From: Yuukianura sp. NJ FZ-2021
Taxonomy: Eukaryota
DNA length: 64,000 nucleotides
Direction of reading: 5' to 3'
Assembly (NCBI GenBank): GCA_046563655.1
Contig: CM102286.1
Location: 8,494,001 to 8,558,000, forward strand
In this document: in pieces, positions 1 through 64,000 of the stretch
How the letters are laid out: each line of letters begins with the position of its first letter
Position numbering within the stretch: position 1 is the stretch's first letter
The notes under the pieces: model-generated
Told to the model about the DNA's origin: nothing
What the model saw: only the letters and a program-made list of their open reading frames with translations
The model's database searches: none
Translations under genes and position numbers: made by a program

Positions 1-2587
1 AAGAATGGATTTTTCGGAGAAAAATTTAGCTTGGAACACTTCAGATGGGCTTTCAGAAGCATAATTTCGGTTTGCAATTTTGACTCCTCAGATAGCCCAG
101 AATGACTTTTTGGTGAGTTATAAATGAAAAAGAATGGATTTTTCGGAGAAAAATTTAGCTTGGAACACTTCAGATGGGCTTTCAGAAGCATAATTTCGGT
201 TTGCAATTTTGACTCCTCAGATAGCCCAGAATGACTTTTTGGTGAGTTATAAATGAAAAAGAATGGATTTTTCGGAGAAAAATTTAGCTTGGAACACTTC
301 AGATGGGCTTTCAGAAGCATAATTTCGGTTTGCAATTTTGACTCCTCAGATAGCCCAGAATGACTTTTTGGTGAGTTTTAAATGAAAAAAATGGATTTTT
401 CGGAGAAAAATTGAGCTTGGAACACTTCAGATGGGCTTTCACAAGCATAATTTCGGTTTGCAATTTTGACTCCTCAGATAGCCCAGAATGACTTTTTGGT
501 GAGTTTTAAATGAAAAAAATGGATTTTTCGGAGAAAAATTGAGCTTGGAACACTTCAGATGGGCTTTCACAAGCATAATTTCGGTTTGCAATTTTGACTC
601 CTCAGATAGCCCAGAATGACTTTTTGGTGAGTTATAAATGAAAAAGAATGGATTTTTCGGAGAAAAATTTAGCTTGGAACAGTTCAGATTGGCTTTCACA
701 AGCATTATTTCGGTTTGCAATTTTGACTCCTCAGATAGCCCAGAATGACTTTTTGGTGAGTTATAAATGAAAAAGAATGGATTTTTCGGAGAAAAATTTA
801 GCTTGGAACACTTCAAATGGGCTTTCAGAAGCATAATTTCGGTTTGCAATTTTGACTCCTCAGATAGCCCAGAATGACTTTTTGGTGAGTTATAAATGAA
901 AAAGAATGGATTTTTCGGAGAAAAAGTGAGTTTGGAACACTTCAGATGGGCTTTCAGAAGCATAATTTCGGTTTGCAATTTTGACTCCTCAGATAGCCCA
1001 GAATGACCTTTTGAAGAGTATTTAATGAAAAAAATGGATTTTTTGGTGAAAAATTGAGTCTGGAACACTTCAGATGGGCTTTCACAAGCATAATTTCGGT
1101 TTGCAATTTTGACTCCTCAGATAGCCCAGAATGACTTTTTGGTGAGTTATAAATGAAAAAGAATGGATTTTTCGGAGAAAAATTTAGCTTGGAACACTTC
1201 AGATGGGCTTTCAGAAGCATAATTTCGGTTTGCAATTTTGACTCCTCAGATAGCCCAGAATGACCTTTTGGTGAGTTTTAAATGAAAAAAAATGGATTTT
1301 TCGGAGAAAAAGTGAGTTTGGAACACTTCAGATGGGCTTTCACAAGCATAATTTCGGTTTGCAATTTTGACTCCTCAGATAGCCCAGAATGACTTTTTGG
1401 TGAGTTATAAATGAAAAAGAATGGATTTTTCGGAGAAAAATTTAGCTTGGAACACTTCAGATGGGCTTTCAGAAGCATAATTTCGGTTTGCAATTTTGAC
1501 TCCTCAGATAGCCCAGAATGACTTTTTGGTGAGTTATAAATGAAAAAGAATGGATTTTTCGGAGAAAAAGTGAGTTTGGAACACTTCAGATGGGCTTTCA
1601 GAAGCATAATTTCGGTTTGCAATTTTGACTCCTCAGATAGCCCAGAATGACCTTTTGAAGAGTATTTAATGAAAAAAATGGTTTTTTTGGTGAAAAATTG
1701 AGTCTGGAACACTTCAGATGGGCTTTCACAAGCATAATTTCGGTTTGCAATTTTGACTCCTCAGATAGCCCAGAATGACTTTTTGGTGAGTTATAAATGA
1801 AAAAGAATGGATTTTTCGGAGAAAAATTTAGCTTGGAACACTTCAGATTGGGCTTTCACAAGCATAATTTCGGTTTGCAATTTTGACTCCTCAGATAGCC
1901 CAGAATGACTTTTTGGTGAGTTATAAATGAAAAAGAATGGATTTTTCGGAGAAAAATTTAGCTTGGAACACTTCAGATGGGCTTTCAGAAGCATAATTTC
2001 GGTTTGCAATTTTGACTCCTCAGATAGCCCAGAATGACTTTTTGGTGAGTTTTAAATGAAAAAAATGGATTTTTCGGAGAAAAATTGAGCTTGGAACACT
2101 TCAGATGGGCTTTCACAAGCATAATTTCGGTTTGCAATTTTGACTCCTCAGATAGCCCAGAATGACTTTTTGGTGAGTTTTAAATGAAAAAAATGGATTT
2201 TTCGGAGAAAAATTGAGCTTGGAACACTTCAGATGGGCTTTCACAAGCATAATTTCGGTTTGCAATTTTGACTCCTCAGATAGCCCAGAATGACTTTTTG
2301 GTGAGTTTTAAATGAAAAAAATGGATTTTTCGGAGAAAAATTGAGCTTGGAACACTTCAGATGGGCTTTCACAAGCATAATTTCGGTTTGCAATTTTGAC
2401 TCCTCAGATAGCCCAGAATGACTTTTTGGTGAGTTATAAATGAAAAAGAATGGATTTTTCGGAGAAAAATTTAGCTTGGAACACTTCAGATGGGCTTTCA
2501 GAAGCATAATTTCGGTTTGCAATTTTGACTCCTCAGATAGCCCAGAATGACTTTTTGGTGAGTTATAAATGAAAAAGAATGGATTTT
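1..2587. repeat. 129-bp tandem satellite, block 1
   Basis: Monomer aagaatggatttttcggagaaaaatttagcttggaacacttcagatgggctttcagaagcataatttcggtttgcaattttgactcctcagatagcccagaatgactttttggtgagttataaatgaaa recurs at 1, 130, 259 and onward; 128-130 bp variants come from A-tract length. Confidence 0.98.
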
Positions 2588-2851
2588 CAATCAATCAATC
2601 AATCAATTTAGTTTATTTTCCCATTGAGAATAGGTTTTTCAAAATAAACGCCAGTGTTTATGAAAATATACTAACCTATGTGGAAATAAAGTATTAGGTA
2701 ATTGGTATTGTATTAGATTATATATTAGAGTTGGTATTATAAAAGTAAAATTTTTAGTATTATAAAAGTAAAATTGTTCTAAAATATTGTTCAAAGTGTG
2801 TTTATGTAAAAGATTTTTTTTAGCTTACAAATAATTTCTATTGTTGTTCGA

Positions 2852-5722
2852 TTAAATAAATTTCTTATTCTTTATAGGTTTGGATTGATTGTTTTGTACT
2901 TCGCATACTTGATTTGCTATAAAGTGTTTGTGGAGGGCGTTGCTAAATGACAGTCTGTTGTTGATTTGCACCAATTCCTTCTCTAAATTGTTCCATAGAC
3001 GGTGTGCAGATGCTTTAAACGAGTTCGGGTGAAGTGTGTTGTAATTCGAGTAAGCCTTATTTCTTGTGACTCGGGTAGTCTTCAATTCTGATTCGTCGAG
3101 GTAATTGATGAAATACGGCGGGCTTCTCAGTTTCTTGATGTCGTAAGTCAGCATGATTACATTGAATTTGTATGCTTGTGATGGGAATAACCAGTTGAGT
3201 TCATTGGTAATTCGTAATTTGACTTTGTTGAATTTTGACTCCATCAGCACAAATCTTCCTGCGCACCGTAAGACCTTCTCTGTCATCTTCAAAAATTGTT
3301 TTCTCGTACTTGCCCAGACTTCTGATAAGTACCTTAACTTTGACAAGACATATGATTGCATGAGAATATTTCTGTTCTTTGAGTTTAGCAGCCGTTGAAG
3401 TGGATATAATGACGCAATTATACTGAAGCATTTCTTTGTGGTTTTAGTGATGTGTTCATCCCACTGAAGCTTTCCGTCAATTGTCAAACCAAGGCTGACG
3501 ATAGAACGAGATGTCTTGATTTTCAGTTTTTGGAACGAAAATTCAATATCTTCAGCAGTTTTCATGATCGTTGGTTTTGCGATTATAAGGATTTCCGTTT
3601 TATCTGGGTGTAGCGTAAACATGTTCCTTGACATCCAATCGCTGATGAAATCCATACAACGTTCCACTTTTAGTCTGAATTCAGGAATGTTGTTCGGCTC
3701 TCCTTTTACCACCAGAGAATTGTCATCGGCAAACAGTGCTAGGAATTCATCAAATTTTTCGTGAAATTCTACAAGGAGGTCGTTGATCATCAAAGTAAAC
3801 AATGTTGGTGAGAGGATTCCTCCTTGTGGTGTGCCTAAGGTAGTTAATGCAATTTTTGACACTCCATTTCTAGTACTTGCAAATTGCCGCCGATTGCTGA
3901 GATAAGATTTAAACCACGGATGATCTATTCCGTACCATTTGAGTTTCTCCAGTAGAATTTCTCTGTCCACAGTATCAAATGCTTTTTTAAGATCGAGAAC
4001 TATAAGAGCGCTAATTTTGTTTTTGTGAAAGGAATCGTATAGGACATCAGTAAGGGCGATTTGAGCGTGCACTGTTGAATGACCCTCACGAAAACCGAAT
4101 TGATGTGGATGTAATATGTTGAACTTTTTTAAGTGAAGGCTTAATTGTCGGAACACACACCTCTCCATGATTTTTGACATGACAGGCAGAACAGATATGG
4201 GTCTATAGTCATTTGGCGACACAGGGTTTTTCACTTTCGCAACTGGTATAACTTTCGCAATTTTTAGACCCTCTGGAACTATTGATTCCATAAAGCTGGT
4301 ATTGATAATGTCGGTGATAGATTCTAAAAAGTTTGGAGCTCCTATACACAAGTCTATCATTTTAGCACAGATTCCTGTATAGTCTTCTGTCTTGGATTGA
4401 CGTTTCTTCATAACGTTCCAGCATTGACTAACTTCAAAAGTATTCACTTTCAAATTTAATGATTCAGGAACAGGGATATCCTTTGGTTTAGTAGGGAGTA
4501 AAGTAGCCTTCGATTTCGTGCTGATTTGCGTCAGATAATTGTTGATGGTGTCAGGATCCAATGCAAAATTATTTTCGTACGGTGAGTTCTTCCTGATGTT
4601 GCAGAATCTGTTGATTGCATCATGCACCCCCATCTTTTTGATCATCTCATTGAGCAATTCCCTAGTGTCCTTGTTGATTGCCCTTCTGATTTCCTTCTTT
4701 AGTCCTTTAAGTTCATGATCGGTTTCTGCCGACACTTGACGGTGTTTCTTGAGTTGTTTCTGTCTCACGAGAAGTTTTTTAGTGTCAGCTGATAAATGTC
4801 TTTTTAGTTTACGCTCTTTTAATACTTTAACGACGGTTGGGGCAAAAAAGTTGAAAATGTTGGTAACTGCAGTAGTGAAGTAATTCGTTTTCAATTCTGT
4901 GCTGGGTAAGGTCTGTGTATCAATTGACAGTATTGAATGGGCGAGGTTTTCATAGTCGATGTTTTTAAAATCTCGAAATGTAATACTTTTTCTCACTGGT
5001 TTTAACTTTGGAATTTGGATTTCAGATACTGTTGCTGCATGATCCGAGATATCTGTTTGGAGAACCACTGTCTTCGAAACGTTTGAGGGTCGATTTGTGA
5101 GAACGAGATCAAGGATTCTTTCTCCTCTAGTTGGCATGTCTACTAGTTGAACCGTGGAATGGGATTTCAAAACTCTATTAAGATGTTTCATTTCGGGTCC
5201 TTGATGTAAGTTAAAATCTCCGACATAGTAGCCAAACAGATTTTGTTGATTTATTTTGCACAAAATTTCTCTGAACACTTTACAGTCATTTTCAATAATC
5301 GATTTTATTTTTACAGGGGGGCGATAAAAACATCCAATCCAGAAACTTTTCCTGTGATTCCACTGAACTTTCACGCAAAGAAATTCCAATTGATGAGAGG
5401 CACTCGGTTTCGATTTGATAATGTTAGGCGATACTTGTATGTGTTCTCTGAGTAGAATGCAAATGCCACCGCCCGATCTTGAATCTCTGTCGTTTCTGAA
5501 CATTTTGAATCCTGGAATGACGACTTCTTTTCTGTCAGATTTTAACCAACTTTCACTAATACACAATATGTCCAAGTCATTTTCAATGATCAGTTGTCGT
5601 ATTTCTGTGAAGTGTTTGCAATATGACCTAGCGTTTTGATGTCCAATTTTAAGTAGTGATGTAGAATGTGTTGACGTCGAGAGCTTGAAAGTGTGATTTG
5701 TTTGACACTTTTGTTGTAATTG
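2852..5722 (-). CDS. LINE ORF2, AP endonuclease + reverse transcriptase, copy 1 (frame opens right after the TGA at 5723-5725; no AUG)
   Basis: APE motifs LKIGHQNARS, ISESW, FYRPP, GDFN, ILDL, SDH; RT motifs YRPIS, QFGFR, LDLKKAFDTV, PQGGILSP, FADD; no RNase H or CCHC finger visible. The frame is open 49 codons upstream of the track's TTG start at 5575. Confidence 0.93.
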   Translation of the reverse strand, partial: QLQQKCQTNHTFKLSTSTHSTSLLKIGHQNARSYCKHFTEIRQLIIENDLDILCISESWLKSDRKEVVIPGFKMFRNDRDSRSGGGICILLREHIQVSPNIIKSKPSASHQLEFLCVKVQWNHRKSFWIGCFYRPPVKIKSIIENDCKVFREILCKINQQNLFGYYVGDFNLHQGPEMKHLNRVLKSHSTVQLVDMPTRGERILDLVLTNRPSNVSKTVVLQTDISDHAATVSEIQIPKLKPVRKSITFRDFKNIDYENLAHSILSIDTQTLPSTELKTNYFTTAVTNIFNFFAPTVVKVLKERKLKRHLSADTKKLLVRQKQLKKHRQVSAETDHELKGLKKEIRRAINKDTRELLNEMIKKMGVHDAINRFCNIRKNSPYENNFALDPDTINNYLTQISTKSKATLLPTKPKDIPVPESLNLKVNTFEVSQCWNVMKKRQSKTEDYTGICAKMIDLCIGAPNFLESITDIINTSFMESIVPEGLKIAKVIPVAKVKNPVSPNDYRPISVLPVMSKIMERCVFRQLSLHLKKFNILHPHQFGFREGHSTVHAQIALTDVLYDSFHKNKISALIVLDLKKAFDTVDREILLEKLKWYGIDHPWFKSYLSNRRQFASTRNGVSKIALTTLGTPQGGILSPTLFTLMINDLLVEFHEKFDEFLALFADDNSLVVKGEPNNIPEFRLKVERCMDFISDWMSRNMFTLHPDKTEILIIAKPTIMKTAEDIEFSFQKLKIKTSRSIVSLGLTIDGKLQWDEHITKTTKKCFSIIASLYPLQRLLNSKNRNILMQSYVLSKLRYLSEVWASTRKQFLKMTEKVLRCAGRFVLMESKFNKVKLRITNELNWLFPSQAYKFNVIMLTYDIKKLRSPPYFINYLDESELKTTRVTRNKAYSNYNTLHPNSFKASAHRLWNNLEKELVQINNRLSFSNALHKHFIANQVCEVQNNQSKPIKNKKFI

Positions 5723-6510
5723 TCAATCGCGAGGGTGATTGTACTTCTACGAAATCCGACTCCTGCGTCCATGCGTTCTGGGGAAAATTGTCTGTTTTCC
5801 GGAAGTTGCCGTTCAATACTATCAGGAATTCGACGGTCGTGGTTTGACTGATTCTGAAGTATTTCTTTGTATTTTCTGGCTTTGCGTTGTCTCGTTACCA
5901 AGGGAAGATCTTCGTTCAAGTTGAGATCAGGATGAGTGAACTTGAAATGGGCTCTATTTTTCCAGACTATGTTTCTGACTTCCAGATTCTTGAAAGTAAT
6001 TTTGACCGGTTTATCTGGATAATTTCTTGTAGGTTTTCCCAGACGATAGGCTGTTTCAATAGTTGGTATTTTCAACGAAGGAACAGCTGCTACAAGAAGA
6101 TTCTGGATTGAGTGGGCAATTGATTCGTTGGTTTCATCAGGTTCCGTTGTAAGCCCGTGGAGAATGAGGTTAGTTTTGTGTAAATCAATCTGTATCCTTT
6201 CTAGTTCTTCGTCGTGTCGATACAGAGAGTTTCTTATTTCCAAATTATCGGTTTCGATGGTATGAATCTTCTTCTGCAGTCCAGTGACTTTCGAAGAGAG
6301 CGAATTGATTTGACTAGTGAGAGTGTCCTTCAGATCATCGACTTTTCCATTGAGATTATCTAGATTGGCATTTACTTTAGCGATCGCTGAAAGGATCGCT
6401 GTCGCTTCAGTGGCGGACGTCATTTTTACTGCTTTTGTAGATGAAGGAGCTTCGAACGCTGCTTTTCTTTTTCTGGTTCCAGTAGAAGGTTGGTTTTGGT
6501 CTGAGTTCAT
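5723..6510 (-). pseudogene. LINE ORF1, copy 1, with a 1-bp deletion just before its stop
   Basis: Matches copy 2 ORF1 except G3 instead of G4 at 5733-5735, which shifts the frame so it ends at 5590. Could be a homopolymer sequencing error. Confidence 0.7.
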
Positions 6511-6726
6511 CAATGTATCTCCGATTCGCAATCTAAAAGCATTTGAAAGGAAGTCAGCAGTTTTCTGTTCGTAAGCGCTACGCCGTAAAGGGATTAACAA
6601 GTTGACTTAACTTTTCAATGATATTTACGTGATCGTAGAGGAAGGGAGCAAAGACATGCAATAGCTATGCTACAATTCCTCTGTTGAAGGATAAGATGAG
6701 TATCCAAGCGAGACCAGATGAGTGCG

Positions 6727-6761
6727 ACGTCCTTCCTCCTCGAGCAACTGAACTGAACTGA
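6727..6761 (-). promoter_or_regulatory. Putative internal Pol II core promoter (Inr TCAGTT, A+1 at 6759; DPE GGACGT at +28..+33)
   Basis: Matches the Drosophila Inr (TCAKTY) and DPE (RGWYV at +28..+32) consensus and spacing, as in jockey-type LINE promoters. Confidence 0.6.
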
Positions 6762-6781
6762 ACTGAACTGAACTGAACTGA

Positions 6782-9700
6782 ATTTTTCGGAGAAAAAGTG
6801 AGTTTGGAACACTTCAGATGGGCTTTCAGAAGCATAATTTCGGTTTGCAATTTTGACTCCTCAGATAGCCCAGAATGACCTTTTGAAGAGTATTTAATGA
6901 AAAAAATGATTTTTTGGTGAAAAATTGAGTCTGGAACACTTCAGATGGGCTTTCACAAGCATAATTTCGGTTTGCAATTTTGACTCCTCAGATAGCCCAG
7001 AATGACTTTTTGGTGAGTTATAAATGAAAAAGAATGGATTTTTCGGAGAAAAATTTAGCTTGGAACACTTCAGATTGGCTTTCACAAGCATAATTTCGGT
7101 TTGCAATTTTGACTCCTCAGATAGCCCAGAATGACTTTTTGGTGAGTTATAAATGAAAAAGAATGGATTTTTCGGAGAAAAATTTAGCTTGGAACACTTC
7201 AGATGGGCTTTCAGAAGCATAATTTCGGTTTGCAATTTTGACTCCTCAGATAGCCCAGAATGACTTTTTGGTGAGTTATAAATGAAAAAGAATGGATTTT
7301 TCGGAGAAAAAGTGAGTTTGGAACACTTCAGATGGGCTTTCAGAAGCATAATTTCGGTTTGCAATTTTGACTCCTCAGATAGCCCAGAATGACCTTTTGA
7401 AGAGTATTTAATGAAAAAAATGGATTTTTTGGTGAAAAATTGAGTCTGGAACACTTCAGATGGGCTTTCACAAGCATAATTTCGGTTTGCAATTTTGACT
7501 CCTCAGATAGCCCAGAATGACTTTTTGGTGAGTTATAAATGAAAAAGAATGGATTTTTCGGAGAAAAATTTAGCTTGGAACACTTCAGATTGGCTTTCAC
7601 AAGCATTATTTCGGTTTGCAATTTTGACTCCTCAGATAGCCCAGAATGACTTTTTGGTGAGTTATAAATGAAAAAGAATGGATTTTTCGGAGAAAAATTT
7701 AGCTTGGAACACTTCAGATGGGCTTTCAGAAGCATAATTTCGGTTTGCAATTTTGACTCCTCAGATAGCCCAGAATGACTTTTTGGTGAGTTATAAATGA
7801 AAAAGAATGGATTTTTCGGAGAAAAAGTGAGTTTGGAACACTTCAGATGGGCTTTCAGAAGCATAATTTCGGTTTGCAATTTTGACTCCTCAGATAGCCC
7901 AGAATGACCTTTTGAAGAGTATTTAATGAAAAAAATGATTTTTTGGTGAAAAATTGAGTCTGGAACACTTCAGATGGGCTTTCACAAGCATAATTTCGGT
8001 TTGCAATTTTGACTCCTCAGATAGCCCAGAATGACTTTTTGGTGAGTTTTAAATGAAAAAAATGGATTTTTCGGAGAAAAATTGAGCTTGGAACACTTCA
8101 GATGGGCTTTCACAAGCATAATTTCGGTTTGCAATTTTGACTCCTCAGATAGCCCAGAATGACTTTTTGGTGAGTTTTAAATGAAAAAAATGGATTTTTC
8201 GGAGAAAAAGTGAGTTTGGAACACTTCAGATGGGCTTTCAGAAGCATAATTTCGGTTTGCAATTTTGACTCCTCAGATAGCCCAGAATGACCTTTTGAAG
8301 AGTATTTAATGAAAAAAAAATGATTTTTTGGTGAAAAATTGAGTCTGGAACACTTCAGATGGGCTTTCACAAGCATAATTTCGGTTTGCAATTTTGACTC
8401 CTCAGATAGCCCAGAATGACTTTTTGGTGAGTTTTAAATGAAAAAAATGGATTTTTCGGAGAAAAATTGAGCTTGGAACACTTCAGATGGGCTTTCACAA
8501 GCATAATTTCGGTTTGCAATTTTGACTCCTCAGATAGCCCAGAATGACTTTTTGGTGAGTTTTAAATGAAAAAAATGGATTTTTCGGAGAAAAATTGAGC
8601 TTGGAACACTTCAGATGGGCTTTCACAAGCATAATTTCGGTTTGCAATTTTGACTCCTCAGATAGCCCAGAATGACTTTTTGGTGAGTTATAAATGAAAA
8701 GGAATGGATTTTTCGGAGAAAAATTTAGCTTGGAACACTTCAGATTGGCTTTCACAAGCATAATTTCGGTTTGCAATTTTGACTCCTCAGATAGCCCAGA
8801 ATGACTTTTTGGTGAGTTATAAATGAAAAAGAATGGATTTTTCGGAGAAAAATTTAGCTTGGAACACTTCAGATGGGCTTTCAGAAGCATAATTTCGGTT
8901 TGCAATTTTGACTCCTCAGATAGCCCAGAATGACCTTTTGGTGAGTTTTAAATTAAAAAAATGGATTTTTCGGAGAAAAAGTGAGTTTGGAACACTTCAG
9001 ATGGGCTTTCACAAGCATAATTTCGGTTTGCAATTTTGACTCCTCAGATAGCCCAGAATGACTTTTTGGTGAGTTATAAATGAAAAAGAATGGATTTTTC
9101 GGAGAAAAATTTAGCTTGGAACACTTCAGATGGGCTTTCAGAAGCATAATTTCGGTTTGCAATTTTGACTCCTCAGATAGCCCAGAATGACTTTTTGGTG
9201 AGTTATAAATGAAAAAGAATGGATTTTTCGGAGAAAAAGTGAGTTTGGAACACTTCAGATGGGCTTTCAGAAGCATAATTTCGGTTTGCAATTTTGACTC
9301 CTCAGATAGCCCAGAATGACCTTTTGAAGAGTATTTAATGAAAAAAATGATTTTTTGGTGAAAAATTGAGTCTGGAACACTTCAGATGGGCTTTCACAAG
9401 CATAATTTCGGTTTGCAATTTTGACTCCTCAGATAGCCCAGAATGACTTTTTGGTGAGTTATAAATGAAAAAGAATGGATTTTTCGGAGAAAAATTTAGC
9501 TTGGAACACTTCAGATTGGCTTTCACAAGCATAATTTCGGTTTGCAATTTTGACTCCTCAGATAGCCCAGAATGACTTTTTGGTGAGTTATAAATGAAAA
9601 AGAATGGATTTTTCGGAGAAAAATTTAGCTTGGAACACTTCAGATGGGCTTTCAGAAGCATAATTTCGGTTTGCAATTTTGACTCCTCAGATAGCCCAGA

Positions 9701-12700
9701 ATGACTTTTTGGTGAGTTATAAATGAAAAAAAATGGATTTTTCGGAGAAAAATTTAGCTTGGAACACTTCAGATTTTCTTTCACAAGCATAATTTCGGTT
9801 TGCAATTTTGACTCCTCAGATAGCCCAGAATGACTTTTTGGTGAGTTATAAATGAAAAAGAATGGATTTTTCGGAGAAAAATTGAGTTTGGAACACTTCA
9901 GATGGGCTTTCAGAAGCATAATTTCGGTTTGCAATTTTGACTCCTCAGATAGCCCAGAATGACTTTTTGAAGAGTATTTAATGAAAAAAATAATTTTTTG
10001 GTGAAAAATTGAGTCTGGAACACTTCAGATGGGCTTTCACAAGCATAATTTCGGTTTGCAATTTTGACTCCTCAGATAGCCCAGAATGACTTTTTGGTGA
10101 GTTATAAATGAAAAAGAATGGATTTTTCGGAGAAAAAGTGAGTTTGGAACACTTCAGATGGGCTTTCAGAAGCATAATTTCGGTTTGCAATTTTGACTCC
10201 TCAGATAGCCCAGAATGACTTTTTGGTGAGTTATAAATGAAAAAGAATGGATTTTTCGGAGAAAAATTTAGCTTGGAACACTTCAGATTGGCTTTCACAA
10301 GCATAATTTTGGTTTGCAATTTTGACTCCTCAGATAGCCCAGAATGACTTTTTGGTGAGTTATAAATGAAAAAGAATGGATTTTTCGGAGAAAAATTGAG
10401 CTTGGAACACTTCAGATGGGCTTTCAGAAGCATAATTTCGGTTTGCAATTTTGACTCCTCAGATAGCCCAGAATGACTTTTTGGTGAGTTATAAATGAAA
10501 AAAAATGGATTTTTCGGAGAAAAATTTAGCTTGGAACACTTCAGATTTTCTTTCACAAGCATAATTTCGGTTTGCAATTTTGACTCCTCAGATAGCCCAG
10601 AATGACTTTTTGGTGAGTTATAAATGAAAAAGAATGGATTTTTCGGAGAAAAAGTGAGTTTGGAACACTTCAGATGGGCTTTCAGAAGCATAATTTCGGT
10701 TTGCAATTTTGACTCCTCAGATAGCCCAGAATGACTTTTTGAAGAGTATTTAATGAAAAAAATGATTTTTTGGTGAAAAATTGAGTCTGGAACACTTCAG
10801 ATGGGCTTTCACAAGCATAATTTCGGTTTGCAATTTTGACTCCTCAGATAGCCCAGAATGACTTTTTGGTGAGTTATAAATGAAAAAGAATGGATTTTTC
10901 GGAGAAAAAGTGAGTTTGGAACACTTCAGATGGGCTTTCAGAAGCATAATTTCGGTTTGCAATTTTGACTCCTCAGATAGCCCAGAATGACTTTTTGGTG
11001 AGTTATAAATGAAAAAGAATGGATTTTTCGGAGAAAAATTTAGCTTGGAACACTTCAGATTGGCTTTCACAAGCATAATTTTGGTTTGCAATTTTCACTC
11101 CTCAGATAGCCCAGAATGACTTTTTGGTGAGTTATAAATGAAAAAGAATGGATTTTTCGGAGAAAAATTGAGCTTGGAACACTTCAGATGGGCTTTCACA
11201 AGCATAATTTCGGTTTGCAATTTTGACTCCTCAGATAGCCCAGAATGACTTTTTGGTGAGTTTTAAATGAAAAAAAATGGATTTTTCGGAGAAAAATTTA
11301 GCTTGGAACACTTCAGATTGGCTTTCACAAGCATAATTTCGGTTTGCAATTTTGACTCCTCAGATAGCCCAGAATGACTTTTTGGTGAGTTATAAATGAA
11401 AAAGAATGGATTTTTCGGAGAAAAATTTAGCTTGGAACACTTCAGATGGGCTTTCAGAAGCATAATTTCGGTTTGCAATTTTGACTCCTCAGATAGCCCA
11501 GAATGACTTTTTGGTGAGTTATAAATGAAAAAGAATGGATTTTTCGGAGAAAAAGTGAGTTTGGAACACTTCAGATGGGCTTTCAGAAGCATAATTTCGG
11601 TTTGCAATTTTGACTCCTCAGATAGCCCAGAATGACCTTTTGAAGAGTATTTAATGAAAAAAATGGATTTTTTGGTGAAAAATTGAGTCTGGAACACTTC
11701 AGATGGGCTTTCACAAGCATAATTTCGGTTTGCAATTTTGACTCCTCAGATAGCCCAGAATGACTTTTTGGTGAGTTATAAATGAAAAAGAATGGATTTT
11801 TCGGAGAAAAATTTAGCTTGGAACACTTCAGATTGGCTTTCACAAGCATTATTTCGGTTTGCAATTTTGACTCCTCAGATAGCCCAGAATGACTTTTTGG
11901 TGAGTTATAAATGAAAAAGAATGGATTTTTCGGAGAAAAATTTAGCTTGGAACACTTCAGATGGGCTTTCAGAAGCATAATTTCGGTTTGCAATTTTGAC
12001 TCCTCAGATAGCCCAGAATGACTTTTTGGTGAGTTATAAATGAAAAAGAATGGATTTTTCGGAGAAAAATTTAGCTTGGAACACTTCAGATGGGCTTTCA
12101 GAAGCATAATTTCGGTTTGCAATTTTGACTCCTCAGATAGCCCAGAATGACCTTTTGAAGAGTATTTAATGAAAAAAATGATTTTTTGGTGAAAAATTGA
12201 GTCTGGAACACTTCAGATGGGCTTTCACAAGCATAATTTCGGTTTGCAATTTTGACTCCTCAGATAGCCCAGAATGACTTTTTGGTGAGTTATAAATGAA
12301 AAAGAATGGATTTTTCGGAGAAAAATTTAGCTTGGAACACTTCAGATGGGCTTTCAGAAGCATAATTTCGGTTTGCAATTTTGACTCCTCAGATAGCCCA
12401 GAATGACTTTTTGGTGAGTTATAAATGAAAAAGAATGGATTTTTCGGAGAAAAATTTAGCTTGGAACACTTCAGATGGGCTTTCAGAAGCATAATTTCGG
12501 TTTGCAATTTTGACTCCTCAGATAGCCCAGAATGACTTTTTGGTGAGTTTTAAATGAAAAAAATGGATTTTTCGGAGAAAAATTGAGCTTGGAACACTTC
12601 AGATGGGCTTTCACAAGCATAATTTCGGTTTGCAATTTTGACTCCTCAGATAGCCCAGAATGACTTTTTGGTGAGTTATAAATGAAAAAGAATGGATTTT

Positions 12701-15700
12701 TCGGAGAAAAATTTAGCTTGGAACACTTCAGATGGGCTTTCAGAAGCATAATTTCGGTTTGCAATTTTGACTCCTCAGATAGCCCAGAATGACTTTTTGG
12801 TGAGTTATAAATGAAAAAGAATGGATTTTTCGGAGAAAAATTTAGCTTGGAACACTTCAGATGGGCTTTCAGAAGCATAATTTCGGTTTGCAATTTTGAC
12901 TCCTCAGATAGCCCAGAATGACTTTTTGGTGAGTTATAAATGAAAAAGAATGGATTTTTCGGAGAAAAATTTAGCTTGGAACACTTCAGATGGGCTTTCA
13001 GAAGCATAATTTCGGTTTGCAATTTTGACTCCTCAGATAGCCCAGAATGACTTTTTGGTGAGTTTTAAATGAAAAAAATGGATTTTTCGGAGAAAAATTG
13101 AGCTTGGAACACTTCAGATGGGCTTTCACAAGCATAATTTCGGTTTGCAATTTTGACTCCTCAGATAGCCCAGAATGACTTTTTGGTGAGTTATAAATGA
13201 AAAAGAATGGATTTTTCGGAGAAAAATTTAGCTTGGAACACTTCAGATGGGCTTTCAGAAGCATAATTTCGGTTTGCAATTTTGACTCCTCAGATAGCCC
13301 AGAATGACTTTTTGGTGAGTTATAAATGAAAAAGAATGGATTTTTCGGAGAAAAATTTAGCTTGGAACACTTCAGATGGGCTTTCAGAAGCATAATTTCG
13401 GTTTGCAATTTTGACTCCTCAGATAGCCCAGAATGACTTTTTGGTGAGTTTTAAATGAAAAAAATGGATTTTTCGGAGAAAAATTGAGCTTGGAACACTT
13501 CAGATGGGCTTTCACAAGCATAATTTCGGTTTGCAATTTTGACTCCTCAGATAGCCCAGAATGACTTTTTGGTGAGTTTTAAATGAAAAAAATGGATTTT
13601 TCGGAGAAAAATTGAGCTTGGAACACTTCAGATGGGCTTTCACAAGCATAATTTCGGTTTGCAATTTTGACTCCTCAGATAGCCCAGAATGACTTTTTGG
13701 TGAGTTATAAATGAAAAAGAATGGATTTTTCGGAGAAAAATTTAGCTTGGAACACTTCAGATGGGCTTTCAGAAGCATAATTTCGGTTTGCAATTTTGAC
13801 TCCTCAGATAGCCCAGAATGACTTTTTGGTGAGTTATAAATGAAAAAGAATGGATTTTTCGGAGAAAAATTTAGCTTGGAACACTTCAGATTGGCTTTCA
13901 CAAGCATTAATTTCGGTTTGCAATTTTGACTCCTCAGATAGCCCAGAATGACTTTTTGGTGAGTTATAAATGAAAAAGAATGGATTTTTCGGAGAAAAAT
14001 TTAGCTTGGAACACTTCAGATGGGCTTTCAGAAGCATAATTTCGGTTTGCAATTTTGACTCCTCAGATAGCCCAGAATGACTTTTTGGTGAGTTATAAAT
14101 GAAAAAGAATGGATTTTTCGGAGAAAAATTTAGCTTGGAACACTTCAGATTGGCTTTCACAAGCATTATTTCGGTTTGCAATTTTGACTCCTCAGATAGC
14201 CCAGAATGACTTTTTGGTGAGTTATAAATGAAAAAGAATGGATTTTTCGGAGAAAAATTTAGCTTGGAACACTTCAGATGGGCTTTCAGAAGCATAATTT
14301 CGGTTTGCAATTTTGACTCCTCAGATAGCCCAGAATGACTTTTTGGTGAGTTATAAATGAAAAAGAATGGATTTTTCGGAGAAAAGGTGAGTTTGGAACA
14401 CTTCAGATGGGCTTTCAGAAGCATAATTTCGGTTTGCAATTTTGACTCCTCAGATAGCCCAGAATGACCTTTTGAAGAGTATTTAATGAAAAAAATGATT
14501 TTTTTGGTGAAAAATTGAGTCTGGAACACTTCAGATGGGCTTTCACAAGCATAATTTCGGTTTGCAATTTTGACTCCTCAGATAGCCCAGAATGACTTTT
14601 TGGTGAGTTATAAATGAAAAAGAATGGATTTTTCGGAGAAAAATTTAGCTTGGAACACTTCAGATGGGCTTTCAGAAGCATAATTTCGGTTTGCAATTTT
14701 GACTCCTCAGATAGCCCAGAATGACTTTTTGGTGAGTTATAAATGAAAAAGAATGGATTTTTCGGAGAAAAATTTAGCTTGGAACACTTCAGATGGGCTT
14801 TCAGAAGCATAATTTCGGTTTGCAATTTTGACTCCTCAGATAGCCCAGAATGACTTTTTGGTGAGTTATAAATGAAAAAGAATGGATTTTTCGGAGAAAA
14901 ATTTAGCTTGGAACACTTCAGATGGGCTTTCAGAAGCATAATTTCGGTTTGCAATTTTGACTCCTCAGATAGCCCAGAATGACTTTTTGGTGAGTTTTAA
15001 ATGAAAAAAATGGATTTTTCGGAGAAAAATTGAGCTTGGAACACTTCAGATGGGCTTTCACAAGCATAATTTCGGTTTGCAATTTTGACTCCTCAGATAG
15101 CCCAGAATGACTTTTTGGTGAGTTTTAAATGAAAAAAATGGATTTTTCGGAGAAAAATTGAGCTTGGAACACTTCAGATGGGCTTTCACAAGCATAATTT
15201 CGGTTTGCAATTTTGACTCCTCAGATAGCCCAGAATGACTTTTTGGTGAGTTATAAATGAAAAAGAATGGATTTTTCGGAGAAAAATTTAGCTTGGAACA
15301 CTTCAGATTGGCTTTCACAAGCATTATTTCGGTTTGCAATTTTGACTCCTCAGATAGCCCAGAATGACTTTTTGGTGAGTTTTAAATGAAAAAAATGGAT
15401 TTTTCGGAGAAAAATTGAGCTTGGAACACTTCAGATGGGCTTTCACAAGCATAATTTCGGTTTGCAATTTTGACTCCTCAGATAGCCCAGAATGACTTTT
15501 TGGTGAGTTTTAAATGAAAAAAATGGATTTTTCGGAGAAAAATTGAGCTTGGAACACTTCAGATGGGCTTTCACAAGCATAATTTCGGTTTGCAATTTTG
15601 ACTCCTCAGATAGCCCAGAATGACTTTTTGGTGAGTTATAAATGAAAAAGAATGGATTTTTCGGAGAAAAATTTAGCTTGGAACACTTCAGATTGGCTTT

Positions 15701-18700
15701 CACAAGCATAATTTCGGTTTGCAATTTTGACTCCTCAGATAGCCCAGAATGACTTTTTGGTGAGTTATAAATGAAAAAGAATGGATTTTTCGGAGAAAAA
15801 TTTAGCTTGGAACACTTCAGATGGGCTTTCAGAAGCATAATTTCGGTTTGCAATTTTGACTCCTCAGATAGCCCAGAATGACTTTTTGGTGAGTTATAAA
15901 TGAAAAAGAATGGATTTTTCGGAGAAAAATTGAGTTTGGAACACTTCAGATGGGCTTTCAGAAGCATAATTTCGGTTTGCAATTTTGACTCCTCAGATAG
16001 CCCAGAATGACCTTTTGAAGAGTATTTAATGAAAAAAATGATTTTTTGGTGAAAAATTGAGTCTGGAACACTTCAGATGGGCTTTCACAAGCATAATTTC
16101 GGTTTGCAATTTTGACTCCTCAGATAGCCCAGAATGACTTTTTGGTGAGTTATAAATGAAAAAGAATGGATTTTTCGGAGAAAAATTTAGCTTGGAACAC
16201 TTCAGATGGGCTTTCAGAAGCATAATTTCGGTTTGCAATTTTGACTCCTCAGATAGCCCAGAATGACTTTTTGGTGAGTTATAAATGAAAAAGAATGGAT
16301 TTTTCGGAGAAAAATTTAGCTTGGAACACTTCAGATGGGCTTTCACAAGCATAATTTCGGTTTGCAATTTTGACTCCTCAGATAGCCCAGAATGACTTTT
16401 TGGTGAGTTATAAATGAAAAAGAATGGATTTTTCGGAGAAAAATTGAGTTTGGAACACTTCAGATGGGCTTTCAGAAGCATAATTTCGGTTTGCAATTTT
16501 GACTCCTCAGATAGCCCAGAATGACCTTTTGAAGAGTATTTAATGAAAAAAATGGATTTTTTGGTGAAAAATTGAGTCTGGAACACTTCAGATGGGCTTT
16601 CACAAGCATAATTTCGGTTTGCAATTTTGACTCCTCAGATAGCCCAGAATGACTTTTTGGTGAGTTATAAATGAAAAAGAATGGATTTTTCGGAGAAAAA
16701 GTGAGTTTGGAACACTTCAGATGGGCTTTCAGAAGCATAATTTCGGTTTGCAATTTTGACTCCTCAGATAGCCCAGAATGACTTTTTGGTGAGTTATAAA
16801 TGAAAAAGAATGGATTTTTCGGAGAAAAATTTAGCTTGGAACACTTCAGATTGGCTTTCACAAGCATAATTTCGGTTTGCAATTTTGACTCCTCAGATAG
16901 CCCAGAATGACTTTTTGGTGAGTTATAAATGAAAAAGAATGGATTTTTCGGAGAAAAATTGAGCTTGGAACACTTCAGATGGGCTTTCACAAGCATAATT
17001 TCGGTTTGCAATTTTGACTCCTCAGATAGCCCAGAATGACTTTTTGGTGAGTTTTAAATGAAAAAGAATGGATTTTTCGGAGAAAAATTTAGCTTGGAAC
17101 ACTTCAGATTGGCTTTCACAAGCATTATTTCGGTTTGCAATTTTGACTCCTCAGATAGCCCAGAATGACTTTTTGGTGAGTTATAAATGAAAAAGAATGG
17201 ATTTTTCGGAGAAAAATTTAGCTTGGAACACTTCAGATGGGCTTTCAGAAGCATAATTTCGGTTTGCAATTTTGACTCCTCAGATAGCCCAGAATGACTT
17301 TTTGGTGAGTTATAAATGAAAAAGAATGGATTTTTCGGAGAAAAAGTGAGTTTGGAACACTTCAGATGGGCTTTCAGAAGCATAATTTCGGTTTGCAATT
17401 TTGACTCCTCAGATAGCCCAGAATGACCTTTTGAAGAGTATTTAATGAAAAAAATGGATTTTTTGGTGAAAAATTGAGTCTGGAACACTTCAGATGGGCT
17501 TTCACAAGCATAATTTCGGTTTGCAATTTTGACTCCTCAGATAGCCCAGAATGACTTTTTGGTGAGTTATAAATGAAAAAGAATGGATTTTTCGGAGAAA
17601 AATTTAGCTTGGAACACTTCAGATTGGCTTTCACAAGCATTATTTCGGTTTGCAATTTTGACTCCTCAGATAGCCCAGAATGACTTTTTGGTGAGTTATA
17701 AATGAAAAAGAATGGATTTTTCGGAGAAAAATTTAGCTTGGAACACTTCAGATGGGCTTTCAGAAGCATAATTTCGGTTTGCAATTTTGACTCCTCAGAT
17801 AGCCCAGAATGACTTTTTGGTGAGTTATAAATGAAAAAGAATGGATTTTTCGGAGAAAAGGTGAGTTTGGAACACTTCAGATGGGCTTTCAGAAGCATAA
17901 TTTCGGTTTGCAATTTTGACTCCTCAGATAGCCCAGAATGACCTTTTGAAGAGTATTTAATGAAAAAAATGGATTTTTTGGTGAAAAATTGAGTCTGGAA
18001 CACTTCAGATGGGCTTTCACAAGCATAATTTCGGTTTGCAATTTTGACTCCTCAGATAGCCCAGAATGACTTTTTGGTGAGTTATAAATGAAAAAGAATG
18101 GATTTTTCGGAGAAAAATTTAGCTTGGAACACTTCAGATGGGCTTTCAGAAGCATAATTTCGGTTTGCAATTTTGACTCCTCAGATAGCCCAGAATGACT
18201 TTTTGGTGAGTTATAAATGAAAAAGAATGGATTTTTCGGAGAAAAATTTAGCTTGGAACACTTCAGATGGGCTTTCAGAAGCATAATTTCGGTTTGCAAT
18301 TTTGACTCCTCAGATAGCCCAGAATGACTTTTTGGTGAGTTTTAAATGAAAAAAATGGATTTTTCGGAGAAAAATTGAGCTTGGAACACTTCAGATGGGC
18401 TTTCACAAGCATAATTTCGGTTTGCAATTTTGACTCCTCAGATAGCCCAGAATGACTTTTTGGTGAGTTATAAATGAAAAAGAATGGATTTTTCGGAGAA
18501 AAATTTAGCTTGGAACACTTCAGATGGGCTTTCAGAAGCATAATTTCGGTTTGCAATTTTGACTCCTCAGATAGCCCAGAATGACTTTTTGGTGAGTTAT
18601 AAATGAAAAAGAATGGATTTTTCGGAGAAAAATTTAGCTTGGAACACTTCAGATGGGCTTTCAGAAGCATAATTTCGGTTTGCAATTTTGACTCCTCAGA

Positions 18701-21700
18701 TAGCCCAGAATGACTTTTTGGTGAGTTTTAAATGAAAAAAATGGATTTTTCGGAGAAAAATTGAGCTTGGAACACTTCAGATGGGCTTTCACAAGCATAA
18801 TTTCGGTTTGCAATTTTGACTCCTCAGATAGCCCAGAATGACTTTTTGGTGAGTTTTAAATGAAAAAAATGGATTTTTCGGAGAAAAATTGAGCTTGGAA
18901 CACTTCAGATGGGCTTTCACAAGCATAATTTCGGTTTGCAATTTTGACTCCTCAGATAGCCCAGAATGACTTTTTGGTGAGTTATAAATGAAAAAGAATG
19001 GATTTTTCGGAGAAAAATTTAGCTTGGAACACTTCAGATGGGCTTTCAGAAGCATAATTTCGGTTTGCAATTTTGACTCCTCAGATAGCCCAGAATGACT
19101 TTTTGGTGAGTTATAAATGAAAAAGAATGGATTTTTCGGAGAAAAATTTAGCTTGGAACACTTCAGATTGGGCTTTCACAAGCATTAATTTCGGTTTGCA
19201 ATTTTGACTCCTCAGATAGCCCAGAATGACTTTTTGGTGAGTTATAAATGAAAAAGAATGGATTTTTCGGAGAAAAATTTAGCTTGGAACACTTCAGATG
19301 GGCTTTCAGAAGCATAATTTCGGTTTGCAATTTTGACTCCTCAGATAGCCCAGAATGACTTTTTGGTGAGTTATAAATGAAAAAGAATGGATTTTTCGGA
19401 GAAAAATTTAGCTTGGAACACTTCAGATTGGCTTTCACAAGCACTATTTCGGTTTGCAATTTTGACTCCTCAGATAGCCCAGAATGACTTTTTGGTGAGT
19501 TATAAATGAAAAAGAATGGATTTTTCGGAGAAAAATTTAGCTTGGAACACTTCAGATGGGCTTTCAGAAGCATAATTTCGGTTTGCAATTTTGACTCCTC
19601 AGATAGCCCAGAATGACTTTTTGGTGAGTTATAAATGAAAAAGAATGGATTTTTCGGAGAAAAAGTGAGTTTGGAACACTTCAGATGGGCTTTCAGAAGC
19701 ATAATTTCGGTTTGCAATTTTGACTCCTCAGATAGCCCAGAATGACCTTTTGAAGAGTATTTAATGAAAAAAATGGATTTTTCGGAGAAAAATTGAGTCT
19801 GGAACACTTCAGATGGGCTTTCACAAGCATAATTTCGGTTTGCAATTTTGACTCCTCAGATAGCCCAGAATGACTTTTTGGTGAGTTATAAATGAAAAAG
19901 AATGGATTTTTCGGAGAAAAATTTAGCTTGGAACACTTCAGATGGGCTTTCAGAAGCATAATTTCGGTTTGCAATTTTGACTCCTCAGATAGCCCAGAAT
20001 GACTTTTTGGTGAGTTATAAATGAAAAAGAATGGATTTTTCGGAGAAAAATTTAGCTTGGAACACTTCAGATGGGCTTTCAGAAGCATAATTTCGGTTTG
20101 CAATTTTGACTCCTCAGATAGCCCAGAATGACTTTTTGGTGAGTTATAAATGAAAAAGAATGGATTTTTCGGAGAAAAATTTAGCTTGGAACACTTCAGA
20201 TGGGCTTTCAGAAGCATAATTTCGGTTTGCAATTTTGACTCCTCAGATAGCCCAGAATGACTTTTTGGTGAGTTTTAAATGAAAAAAATGGATTTTTCGG
20301 AGAAAAATTGAGCTTGGAACACTTCAGATGGGCTTTCACAAGCATAATTTCGGTTTGCAATTTTGACTCCTCAGATAGCCCAGAATGACTTTTTGGTGAG
20401 TTTTAAATGAAAAAAATGGATTTTTCGGAGAAAAATTGAGCTTGGAACACTTCAGATGGGCTTTCACAAGCATAATTTCGGTTTGCAATTTTGACTCCTC
20501 AGATAGCCCAGAATGACTTTTTGGTGAGTTATAAATGAAAAAGAATGGATTTTTCGGAGAAAAATTTAGCTTGGAACACTTCAGATTGGCTTTCACAAGC
20601 ATAATTTCGGTTTGCAATTTTGACTCCTCAGATAGCCCAGAATGACTTTTTGGTGAGTTATAAATGAAAAAGAATGGATTTTTCGGAGAAAAATTTAGCT
20701 TGGAACACTTCAGATGGGCTTTCAGAAGCATAATTTCGGTTTGCAATTTTGACTCCTCAGATAGCCCAGAATGACTTTTTGGTGAGTTATAAATGAAAAA
20801 GAATGGATTTTTCGGAGAAAAAGTGAGTTTGGAACACTTCAGATGGGCTTTCAGAAGCATAATTTCGGTTTGCAATTTTGACTCCTCAGATAGCCCAGAA
20901 TGACCTTTTGAAGAGTATTTAATGAAAAAAATGGATTTTTTGGTGAAAAATTGAGTCTGGAACACTTCAGATGGGCTTTCACAAGCATAATTTCGGTTTG
21001 CAATTTTGACTCCTCAGATAGCCCAGAATGACTTTTTGGTGAGTTATAAATGAAAAAGAATGGATTTTTCGGAGAAAAATTTAGCTTGGAACACTTCAGA
21101 TGGGCTTTCAGAAGCATAATTTCGGTTTGCAATTTTGACTCCTCAGATAGCCCAGAATGACCTTTTGGTGAGTTTTAAATGAAAAAAATGGATTTTTCGG
21201 AGAAAAATTGAGTTTGGAACACTTCAGATGGGCTTTCACAAGCATAATTTCGGTTTGCAATTTTGACTCCTCAGATAGCCCAGAATGACTTTTTGGTGAG
21301 TTATAAATGAAAAAGAATGGATTTTTCGGAGAAAAATTTAGCTTGGAACACTTCAGATGGGCTTTCAGAAGCATAATTTCGGTTTGCAATTTTGACTCCT
21401 CAGATAGCCCAGAATGACTTTTTGGTGAGTTATAAATGAAAAAGAATGGATTTTTCGGAGAAAAAGTGAGTTTGGAACACTTCAGATGGGCTTTCAGAAG
21501 CATAATTTCGGTTTGCAATTTTGACTCCTCAGATAGCCCAGAATGACCTTTTGAAGAGTATTTAATGAAAAAAATGGATTTTTCGGAGAAAAATTGAGTC
21601 TGGAACACTTCAGATGGGCTTTCACAAGCATAATTTCGGTTTGCAATTTTGACTCCTCAGATAGCCCAGAATGACTTTTTGGTGAGTTATAAATGAAAAA

Positions 21701-22097
21701 GAATGGATTTTTCGGAGAAAAATTTAGCTTGGAACACTTCAGATTGGCTTTCACAAGCATAATTTCGGTTTGCAATTTTGACTCCTCAGATAGCCCAGAA
21801 TGACTTTTTGGTGAGTTTTAAATGAAAAAAATGGATTTTTCGAAGAAAAATTGAGCTTGGAACACTTCAGATGGGCTTTCACAAGCATAATTTCGGTTTG
21901 CAATTTTGACTCCTCAGATAGCCCAGAATGACTTTTTGGTGAGTTATAAATGAAAAAGAATGGATTTTTCGGAGAAAAATTTAGCTTGGAACACTTCAGA
22001 TGGGCTTTCAGAAGCATAATTTCGGTTTGCAATTTTGACTCCTCAGATAGCCCAGAATGACTTTTTGGTGAGTTATAAATGAAAAAGAATGGATTTT
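6782..22097. repeat. 129-bp tandem satellite, block 2
   Basis: Same monomer family with recurring diagnostic variants. Confidence 0.98.
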
Positions 22098-22361
22098 CAA
22101 TCAATCAATCAATCAATTTAGTTTATTTTCCCATTGAGAATAGGTTTTTCAAAATAAACGCCAGTGTTTATGAAAATATACTAACCTATGTGGAAATAAA
22201 GTATTAGGTAATTGGTATTGTATTAGATTATATATTAGAGTTGGTATTATAAAAGTAAAATTTTTAGTATTATAAAAGTAAAATTGTTCTAAAATATTGT
22301 TCAAAGTGTGTTTATGTAAAAGATTTTTTTTAGCTTACAAATAATTTCTATTGTTGTTCGA

Positions 22362-25232
22362 TTAAATAAATTTCTTATTCTTTATAGGTTTGGATTGATT
22401 GTTTTGTACTTCGCATACTTGATTTGCTATAAAGTGTTTGTGGAGGGCGTTGCTAAATGACAGTCTGTTGTTGATTTGCACCAATTCCTTCTCTAAATTG
22501 TTCCATAGACGGTGTGCAGATGCTTTAAACGAGTTCGGGTGAAGTGTGTTGTAATTCGAGTAAGCCTTATTTCTTGTGACTCGGGTAGTCTTCAATTCTG
22601 ATTCGTCGAGGTAATTGATGAAATACGGCGGGCTTCTCAGTTTCTTGATGTCGTAAGTCAGCATGATTACATTGAATTTGTATGCTTGTGATGGGAATAA
22701 CCAGTTGAGTTCATTGGTAATTCGTAATTTGACTTTGTTGAATTTTGACTCCATCAGCACAAATCTTCCTGCGCACCGTAAGACCTTCTCTGTCATCTTC
22801 AAAAATTGTTTTCTCGTACTTGCCCAGACTTCTGATAAGTACCTTAACTTTGACAAGACATATGATTGCATGAGAATATTTCTGTTCTTTGAGTTTAGCA
22901 GCCGTTGAAGTGGATATAATGACGCAATTATACTGAAGCATTTCTTTGTGGTTTTAGTGATGTGTTCATCCCACTGAAGCTTTCCGTCAATTGTCAAACC
23001 AAGGCTGACGATAGAACGAGATGTCTTGATTTTCAGTTTTTGGAACGAAAATTCAATATCTTCAGCAGTTTTCATGATCGTTGGTTTTGCGATTATAAGG
23101 ATTTCCGTTTTATCTGGGTGTAGCGTAAACATGTTCCTTGACATCCAATCGCTGATGAAATCCATACAACGTTCCACTTTTAGTCTGAATTCAGGAATGT
23201 TGTTCGGCTCTCCTTTTACCACCAGAGAATTGTCATCGGCAAACAGTGCTAGGAATTCATCAAATTTTTCGTGAAATTCTACAAGGAGGTCGTTGATCAT
23301 CAAAGTAAACAATGTTGGTGAGAGGATTCCTCCTTGTGGTGTGCCTAAGGTAGTTAATGCAATTTTTGACACTCCATTTCTAGTACTTGCAAATTGCCGC
23401 CGATTGCTGAGATAAGATTTAAACCACGGATGATCTATTCCGTACCATTTGAGTTTCTCCAGTAGAATTTCTCTGTCCACAGTATCAAATGCTTTTTTAA
23501 GATCGAGAACTATAAGAGCGCTAATTTTGTTTTTGTGAAAGGAATCGTATAGGACATCAGTAAGGGCGATTTGAGCGTGCACTGTTGAATGACCCTCACG
23601 AAAACCGAATTGATGTGGATGTAATATGTTGAACTTTTTTAAGTGAAGGCTTAATTGTCGGAACACACACCTCTCCATGATTTTTGACATGACAGGCAGA
23701 ACAGATATGGGTCTATAGTCATTTGGCGACACAGGGTTTTTCACTTTCGCAACTGGTATAACTTTCGCAATTTTTAGACCCTCTGGAACTATTGATTCCA
23801 TAAAGCTGGTATTGATAATGTCGGTGATAGATTCTAAAAAGTTTGGAGCTCCTATACACAAGTCTATCATTTTAGCACAGATTCCTGTATAGTCTTCTGT
23901 CTTGGATTGACGTTTCTTCATAACGTTCCAGCATTGACTAACTTCAAAAGTATTCACTTTCAAATTTAATGATTCAGGAACAGGGATATCCTTTGGTTTA
24001 GTAGGGAGTAAAGTAGCCTTCGATTTCGTGCTGATTTGCGTCAGATAATTGTTGATGGTGTCAGGATCCAATGCAAAATTATTTTCGTACGGTGAGTTCT
24101 TCCTGATGTTGCAGAATCTGTTGATTGCATCATGCACCCCCATCTTTTTGATCATCTCATTGAGCAATTCCCTAGTGTCCTTGTTGATTGCCCTTCTGAT
24201 TTCCTTCTTTAGTCCTTTAAGTTCATGATCGGTTTCTGCCGACACTTGACGGTGTTTCTTGAGTTGTTTCTGTCTCACGAGAAGTTTTTTAGTGTCAGCT
24301 GATAAATGTCTTTTTAGTTTACGCTCTTTTAATACTTTAACGACGGTTGGGGCAAAAAAGTTGAAAATGTTGGTAACTGCAGTAGTGAAGTAATTCGTTT
24401 TCAATTCTGTGCTGGGTAAGGTCTGTGTATCAATTGACAGTATTGAATGGGCGAGGTTTTCATAGTCGATGTTTTTAAAATCTCGAAATGTAATACTTTT
24501 TCTCACTGGTTTTAACTTTGGAATTTGGATTTCAGATACTGTTGCTGCATGATCCGAGATATCTGTTTGGAGAACCACTGTCTTCGAAACGTTTGAGGGT
24601 CGATTTGTGAGAACGAGATCAAGGATTCTTTCTCCTCTAGTTGGCATGTCTACTAGTTGAACCGTGGAATGGGATTTCAAAACTCTATTAAGATGTTTCA
24701 TTTCGGGTCCTTGATGTAAGTTAAAATCTCCGACATAGTAGCCAAACAGATTTTGTTGATTTATTTTGCACAAAATTTCTCTGAACACTTTACAGTCATT
24801 TTCAATAATCGATTTTATTTTTACAGGGGGGCGATAAAAACATCCAATCCAGAAACTTTTCCTGTGATTCCACTGAACTTTCACGCAAAGAAATTCCAAT
24901 TGATGAGAGGCACTCGGTTTCGATTTGATAATGTTAGGCGATACTTGTATGTGTTCTCTGAGTAGAATGCAAATGCCACCGCCCGATCTTGAATCTCTGT
25001 CGTTTCTGAACATTTTGAATCCTGGAATGACGACTTCTTTTCTGTCAGATTTTAACCAACTTTCACTAATACACAATATGTCCAAGTCATTTTCAATGAT
25101 CAGTTGTCGTATTTCTGTGAAGTGTTTGCAATATGACCTAGCGTTTTGATGTCCAATTTTAAGTAGTGATGTAGAATGTGTTGACGTCGAGAGCTTGAAA
25201 GTGTGATTTGTTTGACACTTTTGTTGTAATTG
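22362..25232 (-). CDS. LINE ORF2 (APE + RT), copy 2, in frame with ORF1 across a single TGA
   Basis: Protein identical to copy 1 ORF2; open from 25232 to the stop at 22362. Confidence 0.93.
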   Translation of the reverse strand, partial: QLQQKCQTNHTFKLSTSTHSTSLLKIGHQNARSYCKHFTEIRQLIIENDLDILCISESWLKSDRKEVVIPGFKMFRNDRDSRSGGGICILLREHIQVSPNIIKSKPSASHQLEFLCVKVQWNHRKSFWIGCFYRPPVKIKSIIENDCKVFREILCKINQQNLFGYYVGDFNLHQGPEMKHLNRVLKSHSTVQLVDMPTRGERILDLVLTNRPSNVSKTVVLQTDISDHAATVSEIQIPKLKPVRKSITFRDFKNIDYENLAHSILSIDTQTLPSTELKTNYFTTAVTNIFNFFAPTVVKVLKERKLKRHLSADTKKLLVRQKQLKKHRQVSAETDHELKGLKKEIRRAINKDTRELLNEMIKKMGVHDAINRFCNIRKNSPYENNFALDPDTINNYLTQISTKSKATLLPTKPKDIPVPESLNLKVNTFEVSQCWNVMKKRQSKTEDYTGICAKMIDLCIGAPNFLESITDIINTSFMESIVPEGLKIAKVIPVAKVKNPVSPNDYRPISVLPVMSKIMERCVFRQLSLHLKKFNILHPHQFGFREGHSTVHAQIALTDVLYDSFHKNKISALIVLDLKKAFDTVDREILLEKLKWYGIDHPWFKSYLSNRRQFASTRNGVSKIALTTLGTPQGGILSPTLFTLMINDLLVEFHEKFDEFLALFADDNSLVVKGEPNNIPEFRLKVERCMDFISDWMSRNMFTLHPDKTEILIIAKPTIMKTAEDIEFSFQKLKIKTSRSIVSLGLTIDGKLQWDEHITKTTKKCFSIIASLYPLQRLLNSKNRNILMQSYVLSKLRYLSEVWASTRKQFLKMTEKVLRCAGRFVLMESKFNKVKLRITNELNWLFPSQAYKFNVIMLTYDIKKLRSPPYFINYLDESELKTTRVTRNKAYSNYNTLHPNSFKASAHRLWNNLEKELVQINNRLSFSNALHKHFIANQVCEVQNNQSKPIKNKKFI

Positions 25233-26021
25233 TCAATCGCGAGGGGTGATTGTACTTCTACGAAATCCGACTCCTGCGTCCATGCGTTCTGGGGAAAATT
25301 GTCTGTTTTCCGGAAGTTGCCGTTCAATACTATCAGGAATTCGACGGTCGTGGTTTGACTGATTCTGAAGTATTTCTTTGTATTTTCTGGCTTTGCGTTG
25401 TCTCGTTACCAAGGGAAGATCTTCGTTCAAGTTGAGATCAGGATGAGTGAACTTGAAATGGGCTCTATTTTTCCAGACTATGTTTCTGACTTCCAGATTC
25501 TTGAAAGTAATTTTGACCGGTTTATCTGGATAATTTCTTGTAGGTTTTCCCAGACGATAGGCTGTTTCAATAGTTGGTATTTTCAACGAAGGAACAGCTG
25601 CTACAAGAAGATTCTGGATTGAGTGGGCAATTGATTCGTTGGTTTCATCAGGTTCCGTTGTAAGCCCGTGGAGAATGAGGTTAGTTTTGTGTAAATCAAT
25701 CTGTATCCTTTCTAGTTCTTCGTCGTGTCGATACAGAGAGTTTCTTATTTCCAAATTATCGGTTTCGATGGTATGAATCTTCTTCTGCAGTCCAGTGACT
25801 TTCGAAGAGAGCGAATTGATTTGACTAGTGAGAGTGTCCTTCAGATCATCGACTTTTCCATTGAGATTATCTAGATTGGCATTTACTTTAGCGATCGCTG
25901 AAAGGATCGCTGTCGCTTCAGTGGCGGACGTCATTTTTACTGCTTTTGTAGATGAAGGAGCTTCGAACGCTGCTTTTCTTTTTCTGGTTCCAGTAGAAGG
26001 TTGGTTTTGGTCTGAGTTCAT
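25233..26021 (-). CDS. LINE ORF1, 262 aa (coiled coil + L1-type RRM-like), copy 2
   Basis: First ATG at 26021 (MNSDQNQ...), basic patch RKRK, heptad region, then NLILHGL...AYRLGK...PVKITF...LNEDLP pattern typical of RRM-type LINE ORF1; ends TITPRD-TGA. Confidence 0.85.
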   Translation of the reverse strand: MNSDQNQPSTGTRKRKAAFEAPSSTKAVKMTSATEATAILSAIAKVNANLDNLNGKVDDLKDTLTSQINSLSSKVTGLQKKIHTIETDNLEIRNSLYRHDEELERIQIDLHKTNLILHGLTTEPDETNESIAHSIQNLLVAAVPSLKIPTIETAYRLGKPTRNYPDKPVKITFKNLEVRNIVWKNRAHFKFTHPDLNLNEDLPLVTRQRKARKYKEILQNQSNHDRRIPDSIERQLPENRQFSPERMDAGVGFRRSTITPRD

Positions 26022-26292
26022 CAATGTATCTCCGATTCGCAATCTAAAAGCATTTGAAAGGAAGTCAGCAGTTTTCTGTTCGTAAGCGCTACGCCGTAAA
26101 GGGATTAACAAGTTGACTTAACTTTTCAATGATATTTACGTGATCGTAGAGGAAGGGAGCAAAGACATGCAATAGCTATGCTACAATTCCTCTGTTGAAG
26201 GATAAGATGAGTATCCAAGCGAGACCAGATGAGTGCGACGTCCTTCCTCCTCGAGCAACTGAACTGAACTGAACTGAACTGAACTGAACTGA

Positions 26293-28518
26293 ATTTTTCG
26301 GAGAAAAAGTGAGTTTGGAACACTTCAGATGGGCTTTCAGAAGCATAATTTCGGTTTGCAATTTTGACTCCTCAGATAGCCCAGAATGACCTTTTGAAGA
26401 GTATTTAATGAAAAAAATGATTTTTTGGTGAAAAATTGAGTCTGGAACACTTCAGATGGGCTTTCACAAGCATAATTTCGGTTTGCAATTTTGACTCCTC
26501 AGATAGCCCAGAATGACTTTTTGGTGAGTTATAAATGAAAAAGAATGGATTTTTCGGAGAAAAATTTAGCTTGGAACACTTCAGATTGGCTTTCACAAGC
26601 ATAATTTCGGTTTGCAATTTTGACTCCTCAGATAGCCCAGAATGACTTTTTGGTGAGTTATAAATGAAAAAGAATGGATTTTTCGGAGAAAAATTTAGCT
26701 TGGAACACTTCAGATGGGCTTTCAGAAGCATAATTTCGGTTTGCAATTTTGACTCCTCAGATAGCCAGAATGACTTTTTGGTGAGTTATAAATGAAAAAG
26801 AATGGATTTTTCGGAGAAAAAGTGAGTTTGGAACACTTCAGATGGGCTTTCAGAAGCATAATTTCGGTTTGCAGTTTTGACTCCTCAGATAGCCCAGAAT
26901 GACCTTTTGAAGAGTATTTAATGAAAAAAATGATTTTTTGGTGAAAAATTGAGTCTGGAACACTTCAGATGGGCTTTCACAAGCATAATTTCGGTTTGCA
27001 ATTTTGACTCCTCAGATAGCCCAGAATGACTTTTTGGTGAGTTATAAATGAAAAAGAATGGATTTTTCGGAGAAAAATTTAGCTTGGAACACTTCAGATT
27101 GGCTTTCACAAGCATTATTTCGGTTTGCAATTTTGACTCCTCAGATAGCCCAGAATGACTTTTTGGTGAGTTATAAATGAAAAAGAATGGATTTTTCGGA
27201 GAAAAATTTAGCTTGGAACACTTCAGATGGGCTTTCAGAAGCATAATTTCGGTTTGCAATTTTGACTCCTCAGATAGCCAGAATGACTTTTTGGTGAGTT
27301 ATAAATGAAAAAGAATGGATTTTTCGGAGAAAAAGTGAGTTTGGAACACTTCAGATGGGCTTTCAGAAGCATAATTTCGGTTTGCAGTTTTGACTCCTCA
27401 GATAGCCCAGAATGACCTTTTGAAGAGTATTTAATGAAAAAAATGATTTTTTGGTGAAAAATTGAGTCTGGAACACTTCAGATGGGCTTTCACAAGCATA
27501 ATTTCGGTTTGCAATTTTGACTCCTCAGATAGCCCAGAATGACTTTTTGGTGAGTTTTAAATGAAAAAAATGGATTTTTCGGAGAAAAATTGAGCTTGGA
27601 ACACTTCAGATGGGCTTTCACAAGCATAATTTCGGTTTGCAATTTTGACTCCTCAGATAGCCCAGAATGACTTTTTGGTGAGTTTTAAATGAAAAAAATG
27701 GATTTTTCGGAGAAAAAGTGAGTTTGGAACACTTCAGATGGGCTTTCAGAAGCATAATTTCGGTTTGCAATTTTGACTCCTCAGATAGCCCAGAATGACC
27801 TTTTGAAGAGTATTTAATGAAAAAAATGATTTTTTGGTGAAAAATTGAGTCTGGAACACTTCAGATGGGCTTTCACAAGCATAATTTCGGTTTGCAACTT
27901 TGACTCCTCAGATAGCCCAGAATGACTTTTTGGTGAGTTTTAAATGAAAAAAATGGATTTTTCGGAGAAAAATTGAGCTTGGAACACTTCATATGGGCTT
28001 TCACAAGCATAATTTCGGTTTGCAATTTTGACTCCTCAGATAGCCCAGAATGACTTTTTGGTGAGTTTTAAATGAAAAAAATGGATTTTTCGGAGAAAAA
28101 TTGAGCTTGGAACACTTCAGATGGGCTTTCACAAGCATAATTTCGGTTTGCAATTTTGACTCCTCAGATAGCCCAGAATGACTTTTTGGTGAGTTATAAA
28201 TGAAAAGGAATGGATTTTTCGGAGAAAAATTTAGCTTGGAACACTTCAGATTGGCTTTCACAAGCATTTTTTCGGTTTGCAATTTTGACTCCTCAGATAG
28301 CCCAGAATGACTTTTTGGTGAGTTATAAATGAAAAAGAATGGATTTTTCGGAGAAAAATTTAGCTTGGAACACTTCAGATGGGCTTTCAGAAGCATAATT
28401 TCGGTTTGCAATTTTGACTCCTCAGATAGCCCAGAATGACCTTTTGGTGAGTTTTAAATGAAAAAAAATGGATTTTTCGGAGAAAAAGTGAGTTTGGAAC
28501 ACTCCAGATGGGCTTTCA
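26293..28518. repeat. 129-bp tandem satellite, block 3
   Basis: Same monomer family. Confidence 0.98.
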
Positions 28519-28755
28519 ATCAATCAATCAATCAATCAATCTAGTTTATTTTCCCATTGAGAATAGGTTTTTCAAAATAAACGCCAGTGTTTATGATATA
28601 TACTAACCTATGTGGAAATAAAGTATTAGGTAATTGGTATTGTATTATATTATATATTAGAGTTAGTATTGTAAAAGTAAAATTTCTAAAATATTGTTCA
28701 TATTGTGTTGATTTAAACTTTATAGCTTTGAAAGAATTTCTATTGTTGCTCGATT

Positions 28756-31626
28756 CTAAATAAATTTCTTATTCTTTATTGATTTGGATTGATTGTTTTG
28801 TACTTCGCATACTTGATTTGCTATAAAGTGTTTGTGGAGGGCGTTGCTGAATGACAGTTTGTTGTTGATTTGAACCAATTCCTTCTCTAAATCGTTCCAT
28901 AGACGGTGTGCAGATGCTTTAAACGAGTTCGGGTGAAATGTGTTGTAATTCGTGTAAGCCTTATTTCTTGTGATTCGGGTAGTCTTCAATTCTGATTCAT
29001 CGAGGTAATTGATAAAATACGGCGGGCTTCTCAGTTTTTTGATGTCGTAAGTCAGCATGATTACATTGAATTTGTACGCTTGTGATGGGAATAACCAGTT
29101 GAGTTCATTGGTAATTCGCAATTTGACTTTGTTGAATTTTGACTCCATCAGCACAAATCTTCCTGCGCACCGTAAGACCTTCTCTGTCATCTTCAAAAAT
29201 TGTTTTCTCGTACTTGCCCAGACTTCTGATAAGTACCTTAACTTTGACAAGACATATGATTGCATGAGAATATTTCTGTTCTTTGAGTTTAGCAGCCGTT
29301 GAAGTGGATATAATGACGCAATTATACTGAAGCATTTCTTTGTGGTTTTAGTGATGTGTTCATCCCACCGCAGCCTTCCGTCAATTGTCAAACCAAGGCT
29401 GACGATAGAACGAGATGTCTTGATTTGCAGTTTTTGGAACGAAAATTCAATATCTTCAGCAGTTTTCATGATCGTTGGTTTTGCGATTATAAGGATCTCC
29501 GTTTTATCTGGATGTAGGGTAAACATGTTCCTTGACATCCAATCGCTGATGAAATCCAAACAACGTTCCACTTTTTGTCTGAATTCAGGAATGTTGTTCG
29601 GGTCTCCCTTTACCACTAGAGAATTGTCATCGGCAAACAGTGCTAGGAATTCATCAAATGTTTTGTGAAATTCTACAAGGAGGTCGTTGATCATCAAAGT
29701 AAACAATGTGGGTGAAAGGATTCCTCCTTGTGGTGTGCCTAAGGTAGTTAATCCAATTTTTGACACTCCATTTCTAGTACTTGCAAATTGCCGTCGATTG
29801 CTGAGATAAGATTTAAACCACGGATGATCTATTCCGTACCATTTGAGTTTTTCCAGTAGAATTTCTCTGTCCACAGTATCAAATGCTTTTTTAAGATCGA
29901 GAACTATAAGAGCGCTAATTTTGTTTTTGTGAAAGGAATCGTATAGGACATCAGTAAGGGCGATTTGAGCGTGCACTGTTGAATGGCCCTCACGAAAACC
30001 GAATTGATGTGGATGTAATATGTTGAACTTTTTTAAGTGAAGGCTTAATTGTCGGAACACACACCTCTCCATGATTTTTGAAATGACAGGCAGAACAGAT
30101 ATGGGTCTATAGTCATTTGGCGACACAGGGTTTTTCACTTTCGCAAGTGGTATAACTTTCGCAATTTTTAGACTCTCTGGAACTGTTGATTCCATAAAGC
30201 TGGTACTGATAATGTCGGTGATAGATTCTAAAAAGTTTGGAGCTCCTATACACAAGTCTATCATTTTAGCACAGATTCCTGTATAGTCTTCTGTCTTGGA
30301 TTGACGTTTCTTCATAAGGTTCCAGCATTGTATCACTTCAAAAGTATTCACTTTCAAATTTAATGACTCGGGAACAGGGATATCCTTTGGTTTAGTAGGG
30401 AGTAAAGTAGCCTTCGATTTCGTGCTGATTTGCGTCAGATAGTTGTTGATGGTGTCAGGATCCAATGCAGAAATATTTTCGCAAGGTGAGTTCTTCCTGA
30501 TGTTGCAGAATCTGTTGATTGCCTCATGCACCCCCATCTTTTTGATCATCTCATTGAGCAATTCCCTCGTGTCGTTGTTGATTGCCCTTCTGATTTCCTT
30601 CTTTAGTCCTTTAAGTTCATGATCGGTTTCTGCCGATACTTGACGGTGTTTCTTGAGTTGTCTCTGTGTTACGAGAAGTTTTTTAGTGTCAGCTGACAAT
30701 TGTCTTTTTAGTTTACGCTCTTTTAATACTTTAACGACGGTTGGGGCAAAAAAATTGAAGATGTCGATAACTGCAGAGGTAAAGTAATTCGTTTTCAATT
30801 CTGTGCTGGGTAAGTTCTGTGTATCAATTGACAGTATTGAATGGGCGAGGTTTTCAAAGTCGATGTTTTTAAAATCTCGAAATATAATACTTTTTCTCAC
30901 TGGTTTTAACTTTGGAATTTGGATTTCAGATACTGTTGCTGCATGATCCGAGATATCTGTTTGGAGAACCACTGTCTTCGAAACGTTTGAGGGTCGATTT
31001 GTGAGAACGAGATCAAGGATTCTTTCTCCTCTAGTTGGCATGTCTATTAGTTGAGTGGTGGAATGTGATTTCAAAACTCTATTAAGATGTTTCATTTCGG
31101 GTCCTTGATGCAAGTTAAAATCTCCGACGTAGTAGCCAAACAGATTTTGTTGATTTATTTTGCACAAAATTTCTCCGAACATTTTACAGTCATTTTCAAT
31201 AATCGATTTTATTTTTACAGGGGGGCGATAAAAACATCCAATCCAGAAGCTTTTCCTGTGATTCCACTGAACTTTCACACAAAGAAATTCCAATTGATGA
31301 GAGGCACTCGATTGCGATTTCATAATGTTAGGCGATACTTGTATGTGTTCTCTGAGTAGAATGCAAACGCCACCGCCCGATTTTGAATCTCTGTCGTTTC
31401 TGAACATTTTGAATCCTGGAATGACGACCTCTTTTCTGTCAGATTTTAACCAACTCTCACTAATACACAATATGTCCAAGTCATTTTCAATGATCAGTTG
31501 TCGTATTTCTGTGAAGTGTTTGCAATATGACCTAGCGTTTTGATGTCCAATTTTAAGTAGTGATGAAGAATGTGTTGACGTCGAAAGCTTGAAAGTGTGA
31601 TTTGTTTGACACTTTTGTTGTAATTG
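28756..31626 (-). CDS. LINE ORF2 (APE + RT), copy 3
   Basis: Intact; roughly 45 amino-acid differences from copies 1/2 counted by eye; catalytic motifs unchanged. Confidence 0.93.
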   Translation of the reverse strand, partial: QLQQKCQTNHTFKLSTSTHSSSLLKIGHQNARSYCKHFTEIRQLIIENDLDILCISESWLKSDRKEVVIPGFKMFRNDRDSKSGGGVCILLREHIQVSPNIMKSQSSASHQLEFLCVKVQWNHRKSFWIGCFYRPPVKIKSIIENDCKMFGEILCKINQQNLFGYYVGDFNLHQGPEMKHLNRVLKSHSTTQLIDMPTRGERILDLVLTNRPSNVSKTVVLQTDISDHAATVSEIQIPKLKPVRKSIIFRDFKNIDFENLAHSILSIDTQNLPSTELKTNYFTSAVIDIFNFFAPTVVKVLKERKLKRQLSADTKKLLVTQRQLKKHRQVSAETDHELKGLKKEIRRAINNDTRELLNEMIKKMGVHEAINRFCNIRKNSPCENISALDPDTINNYLTQISTKSKATLLPTKPKDIPVPESLNLKVNTFEVIQCWNLMKKRQSKTEDYTGICAKMIDLCIGAPNFLESITDIISTSFMESTVPESLKIAKVIPLAKVKNPVSPNDYRPISVLPVISKIMERCVFRQLSLHLKKFNILHPHQFGFREGHSTVHAQIALTDVLYDSFHKNKISALIVLDLKKAFDTVDREILLEKLKWYGIDHPWFKSYLSNRRQFASTRNGVSKIGLTTLGTPQGGILSPTLFTLMINDLLVEFHKTFDEFLALFADDNSLVVKGDPNNIPEFRQKVERCLDFISDWMSRNMFTLHPDKTEILIIAKPTIMKTAEDIEFSFQKLQIKTSRSIVSLGLTIDGRLRWDEHITKTTKKCFSIIASLYPLQRLLNSKNRNILMQSYVLSKLRYLSEVWASTRKQFLKMTEKVLRCAGRFVLMESKFNKVKLRITNELNWLFPSQAYKFNVIMLTYDIKKLRSPPYFINYLDESELKTTRITRNKAYTNYNTFHPNSFKASAHRLWNDLEKELVQINNKLSFSNALHKHFIANQVCEVQNNQSKSIKNKKFI

Positions 31627-32415
31627 TCAATCGCGAGGGGTGATTGTACTTCTACGAAATCCGACTCCTGCGTCCATGCGTTCTGGGGAAAATTGTCTGT
31701 TTTCCGGAAGTTGCCGTTCAACACTATCAGGAATTCGACGGTCGTGGTTTGACTGATTCTGAAGTATTTCTTTGTATTTTCTGGCTTTGCGTTGTCTCGT
31801 TACCAAAGGAAGATCTTCGTTCAAGCTGAGATCTGGATGAGTGAACTTGAAATGGGCTCTATTTTTCCAGACTATGTTTCTGACTTCCAGATTCTTGAAA
31901 GTAATTTTGACCGGTTTATCTGGATAATTTCTTGTAGGTTTTCCCAGACGATATGCTGCTTCAATAGTTGGTATTTTCAACGAAGGAACAGCTGCTATAA
32001 GAAGATTCTGGATTGAGTGGGCAATTGATTCGTGGGTTTCGTCAGTTTCCGTTGGAAGCCCGTGGAGAATGAGGTTAGTTTTGTGTAAATCAATCTGAAT
32101 CCTTTCTAGTTCTTCGTCGTGTCGATACAAAGAGTTTCTTATTTCCAAATTATCGGTTTCGATGGTATGAATCTTCTTCTGCAGTCCAGTGACTTTCGAA
32201 GAGAGCGAATTGATTTGGCTAGTGAGAGTGTCCTTCAGATCATCGACTTTTCCATTGAGATTATCTAGATTGGCATTTACTTTAGCGATCGCTGAAAGGA
32301 TCGCTGTCGCTTCAGTGGCGGACGTCATTTTTACTGCTTTTGTATATGAAGGAGCTTCGAACGCTGCTTTTCTTTTTCTGGTTCCAGTAGAAGGTTGGTT
32401 TTGGTCTGAGTTCAT
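31627..32415 (-). CDS. LINE ORF1, 262 aa, copy 3
   Basis: Collinear with copy 2 ORF1; ends TITPRD-TGA-CAA-TTA. Confidence 0.85.
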   Translation of the reverse strand: MNSDQNQPSTGTRKRKAAFEAPSYTKAVKMTSATEATAILSAIAKVNANLDNLNGKVDDLKDTLTSQINSLSSKVTGLQKKIHTIETDNLEIRNSLYRHDEELERIQIDLHKTNLILHGLPTETDETHESIAHSIQNLLIAAVPSLKIPTIEAAYRLGKPTRNYPDKPVKITFKNLEVRNIVWKNRAHFKFTHPDLSLNEDLPLVTRQRKARKYKEILQNQSNHDRRIPDSVERQLPENRQFSPERMDAGVGFRRSTITPRD

Positions 32416-32661
32416 CAATGTATCTCCGATTCGCAATCTAAAAGCATTTGAAAGGAAGTCAGCAGTTTTCTGCTCGTAAGCGCTACGCCGTAAATGGATT
32501 AACAAGTTAACTTAACTTTTCATTGATATTTACGTGATCGTAGAGGAAGGGAGCAAAGACATGCAATAGCTATGCTACAATTCCTCTGTTGAAAGATAAG
32601 ATGAGTATCCAAGCGAGACCAGATGAGTCGACGTCCTTCCTCCTCGAGCAACTGGGAGCAA

Positions 32662-35600
32662 CTTTCACAAGCATAATTTCGGTTTGCAATTTTGACTCCT
32701 CAGATAGCCCAGAATGACTTTTTGGTGAGTTATAAATGAAAAAGAATGGATTTTTCGGAGAAAAATTTAGCTTGGAACACTTCAGATGGGCTTTCAGAAG
32801 CATAATTTCGGTTTGCAATTTTGACTCCTCAGATAGCCCAGAATGACTTTTTGGTGAGTTATAAATGAAAAAGAATGGATTTTTCGGAGAAAAAGTGAGT
32901 TTGGAACACTTCAGATGGGCTTTCAGAAGCATAATTTCGGTTTGCAATTTTGACTCCTCAGATAGCCCAGAATGACCTTTTGAAGAGTATTTAATGAAAA
33001 AAATGGATTTTTTGGTGAAAAATTGAGTCTGGAACACTTCAGATGGGCTTTCACAAGCATAATTTCGGTTTGCAATTTTGACTCCTCAGATAGCCCAGAA
33101 TGACTTTTTGGTGAGTTATAAATGAAAAAGAATGGATTTTTCGGAGAAAAATTTAGCTTGGAACACTTCAGATTGGCTTTCACAAGCATTATTTCGGTTT
33201 GCAATTTTGACTCCTCAGATAGCCCAGAATGACTTTTTGGTGAGTTATAAATGAAAAAGAATGGATTTTTCGGAGAAAAATTTAGCTTGGAACACTTCAG
33301 ATGGGCTTTCAGAAGCATAATTTCGGTTTGCAATTTTGACTCCTCAGATAGCCCAGAATGACTTTTTGGTGAGTTATAAATGAAAAAAAATGGATTTTTC
33401 GGAGAAAAATTTAGCTTGGAACACTTCAGATTTTCTTTCACAAGCATAATTTCGGTTTGCAATTTTGACTCCTCAGATAGCCCAGAATGACTTTTTGGTG
33501 AGTTATAAATGAAAAAGAATGGATTTTTCGGAGAAAAATTTAGTTTGGAACACTTCAGATGGGCTTTCAGAAGCATAATTTCGGTTTGCAATTTTGACTC
33601 CTCAGATAGCCCAGAATGACCTTTTGAAGAGTATTTAATGAAAAAAATGATTTTTTGGTGAAAAATTGAGTCTGGAACACTTCAGATGGGCTTTCACAAG
33701 CATAATTTCGGTTTGCAATTTTGACTCCTCAGATAGCCCAGAATGACTTTTTGGTGAGTTATAAATGAAAAAGAATGGATTTTTCGGAGAAAAAGTGAGT
33801 TTGGAACACTTCAGATGGGCTTTCAGAAGCATAATTTCGGTTTGCAATTTTGACTCCTCAGATAGCCCAGAATGACTTTTTGGTGAGTTATAAATGAAAA
33901 AGAATGGATTTTTCGGAGAAAAATTTAGCTTGGAACACTTCAGATTGGCTTTCACAAGCATAATTTTGGTTTGCAATTTTCACTCCTCAGATAGCCCAGA
34001 ATGACTTTTTGGTGAGTTATAAATGAAAAAGAATGGATTTTTCGGAGAAAAATTGAGCTTGGAACACTTCAGATGGGCTTTCACAAGCATAATTTCGGTT
34101 TGCAATTTTGACTCCTCAGATAGCCCAGAATGACCTTTTGGTGAGTTTTAAATGAAAAAAATGGATTTTTCGGAGAAAAATTGAGTTTGGAACACTTCAG
34201 ATGGGCTTTCACAAGCATAATTTCGGTTTGCAATTTTGACTCCTCAGATAGCCCAGAATGACTTTTTGGTGAGTTATAAATGAAAAAGAATGGATTTTTC
34301 GGAGAAAAATTTAGCTTGGAACACTTCAGATGGGCTTTCAGAAGCATAATTTCGGTTTGCAATTTTGACTCCTCAGATAGCCCAGAATGACTTTTTGGTG
34401 AGTTATAAATGAAAAAGAATGGATTTTTCGGAGAAAAAGTGAGTTTGGAACACTTCAGATGGGCTTTCAGAAGCATAATTTCGGTTTGCAATTTTGACTC
34501 CTCAGATAGCCCAGAATGACCTTTTGAAGAGTATTTAATGAAAAAAATGGATTTTTTGGTGAAAAATTGAGTCTGGAACACTTCAGATGGGCTTTCACAA
34601 GCATAATTTCGGTTTGCAATTTTGACTCCTCAGATAGCCCAGAATGACTTTTTGGTGAGTTATAAATGAAAAAGAATGGATTTTTCGGAGAAAAATTTAG
34701 CTTGGAACACTTCAGATGGGCTTTCAGAAGCATAATTTCGGTTTGCAATTTTGACTCCTCAGATAGCCCAGAATGACTTTTTGGTGAGTTTTAAATGAAA
34801 AAAATGGATTTTTCGGAGAAAAATTGAGCTTGGAACACTTCAGATGGGCTTTCACAAGCATAATTTCGGTTTGCAATTTTGACTCCTCAGATAGCCCAGA
34901 ATGACTTTTTGGTGAGTTTTAAATGAAAAAAATGGATTTTTCGGAGAAAAATTGAGCTTGGAACACTTCAGATGGGCTTTCACAAGCATAATTTCGGTTT
35001 GCAATTTTGACTCCTCAGATAGCCCAGAATGACTTTTTGGTGAGTTATAAATGAAAAAGAATGGATTTTTCGGAGAAAAATTTAGCTTGGAACACTTCAG
35101 ATTGGCTTTCACAAGCATAATTTCGGTTTGCAATTTTGACTCCTCAGATAGCCCAGAATGACTTTTTGGTGAGTTATAAATGAAAAAGAATGGATTTTTC
35201 GGAGAAAAATTTACCTTGGAACACTTCAGATGGCTTTCACAAGCATAATTTCGGTTTGCAATTTTGACTCCTCAGATAGCCCAGAATGACTTTTTGGTGA
35301 GTTATAAATGAAAAAGAATGGATTTTTCGGAGAAAAATTTAGCTTGGAACACTTCAGATTGGCTTTCACAAGCATTATTTCGGTTTGCAATTTTGACTCC
35401 TCAGATAGCCCAGAATGACTTTTTGGTGAGTTTTAAATGAAAAAAAATGGATTTTTCCGAGAAAAATTTAGCTTGGAACACTTCAGATTGGCTTTCACAA
35501 GCATAATTTCGGTTTGCAATTTTGACTCCTCAGATAGCCCAGAATGACTTTTGGTGAGTTTTAAATGAAAAAAAAATGGATTTTTCCGAGAAAAATTTAG

Positions 35601-38600
35601 CTTGGAACACTTCAGATTGGCTTTCACAAGCATAATTTCGGTTTGCAATTTTGACTCCTCAGATAGCCCAGAATGACTTTTTGGTGAGTTTTAAATGAAA
35701 AAAAAATGGATTTTTCGGAGAAAAATTTAGCTTGGAACACTTCAGATTGGCTTTCACAAGCATAATTTTGGTTTGCAATTTTGACTCCTCAGATAGCCCA
35801 GAATGACTTTTTGGTGAGTTATAAATGAAAAAGAATGGATTTTTCGGAGAAAAATTGAGCTTGGAACACTTCAGATGGGCTTTCACAAGCATAATTTCGG
35901 TTTGCAATTTTGACTCCTCAGATAGCCCAGAATGACTTTTTGGTGAGTTTTAAATGAAAAAAAATGGATTTTTCGGAGAAAAAGTGAGTTTGGAACACTT
36001 CAGATGGGCTTTCACAAGCATAATTTCGGTTTGCAATTTTGACTCCTCAGATAGCCCAGAATGACTTTTTGGTGAGTTATAAATGAAAAAGAATGGATTT
36101 TTCGGAGAAAAATTTAGCTTGGAACACTTCAGATGGGCTTTCAGAAGCATAATTTCGGTTTGCAATTTTGACTCCTCAGATAGCCCAGAATGACTTTTTG
36201 GTGAGTTATAAATGAAAAAGAATGGATTTTTCGGAGAAAAATTTAGTTTGGAACACTTCAGATGGGCTTTCAGAAGCATAATTTCGGTTTGCAATTTTGA
36301 CTCCTCAGATAGCCCAGAATGACCTTTTGAAGAGTATTTAATGAAAAAAATGATTTTTTGGTGAAAAATTGAGTCTGGAACACTTCAGATGGGCTTTCAC
36401 AAGCATAATTTCGGTTTGCAATTTTGACTCCTCAGATAGCCCAGAATGACTTTTTGGTGAGTTATAAATGAAAAAGAATGGATTTTTCGGAGAAAAATTT
36501 AGCTTGGAACACTTCAGATGGGCTTTCAGAAGCATAATTTCGGTTTGCAATTTTGACTCCTCAGATAGCCCAGAATGACTTTTTGGTGAGTTTTAAATGA
36601 AAAAAATGGATTTTTCGGAGAAAAATTGAGCTTGGAACACTTCAGATGGGCTTTCACAAGCATAATTTCGGTTTGCAATTTTGACTCCTCAGATAGCCCA
36701 GAATGACTTTTTGGTGAGTTTTAAATGAAAAAAATGGATTTTTCGGAGAAAAATTGAGCTTGGAACACTTCAGATGGGCTTTCACAAGCATAATTTCGGT
36801 TTGCAATTTTGACTCCTCAGATAGCCCAGAATGACTTTTTGGTGAGTTATAAATGAAAAAGAATGGATTTTTCGGAGAAAAATTTAGCTTGGAACACTTC
36901 AGATTGGCTTTCACAAGCATAATTTCGGTTTGCAATTTTGACTCCTCAGATAGCCCAGAATGACTTTTTGGTGAGTTATAAATGAAAAAGAATGGATTTT
37001 TCGGAGAAAAATTTACCTTGGAACACTTCAGATGGGCTTTCAGAAGCATAATTTCGGTTTGCAATTTTGACTCCTCAGATAGCCCAGAATGACCTTTTGG
37101 TGAGTTTTAAATGAAAAAAAATGGATTTTTCGGAGAAAAAGTGAGTTTGGAACACTTCAGATGGGCTTTCACAAGCATAATTTCGGTTTGCAATTTTGAC
37201 TCCTCAGATAGCCCAGAATGACTTTTTGGTGAGTTATAAATGAAAAAGAATGGATTTTTCGGAGAAAAAGTGAGTTTGGAACACTTCAGATGGGCTTTCA
37301 GAAGCATAATTTCGGTTTGCAATTTTGACTCCTCAGATAGCCCAGAATGACTTTTTGGTGAGTTATAAATGAAAAAGAATGGATTTTTCGGAGAAAAATT
37401 TAGCTTGGAACACTTCAGATGGGCTTTCACAAGCATAATTTCGGTTTGCAATTTTGACTCCTCAGATAGCCCAGAATGACTTTTTGGTGAGTTATAAATG
37501 AAAAAGAATGGATTTTTCGGAGAAAAATTTAGCTTGGAACACTTCAGATTGGCTTTCACAAGCATTATTTCGGTTTGCAATTTTGACTCCTCAGATAGCC
37601 CAGAATGACTTTTTGGTGAGTTTTAAATGAAAAAAAATGGATTTTTCAGAGAAAAATTTAGCTTGGAACACTTCAGATTGGCTTTCACAAGCATAATTTT
37701 GGTTTGCAATTTTCACTCCTCAGATAGCCCAGAATGACTTTTTGGTGAGTTTTAAATGAAAAAAAAATGGATTTTTCGGAGAAAAATTGAGCTTGGAACA
37801 CTTCAGATGGGCTTTCACAAGCATAATTTCGGTTTGCAATTTTGACTCCTCAGATAGCCCAGAATGACTTTTTGGTGAGTTATAAATGAAAAAGAATGGA
37901 TTTTTCGGAGAAAAATTGAGCTTGGAACACTTCAGATGGGCTTTCACAAGCATAATTTCGGTTTGCAATTTTGACTCCTCAGATAGCCCAGAATGACTTT
38001 TTGGTGAGTTTTAAATGAAAAAAATGGATTTTTCGGAGAAAAATTGAGCTTGGAACACTTCAGATGGGCTTTCACAAGCATAATTTCGGTTTGCAATTTT
38101 GACTCCTCAGATAGCCCAGAATGACTTTTTGGTGAGTTTTAAATGAAAAAAATGGATTTTTCGGAGAAAAATTGAGCTTGGAACACTTCAGATGGGCTTT
38201 CACAAGCATAATTTCGGTTTGCAATTTTGACTCCTCAGATAGCCCAGAATGACTTTTTGGTGAGTTATAAATGAAAAAGAATGGATTTTTCGGAGAAAAA
38301 TTTAGCTTGGAACACTTCAGATTGGCTTTCACAAGCATAATTTCGGTTTGCAATTTTGACTCCTCAGATAGCCCAGAATGACTTTTTGGTGAGTTATAAA
38401 TGAAAAAGAATGGATTTTTCGGAGAAAAATTTACCTTGGAACACTTCAGATGGGCTTTCAGAAGCATAATTTCGGTTTGCAATTTTGACTCCTCAGATAG
38501 CCCAGAATGACCTTTTGGTGAGTTTTAAATGAAAAAAAATGGATTTTTCGGAGAAAAATTGAGTTTGGAACACTTCAGATGGGCTTTCACAAGCATAATT

Positions 38601-41600
38601 TCGGTTTGCAATTTTGACTCCTCAGATAGCCCAGAATGACTTTTTGGTGAGTTATAAATGAAAAAGAATGGATTTTTCGGAGAAAAAGTGAGTTTGGAAC
38701 ACTTCAGATGGGCTTTCAGAAGCATAATTTCGGTTTGCAATTTTGACTCCTCAGATAGCCCAGAATGACTTTTTGGTGAGTTATAAATGAAAAAGAATGG
38801 ATTTTTCGGAGAAAAATTTAGCTTGGAACACTTCAGATGGGCTTTCACAAGCATAATTTTGGTTTGCAATTTTGACTCCTCAGATAGCCCAGAATGACTT
38901 TTTGGTGAGTTATAAATGAAAAAGAATGGATTTTTCGGAGAAAAATTTAGCTTGGAACACTTCAGATTGGCTTTCACAAGCATTATTTCGGTTTGCAATT
39001 TTGACTCCTCAGATAGCCCAGAATGACTTTTTGGTGAGTTTTAAATGAAAAAAAAATGGATTTTTCCGAGAAAAATTTAGCTTGGAACACTTCAGATTGG
39101 CTTTCACAAGCATAATTTCGGTTTGCAATTTTGACTCCTCAGATAGCCCTGAATGACTTTTTGGTGAGTTTTAAATGAAAAAAAAATGGATTTTTCGGAG
39201 AAAAATTGAGCTTGGAACACTTCAGATGGGCTTTCACAAGCATAATTTCGGTTTGCAATTTTGACTCCTCAGATAGCCCAGAATGACTTTTTGGTGAGTT
39301 ATAAATGAAAAAGAATGGATTTTTCGGAGAAAAATTGAGCTTGGAACACTTCAGATGGGCTTTCACAAGCATAATTTCGGTTTGCAATTTTGACTCCTCA
39401 GATAGCCCAGAATGACTTTTTGGTGAGTTTTAAATGAAAAAAATGGATTTTTCGGAGAAAAATTGAGCTTGGAACACTTCAGATGGGCTTTCACAAGCAT
39501 AATTTCGGTTTGCAATTTTGACTCCTCAGATAGCCCAGAATGACTTTTTGGTGAGTTTTAAATGAAAAAAATGGATTTTTCGGAGAAAAATTGAGCTTGG
39601 AACACTTCAGATGGGCTTTCACAAGCATAATTTCGGTTTGCAATTTTGACTCCTCAGATAGCCCAGAATGACTTTTTGGTGAGTTATAAATGAAAAAGAA
39701 TGGATTTTTCGGAGAAAAATTTAGCTTGGAACACTTCAGATTGGCTTTCACAAGCACTATTTCGGTTTGCAATTTTGACTCCTCAGATAGCCCAGAATGA
39801 CTTTTTGGTGAGTTATAAATGAAAAAGAATGGATTTTTCGGAGAAAAATTTACCTTGGAACACTTCAGATGGGCTTTCAGAAGCATAATTTCGGTTTGCA
39901 ATTTTGACTCCTCAGATAGCCCAGAATGACCTTTTGGTGAGTTTTAAATGAAAAAAAATGGATTTTTCGGAGAAAAAGTGAGTTTGGAACACTTCAGATG
40001 GGCTTTCACAAGCATAATTTCGGTTTGCAATTTTGACTCCTCAGATAGCCCAGAATGACTTTTTGGTGAGTTATAAATGAAAAAGAATGGATTTTTCGGA
40101 GAAAAATTGAGTTTGGAACACTTCAGATGGGCTTTCAGAAGCATAATTTCGGTTTGCAATTTTGACTCCTCAGATAGCCCAGAATGACTTTTTGGTGAGT
40201 TATAAATGAAAAAGAATGGATTTTTCGGAGAAAAATTTAGCTTGGAACACTTCAGATTGGCTTTCACAAGCATAATTTTGGTTTGCAATTTTCACTCCTC
40301 AGATAGCCCAGAATGACTTTTTGGTGAGTTATAAATGAAAAAGAATGGATTTTTCGGAGAAAAATTTAGCTTGGAACACTTCAGATTGGCTTTCACAAGC
40401 ATTATTTCGGTTTGCAATTTTGACTCCTCAGATAGCCCAGAATGACTTTTTGGTGAGTTTTAAATGAAAAAAAATGGATTTTTCGGAGAAAAATTGAGCT
40501 TGGAACACTTCAGATGGGCTTTCACAAGCATAATTTCGGTTTGCAATTTTGACTCCTCAGATAGCCCAGAATGACTTTTTGGTGAGTTTTAAATGAAAAA
40601 AATGGATTTTTCGGAGAAAAATTGAGCTTGGAACACTTCAGATGGGCTTTCACAAGCATAATTTCGGTTTGCAATTTTGACTCCTCAGATAGCCCAGAAT
40701 GACTTTTTGGTGAGTTTTAAATGAAAAAAATGGATTTTTCGGAGAAAAATTGAGCTTGGAACACTTCAGATGGGCTTTCACAAGCATAATTTCGGTTTGC
40801 AATTTTGACTCCTCAGATAGCCCAGAATGACTTTTTGGTGAGTTATAAATGAAAAAGAATGGATTTTTCGGAGAAAAATTGAGCTTGGAACACTTCAGAT
40901 GGGCTTTCACAAGCATAATTTCGGTTTGCAATTTTGACTCCTCAGATAGCCCAGAATGACTTTTTGGTGAGTTTTAAATGAAAAAAATGGATTTTTCGGA
41001 GAAAAATTGAGCTTGGAACACTTCAGATGGGCTTTCACAAGCATAATTTCGGTTTGCAATTTTGACTCCTCAGATAGCCCAGAATGACTTTTTGGTGAGT
41101 TTTAAATGAAAAAAATGGATTTTTCGGAGAAAAATTGAGCTTGGAACACTTCAGATGGGCTTTCACAAGCATAATTTCGGTTTGCAATTTTGACTACTCA
41201 GATAGCCCAGAATGACTTTTTGGTGAGTTATAAATGAAAAAGAATGGATTTTTCGGAGAAAAATTTAGCTTGGAACACTTCAGATTGGCTTTCACAAGCA
41301 TTTTTTCGGTTTGCAATTTTGACTCCTCAGATAGCCCAGAATGACTTTTTGGTGAGTTATAAATGAAAAAGAATGGATTTTTCGGAGAAAAATTTACCTT
41401 GGAACACTTCAGATGGGCTTTCAGAAGCATAATTTCGGTTTGCAATTTTGACTCCTCAGATAGCCCAGAATGACCTTTTGGTGAGTTTTAAATGAAAAAA
41501 AATGGATTTTTCGGAGAAAAATTGAGTTTGGAACACTTCAGATGGCTTTCACAAGCATAATTTCGGTTTGCAATTTTGACTCCTCAGATAGCCCAGAATG

Positions 41601-44600
41601 ACTTTTTGGTGAGTTATAAATGAAAAAGAATGGATTTTTCGGAGAAAAATTGAGTTTGGAACACTTCAGATGGGCTTTCAGAAGCATAATTTCGGTTTGC
41701 AATTTTGACTCCTCAGATAGCCCAGAATGACTTTTTGGTGAGTTATAAATGAAAAAGAATGGATTTCTCGGAGAAAAATTTAGCTTGGAACACTTCAGAT
41801 TGGCTTTCACAAGCATAATTTTGGTTTGCAATTTTCACTCCTCAGATAGCCCAGAATGACTTTTTGGTGAGTTATAAATGAAAAAGAATGGATTTTTCGG
41901 AGAAAAATTTAGCTTGGAACACTTCAGATTGACTTTCACAAGCATAATTTCGGTTTGCAATTTTGACTCATCAGATAGCCCAGAATGACTTTTTGGTGAG
42001 TTTTAAATGAAAAAAAAATGGATTTCACGCAGAAAATTGAGCTTGGAACACTTCAGATTGGCTTTCACAAGCATAATTTCGGTTTGCAATTTTGACTCCT
42101 CAGATAGCCCAGAATGACTTTTTGGTGAGTTTTAAATGAAAAAAAATGGATTTTTCGGAGAAAAATTGAGCTTGGAACACTTCAGATGGGCTTTCACAAG
42201 CATAATTTCGGTTTGCAATTTTGACTCCTCAGATAGCCCAGAATGACTTTTTGGTGAGTTATAAATGAAAAAGAATGGATTTTTCGGAGAAAAATTGAGC
42301 TTGGAACACTTCAGATGGGCTTTCACAAGCATAATTTCGGTTTGCAATTTTGACTCCTCAGATAGCCCAGAATGACTTTTTGGTGAGTTTTAAATGAAAA
42401 AAATGGATTTTTCGGAGAAAAATTGAGCTTGGAACACTTCAGATGGGCTTTCACAAGCATAATTTCGGTTTGCAATTTTGACTCCTCAGATAGCCCAGAA
42501 TGACTTTTTGGTGAGTTTTAAATGAAAAAAATGGATTTTTCGGAGAAAAATTGAGCTTGGAACACTTCAGATGGGCTTTCACAAGCATAATTTCGGTTTG
42601 CAATTTTGACTCCTCAGATAGCCCAGAATGACTTTTTGGTGAGTTATAAATGAAAAAGAATGGATTTTTCGGAGAAAAATTTAGCTTGGAACACTTCAGA
42701 TTGGCTTTCACAAGCATAATTTCGGTTTGCAATTTTGACTCCTCAGATAGCCCAGAATGACTTTTTGGTGAGTTATAAATGAAAAAGAATGGATTTTTCG
42801 GAGAAAAATTTACCTTGGAACACTTCAGATGGGCTTTCAGAAGCATAATTTCGGTTTGCAATTTTGACTCCTCAGATAGCCCAGAATGACCTTTTGGTGA
42901 GTTTTAAATGAAAAAAAATGGATTTTTCGGAGAAAAAGTGAGTTTGGAACACTTCAGATGGGCTTTCAGAAGCATAATTTCGGTTTGCAATTTTGACTCC
43001 TCAGATAGCCCAGAATGACCTTTTGAAGAGTATTTAATGAAAAAAATGATTTTTTGGTGAAAAATTGAGTCTGGAACACTTCAGATGGGCTTTCACAAGC
43101 ATAATTTCGGTTTGCAATTTTGACTCCTCAGATAGCCCAGAATGACTTTTTGGTGAGTTATAAATGAAAAAGAATGGATTTTTCGGAGAAAAAGTGAGTT
43201 TGGAACACTTCAGATGGGCTTTCAGAAGCATAATTTCGGTTTGCAATTTTGACTCCTCAGATAGCCCAGAATGACTTTTTGGTGAGTTATAAATGAAAAA
43301 GAATGGATTTTTCGGAGAAAAATTTAGCTTGGAACACTTCAGATTGGCTTTCACAAGCATAATTTCGGTTTGCAATTTTGACTCCTCAGATAGCCCAGAA
43401 TGACTTTTTGGTGAGTTATAAATGAAAAAGAATGGATTTTTCGGAGAAAAATTTAGCTTGGAACACTTCAGATTGGCTTTCACAAGCATTATTTCGGTTT
43501 GCAATTTTGACTCCTCAGATAGCCCAGAATGACTTTTTGGTGAGTTTTAAATGAAAAAAAAATGGATTTTTCAGAGAAAAATTTAGCTTGGAACACTTCA
43601 GATTGGCTTTCACAAGCATAATTTTGGTTTGCAATTTTCACTCCTCAGATAGCCCTGAATGACTTTTTTGTGAGTTTTAAATGAAAAAAAAATGGATTTT
43701 TCGGAGAAAAATTTGAGCTTGGAACACTTCAGATTGGGCTTTCACAAGCATAATTTCGGTTTGCAATTTTGACTCCTCAGATAGCCCAGAATGACTTTTT
43801 GGTGAGTTATAAATGAAAAAGAATGGATTTTTCGGAGAAAAAGTGAGTTTGGAACACTTCAGATGGGCTTTCAGAAGCATAATTTCGGTTTGCAATTTTG
43901 ACTCCTCAGATAGCCCAGAATGACCTTTTGAAGAGTATTTAATGAAAAAAATGATTTTTTGGTGAAAAATTGAGTCTGGAACACTTCAGATGGGCTTTCA
44001 CAAGCATAATTTCGGTTTGCAATTTTGACTCCTCAGATAGCCCAGAATGACTTTTTGGTGAGTTTTAAATGAAAAAAATGTATTTTTCGGAGAAAAATTG
44101 AGCTTGGAACACTTCAGATGGGCTTTCACAAGCATAATTTCGGTTTGCAATTTTGACTCCTCAGATAGCCCAGAATGACTTTTTGGTGAGTTTTAAATGA
44201 AAAAAATGGATTTTTCGGAGAAAAATTGAGCTTGGAACACTTCAGATGGGCTTTCACAAGCATAATTTCGGTTTGCAATTTTGACTCCTCAGATAGCCCA
44301 GAATGACTTTTTGGTGAGTTATAAATGAAAAAGAATGGATTTTTCGGAGAAAAATTTAGCTTGGAACACTTCAGATTGGCTTTCACAAGCATTTTTTCGG
44401 TTTGCAATTTTGACTCCTCAGATAGCCCAGAATGACTTTTTGGTGAGTTATAAATGAAAAAGAATGGATTTTTCGGAGAAAAATTTACCTTGGAACACTT
44501 CAGATGGGCTTTCAGAAGCATAATTTCGGTTTGCAATTTTGACTCCTCAGATAGCCCAGAATGACCTTTTGGTGAGTTTTAAATGAAAAAAAATGGATTT

Positions 44601-45154
44601 TTCGGAGAAAAAGTGAGTTTGGAACACTTCAGATGGGCTTTCAGAAGCATAATTTCGGTTTGCAATTTTGACTCCTCAGATAGCCCAGAATGACCTTTTG
44701 AAGAGTATTTAATGAAAAAAATGATTTTTTGGTGAAAGATTGAGTCTGGAACACTTCAGATGGGCTTTCACAAGCAGATTGACGGTTTACAATTTTGACT
44801 CCTCAGATAAGCCCAGAATGACTTTTTGGTGAGTTTTAAATGAAAAAAGAATGGATTTTTTCGAGAAAATTTGGTTTGGAACACTTCATATGGGCTTTCA
44901 GAAGCATAATTTCGGTTTGCAATTTCGACTCCCTCAGATAGCCCAGAATGACTTTTTCGGAGAGTTTTGACTCCTCAGATAGCCCAAAAAAATGGATTTT
45001 TTGGTGAGTTATAAATTGAGCTTGGAACACTTCAGACGGGCTTTCGGACAAGCATAATTTCGGTTTGCAATTTTGACTCCTCAGATAGCCCAGAATGACT
45101 TTTTGGTGAGTTATAAATGAAAAAGAATGGATTTTTCGGAGAAAAAGTGAGTTT
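32662..45154. repeat. 129-bp tandem satellite, block 4 (about 11-monomer higher-order repeat in 36.6-43 kb; scrambled near the contig end)
   Basis: Same monomer family; the tttaccttgg variant recurs at ~1418-bp spacing. Confidence 0.97.
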
Positions 45155-45254
45155 NNNNNNNNNNNNNNNNNNNNNNNNNNNNNNNNNNNNNNNNNNNNNN
45201 NNNNNNNNNNNNNNNNNNNNNNNNNNNNNNNNNNNNNNNNNNNNNNNNNNNNNN
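45155..45254. other. Assembly gap (100 N)
   Basis: Run of exactly 100 N, a conventional placeholder for a gap of unknown size. Confidence 0.99.
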
Positions 45255-45870
45255 GCAATACTAATAAGACTTGTTATGGTTACATAAATACTTTGAAAGC
45301 AATAGGTGAAGGGTCAAGGTCACTTAAAGAAAAGTTGTTTCGCTCATTCAGTTTAGTGAATAACTTTGGTAGAGGTGATTTTTCATTGCCGTCAAGAAAC
45401 TATTTGCTCGTGACATTCGAGCCGGAAGTAAGGGTAGGTTAGGTTCCGGACAAACCGGAAACCTCCAGCCTATATGAGATTGATCAGTGTAACGAATCCA
45501 AAATTCGTACATAGGCTTGGAGTTACGCGTTTAGTGCAACCCACGCGATTCGTCGGCTTGTGAGAACCTTCGAAAACCCTAACTGAGAGATCGAGGTCAC
45601 TTTTAAGACAGTTGTTTGTCTCAACGTGACAAACAACTTGTGCATTTTTTGATTGTCTTAAAAAAGCATGTCACCTCCACATTTGATCTGGAAGTAGTTC
45701 ACTTCCAGTCAAAGCATTTAATCCATTACAGACCATGAGGTCTGCGAAGACAGATTGGAAATGTACCCAGCATTTTCAGAGTTATTCTGACTAGCAGACT
45801 AACAATGGGGCGGACGGCCAGACAGACAAACAAACACATAAAGTAGCAAACTACATTTGCTACTTAAGAA
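45255..45870. mobile_element. Probable non-autonomous Helitron/Helentron-like element remnant
   Basis: CAGA/CAAA microsatellite (~45819-45836) followed by a perfect 10-bp hairpin aagtagcaaa-ctaca-tttgctactt (45841-45865); ggtcaaggtca motif shared with the intronic element at 52.4-53.1 kb; left boundary unknown. Confidence 0.4.
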
Positions 45871-46090
45871 AAAGTTCCAAAAATATTCCGTCCCATAGAA
45901 ATCCGTTAAGAATTTTTTCCAAAACCTTTTCTAAAAATAAACATTTGAACATAAAGTTCATGTCGAATTGCTTTTCTACACAATTCAGAAACACAGAACG
46001 CTATCCAGATATTTAAAATAAATTCATTTCCGTTTTCCAAATTTCGAATTTTTTTGCGGACTTTTTTTTCCTGTTTTAGGTAATACTCAC

Positions 46091-46982
46091 CGTACAGCAT
46101 TTTGATCGTTGGTATGAACGAGACAGTGGTGAATTGCCAAACTCCATAAAGCGCAGAAAGGACCAAGCTGTTACAAATGGTTACCTAAAAATAAATTGGA
46201 AAAACTTCTAAAAATAATCTTAAGCTTTTAAGACAAAACGTTAGACAAAAATAAGTTGAGTTACTGAACCCATGTTCCTGTCACCTTTCGACATTTTACA
46301 TTTCGAGGAGCCTTTTTGTCATAAGATCGAGTAAACACGACTGGAATGGAGACAAGAATGGAACTAAAGGTGACATAGAGCATCTTCTTCACGTAGTATT
46401 TTGGCGGACGTCGCTTTAATGGATTTCGGATGGCCTTTACTCGTTCGGTGCTAATCATCATGGATGCCAACGTAGTCGCTGCAACAGATACGCCTTTAAA
46501 TTAATATTCCAAATCAGCGTTATGTTAACTTACAACGCTTGCAATTAAGTCGTCCCCGCTCAAATTGATCAACTTACGCTGGGCAAAAATCCAGAAGCGA
46601 CAAGTCGCATTCAGCCATCCTACGTTGAAGACTCCTCGTTTCATCATGTAGCGTAGGAAGTTCAACACGGCGGACACACCGCAACATGTGGACAAGTACA
46701 CGAGCAAGTAGTTTGGCGGTCTACGATATAATGCAATGAAATGGAAGATTTCAAAAGGAATTAAAAATGTTTCTTAATTTTTTTCAAACAAATTTATTTC
46801 ACAACCACTTACTTTCGGTATTTCTTTTTGCACATAACAGAGACCACGAAGAGAAAGTTGGTAAGCATCGTGAAAACGGTTCCGCTGTACACATAAAGTG
46901 CTTGAGTGGAAGAACTTTCATCTTCCGTAAAGTAGCTATTGTTGTCAGATTCATTTAGGAAAGCTTGATGATTAAACTCCAT
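46091..46982 (-). CDS. Divergent rhodopsin-like (class A) GPCR, exons 1-4 (TM1-TM5); 3' exons not found before the gap
   Basis: GT-AG exons 46813-46982, 46578-46720, 46285-46493 and 46091-46184 join in frame: MEFNHQAFLNESDNNS...TNFLFVVSV...KYRKPPNYLLVYLS...WLNATCRFW...MMISTERVKAIRNPL...VSIP...C...SFIPTI. N-glycosylation sequons, TM3 and ECL2 cysteines, DRY-like ERV. Confidence 0.75.
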
Positions 46983-47669
46983 TGTTGTAAGAATCCGCTC
47001 TAAGAATCGGCCGTGCTTGACCTTAGACCCTCTACTGAACTCTTATTGTTTTTCAAATTCCACAGGTTGTGGAACTCCCCATAGTCCGTCCGAAGCGGGA
47101 GCTTCTCCGATGATTTCTGATAGTGAAAAGTACTTTCACCTCGTCTTTGTATCTCTGCGGTGGGTGACAGGGAGTAACTACCGTCATAATCCTGGAAAGT
47201 TACCGCAATCCGCGCACACCCTTATTACAATTACTAAGTTAGTATATGGAAAAATAAGAAGGTCACTCCTCAAACGACTTGTCTGAAACAAGTTAGGAAG
47301 TATCAGGAATCGGATACTGACAATGAGTGGAAATGACTCATTGACGTCACTAGTGAATTAAGGCAGAAAATCTGAAGCAAACAACAACTTTTTCGGTTCC
47401 AGTCTGCAAAAGACTCTGTGAAAGTGGCACTAAACTTTATTTGAATAATTTGTCTTTATTAGCACCGTTTTACCTTGTTTTTGTCTTTTTAAAACTGGGT
47501 CACGCCAAAACTACGAGATATTATTGCTAAGTTTTGCAAACACGGAAAATCGTTGGATGGATACTAGCACCGAAGACATCCTCCTGAGGATACATTATTG
47601 CTTGAAAACTTTTAAGTTTAAATTCATAACTTAATAAGCACAAGTCAAAGTGACAAATCACGAAAACAA

Positions 47670-50600
47670 TTAGTCTTTGCCACTTGACAATTCATCGGCT
47701 TGTTTCCGGAAACAGTCTCCCACTGGGAAGAAGTCCCAGCACCTCTTCTGATACATGTTCCAAACGTAAGTTTCTTGCCCAGTGTACTCCGTGTCAGGTT
47801 TGTTGATCAAGTGCATTATGAAAAACCTGAAAATTTGATCAAGATAGTGTCATTTTCCGGCATTAATGTAACTGATTATTCCGATTTTGAATCAAGGACA
47901 TGAATTTTACATGTAATTGGCCAAATTGTGCTCTTTGAGAACATGAGTTTCAAAGCCATGCGGCACAATATCCAGAAAATCTTTGTTCATCCCGCAAATG
48001 AAGCAGTTGGACTCCATATTTTCTTTGACACTTTCCAATTGATCTCTGAGTTCACCAAAGGCGTCGATAATCAAACCTGAAAATGCAAAAAGATGTCAAA
48101 ATTTGATTTTGAAAGTATTTTTTGTTACTCAATTACCTTGAATGATGGCGAGTAGAATGACAATGACAAAGAAGAAGAAAGTAATGTCGAAAATGATGCG
48201 GTAGACTTCGTACTCATCTCCATCAGGAGATTCAATTTCGTCACCAATCCCTCCACCGGCACGAACGCCTTTGTACAAGTGAAACACGAAGCACTGGAAA
48301 GAACATTATGCAAAAAGACTTTGATTACCATAACTGGAATAAGGTTGAAACTCCCTCTGATGACTACAATTAGTGAAAAATTGGTATGCTGTCACCGTAA
48401 GCATGTCATGACACTTTCTATCCACTTGCTCATCTTCCTCTTGCACATAAAATTTCCGGAAGAAGTTAAACGCAAAGACGGTGTAGATGTAGACGATGAT
48501 AGTCAGCAGCATCACAGTCAGCATTAACTGTAAAGATTATTTGAAAAGCAGTAGTAAATGGCAGGAAATTGTCAATAATTGAACCACGCACTAATTTGTG
48601 AAATTCGTTTTCATAATGACTAAAACACTCTTAAGGCTTGTTTGAAATGAATTCACTTTGTACGTTACGCTATTTCGACACATCGCTTTTGAAAGTTTTG
48701 AAACAACACTCTATTTTTTTTTTACACAAAAGAGAAAGTTTGTAAAGGCAGAGCGGGGCAAATCTCTCAATAAGTTCTCTGTTTTATCTAAATCCTGCGT
48801 AAAACTTATCGTTATAGCACAAGGTGAAAGTTTTGCAACATCATGAAGAAGAAAATTCGAAGCAATTGTTTGTCTTTTTTACATTCCTTGGGGAAAGTTT
48901 AAAATTTCAAAACTCATTACGAAAGCGCTGCTGGACATAGGAAAAAAAGCAAAGATTATTTTAACAAAAAAACATTCGATAAGCTTACTTGTTTTCCGTT
49001 ATGTGTTACGGATTGTAAAATCGTTTTCAGTGCTGGAACTGCAACGGCAATATCCAGGAGATGCGCGGCAAAGAAAAAGAAGTTGACTGTATTTCCAAAA
49101 ACGGACATTCCAAAATACCACAAGCTGTAGAGAAAAGCCTAAGAGAATAAAGTTTCCAAATTTTTATTTAAAAAAAACAAAAGAATGAAAAAATGTTTAG
49201 AAGAAAAAAATTAAAGCTAACCTGGTCCATAAATGTCACACCCACTTTCCAAATTTGATAGCGCCAATCAATCGAACAAATGCTGCAAAATTAAAAAACA
49301 CTCCGTCTTATTTATGCTAAAATGAAATTAATAATCGGTTGACCCTCAAATGTCGCCGAACGTCGCTTACTAATTGACGATTCCTTCCTCCTGTTGCTCT
49401 TGCATTCGAAACGAAGTCTTTTCCATTCCAAGCAACGTACTTATGGAGTCGAAATCATACGCTTCGCTGTATCTTTGTCTAACTTTCTTCTTGACAAATT
49501 TATCCCAGTAATTGACAGGAAAGCACTTGGCGGATATCACCAGTCGGTCCCACATTCCGTTAAAACCGCCGTCACTTGGTTGCTCAACGATGTACAGACC
49601 TTCAAATTCCAGCTTCCTGGCAATTTCCTTTTCCCGCTTGAAGATGGCCAATGGCACCTATGGGACATACGAGTTTTGGGAATCAAAAGTCAATTTTAAA
49701 CAACTGAAGCGAAGGCGTTCTAAGAATACTGAAACTTCGTTCCGTGATGGTGTGAATTAAATTTACCTTCAAATGGTAATATGCAACCAGCATTGCCAGG
49801 GATACAATTGAATGAATAATGGCCAATATCCGTATGGTGGGAGCCAAATAAAACAACTTTTCATCCATATGAACCAGTTCCGGAGCGTCTTCATCCCCAT
49901 CCCCGTCGTCTTCGCCTATTCCGGATCCTTCGAGGTCAGCGCCCCCTGACCCCTCAAATCCTGAACCTTCTTCGCCATCGTCATCTAAGCCTTCAGCTAG
50001 TGAAGTTGCTTTGAAGAACAGGAGCATGAAGTTGATCACAAATGCCAAGACGAGGGCGACAATTTTGAGGTTATAAAAGTTTCTGGCCAAGAAACTGACG
50101 AGTTGCTTCACATATTCTCCAAAGTTAATCTAAAAATTACATATAAAAAGTGTGAAGTAACTAGAAAATAAAATTTAAATATTTAAACATTTTAAAATTT
50201 AAACATAAATTGCTCTAGTTTTAGTAAATTTTAGTATCTACATTACAAAGTTTTAGAATACCGAGTCGATAAACACCGCAATCCTGACGATCGTTCGTGA
50301 AATCGACAGTAAAAGCAGCTTGCGATTAAGTTAATTAGATTATTTAGCACATCATTATCATTTTCATGCCATTTTGGTTAAAAATGATTGAACATTCCGT
50401 GGAAACAGTCTTTTTTTAAAATTATGAAGAATGCATATAGGTCAAACCTGCGACACTGCTGGTGGTTCCTCGGCAACTTGCGACGCTTTGGCTTCGTCCA
50501 GAGCCTTTTGTGCCGATTCCTGTGGCGACGGTGATTCCTGTGGACGAAATTCGCTGTGTACAACAACGGCTTGGCTCTTGGACATCACTGTCGGTGTATC

Positions 50601-53600
50601 AGGTCCTTCCGTTTTACCGCCATGCGCAGTACCCTCATCTTCACCACTAGTCTCGCCACCACTTCGTTCTGCTCCACTTGATTCCGGACTTCCTGGGACA
50701 GACTCGTGCGGTGTAGCAGGATTGTTCTGAGAATTTGGATCGTAGAGTTCGAGTTGTTGTCGTGCAGGATCCTTTGCCTCTTCCGTCGAACCTGGAATAG
50801 GCACTTTCAGAGGTGTCATTTTGGTTGGCGTATCCAAGGTTTCTGCTACTTCAACTTTCTCTTGAGCTGGACCTCGCATAAGATTAATTAGAGCTCGGAA
50901 CAAGTATCTGGCCAAAAACACAAACAATTGTTGGCTTACTGTAATTTGCGCCAGCAATACCTAATTTGTTCAAAGACTTTGTAATTTTGCATGACCTTTT
51001 GACCCGTGTCGTACCTTATGACATAACCTATGCTGTATATTCCATAGTAGAATCCGTAAAACATAATCTTCAAAAAACCGGTAATGAGCTCTGGAGTAGA
51101 CATTTGTTGAAGTTCACGTATCTTTCTTTTTATGTTGGCAGGCGAAAGGATTGCAAACAGGTAGCGAACATTTTCTTTCAACGAAGAGAAAGTCTGCTTC
51201 ACAAGATTTCCCCTGAGAAAATCCGCAAGAATTCATTCATTAAAAATATTAGGAAAATTTTTTAAATCAACAAAATAATCTAACAATTTTCTACAACTTA
51301 AACTTAAAAACACAAGAGTAATAAAAAGCACAATAAAAATTAGTGCAAGTCTATCCAATTTAAAACCGAAGCTATTTTGAACTAACGTCTCACCTTTGTG
51401 ACCACGTGAGGTTACCACTATTTTCACTACAAAAGATAAACAGACAAAACATCTAAAAATCTAACAGTTGAAACATCACAACAAAAATCGGAAATCGAAA
51501 AATCACATCAGTTGAATCTGACAAACAGAATTTGTTGTTTTGGAAAACATGTTTGAAGATTTGTACTTTTCCTGATCGTCATCCAGATTCAATTGATAGG
51601 CAGCTTCACGAGCTTTCCCGCTTCCACTGCTTTCCTCTGTAGCCATCAACCCACTTGCATGTTGCATTTCAAAAATAGCGTCTTCACAGAAATTGACAAA
51701 CGCCTCCAATTTCTCTTTGTCTCCACCTTCGGTAACAATGGAGTAAAAGAAGGCGCGTTTCGATTCCTAGAAGAAGAAACTTCAAACTAAATTTTAGATC
51801 AAAAGCGAATTTCATAATACTTTTTACCTTGATTTGAGGTTTTTCCCATTGTTCAATGTTCGACTCCTTGATTTCAAAGTAAACCCGCTCAATCTTGTGG
51901 CTTCCGCCCATTATTTCAATTCTTCCCAGAAACGGTTCAAAGTAATTCAAAACACTTCCAGCCGTTTCTAGAAACCGTGCGAGTCTGGAAAAAAAAGTGA
52001 CGTAATAATCTATTGCTCATCGTCTACGTCTAGGAAATCTCCTATTCTATCACATCACGTCTGTATAACGCAAAAACATTACATAATCCATGTATAATGA
52101 GACATGATTTGTATATTAATACAAATGACTACTTCACCATGGTTATGCCCTCTTCTGAGACCTTATTTTCAAAACTTGTTGCAATGACTTTACATAAAGT
52201 TTAATAAATCCGTTTTCCACGAACTAACCTGGGTTCGTTTGGCATATGTTCAGACAGGTTGGTGAGAAGAACGGCCAAATTGAAGCCAATATCCTTCGCA
52301 GGGTTATGAAATCTCTCGGTAAATTCTACATAGTCAATCTTTCCGTCGTGATTTGTGTCACAACACATGAGGAGAAAGTTGATTTCTTCTCTGTAAAAGT
52401 AATTAAAAGTTTTAAAAACATAAAATAAACCGGTTGTAAACCGCCCATACTGATAATAGCGAAGCAATAGGCCCCCCGAAGGGGTTTGTTCCCCCACTTT
52501 CCCGCCCACCCCCGGGGGAGTGGGGGCGTGTTTCCCCCACTTTCCCGCCCACCCCCGGGGAGTAGGAGTGTGTTCCCCCCACTCTCCCGCCCCCTCACCA
52601 GGTGGTGTTGACAGGTGAGACGTGACAGGTGACAGGTGACACCCGGCAACTGAGAGGTGACAGGTGACACCCGGTGGACACAGTGCATGTGTGTGAAGTG
52701 TATCTGTCAACTGCGTAATAGATTTTTTGCTAAGCAGAGAATCAAGTCCCATGCCAATTGCCTTTCCAGTCTCACAAGCAGAGTTTTTTGTACCCACACT
52801 GGCATTACAAATGACCTTTGAAATCAATTTTGACCCGGAAGGAGGTGACCTAGGGTCACACATTAAACACAAAAGTTGTTCCACTCGATGAGATGAACAA
52901 CTTTTGTAGAGGTCATTTTCCCGGTTACCGGGGATAAAACCGGTTGACCTTGACCTTTGACCCGGAAGGAGTTGACACCCGGGGGTCATATTCAATAGTG
53001 ACCTAGTCCGGGTCATGACATGGTCACTGGTGAAAACTGGAATCAAATCGGACCAGTAGTTTCTGAGATAATTAATCTGGACAGACAGACAGACGGACAG
53101 ACAGACAGACAGACAAACCTCTTTTATCATAATAGCTTCGCTATTATAATAACTGAAAAGTTTCATTTTTATGTAAAATATTACGCCGTGTAGTTTTTGA
53201 ACTGCTCCATTTTTTCCTTGAACTCTCTTGGAGTTATCCAACCGTCCTTATTGATATCCATTTCCTATTTTAAATGAATTCAACATTAAACTGCAAAATT
53301 TTGTGTAGTTTAGTACTGTAAAAATGAATAAAATAAAGCAAAAAATAAAAACAAAATAAAACCTGGAACGTTGCCGATGATGTCAAATCCTTCAGTTTCA
53401 AAAACATATCGAAATAGCGCAGAATAATCTAAAAACAAATTGTGAAAACACATAATAAATTGACGACAAGCAAAATTAGGTAAGTTGCAACTGAAACTGA
53501 ATAAGATCTGTGACATTAAACATCCATTACAACTTTCTCCATACCCGAAATGCACTACTCGATGTCAATGCTTTCAGTTTTAAAGACGTTTGAATAAACC

Positions 53601-56600
53601 TCAAAATTCTCTTTAGCAGCAGTAGAATTTAAATTTTAAATACTTGTCAATTAACTTCATTTCAACTAATGTGTAAAATTTTTGAATTACCTCTACATTA
53701 GATGCGGATTCCACTAGGGTGTCCACCATTTGCTTGCCAATCGTTCCATTAATTACGTTTCCTAATTAAAGCCAATCCAGGTTTAAGAATTTTAGATTAC
53801 GTCATTAAGCATAATAAATTTGAACCAAATTCTTAACAAAAGAACCATTTTTTACCTTCTAACATTGACAGCATCATGATGACCATGTCTTTCTGTAGAT
53901 TTAGCAACTCCTTCAGAAGATCCACTTGGCTGGAATTCTTGGACAATTTGGCTTGCATGTGAGCAAACAAAAACAGGAATCCTCCAACAGCATCCCAAAG
54001 TCTGATCAAAATTTTCACAAAATGTGCATTCCGTTTTAAATTGTTTAACATTCACATGACAGTTGCAAATTTTGGACAGTTTTGACATGTTACCGAGAAT
54101 GTGCAAGTGCCTGTTGATTTTGCGTGCAGGGCCCTTGAATTACTTCTGTGAGGGTATTGAACACTTGACTGGCAACACCAATGGCTTTGAAAAAATTTGC
54201 TTTCCCAGCAGGGTCAATCAGCTCTTTGCTGGAGTAGTGCCAGTAAAAGTCCATGATGGATTCCTGGCACCAAAATCAAATTCAGTCGAAAATAAGAGTG
54301 TTAAATTATGTTATATTTGAAGTTTTCAAAATTTGAAAGTTAGAACTGCGCATGGTAGAGGGCTACCTGTAATCGTAACAAGTAATCCACAGTGCAAATT
54401 ACGACATTGACTGTTGTCGTATTTCCCGCTTGAGTTCGCAAGTAATTCTGCCAATCTAAAAAAAGATCATTTTGTCACTATTCAATTGAAAACTGATTTT
54501 AATTTTTGTTTTGAACTGAAATTACCCAAGTTGTGCCCTTCACAAGTGAGTTGAATAAACCTAAATAGTGCACATGTAAATTCTGCATCGTGCATATTCT
54601 TTTCACCAGCAGCTCCTTCGGCTCCAACACCAAGTCCTTCCGCTTTCGTATTTCGTTCAAATGCATCCAAATCCAAAACGCTGCAAGAGTTCATCAGGCC
54701 GGCGATTGAAGTAAAAAATCCAACTTCCTTTTTCTCTTTCAAATGATTGAGCATTCCCTGGAAGAATACAAAATACAATAACAAAATTTCATTACAGATT
54801 GCTTGAGAATCTCTGGATGTGAATAATTTTTGCTACCATTTGGACATCAATATTTCCACCGCGTAGAATAGCAATTCCAAGTTCGAGGGTTTTCATGACC
54901 ATGTCGGAGTTGACGCCTTTGCAAGCTGAAATGTGCAGTAAAACCATTTCTGCCACGCCGCGATTTGCCAGTCGTGCTTGATGGAACAACAGTTTCTGTT
55001 TTTCCATTTCTTGTTCCTGAAATCATATTGTTTTGATATGACATTAAAATTGGATAAAATCAAGTTAAAATTATTTTACCATCATCTTTGTCATACTATG
55101 CTGCATGTGAAGCAGAAAGTTACAGTTAATTGTATGGTTATGTTAAATTCAATCTTTCAAGTTCAATCTATTTTGGAGAATTTGAACTCGCAATGAATGA
55201 TTACATGAATAGACGCTCCCCCTTCATCCCCCTCTCCCTCGGCCTCTTCATCCCCTTCCTCTTCTTCTTCACCACAAGATTTAGCCATAACTTCCGCATA
55301 GCACATGTACAATAGATCCTCTTGCAAAGCTCCACTGCGTTCTAAAAGTTAATTAAAACTTAATTAAGTCTTAGTCAATTAACAGTAAATACTCGCACTC
55401 ACCTGTCATGGCTCCACGACAGAACGTAGTTACGAGTTGCGTCACCGGATCAGGCTTGCCTTCCTCTTCCTCCGCCTCTTTTTTCTTCAACTCCGAGTCT
55501 TCAAAGGATTGCTACGAAAAATTTACTAACTTTAAGTTTTACACATTTAATACTTGACTTATTTATTCAAAATTAAGCAGTGGTTTGAAGCAAGCTATCA
55601 TAGCAGGACTTACTGTAAGATCTTCTATCATGACCTCTTGGCCCACATTTTCATCTCCCAACCAAATTTCTCGATATGTACGCAAAAATAGGTTTATAGC
55701 TCGGTGCCTAAGGTAAAGATAGAATCACGTTATGGCATTTTCTGTCCAAAACCAGAAACTGGTTAATTTGAAATGATTTCAAACATGAAAAGATTTTCAA
55801 CACAATTAGTTTAGTACAGTAGTGTTAGTTAAATATTAAAATTTACCGTCGTAAAGTGTAATATGGCGTACAAAAGAAACATGCCAAAGCGGCACGTCGT
55901 CTAGCACAGGACAAAATTTTTCTCCAACCGCTTCGAGCTTTAGGACGATTTTCAGCCTGTTAAAGCGGAAGTTAGTGTTTCACACAATTTGACAAATTCC
56001 TAATACATAGTTAATTTTTCAATTAAGAGTTAAATTTGTAATTACTATTTATTAATTATATTATTAATGTAATTCTATCAAGCATCAAACCAAACAATAC
56101 GAAAACTAAATAAAAAACAGGAAAAAAAACATATAAGTAAAGAATACCTGTGCATAGAATGGAGGGAGGTTTGTCGAAAACCTAAATAATAAATTAAATA
56201 ATTAACTTAACGGTGAACAAAATATTTAACTTAAAGGGGAATTCCTCACATTGGATTACTGCCTTTTTTCTTTGAGAGGAAACGACGGAGCGATAAGCGC
56301 CTTTTTGTTGCTGTTGAGGATGATCAATCTGGGTCAAAACAAAATCAAAATTGAAATAAAAACGAACAAATAATAGAAGGAACTGGCGACTGGGAAGTTA
56401 GTGCAATTGAAATTACCATGTGAAGGCCATAGAGTACTTTGGCCATTGCCACAATCCGATCCACTAGCTCGTCCAGAAGTTGTTGTTTGGTCATGTTCAC
56501 ATTAGGTTGTTTTAGATTAATATCGTTTTCTTCCGTGGGTGACTTCTTACTTCCCAATTTAGAATAAAGGTGATGCTGCCACGACATGGCGTCAGAAGGA

Positions 56601-59600
56601 TCGATTTTATCCGGAAGTGTGAGCTGCGTCTTTGCAAAGTCAACGATTTCTGACTCCACCATTTTCTGTCAGCAAGTTTCAAGCAACACTTTTTAAAGTT
56701 GTTTAATGAAATTTAAATACCATAGATTCTGAAATTTACCTTGAGATATCGATCTTTGCAGTGCTGAACAAGTTCCTGCTCTCTTCCAGCAAATAAGTTT
56801 AAGCCAACTGGAAGAAGACGCTTCAGAGACGCAACCATGAGACTGGACGCAAGCTCTTTATCCTTGTCTCTCTTCTTGTCCCGATGTTTCTTCTTCTTGA
56901 TCTGTATAAAATATTATAAGTAGTATAAATTAATATAGTTATTTCACAATTTCATTTAATAACTTTATAGATAAGTACCTTTCCGCCAGTTTGATTTTGA
57001 GCGGCGTCAGAAATTACAGCTCTCCTAGATGACGTTGGCATAATGAGAGCCATGTTGTCAATTTCGTGAGCCGAAATAAAGTTAGTTTCTTCTTTGCGGA
57101 AAAACTAAGTTGAAATATTACACGCAGAATTAATACTTTCACACTCGTTAACTATTTATAACCATTTTTCCCAGACCTGTGATTTTGACCAAAGGTTAAA
57201 CATTTCTGCGACATGATTGTACAAATGTTCCGCTTCACTTGTGTTATGTTTTAGCCAGTTGTTCCTCTGAAGATCCACATATTTAATTAGGAGAGGGTAG
57301 AACGCATAAATATCTCGGACAAGAAGTTGCCACTCTTCTTGGATTTGACTCTCGACCTAAAACACCACAAAAAATATTTCACACTAGCTTGCAAGTTTGA
57401 AAATTCGGTTTTAAAAAATACCTGCGAGGTGTCTTCCGTAGTGGATTTGAGGAATCCCTTGAGGGACTCTTCCTTGTGAAACATTAAATCAGTCTTTTTG
57501 CGAAGTTTTTCAGCTACTGGTAGGAAGACATCTTTGAGGAGTTCCTCTGATGAGCAAATTATAATCTGTTGTGTGTAGGCCGCAATTCGAGTCATCCAGG
57601 GTGCATTCTCGTTTCCAATATTTGTTCGAATCAGGTTCAGAACATGCTTCAGCAGACAGTTCATATGACTTGCAGTAACCAGCGACACGTACCCGCTTTT
57701 GCAAGAAAAAATTAATAGGGTTAAGTTAACTTAGGGTTTGGTGGTACAATTATGTTTTTTAAACATACTCGTGAGCCACATTCGTAGCATTGTCTGGTCC
57801 TTGACTCCACCAAAATGGTAGATATGAACATAGCATAGGAAGAGCAATGTCTATGATATGAGGAACTTCGTTGTGCGTTTTTCCGGACAGCACAAATTGT
57901 TCAACTTCGGAAATGATTGCATCCAAAGTCGGCATGTTACCGCCCAATCGCTGCATCACATCTGTATATTAAAAGTTTGACAATTAAATCGGGTGTAAAA
58001 TTTTGTGAAGTATGGTTGGAAATACAGACCAGTTCCTGCGGCAGGATCTTGGAGCTTGTGATGTAATGAATGAGGATTGTTTTTGTTCTGCCCTGGTTCT
58101 AGATATGCAATGGGAAATGTCGATGCAAACGCGCCAATGCAGCTTCCGACTTGCGGTCGATAGCGATCAATTTCCTGTCGCACATATTTCCTGTTCTTAG
58201 AAAGCGTCATGTCAGTTCCCAAAGTGTACAAGCTGGACAGCATTTTGTAACTGGCCACTTGGAGGTCATCGACTGAAAACGTGTTTTAAGAAAACAAGTT
58301 TTTAAGTAGAGATATTTCCAATGTGTTTTAACTTGGTTAATTTCTTACGAATAATGTCACTGCCAAATTCGTAGGCCGCCAAGTGGTCGAACAGGGCTGT
58401 CAAAATGGGAAGCACGACTGTGTGAACGTAGTTGAGTGAGCTTGAAGTTTTTAGATGAGTTCCACGGAGATGCGGGTATTTTCGTTCTTGTAAGTTACTA
58501 ATAGTGTGGCCTAAATCTTCTGCACAGTTGTTGAAGAAAGCCAGCATGGAAGTACGGATGAATTCTGGAGAACTCTTGACAATGGATCTGTAATAATGAA
58601 ATATTAAATTAAAATTTAGTACAAATTTGGTAAGTAATATTGAATTGTTTCGTGGTTAAAATTAAAATAATACCTCGCATCAAAAGATTTCATAAGAACT
58701 TGGAGACAAGTGACAGTAATTTTCACGTCGCTTCCGAACGCCGAAAATTTCGTACGCAACAAGGACGCCAAACGACAGAACAAGCTGCAAATGAATTTTT
58801 ATCGTAAAACTTTTCGTGAATGAGTGTCTACTACATTTAGTCAGTATTATAGTTACCTAGCAACCATTTCCTTTTCTCTTAACGAAGCAGCACCACTTGA
58901 AGACAGTGCCGTTGCGACTGCCATAAAATAACCCTTGTGTGTTGTAAAATATTTTTCAAGTAACGGAAGTACTACCTGGAATTAAGAAAATGTTGAAATA
59001 CTTCATCTGCTTCATGTTTGAAGTAGTAGAACGCACCTTTGTAAAAAATTTAACATCTCGAGTTGTATTTTTGAAACTGCCGCGCCGGCTGTATGTGGAA
59101 GACGGCTTCATCATTTTCATATTAACCGAGGCAATATCCAAGTACTGGATGAGTTTCTCCAGCAAGCTAAAAGCAAATCGACGCTCCACTGTTGCCGCGG
59201 TTACTGTCGTTTGATCCAAGTCCATTGGTTGAGTTTTAGCTACACGGTACATGTTGTACCCCTGATACTGGATGTACTTGAGCAGTTCTTGGCAACGCTC
59301 TCTGTCCTTCTTTTTCTCTTTGTCTGTCAGCAAGTCGTACGGAACTAGTTGAGGGTGAGGACTGCCACCTTCAAAATTAAAAAGAAAATCTCACTAAAAA
59401 TTTTGGAAAAAAAATCAAAATAGTTAAAAATACTGTACCAGTTGACTCGATTTCTTCTTTTCTTTTCTTGGCCCAGAGGTCATGAGCATTTTCAGCCAGT
59501 CTTTCAGCCATATTCTGCATTTCACGACTCAGCGTCAAGTTGGTCATGTCAACCGGGTTTGGATTATAATTGAATGGCGTACTTCGGGTATCTCCTCCCT

Positions 59601-62600
59601 ATAGTTAGAAGTTAATTAAAATTCAATTTGTTACTTTCAGTCGCAGTTACTATATTAGCAACAATACAGAATTTACATACAATGCTGGATTTTGAACCGC
59701 GGCGACCATTTCTGTTGGCACTATTCATATCCGAGTCGCCATGTTGAATCGTCCAATTTAGAGCCAATAAAGCTTTGACTGAATCTCGAATTGGCTCCTT
59801 GTACCTTTCCTTTTCCTATTCAATAAAATTTAACGTTATAGATTGAGGATTTGAAATTTGGTGGTAAAAATTTTAGAATTTGGTGGCTGAGTTACGTAAT
59901 CTGTGAGCATGTGGTAAGGCTTCAGACGGGGATGGATCTTGTCGTTCCAGGTGTACTGCTCTCCAAATTGCCAACCGTTGTCCAATTTACGCCCTGCCCA
60001 TGCGTCATGGTAATGTTCCGAGAACTTTTGAATCAGCATGTTCAAATCTTGTGTAATTTGTACTCTGTGGAAAACACAAAAACCCCAACTGTTTAATATG
60101 TTCCTACATGCAGATTTAAAATGCTTCAACAATTTTTACGCATTGGTTTCAATTGGTTCTGGTTGGTATGGTCCACCGGAATCGGAAACAGACGCTTTGA
60201 TAACTTCGTCGTCCCCACCGGCAGATAAGCTGTAGTCAGGAGGTAGAGCACAACCAATCGCACTAAGGCATGGAAGAGCTTTTCCAAACAGTTCTGGATC
60301 GTATTCCTAAACAGTACACCAAACAAAAATGAAATCTAAAAAATTTGAATTTAGTCCAGTAAGTTGAAAATTTTAAAGTCTAACGACGAGCGAGAGTTAT
60401 TACCATTTTAGATAATGAATCAAAAATGTTGCTAAATAACATCATGGTTAAGCGCTTCTCTTCTTCGCTGGCAATTCCATAAACACCTTGTCCGCTCGTT
60501 GAGCCGTAGTATTTTCCGCAGCGCTCATAGTGAAGTGTCAACAGCTATTTCAAAACATTCAAATAGTTTCAATCCAAACGCACAAAGTTTGACAAGATTG
60601 TGAGCAATCCTTCCCTTACCCGGAGAGCAACAGTGGTATACTCGGAAAGCTTTGACACATCGACAGTAAGCTTCCGCAACAATTTCAACAGCATGCTTGG
60701 TTGCATTTCCCTAAGCAGTTTTAAATGATTAGTAAAAACCAATTTTTGAAAAACTAAAAACGTCAACTTTAGCAAAATTCAGTTCCAAACCTTGTCAATG
60801 CCACTAGAAAGTCTGAGACGGCTTCTCGTTGTCCTTTTGTCAGCATTTTTATTTTGGAGAGTCGGTACACTGTATGAAGCGTTGCATCTAACAGGCTCGA
60901 ATAATTGTCCGCCTCTGCGTAAAATTTGGATTGAGCTATAAGCAACGGCAGAATGGAGTTTCCGATGTATCGATTCAACGCAAGACCCATGTCGGAATCT
61001 CCGCCATCGTGCTGTAAAATTCAAAAATTTGTTAATTTTAATTTCACTTCCTTTTTAAATTATTTTACTGTCTTACGCGATCCAACATTGTCGCGGCACG
61101 AAGATCAGGCAGGAAGGCTTCTTCAAGTAACCGGAAAAATAGCTCCCTGTCCTCCATTCCATATACACGCTCCAAAAACAAAACGATACTTTGTTTATGG
61201 CTCGGTACCAAACCTAAGGAACATGAATCAGAGTTAATTAATTATTCGTATGACTAACTTAACAACAAAATGGTCGAGGGTTTCACATTGAATTACCCGG
61301 TGGCATGTCACTCCTTGGCGCTTCATCGAGACCAACCAAGCTTTGCAAGCTAAATCTCAAACTCAAAGCTCCACGAAGATCTTCCAAAGGAACAAGAGAC
61401 CGAAGAATAGCTCTTGCTCGTAGTGATTCATTTTTACCCTGAAATAAAATGAAATAGTAATTGCTGTTATAATAACAATAAAATTGACAACTTTCACTTT
61501 ATCGGTCGCACTAACCTGCGCAATAACTGCCGAGTCCGGAGCGCATCTTCCTAGAAGATCAACCAACGTACAGTAGAAATTCAAAATGGCCGCTCCAGTG
61601 TCAACATAGTCTTCGTCATCATCCCCTTGTGGAAGTGGATGGTCGAAATTTCCAACCATCCCACCATCTTCTGTTCTCGAATTCTTCTGAGCAGCAATCC
61701 TATCGGACATCTTGTTGGCATCTATGATGGCTCTCAAAAGACCTTCACCTTCCCCTCGTAAAGCTGGGCCAAGACATTCCGGTCGTCTTATGAGTAGTCG
61801 AATCACTAAGTTTGCGTTTTCTTCAACACTTTCACCGCTGACCCAGACGCAGAATCGCAGAAAGTCCAAGTAGCGCTCGCCCTCTACTGGATCCCAACCC
61901 AAATCAGGGTATCCCTTTTCAACAAGCTCCGTACTGGACTGGAGTCCGCAACGCGAGAGGTAAATTGCAATCTTTTCAAGAAGATGCTCCCTAGGAACAA
62001 ATAAAGACAAATTAATCTATTCAATTAATTAAAAAAAAGTGAAGATTATGAATGTTAGGGTCACCTTAAAGCCAGAGCAAGTTCGGTATTATCCATTAGC
62101 GAAGAGTATGCGACGTCCAATGGCGTACTTCCACGGAGAGATGGTCTCGACAGCAAAATGTTACTGTGTTCCAAAAGGAATCCTAAGTGCTCAAACATTG
62201 CCTTCTGATTTTGGCGGGAAGTTCGACAGAAATAGCAAAGGAAGCGACAGCAAGCTACAACCATTTCGTGTGATGTGTCCTACAAAAAATTAGCAAATAT
62301 TAACTCAATTAGTAACTTAGTAGTTTTTTCTCAAATTAGAAAACTTGAAAAAAATATTTCAAAGTGAAAAGAAATTTTACTTTCTCTTTTGGCACAAGGT
62401 CCATTTCTTGACCTGGCGAAGAGACTTGCTGACTTTTCTCTTGAGCTTCCGACGTTGCTTGAGCTCTGCCAAGCGTGTTCATCATCAATGCCATCACGTT
62501 TTCATGTACTCTAAGAATTCTTATGAGGTCAGGGTGTTGGAAGAAAACGTAGTTGTTGACCAGTTCCCTGCAACAGCAACAGATTTGAGAATTTTAGAAA

Positions 62601-64000
62601 CTGTGACAATTAGTGCCAAAATAGCAGCAATACCATAAAAGCGTTCTCATGAGTCCCTCTTCTTCTTGTGACATTTGCACAGGTTGAAGTGCACGAATTC
62701 TGCTCAGCCCCACCCACATTTTGTTGATGTGCGGAGTTGTATTGCTGTTGAAAACATAGGATTTTTCTAATGCCCGAATCAACTCTCCGACCATGTCATA
62801 CTGACGCAACAGAAGGCCAAACATTTCCCGTACAAGAAGCGGCGTTTCAAACTGGCTCTCCTCCGCCCAATGCACGATTGTCGTTGTAAGGACTTTTCGA
62901 AATTTTTCTACAAAATACACGAAAGCATTAAAACGTTATTTTTTTTTTGTTTTTATAACCCCAGAACCTTCCGGCAGTAATTCCTTCGGTGGTTCTTCAG
63001 GTTTAGGCTCTTCCGGTGGTTCCAATTTTTTGACAATGTTGAGCATATTTACTACCCGGGTGGCTAGACCAATTTTATTTTCATCTGCATCTTCCTACAA
63101 AACGTAATAAATTGTGTCGGTACTTTTCCACACTTTTTTTTATAGATCAAGTATCACTGCCTATGATTACCCCAGATGGATCCTGCAAGGCTGCCAGAGT
63201 CAACTTGGACATCAATTCGTCATGAAATTCAGTAAGCAATCCGCGCAATTCATCTCCGCATGGACAATTCTCCTTTTCTTCCTCCTCCAAGTTTTTGAAT
63301 CCGAGAATGGCATTAACCTAGTCAAATTAACAAAGAATGTTTTTAGTTAAAAAATTGCAACTAAGAAAATTTTGTTTCACAGTGAGAAGTTAGATTTGTT
63401 TGACAGAGTTCTTACCTGCTCCACTGGTGGACACCGGAACTCCTTCGTTTTCTTAGCCGCAATTGCCGAGGGCAAGTCGGACTGCTTGATTTCAATGTAA
63501 CGTCGTAGCTGATCCTGAATTTTTAGTGAAACAGAATATCATGAATATCAGTACGGTTATTTTGTTTCAACAACGTAAGAATACAATAAGTTATTGAAAA
63601 GCTTTCTTACAGCCTGAATTTCACCAACGTAGTCATGACTGAAAGTGACAATGGCTTCCACACGATGACGAAGTTGGAAGTCGTTCATATGGTGGAGAAG
63701 GTAGCACATTTGCAATTTGACGCCTTCCGCCAATTCCATCTGTAGCAGGCCTTTCCGGTGGTCTTCGCCATCATCCTCGGTTGGAAATCTTTCAAATCGG
63801 AAGACTTCGGCTATTAGAAAAAAAGATTTGGCATTTAGAAAAACGTTTAGCATTTCCGGACCAAATCTTGTCGTTTACATTTCAGTTTTTCGGAGTCCCA
63901 TGTATTGGGGTGGATAACGATCAGCAGCCGTTCCACATCTTCATCTTCGATTACTCCAACTAAAAGTAACTTGTCCAGCAATTTTAGAAGAGGCACAAAC
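47670..64000 (-). CDS. RyR: Ryanodine receptor, 3' half; many short GT-AG introns; continues beyond the window
   Basis: Recognisable RyR segments: [16 protein letters not shown], RyR repeats (HYHDAWA), [14 protein letters not shown]-hands ([15 protein letters not shown]), TM region, filter [11 protein letters not shown]-terminus [27 protein letters not shown] (TAA at 47670-47672). Confidence 0.97.
48137..48293 (-). CDS. RyR: RyR exon: pore helix, selectivity filter and S6
   Basis: [52 protein letters not shown], bounded by AG and GT. Confidence 0.95.
52425..53150. mobile_element. Non-autonomous DINE-1/Helentron-like element in the RyR intron between the EF-hand exons
   Basis: 13-bp subterminal inverted repeats ataatagcgaagc (52453-52465) and gcttcgctattat (53135-53147); terminal hairpin ataatagc-ttc-gctattat; (CAGA)n tract 53079-53116; internal GC-rich tandem repeats. 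Ends approximate. Confidence 0.55.
53363..53428 (-). CDS. RyR: RyR pre-EF-hand exon, canonical variant
   Basis: 66 nt, phase 0-0, [27 protein letters not shown]. Confidence 0.9.
53545..53610 (-). CDS. RyR: RyR pre-EF-hand exon, alternative paralogous variant
   Basis: 66 nt, phase 0-0, [31 protein letters not shown]. Confidence 0.65.
55847..55956 (-). CDS. RyR: RyR calmodulin-binding-domain exon, variant B (single exon)
   Basis: 110 nt, phase 0-2; CTAAC branch site, CAG acceptor, GTAAAT donor; [37 protein letters not shown]. Confidence 0.75.
56148..56328 (-). CDS. RyR: RyR calmodulin-binding-domain variant A (two exons, 56250-56328 and 56148-56181)
   Basis: 79 + 34 nt, overall phase 0-2; [38 protein letters not shown]. 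Confidence 0.85.

Follow-up and report, generated by a model that had tools for sequence, protein, structure and literature searches.

Results

A LINE with two ORFs in one frame and a single stop between them

The window (the whole stretch of DNA that was analyzed, 64,000 nucleotides long) carries three copies of a LINE on its minus strand. We take the second of these, copy 2, as the reference element, and its parts are as follows.

22098..26293, minus strand: LINE copy 2, full length, 4196 nt, with a 129-bp satellite as host site
26293..26259, minus strand: 5' (TTCAG)n of copy 2, followed by the 5' UTR, ORF1, the TGA, ORF2 and the 3' UTR
25236..26021, minus strand: ORF1, 262 aa, from its first ATG at 26021 to the ending ...TPRD; coiled coil and L1-ORF1p-like RRM region
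25235..25233, minus strand: TGA, the sole stop separating ORF1 and ORF2 and in frame with both; candidate readthrough site
25232..25227, minus strand: CAA TTA hexamer adjoining the stop on its 3' side, fitting CARYYA; its first base is the +4 C
25232..22365, minus strand: ORF2 frame, 956 codons, open from the first codon past the TGA
24549..25163, minus strand: AP-endonuclease domain, ORF2 residues ~24-228, with N30 and E57 (Pfam PF03372 at residues 34-228; invariant columns)
25013..25011, minus strand: first in-frame ATG of the ORF2 frame, codon 74 (PGFKM)
22998..23735, minus strand: reverse transcriptase domain, ORF2 residues 500-745 (Pfam PF00078, E 9e-36)
22364..22362, minus strand: ORF2 stop, TAA
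22117..22098, minus strand: 3' (ATTG)n tail of copy 2

The element is an APE-type LINE: ORF2 has an N-terminal AP-endonuclease (Exo_endo_phos, E 1.6e-5, above the cut-off) and a central reverse transcriptase (RVT_1), and the element has no LTRs, a short target duplication and the (ATTG)n tail. All 155 relatives of ORF2 found at E<=1e-5 are of the LINE ORF2 type, and human L1 ORF2p is absent among the PDB matches to ORF2 at E<=0.001. One ORF2 relative carries the NCBI name 'jockey-like', and the tail of the window element is a microsatellite; together with the absence of L1 ORF2p, these features hint at a possible place in the CR1/L2 group. Contigs of a second organism are 96% alike to the element; the matching parts lie outside the junction between the ORFs. 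ORF1 has 305 relatives at E<=0.001, and a profile built from the window ORF1 and 12 relatives matches human LINE-1 ORF1p (2ykp/2yko, E 2.5e-5, profile positions 63-202), as expected of an L1-type (type II) ORF1p. The coiled-coil type Pfam matches of ORF1 lie below their cut-offs.

With ORFs called from stop to stop under the standard code, the ORF1 frame runs from 26117 to 25236 and the same frame resumes at 25232 as ORF2. The minus strand of window 25262..25200 reads ...ATC ACC CCT CGC GAT TGA CAA TTA CAA CAA AAG TGT..., which bears out the initial annotation in its central observation that ORF1, TGA, CAA TTA and ORF2 follow each other in one frame. It was equally correct that the first in-frame AUG lies past the APE catalytic residues (codon 74 versus N30 and E57): in an alignment of ORF2 with 15 relatives, N30 is nearly invariant and E57 invariant, and both are upstream of the first Met of ORF2. 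The junction (GAT TGA CAA) has no UAAUG or AUGA overlap and no in-frame ATG within 73 codons downstream, and no 2A-type DxExNPGP motif is visible by eye in the translation. A -1 frameshift on a slippery heptamer is inapplicable to this element, since its ORF1 and ORF2 are in frame.

Purifying selection on both ORFs between two independent insertions

The other two copies in the window share this architecture to different extents.

2588..6782, minus strand: LINE copy 1, a duplicate of copy 2 together with its flanks; TGA at 5725..5723
28517..~32661, minus strand: LINE copy 3, an independent insertion with an architecture like that of copy 2
32415..31630, minus strand: ORF1 of copy 3
31629..31627, minus strand: TGA of copy 3
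31626..28759, minus strand: ORF2 of copy 3

Copy 1 equals copy 2 across 4400 nt, satellite flanks included, bar one C deleted at 5735/5736, within a CCCC run that lies 8-11 nt upstream of the TGA. The two copies go back to a single insertion that was later duplicated, not to two events. The 1-nt deletion, which could be genuine or reflect a homopolymer error, puts ORF1 of copy 1 out of frame with the TGA and ORF2, so that it runs past the TGA. Copy 3 sits elsewhere in the 129-bp satellite monomer and has a different target duplication (by alignment of the flanks, AAAG here and AAAAT for copies 1 and 2). It had been described as diverged, a description that does not hold: only 108 of 3756 coding positions (2.9%) differ between copies 2 and 3. 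At this divergence a 9-mer is expected to remain unchanged by chance (~0.77, by arithmetic), and conservation of the junction inside the window is uninformative. The type I CARYYA signal, TGA CAA TTA, is indeed present in copies 1, 2 and 3 as first reported, but its recurrence carries no weight, copy 1 being a frameshifted duplicate of copy 2.

The comparison of copies 2 and 3 is informative about selection. Their dN/dS is 0.287 for ORF1 and 0.296 for ORF2, with values of 0.91 and 1.20 in shifted control frames, and in the 73 codons from the stop to the first ATG we count 3 synonymous changes and 1 non-synonymous change. Both ORFs have thus been under purifying selection between the two independent copies. 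This bears on whether the stop is simply a defect, that is, a nonsense mutation in an ancestral single ORF1-ORF2 frame whose copies are now dead. The disabling deletion in copy 1 and the location of all window copies within one satellite array would fit such a history, to which we nevertheless give next to no probability: the two independent, selected copies have no other stop or indel across 1219 codons, contigs of the likely source organism show the TGA form alone at the junction, and the stop recurs at the same junction in deeply diverged relatives (see below). A continuous ORF1-endonuclease protein, as the ancestral frame would have made, is also absent among the best 150 of the 305 ORF1 relatives, all of which are shorter than 850 aa; by Pfam, the six longest of these 150 (533-843 aa) comprise five with a NADAR domain and one with only coiled-coil matches.

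Sequence context and RNA structure at the stop codon

The window contains the 21-mer spanning the stop 3 times, whereas 100 shuffles give an expectation of 0. For the bare 9-mer TGACARYYA the count is 5, with 5.15 expected, which means that the motif is common across the window as a whole, and the chance of finding CARYYA at one fixed TGA is ~0.2% (arithmetic from the counts and base composition). According to passages of PMC4615788, UGA with C at +4 is the leakiest stop context, CAAUUA downstream of a stop raises readthrough in yeast, and UGA-CUAG gives 7-31% readthrough in human cells.

Folding of the 60-150 nt 3' of the window stop predicts no stable structure (MFE -4.2 to -11.7 kcal/mol, z -1.4 to +0.95); the folding covers stems without pseudoknots, and it is on that basis that we find no stimulatory structure like that of MuLV. 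The same holds 3' of the stop in the three relatives with an in-frame TGA described below (L002, L004 and L007, z -1.6 to +0.7). Any stimulation of readthrough would therefore come from linear context alone.

We also consider whether the UGA might be removed or recoded by some other means: A-to-I editing to UGG, selenocysteine insertion, a dedicated tRNA or a small in-frame splice. All four in-frame junctions that we describe carry UGA and not UAA or UAG, in keeping with editing or selenocysteine insertion, which act on UGA or on the A of the stop; UGA followed by C is, however, equally predicted by plain readthrough. Selenocysteine insertion is further opposed by the absence of a SECIS element or any other Rfam family from 21900-26500 on both strands at E<=1, and editing by the absence of notable double-stranded structure at the stop (z -0.8 to +0.3 in 90-nt windows covering it). 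Splicing would keep the stop from being passed on to new copies, and it is nevertheless present in two independent insertions. Taken as a group, these routes appear quite improbable.

Junctions between ORF1 and ORF2 in relatives

The set of relatives comprises 12 metagenome loci that encode an ORF1 relative; 11 of the 12 have contig names with the prefix of a single metagenome data set and thus possibly represent few host species. Three of the junctions have an in-frame TGA, seven have a slippery heptamer, one places ORF2, with an ATG, in the +1 frame, and one is uninformative. In L002 (TGA CTC GTT) and L007 (TGA CTA GCG), ORF2 is in the same frame and open from the first codon past a single TGA, with no ATG before the APE Asn. 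In L004, TGA CTA AGT is followed in frame by LSDMKPDTLKLSHQN; this locus shows decay beyond 24 codons, and an ATG follows its stop at a distance of 4 codons. Together with the window element, UGA with a +4 C is found at 4/4 in-frame junctions, and CARYYA at 0/3 of the in-frame relatives. At the level of sequence, the feature common to the in-frame junctions is UGA followed by C, not the CARYYA hexamer. Of the two properties that the initial annotation proposed to look for in relatives, the shared frame across the stop is thus kept in these three loci and the hexamer is not, and other loci have ORF2 in the -1 or +1 frame.

In six of these other loci (L001, L003, L005, L008, L009 and L011), ORF2 overlaps ORF1 in the -1 frame, and all six have T_TTT_TTA in the correct phase inside the overlap; L012 has an in-phase T_TTT_TTA at the end of ORF1. 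The heptamer is followed by GG in L001, L003, L005, L008 and L009, and no strong structure is predicted downstream of it in the relatives (z -2.3 to +1.0). L006 is the locus whose ORF2 lies in the +1 frame and has an ATG. Among the loci with a tblastn match to ORF2, 7/9 have no ATG before the endonuclease active-site Asn. The relatives, in short, have the same recoding layout as the window element or an equivalent one, and given the -1 elements with their in-phase heptamer, a recoded ORF1-ORF2 fusion looks like the rule in the group.

In a tree of ORF1, the in-frame-UGA elements and the window element stand apart from the -1 elements with support 96/94, and the end branches are long (~0.7-1.8 changes per site), so the in-frame junction has been kept over deep divergence. 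A tree of the N-terminal 420 aa of ORF2 pairs only L002 with L007 (100/100); among groups comprising at most half of the rows, none that includes the window element is well supported.

These junctions are also where we can weigh the reading that ORF2p is made as a free protein, through termination-reinitiation or an internal non-AUG start just past the stop, with the shared frame being incidental. Reinitiation sets no demand on frame, yet in the clade that holds the window element in the ORF1 tree, all four junctions are in frame, without spacer and of the form UGA-C, and the in-phase slippery heptamer of the sister elements makes a fusion. The UGGGA-type, 18S-complementary motif is the calicivirus-type reinitiation signal; by eye, none is seen in the 60 nt upstream of the window stop. 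L001 does have an AUGA stop/start overlap that could serve reinitiation, and the ATG 4 codons past the stop in L004 could be read likewise. In the window element, near-cognate codons in frame past the stop are ACG (codon 16) and AUU (codon 26). The AUU has A at -3 and G at +4, and an ORF2p begun there would lack part of the first endonuclease strand. Together with the LINE precedents for termination-reinitiation or stop/start coupling in passages of PMC5972666, PMC2881922 and PMC3894237, this leaves free ORF2p as an unlikely reading that still deserves some weight.

Discussion

We think it fairly likely that programmed readthrough of the UGA yields an ORF1-ORF2 fusion, as the initial annotation had proposed; the recoding layouts of the relatives and the selection on both ORFs support this. 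The window element would be a recently active APE-type LINE whose mRNA is translated from the AUG of ORF1. Most ribosomes would halt at the UGA and release the 262-aa ORF1p, with its L1-ORF1p-like coiled coil and RRM, and a minority would read the UGA with a near-cognate tRNA in the leaky context of UGA, +4 C and CAA UUA. Published reports have Trp, Cys or Arg inserted at UGA. The readthrough ribosomes would then stay in frame into the endonuclease-RT and make a minor 1219-aa ORF1-EN-RT fusion. The result would be a low and fixed ratio of ORF2 to ORF1, with ORF2 physically tied to ORF1 as Pol is tied to Gag in Gag-Pol. We infer the occurrence of readthrough, its rate and the fusion as the active form from the arrangement of the sequence.

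The closest parallel is gammaretrovirus gag-pol. In passages of PMC5009743, the gag and pol of Moloney MuLV lie in one frame with a single stop, readthrough of which gives a minor fusion; the structural and enzymatic ORFs of the window element likewise share one frame with one stop. The two differ in that MuLV has a UAG with a downstream pseudoknot and the window element a UGA with no significant predicted structure, and in that the window element is a non-LTR element with an APE endonuclease and an L1-like ORF1p where MuLV has Gag. A second parallel is TMV, the source of the CARYYA leaky-stop consensus: the CAA UUA after its stop is identical to that of the window element, whereas its stop is UAG and not UGA, and none of the three in-frame relatives retains the hexamer. 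The -1 frameshift of HIV-1 uses U UUU UUA, a heptamer that matches the one in the seven sister loci (L001, L003, L005, L008, L009, L011 and L012) and not the window element. The metazoan UGA-C and UGA-CUAG genes, as presented in parts of PMC4615788, share UGA and C with all four in-frame junctions; the complete UGA CUA G is found in L007 and UGA CUA A in L004, whereas the window element has CAA and not CUA after the UGA. Those are host genes with short C-terminal extensions, and here the extension is a 956-aa enzyme.

Translation of L1 ORF2 is independent of its AUG. That characterized LINEs use other routes than readthrough, as first noted, is confirmed in passages of PMC5972666 and PMC2881922, where human L1 (by termination-reinitiation) and SART1 (by UAAUG coupling) make ORF2 without a fusion. 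The routes named in the parts of the reviews available (PMC3894237, PMC5009743, PMC5972666, PMC2881922) are reinitiation, UAAUG coupling, IRES-like ideas, 2A peptides and a HeT-A gag frameshift, and a search of full-text literature found no report of a LINE ORF2 made by stop readthrough. As described in parts of PMC3894237, PMC5972666 and PMC2881922, the known LINE routes share one problem with the window element, namely that little ORF2p is made from a bicistronic RNA and that ORF2 depends on the translation of ORF1. Unlike L1, SART1 and the single-ORF LINEs with 2A peptides, the window element lacks both a spacer between the ORFs and an overlapping AUG, and its catalytic residues are preceded by no AUG; the product predicted for it is a fusion, whereas the known routes give free ORF2p.

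Since the relatives have either the same layout or a classic frameshift site, the group to which this LINE belongs probably makes its enzyme as a fusion, in the way that retroviruses make Gag-Pol. Going one step further, we lean slightly toward the view that an animal LINE lineage with an L1-like ORF1p makes its endonuclease-RT only as a recoded fusion, with no independent initiation of ORF2, and has switched between -1 frameshifting on U_UUU_UUA and UGA-C readthrough, the latter in the branch of the window element. Through the coiled coil, such a fusion could join free ORF1p in assembly, and cis-preference would then have a simple physical basis.

By what route LINEs translate the ORF2 of their bicistronic RNA has long been debated as an open question. 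The ORF2 of elements such as these, having no start codon, will be shortened or overlooked where ORF callers require an ATG. If this LINE group does make ORF2 as a fusion with ORF1, by readthrough or by frameshifting, the short natural recoding cassettes described here would be directly usable in reporters, the elements would have built-in control of the ratio of ORF1 to ORF2 and of the loading of ORF2 onto its own RNP, and the logic of Gag-Pol would reach the non-LTR elements.

Layout of the window element

The LINE under study lies in a 129-bp satellite array that fills window positions 1-45154, ends at a 100-N gap (45155-45254) and houses three copies of the element.

Features of the window
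22098-26293, minus strand: LINE copy 2, full-length, used as the reference
2588-6782: LINE copy 1
28517-~32661: LINE copy 3
48000-62100, minus strand: ryanodine-receptor exons (Pfam RIH, RyR, RR_TM4-6 and EF-hand), beside the satellite array

On the minus strand, ORF1 of copy 2 ends ...ACC CCT CGC GAT TGA and the same frame continues CAA TTA CAA CAA AAG... Listed from stop to stop with the standard code, this frame runs 26117..25236 and then 25232..22365 with TGA as the sole stop between the two parts; the frame listing and the junction itself thus bear out, for this copy, the in-frame ORF1-TGA-CAATTA-ORF2 arrangement of the initial annotation. Counted from its first ATG (26021), ORF1 comprises 262 codons; the 956 codons of ORF2 end at TAA, and the predicted read-through product is 1219 residues long. 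Two Pfam domains are found in ORF2, Exo_endo_phos (residues 34-228) and RVT_1 (residues 500-745). When ORF1 and 12 relatives are combined into a profile, human L1 ORF1p (2ykp, 2yko) is matched after the coiled-coil region with an E-value of 2.5e-5.

The first Met of ORF2 is residue 74. In an alignment with 15 relatives, N30 of ORF2 is nearly invariant and E57 invariant, and both are invariant across the six closer relatives. Because these conserved residues lie upstream of Met 74, a start at AUG would yield a dead endonuclease, and the earlier claim that the first in-frame AUG comes too late for a complete enzyme holds.

Contigs of three runs from the likely source sample, aligned to 24700-25800, carry the junction unchanged. 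Within the same span, contigs of a second organism are about 96% alike, none of them covering 25153-25356, where the junction lies. All 11 ORF1 substitutions of a minority contig from the likely source organism (25436-25735) are common to a second-organism contig, and therefore one LINE subfamily occurs in both organisms.

Three copies in the satellite array

Copies 1 and 2 are identical over 4400 nt including their satellite flanks, save for one C that copy 1 lacks in a run of four (CCCC) lying 8-11 nt before the TGA. Since the identity extends into the flanks, they represent a single insertion that was duplicated or an assembly repeat: the 4.4-kb stretch (2491-6889 versus 22001-26400, 19.5 kb apart, with this single 1-nt homopolymer difference) is either a recent segmental duplication within the array or an assembly duplication. 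With the C missing, ORF1 of copy 1 bypasses the TGA and terminates about 45 codons further on in a different frame. The report of TGA-CAATTA in all three copies is thus right about the 9-mer, which is found in copy 1, but the in-frame layout does not extend to that copy. Copy 3 occupies a different satellite-monomer position and has a different short target duplication; judged by these marks, it is an insertion independent of copies 1 and 2. Within 6 kb of array the family has thus inserted independently at least twice, at A-rich monomer sites, a clustering that could reflect a preference for the 129-bp satellite or merely the large size of the array.

Between copies 2 and 3, 108 of 3756 coding positions differ, with no stop and no indel. 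The dN/dS values are 0.287 for ORF1 and 0.296 for ORF2 against 0.91 and 1.20 in the two shifted control frames, and therefore both ORFs were selected during the divergence of these copies; that the element is simply dead is a minor alternative to which we give next to no credence. In the 73 codons from the stop to the first ATG we count three synonymous changes and one non-synonymous change. At a divergence of only 2.9%, an unchanged 9-mer at the junction is expected, so that the window alone cannot demonstrate conservation of the stop context.

Junctions in relatives of the element

A protein search with the read-through translation (TGA as X) returned 155 ORF2-type relatives with identities of at most 36%; query coverage is at most 75%, and ORF1 is uncovered in all of them. 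In each of nine ORF2 relatives inspected, a Met start lies upstream of the endonuclease. ORF1 alone has 305 relatives at E<=0.001, the best 150 of which include no ORF1-endonuclease fusion; the nearest, the database protein P0122 (36% identity), is encoded on a 4587-nt JGI contig that did not come up in the pattern scan described below. Five long ORF1 relatives (P0212, P0214, P0222, P0239 and P0270) have a C-terminal NADAR domain (E 1e-19 to 1e-30), which is unexpected in a LINE ORF1.

An ORF1 alignment run against JGI metagenome contigs yielded 70 pattern matches, from which 12 loci (L001-L012) were confirmed, 11 of them from one metagenome data set; the same scan of viral contigs gave 20 pattern matches and no confirmed locus. 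Nine of the 12 loci also encode an ORF2 relative, identity reaching 34% over 905 aa in L006, and in seven of these nine the endonuclease Asn is not preceded by an ATG.

Junctions of ORF1 and ORF2 in the metagenome loci
L002: ORF2 in the frame of ORF1 and open from the codon that follows a single TGA (TGA CTC GTT); no ATG before the endonuclease Asn
L007: layout as in L002 (TGA CTA GCG); no ATG before the endonuclease Asn
L004: TGA CTA AGT, then in frame LSDMKPDTLKLSHQN, by eye the first endonuclease motif; no tblastn match to ORF2; frame broken 24 codons past the stop; ATG 4 codons past the stop, before the endonuclease Asn
L001, L003, L005, L008, L009, L011: ORF2 in the -1 frame, overlapping the end of ORF1, with an in-phase T_TTT_TTA within every overlap; ATG before the endonuclease Asn in L001 only
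L012: decayed; in-phase heptamer at the end of ORF1
L006: ORF2 in the +1 frame; ATG 12 codons before the endonuclease alignment
L010: ORF1 closes with TAG TAG and no ORF2 lies in the remaining 330 nt; uninformative

In certain LINEs of insects and plants, ORF2 has been described as overlapping ORF1 in the -1 frame. In our loci the T_TTT_TTA heptamer, a candidate -1 frameshift site, stands at L001:1836, L003:1226, L005:1614, L008:1541, L009:1329, L011:1221 and L012:1271, mostly followed by GG, and in three of the six -1 loci the -1 frame begins exactly at the heptamer. Its position and phase, together with the -1 frame of ORF2, suggest programmed -1 frameshifting in LINEs. A remnant of such a site in the window element was considered and dropped, as the comparison of its ORF1 frame (GFRRS) with the -1 frame of the relatives (FFR) is suggestive only.

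Grouping of the junctions and the stop context

We built an ORF1 tree of 16 rows from the window element, 4 database proteins and 11 of the loci, leaving aside L012 with its broken ORF1. The tree splits into two groups with support of 96/94, the end branches measuring 0.7-1.8 changes per site: one holds the window element, P0122, L002, L004, L007, L010 and P0125, the other every -1 element together with L006. An in-frame UGA-C is thus common to all four readable junctions of the window element's group, which spans deep divergence. When the tree is built from ORF2 residues 1-420 instead, L002 pairs with L007 (100/100) and the deep nodes and the place of the window element stay unresolved, so that the ORF2 data neither confirm nor reject that the in-frame layout arose once. 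Two origins would be convergence on one solution.

The initial annotation had looked to stop+CARYYA as the conserved signal, an expectation that fails in the relatives, where the in-frame loci have CTC GTT, CTA GCG and CTA AGT after the TGA. On the junctions compared, the conserved determinant is UGA followed by C, rather than CARYYA. According to PMC4615788, no stop is leakier than UGA and no +4 base leakier than C, readthrough in yeast is promoted by CAAUUA, and the amino acids inserted at UGA are Trp, Cys or Arg. In the family of the window element, the match to CARYYA may make the stop leakier. With 5 occurrences of TGACARYYA in the window and 5.15 expected, the motif as such is unremarkable there; the chance of CARYYA at one fixed stop is about 0.2% by our own arithmetic from motif count and base composition.

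Routes to ORF2 expression

How, then, would ORF2 be made? No Rfam family, and so no SECIS, matches the element at E<=1. Pseudoknot-free folding revealed no unusual RNA structure in stretches of 60-150 nt following the stop (z -1.4 to +0.95) or in 90-nt windows around it, and a downstream stimulator like that of MuLV is not supported for the window element by such folding. In the relatives, folding of the sequence after the stops and after the heptamers gave nothing significant (z -2.3 to +1.0). Recoding at the RNA level is a minor alternative that we regard as highly improbable. The ryanodine-receptor exons in the window mark the host as an animal. Reassignment of nuclear UGA is unexpected in an animal host, and a variant genetic code was dropped on this ground and because just one TGA occurs in 1219 codons.

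The main rival is termination followed by reinitiation at a non-AUG codon, which we consider unlikely. Reinitiation is possible in L001, where an AUGA (L001:1903-1909) overlaps the ORF1 stop with an ATG in the ORF2 frame 70 nt downstream of the slippery heptamer; L003, a close relative of L001, lacks the overlapping ATG, and no AUG overlaps the stop of the window element. An independently started ORF2 would be free in frame relative to ORF1, would accumulate spacers and stops, and would be expected to have an initiator. The junctions present the opposite: either ORF2 follows without a spacer, in the frame of ORF1 and behind the leakiest stop context, or a textbook slippery heptamer lies in phase. 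It is on this contrast, drawn from sequence, that we consider programmed UGA readthrough the likeliest, and a probable, route by which the window element makes its enzyme. Readthrough and the slippery heptamer would each join ORF2 to ORF1 as a fusion at a rate that is low and fixed.

Proposed recoding in a non-LTR retrotransposon

We found neither readthrough into a LINE ORF2 nor slippery-site frameshifting in the full-text literature searched, which leaves most subscription journals outside, so that older notes on single elements may exist elsewhere. The accessible parts of four reviews (PMC3894237, PMC5009743, PMC5972666, PMC2881922) describe neither device for LINE ORF2, and those of PMC4120745 and PMC13343379 have no occurrence of frameshift, stop codon, overlap or in-frame. 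The 2016 recoding review, in its accessible part, mentions frameshifting in HeT-A gag alone and calls the expression of the TART polyprotein unknown (PMC5009743). Recoding by retroviruses is itself already known; what would be new here is a non-LTR retrotransposon that uses recoding in the retroviral style.

Follow-up and report, generated by a model that had tools for sequence, protein, structure and literature searches.

The window analyzed here, a stretch of 64,000 nucleotides from Yuukianura sp. NJ FZ-2021, holds an RyR gene with two related cassettes, A and B, at the site of its calmodulin-binding helix, and we consider it likely that they are a tandem-duplicated, mutually exclusive exon pair that swaps this helix in a single-copy arthropod RyR, giving two channels. 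The pair would replace a segment of 37 to 38 residues that forms the helix, equivalent to residues 3614-3643 of RyR1, and each mature mRNA would include either cassette A, which a young 68-nt intron divides here, or cassette B. An mRNA with both or neither would shift frame and stop early, leaving the two exclusive forms as the only ones to yield a full channel. A would be the slowly changing version, which almost every annotated arthropod RyR has, and B an old copy, evolving faster but retaining the tryptophan anchor, the basic center, the cysteine, and a proline-aromatic motif. The likely role of such a pair would be to let one gene encode two channels differing in the binding of apo-calmodulin and Ca2+-calmodulin and in gating; the use of B, its regulation by tissue, and its effect on calmodulin regulation are what we infer from the data below. 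Since arthropods have a single RyR gene, alternative exons are the main way to diversify RyR. A conserved switch of the calmodulin helix would offer a compact natural experiment in the calmodulin gating of RyR and could explain tissue-specific calcium release in arthropods.

The RyR gene lies on the minus strand of the window, where tblastn with recovered RyR proteins gave identities of 58 to 74%. It is otherwise intact to the C terminus, with no break in the part examined by tblastn. Downstream of its 3' end, the assembly has a gap of 100 N (window positions 45155-45254). The features discussed below, in window coordinates, are as follows.

47679..64000, minus strand: RyR gene, with its C-terminal end at about 47680 and its 5' part beyond the window (tblastn with P0002, P0020, P0026, P0058, P0160, and P0161)
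56417..56665, minus strand: upstream constitutive RyR exon, ending in ...YGLHM in phase 0; acceptor AG at 56667-56666, donor GT at 56416-56415
56250..56328, minus strand: cassette A exon 1 (A1), 79 nt, beginning with IDHPQ and carrying the Y anchor and a basic stretch
56182..56249, minus strand: intron splitting cassette A, 68 nt, phase 1, with GT..AG borders; read-through meets a stop
56148..56181, minus strand: cassette A exon 2 (A2), 34 nt, carrying the F anchor and a TSLH motif
55847..55956, minus strand: cassette B, a single exon of 110 nt, with W...F in 1-17 spacing and a TPYY motif
55614..55707, minus strand: downstream constitutive exon, HRAINLF...EDLT, entered in phase 2; donor GT at 55613-55612

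The exons of both cassettes and their flanks all have AG acceptors and GT donors. Cassettes A (79 + 34 = 113 nt) and B (110 nt) have identical entry and exit phases, from phase 0 to phase 2, and each leaves 2 nt before the downstream exon, whose first base (55707) completes the codon, with HRAINLF following. The upstream exon is 83% identical to P0001 and 74% identical to the Allacma fusca RyR fragment P0002, the downstream exon is 65 to 87% identical across related loci, and A1 aligns with A-type RyR proteins (67% identity with P0026). In a global alignment, A and B share 8 identical residues, and each scores weakly on the profile of the other (13 to 34 bits). The earlier note had described two homologous, phase-fitting cassettes between the ...YGLHM and HRAINLF exons, and exon computation and translation agree with that description. 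The coordinates that it gave for the cassettes stood; outside the range that it covered, the downstream exon is now set to end at 55614 and the upstream exon to start at 56665. The arrangement of two exons for A versus one for B is real as well, and the closest relative, L001, has it too.

Translation of the possible exon combinations left an open frame for A only and B only among those tested. Stops occur within or just after the cassette when A and B are joined (223 nt), when neither is included, when A1 is joined to B, and when A1 stands alone; in the case of A plus B, the stop codon lies inside the next exon, which confirms the frameshift that had been claimed for joint inclusion. Since joint inclusion or joint skipping brings early stops, a full channel is possible from the two exclusive forms alone. 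The reading frame is the sole mechanism of exclusivity that we observe. Steric hindrance is unlikely, because the intron between A2 and B, at 191 nt, is too long for it. Competing RNA pairings are supported neither by inverted repeats, nor by duplex energies, nor by intron conservation. The inverted repeats in 55650-56470 are AT-rich and at chance level, by a rough estimate made without tool computation; intron-intron duplex energies at six loci gave z values between -2.05 and +2.14 relative to mononucleotide shuffles, inconsistent in sign; and comparison at the DNA level with related loci detected no conserved intronic block beyond the close relative L001.

The pair sits between the ...YGLHM and HRAINxF exons, in what is the homolog of the mammalian calmodulin-binding domain. 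When exon B was compared with the PDB, its best match was the 30-residue RyR1 calmodulin-binding peptide 2bcx_B (E value of 2.7e-5), followed by residues 3617-3644 of full-length RyR1 and then by the equivalent place in RyR2 and RyR3. A1 aligns to residues 3576-3600 of RyR2, a match that is weak by itself (E value of 1.7). In the translations, both cassettes place two anchors in 1-17 spacing around an R/K-rich basic center (Y...F in A and W...F in B), just as the earlier note had read them, and its assignment of the cassettes to the RyR calmodulin-binding helix is upheld by these homologies. As far as sequence comparison goes, the resemblance of the cassettes to the RyR calmodulin-binding site is more than chance. 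The calmodulin-binding domain of vertebrate RyR1, RyR2, and RyR3 (RyR1 residues 3614-3643; 2BCX) is a homologous helix with a basic center and with aromatic and hydrophobic anchors 16 residues apart; however, vertebrates diversify the calmodulin site through three paralogous genes, whereas the gene in the window would do so through alternative exons. In its passages on the subject, a 2021 review describes a direct effect of calmodulin on insect RyR as undemonstrated (PMC8301844).

Metagenome contigs were scanned with a profile of the upstream exon, which yielded 44 loci, and the region downstream of the match in each was examined using tblastn, profile HMMs for the two cassette types, and inspection of splice sites. 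A B-type open exon lies downstream of A in 8 of the 44 loci (L002, L004, L005, L009, L010, L024, L025, and L026), which represent six distinct sequences, L024 to L026 being identical in the cassette. In seven of the eight, it also lies upstream of the downstream exon; the L009 contig ends before that exon. All eight B-type exons are preceded by AG, start with a GCN (Ala) codon, are followed by GT, and run from phase 0 to phase 2. Six of them (L002, L005, L009, L024, L025, and L026) match the window in length at 110 nt; that of L010 has 113 nt and that of L004 has 116 nt. The tblastn check of exon B called for earlier thus found it in related loci with splice sites and phase kept. The interval from A to the downstream exon is complete and holds no B-type exon in 18 loci (18 of the 25 complete intervals), which indicates that B is dispensable in many lineages; a further 18 of the 44 loci stop short of where this could be judged.

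At the DNA level, the window and the B-bearing loci can be aligned in their exons alone. Introns are alignable in L001 alone, a close relative whose contig ends before B. Synonymous sites are saturated in B pairs, with dN below dS in the 3 of 10 pairs for which dS was computable. At the protein level, B evolves two to three times faster than A (dN of 0.33 to 0.89 for B versus 0.12 to 0.31 for A). Residues W, A, and C are nevertheless invariant among the B-type exons, which also keep an R/K-K/R-x-A center and a P-x-aromatic motif. Since frame, length, splice sites, and key residues are kept across unalignable introns and saturated dS, B is under selection as coding sequence, and we regard exon B as very probably a functional alternative exon.

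Several minor features of these loci deserve mention. A CTAAC branch-point-like motif occurs within about 25 nt of the B acceptor in five of the seven B exons compared (the window, at 55957-55980, L004, L005, L010, and L024), the seven being that of the window and those of six distinct loci. The pyrimidine tract is poorer at B-type exons than at cassette A, a pattern often met at regulated exons. L007, L008, and L009 share the sequence of the flanking exon and of cassette A; L007 and L008 are intronless with A (transcript-like or a retrocopy), whereas introns and a B-type exon are present in L009. L025 (11870-11932) and L026 (8838-8900) contain, some 6 kb downstream of the genuine B exon, a B-like fragment, interrupted by a stop and scoring 14.7 bits on the B profile, which is either a chance match or a decayed extra copy.

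The contrast drawn in the earlier note between an insect-type A and a vertebrate-like B holds for a few helix positions (W, K-L/I-L, and P-x-Y), but overall the cassettes of vertebrates and other animals are nearer to A. Of the 21 A-type cassettes, nine have Y at position 1, seven have W, and five have another residue; the 10 B-type cassettes all have W there, and position 17 is L in nine of them, with F in the window alone. With W in 7 of 21 A-type cassettes and L as the second anchor in 9 of 10 B-type cassettes, the contrast cannot extend beyond those few positions. Vertebrate-like and other non-arthropod cassettes score at least as high on the A profile as on the B profile. Against six vertebrate-like cassettes, matrix scores are 81 to 98 for the A cassette of the window versus 66 to 80 for its B cassette, while identities number 13 to 15 for A and 14 to 18 for B over the whole cassette, and 11 to 12 for A versus 13 to 15 for B over the 28-residue helix core. 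B is therefore nearer to vertebrate sequences in raw identities of the helix core and not in matrix scores. Four other non-arthropod cassettes are nearer to A on all three measures (identities of 18 to 19 versus 12 to 16; matrix scores of 97 to 109 versus 68 to 84). The vertebrate-like and other-animal type is a mosaic, which has in common with A the xEHPQ start, the QRKRAV-ACFR center, and the LPR end, and with B the W-x-K-L-L/I-S (W-x-K-L-L-S in the vertebrate sequence) and P-L-Y motifs. In its N-terminal third, B has no relation to xDHPQ, the conserved start of A. Overall, these comparisons indicate that A is the conservative descendant and B the divergent copy.

Cassette A is used by nearly all the annotated arthropod RyRs recovered, including those of a beetle, a shrimp, a crab, ticks, spiders, and a horseshoe crab. 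A B-type cassette is present in the RyR gene model of the sea spider Nymphon striatum, which translates it in frame; it maps onto exon B of the window with 46% identity. An exhaustive search with the B-type profile matched 93 proteins at an E value of ≤0.001, comprising three arthropod B-type genomic ORFs, three A-type proteins, two spurious repeat proteins, one odd cassette (P0130), and 84 single-type cassettes of vertebrate-like and other animals, one of which is named, from a trematode (P0089). P0130, a transcript-like fragment of 117 aa, scores 37.7 bits on the B profile and 22.0 bits on the A profile, and its flanks are unlike arthropod RyR. In longer proteins, the B profile gave four matches, namely, three genomic read-through ORFs and the Nymphon model; a search of longer proteins (up to 5000 residues) with the Nymphon region gave two candidates, from a horseshoe crab and a spider, both A-type. 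The arthropod B-type sequences recovered by these protein searches were genomic read-through ORFs, with the exception of the Nymphon model. No transcript-derived one was among the matches, a weak blank given that clustering merges isoforms and that full-length RyRs are too long for the limits used.

A maximum-likelihood tree was built from 48 cassettes; its resolution is limited by an alignment of 38 columns. It places the 21 A-type rows together in a single group (support of 97/88) and the 10 B-type rows, including Nymphon, on one side of a branch supported at 94/91, with long branches. The B-type exons of the insect-like loci L010 and L024 to L026 group with that of the window, and the 17 non-arthropod rows adjoin A. 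The tree is evidence that the B-type cassettes may be taken as one old group that includes the sea spider sequence.

The conservation described above also bears on other explanations of exon B. It may be a silent relic of an old duplication, no longer spliced in, in a gene that makes the A form alone. The six intronless loci (L007, L008, L027, L036, L038, and L043), which are transcript-like or intron-free and belong to the 18 with a complete interval lacking B, all carry A, and none of them has a B-type exon. This fits a relic, as do the loss of B from 18 of the 25 loci with complete intervals, its faster evolution, and a polypyrimidine tract weaker than that of A1. However, B has an open frame, an exact length of 110 nt, the correct phase, and AG and GT sites, and the CTAAC motif stands just upstream in 5/7 B exons; such features, together with the invariant W, A, and C residues and the basic center, would be lost from a neutral relic across unalignable introns and saturated dS. 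We therefore regard a relic as unlikely. Alternatively, B might act mainly as a "poison" exon, its inclusion together with A causing a frameshift, an early stop, and nonsense-mediated decay that lowers RyR, with no B protein that matters. Such a role, for which the stop inside the next exon and an A2-B intron long enough at 191 nt for both cassettes to be spliced in would be suitable, needs just a length indivisible by three. It does not call for a B that is conserved at the protein level in the frame with A skipped (W, R/K-K/R-x-A, C, and P-x-aromatic), that finds its best match in a calmodulin-binding peptide, and that the Nymphon gene model translates in frame, and we judge it very unlikely.

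The pair could also be real and the switch serve a purpose other than calmodulin, either through another partner of the helix, for instance, S100A1, which competes at the RyR calmodulin helix site in vertebrates, or through interdomain contacts. The segment is homologous to one solved with Ca2+-calmodulin (2bcx_B), and calmodulin is the sole partner of the helix documented in the consulted portions of the literature on insect RyR, both of which argue against this explanation and make it highly improbable in our opinion. The points in its favor are an L rather than an F as the second anchor in 9 of 10 B-type cassettes and an N-terminal third of B that is unrelated to the xDHPQ start of A. These same two features mean that the change from A to B is broader than a tuning of two anchors. 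A mutually exclusive pair that swaps the calmodulin-binding helix remains our preferred explanation.

The presence of B-type exons in springtail-like and insect-like loci and of a B-type cassette in the sea spider model leads us to raise, tentatively, the possibility that the A/B pair comes from the arthropod ancestor, far earlier than insects, and that a single-copy RyR has given two channels with different calmodulin control ever since; we hold this somewhat less likely than not. The time span involved would be some 500 million years. If this were the case, splicing in arthropods would parallel the vertebrate gene duplication into RyR1-3, and B would have been lost repeatedly, in mites, ticks, copepod-like crustaceans, and aphids.

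For insect RyR, a second site of mutually exclusive exons, located at the calmodulin site, has already been predicted. As stated in the relevant sections of Troczka et al. 2015 (Gene 556:106; PMC4309888), the site corresponds to residues 3720-3756 of the M. persicae protein (37 aa), homologous to the mammalian calmodulin site; the prediction was based on an alignment of NCBI-predicted isoforms, the legend of Fig. 3 naming Apis, Musca, and Ceratitis; the proposed role was to regulate calmodulin sensitivity; and the alternative exon was not found in the aphid. From its position and length as given there, we infer that this alternative exon is B-type. By the accounts in the sections consulted of PMC4309888 and of Troczka et al. 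2018 (PMC6026295), the insect site and the pair in the window are the same in protein position, one-or-other logic, and proposed role, and the pair is another case of an arrangement already predicted for insects. The splice switch tuning calmodulin that the earlier note suggested is not a new idea either, having been put forward for insects in those sections of PMC4309888. The window differs from the insect site in coming from another lineage (among named matches of the flanking exon, the springtail Allacma fusca comes nearest, at 74%) and, in comparison with the predicted insect isoforms, in the extra intron that splits its A and in the F at the second anchor of its B, where L is usual.

In the same gene, exons a and b of the second SPRY domain of insect RyR are of the same tandem-duplicated, mutually exclusive kind and, in the accounts consulted, experimentally confirmed in many insects. 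That pair (SPRY2) differs, however, in lying at about residues 1135-1167, outside the window, and in the interaction with a different partner proposed for it. The consulted portions of the Bactrocera, Tribolium, and Toxoptera RyR papers describe the SPRY2 pair or optional exons alone. Our literature searches found no further descriptions of the calmodulin-site exon pair and, as judged by titles and abstract openings, no report on RyR splicing in Collembola. What the present analysis adds is the occurrence of B in a springtail-like lineage, the grouping of B-type cassettes into what appears to be one old group with the sea spider, the closer relation of A to the non-arthropod form, and a lineage-specific split of A. 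It carries the prediction made for insects into a hexapod-like lineage of more basal position and hints at a pre-insect origin, without introducing a new principle.

The split of cassette A by the 68-nt intron is common to the window and L001, whose flanking exon is 83% identical and whose introns are alignable. Among the remaining loci where A is complete, most have it as one exon, and the others split it at a later point. To judge from this distribution, the 68-nt intron is a young, lineage-specific one that leaves the logic of the switch unchanged. In the copepod-like loci L028, L029, L031, L032, L039, and L042, A is split by a short intron at a later position, and independent intron gains inside this small cassette seem to recur.
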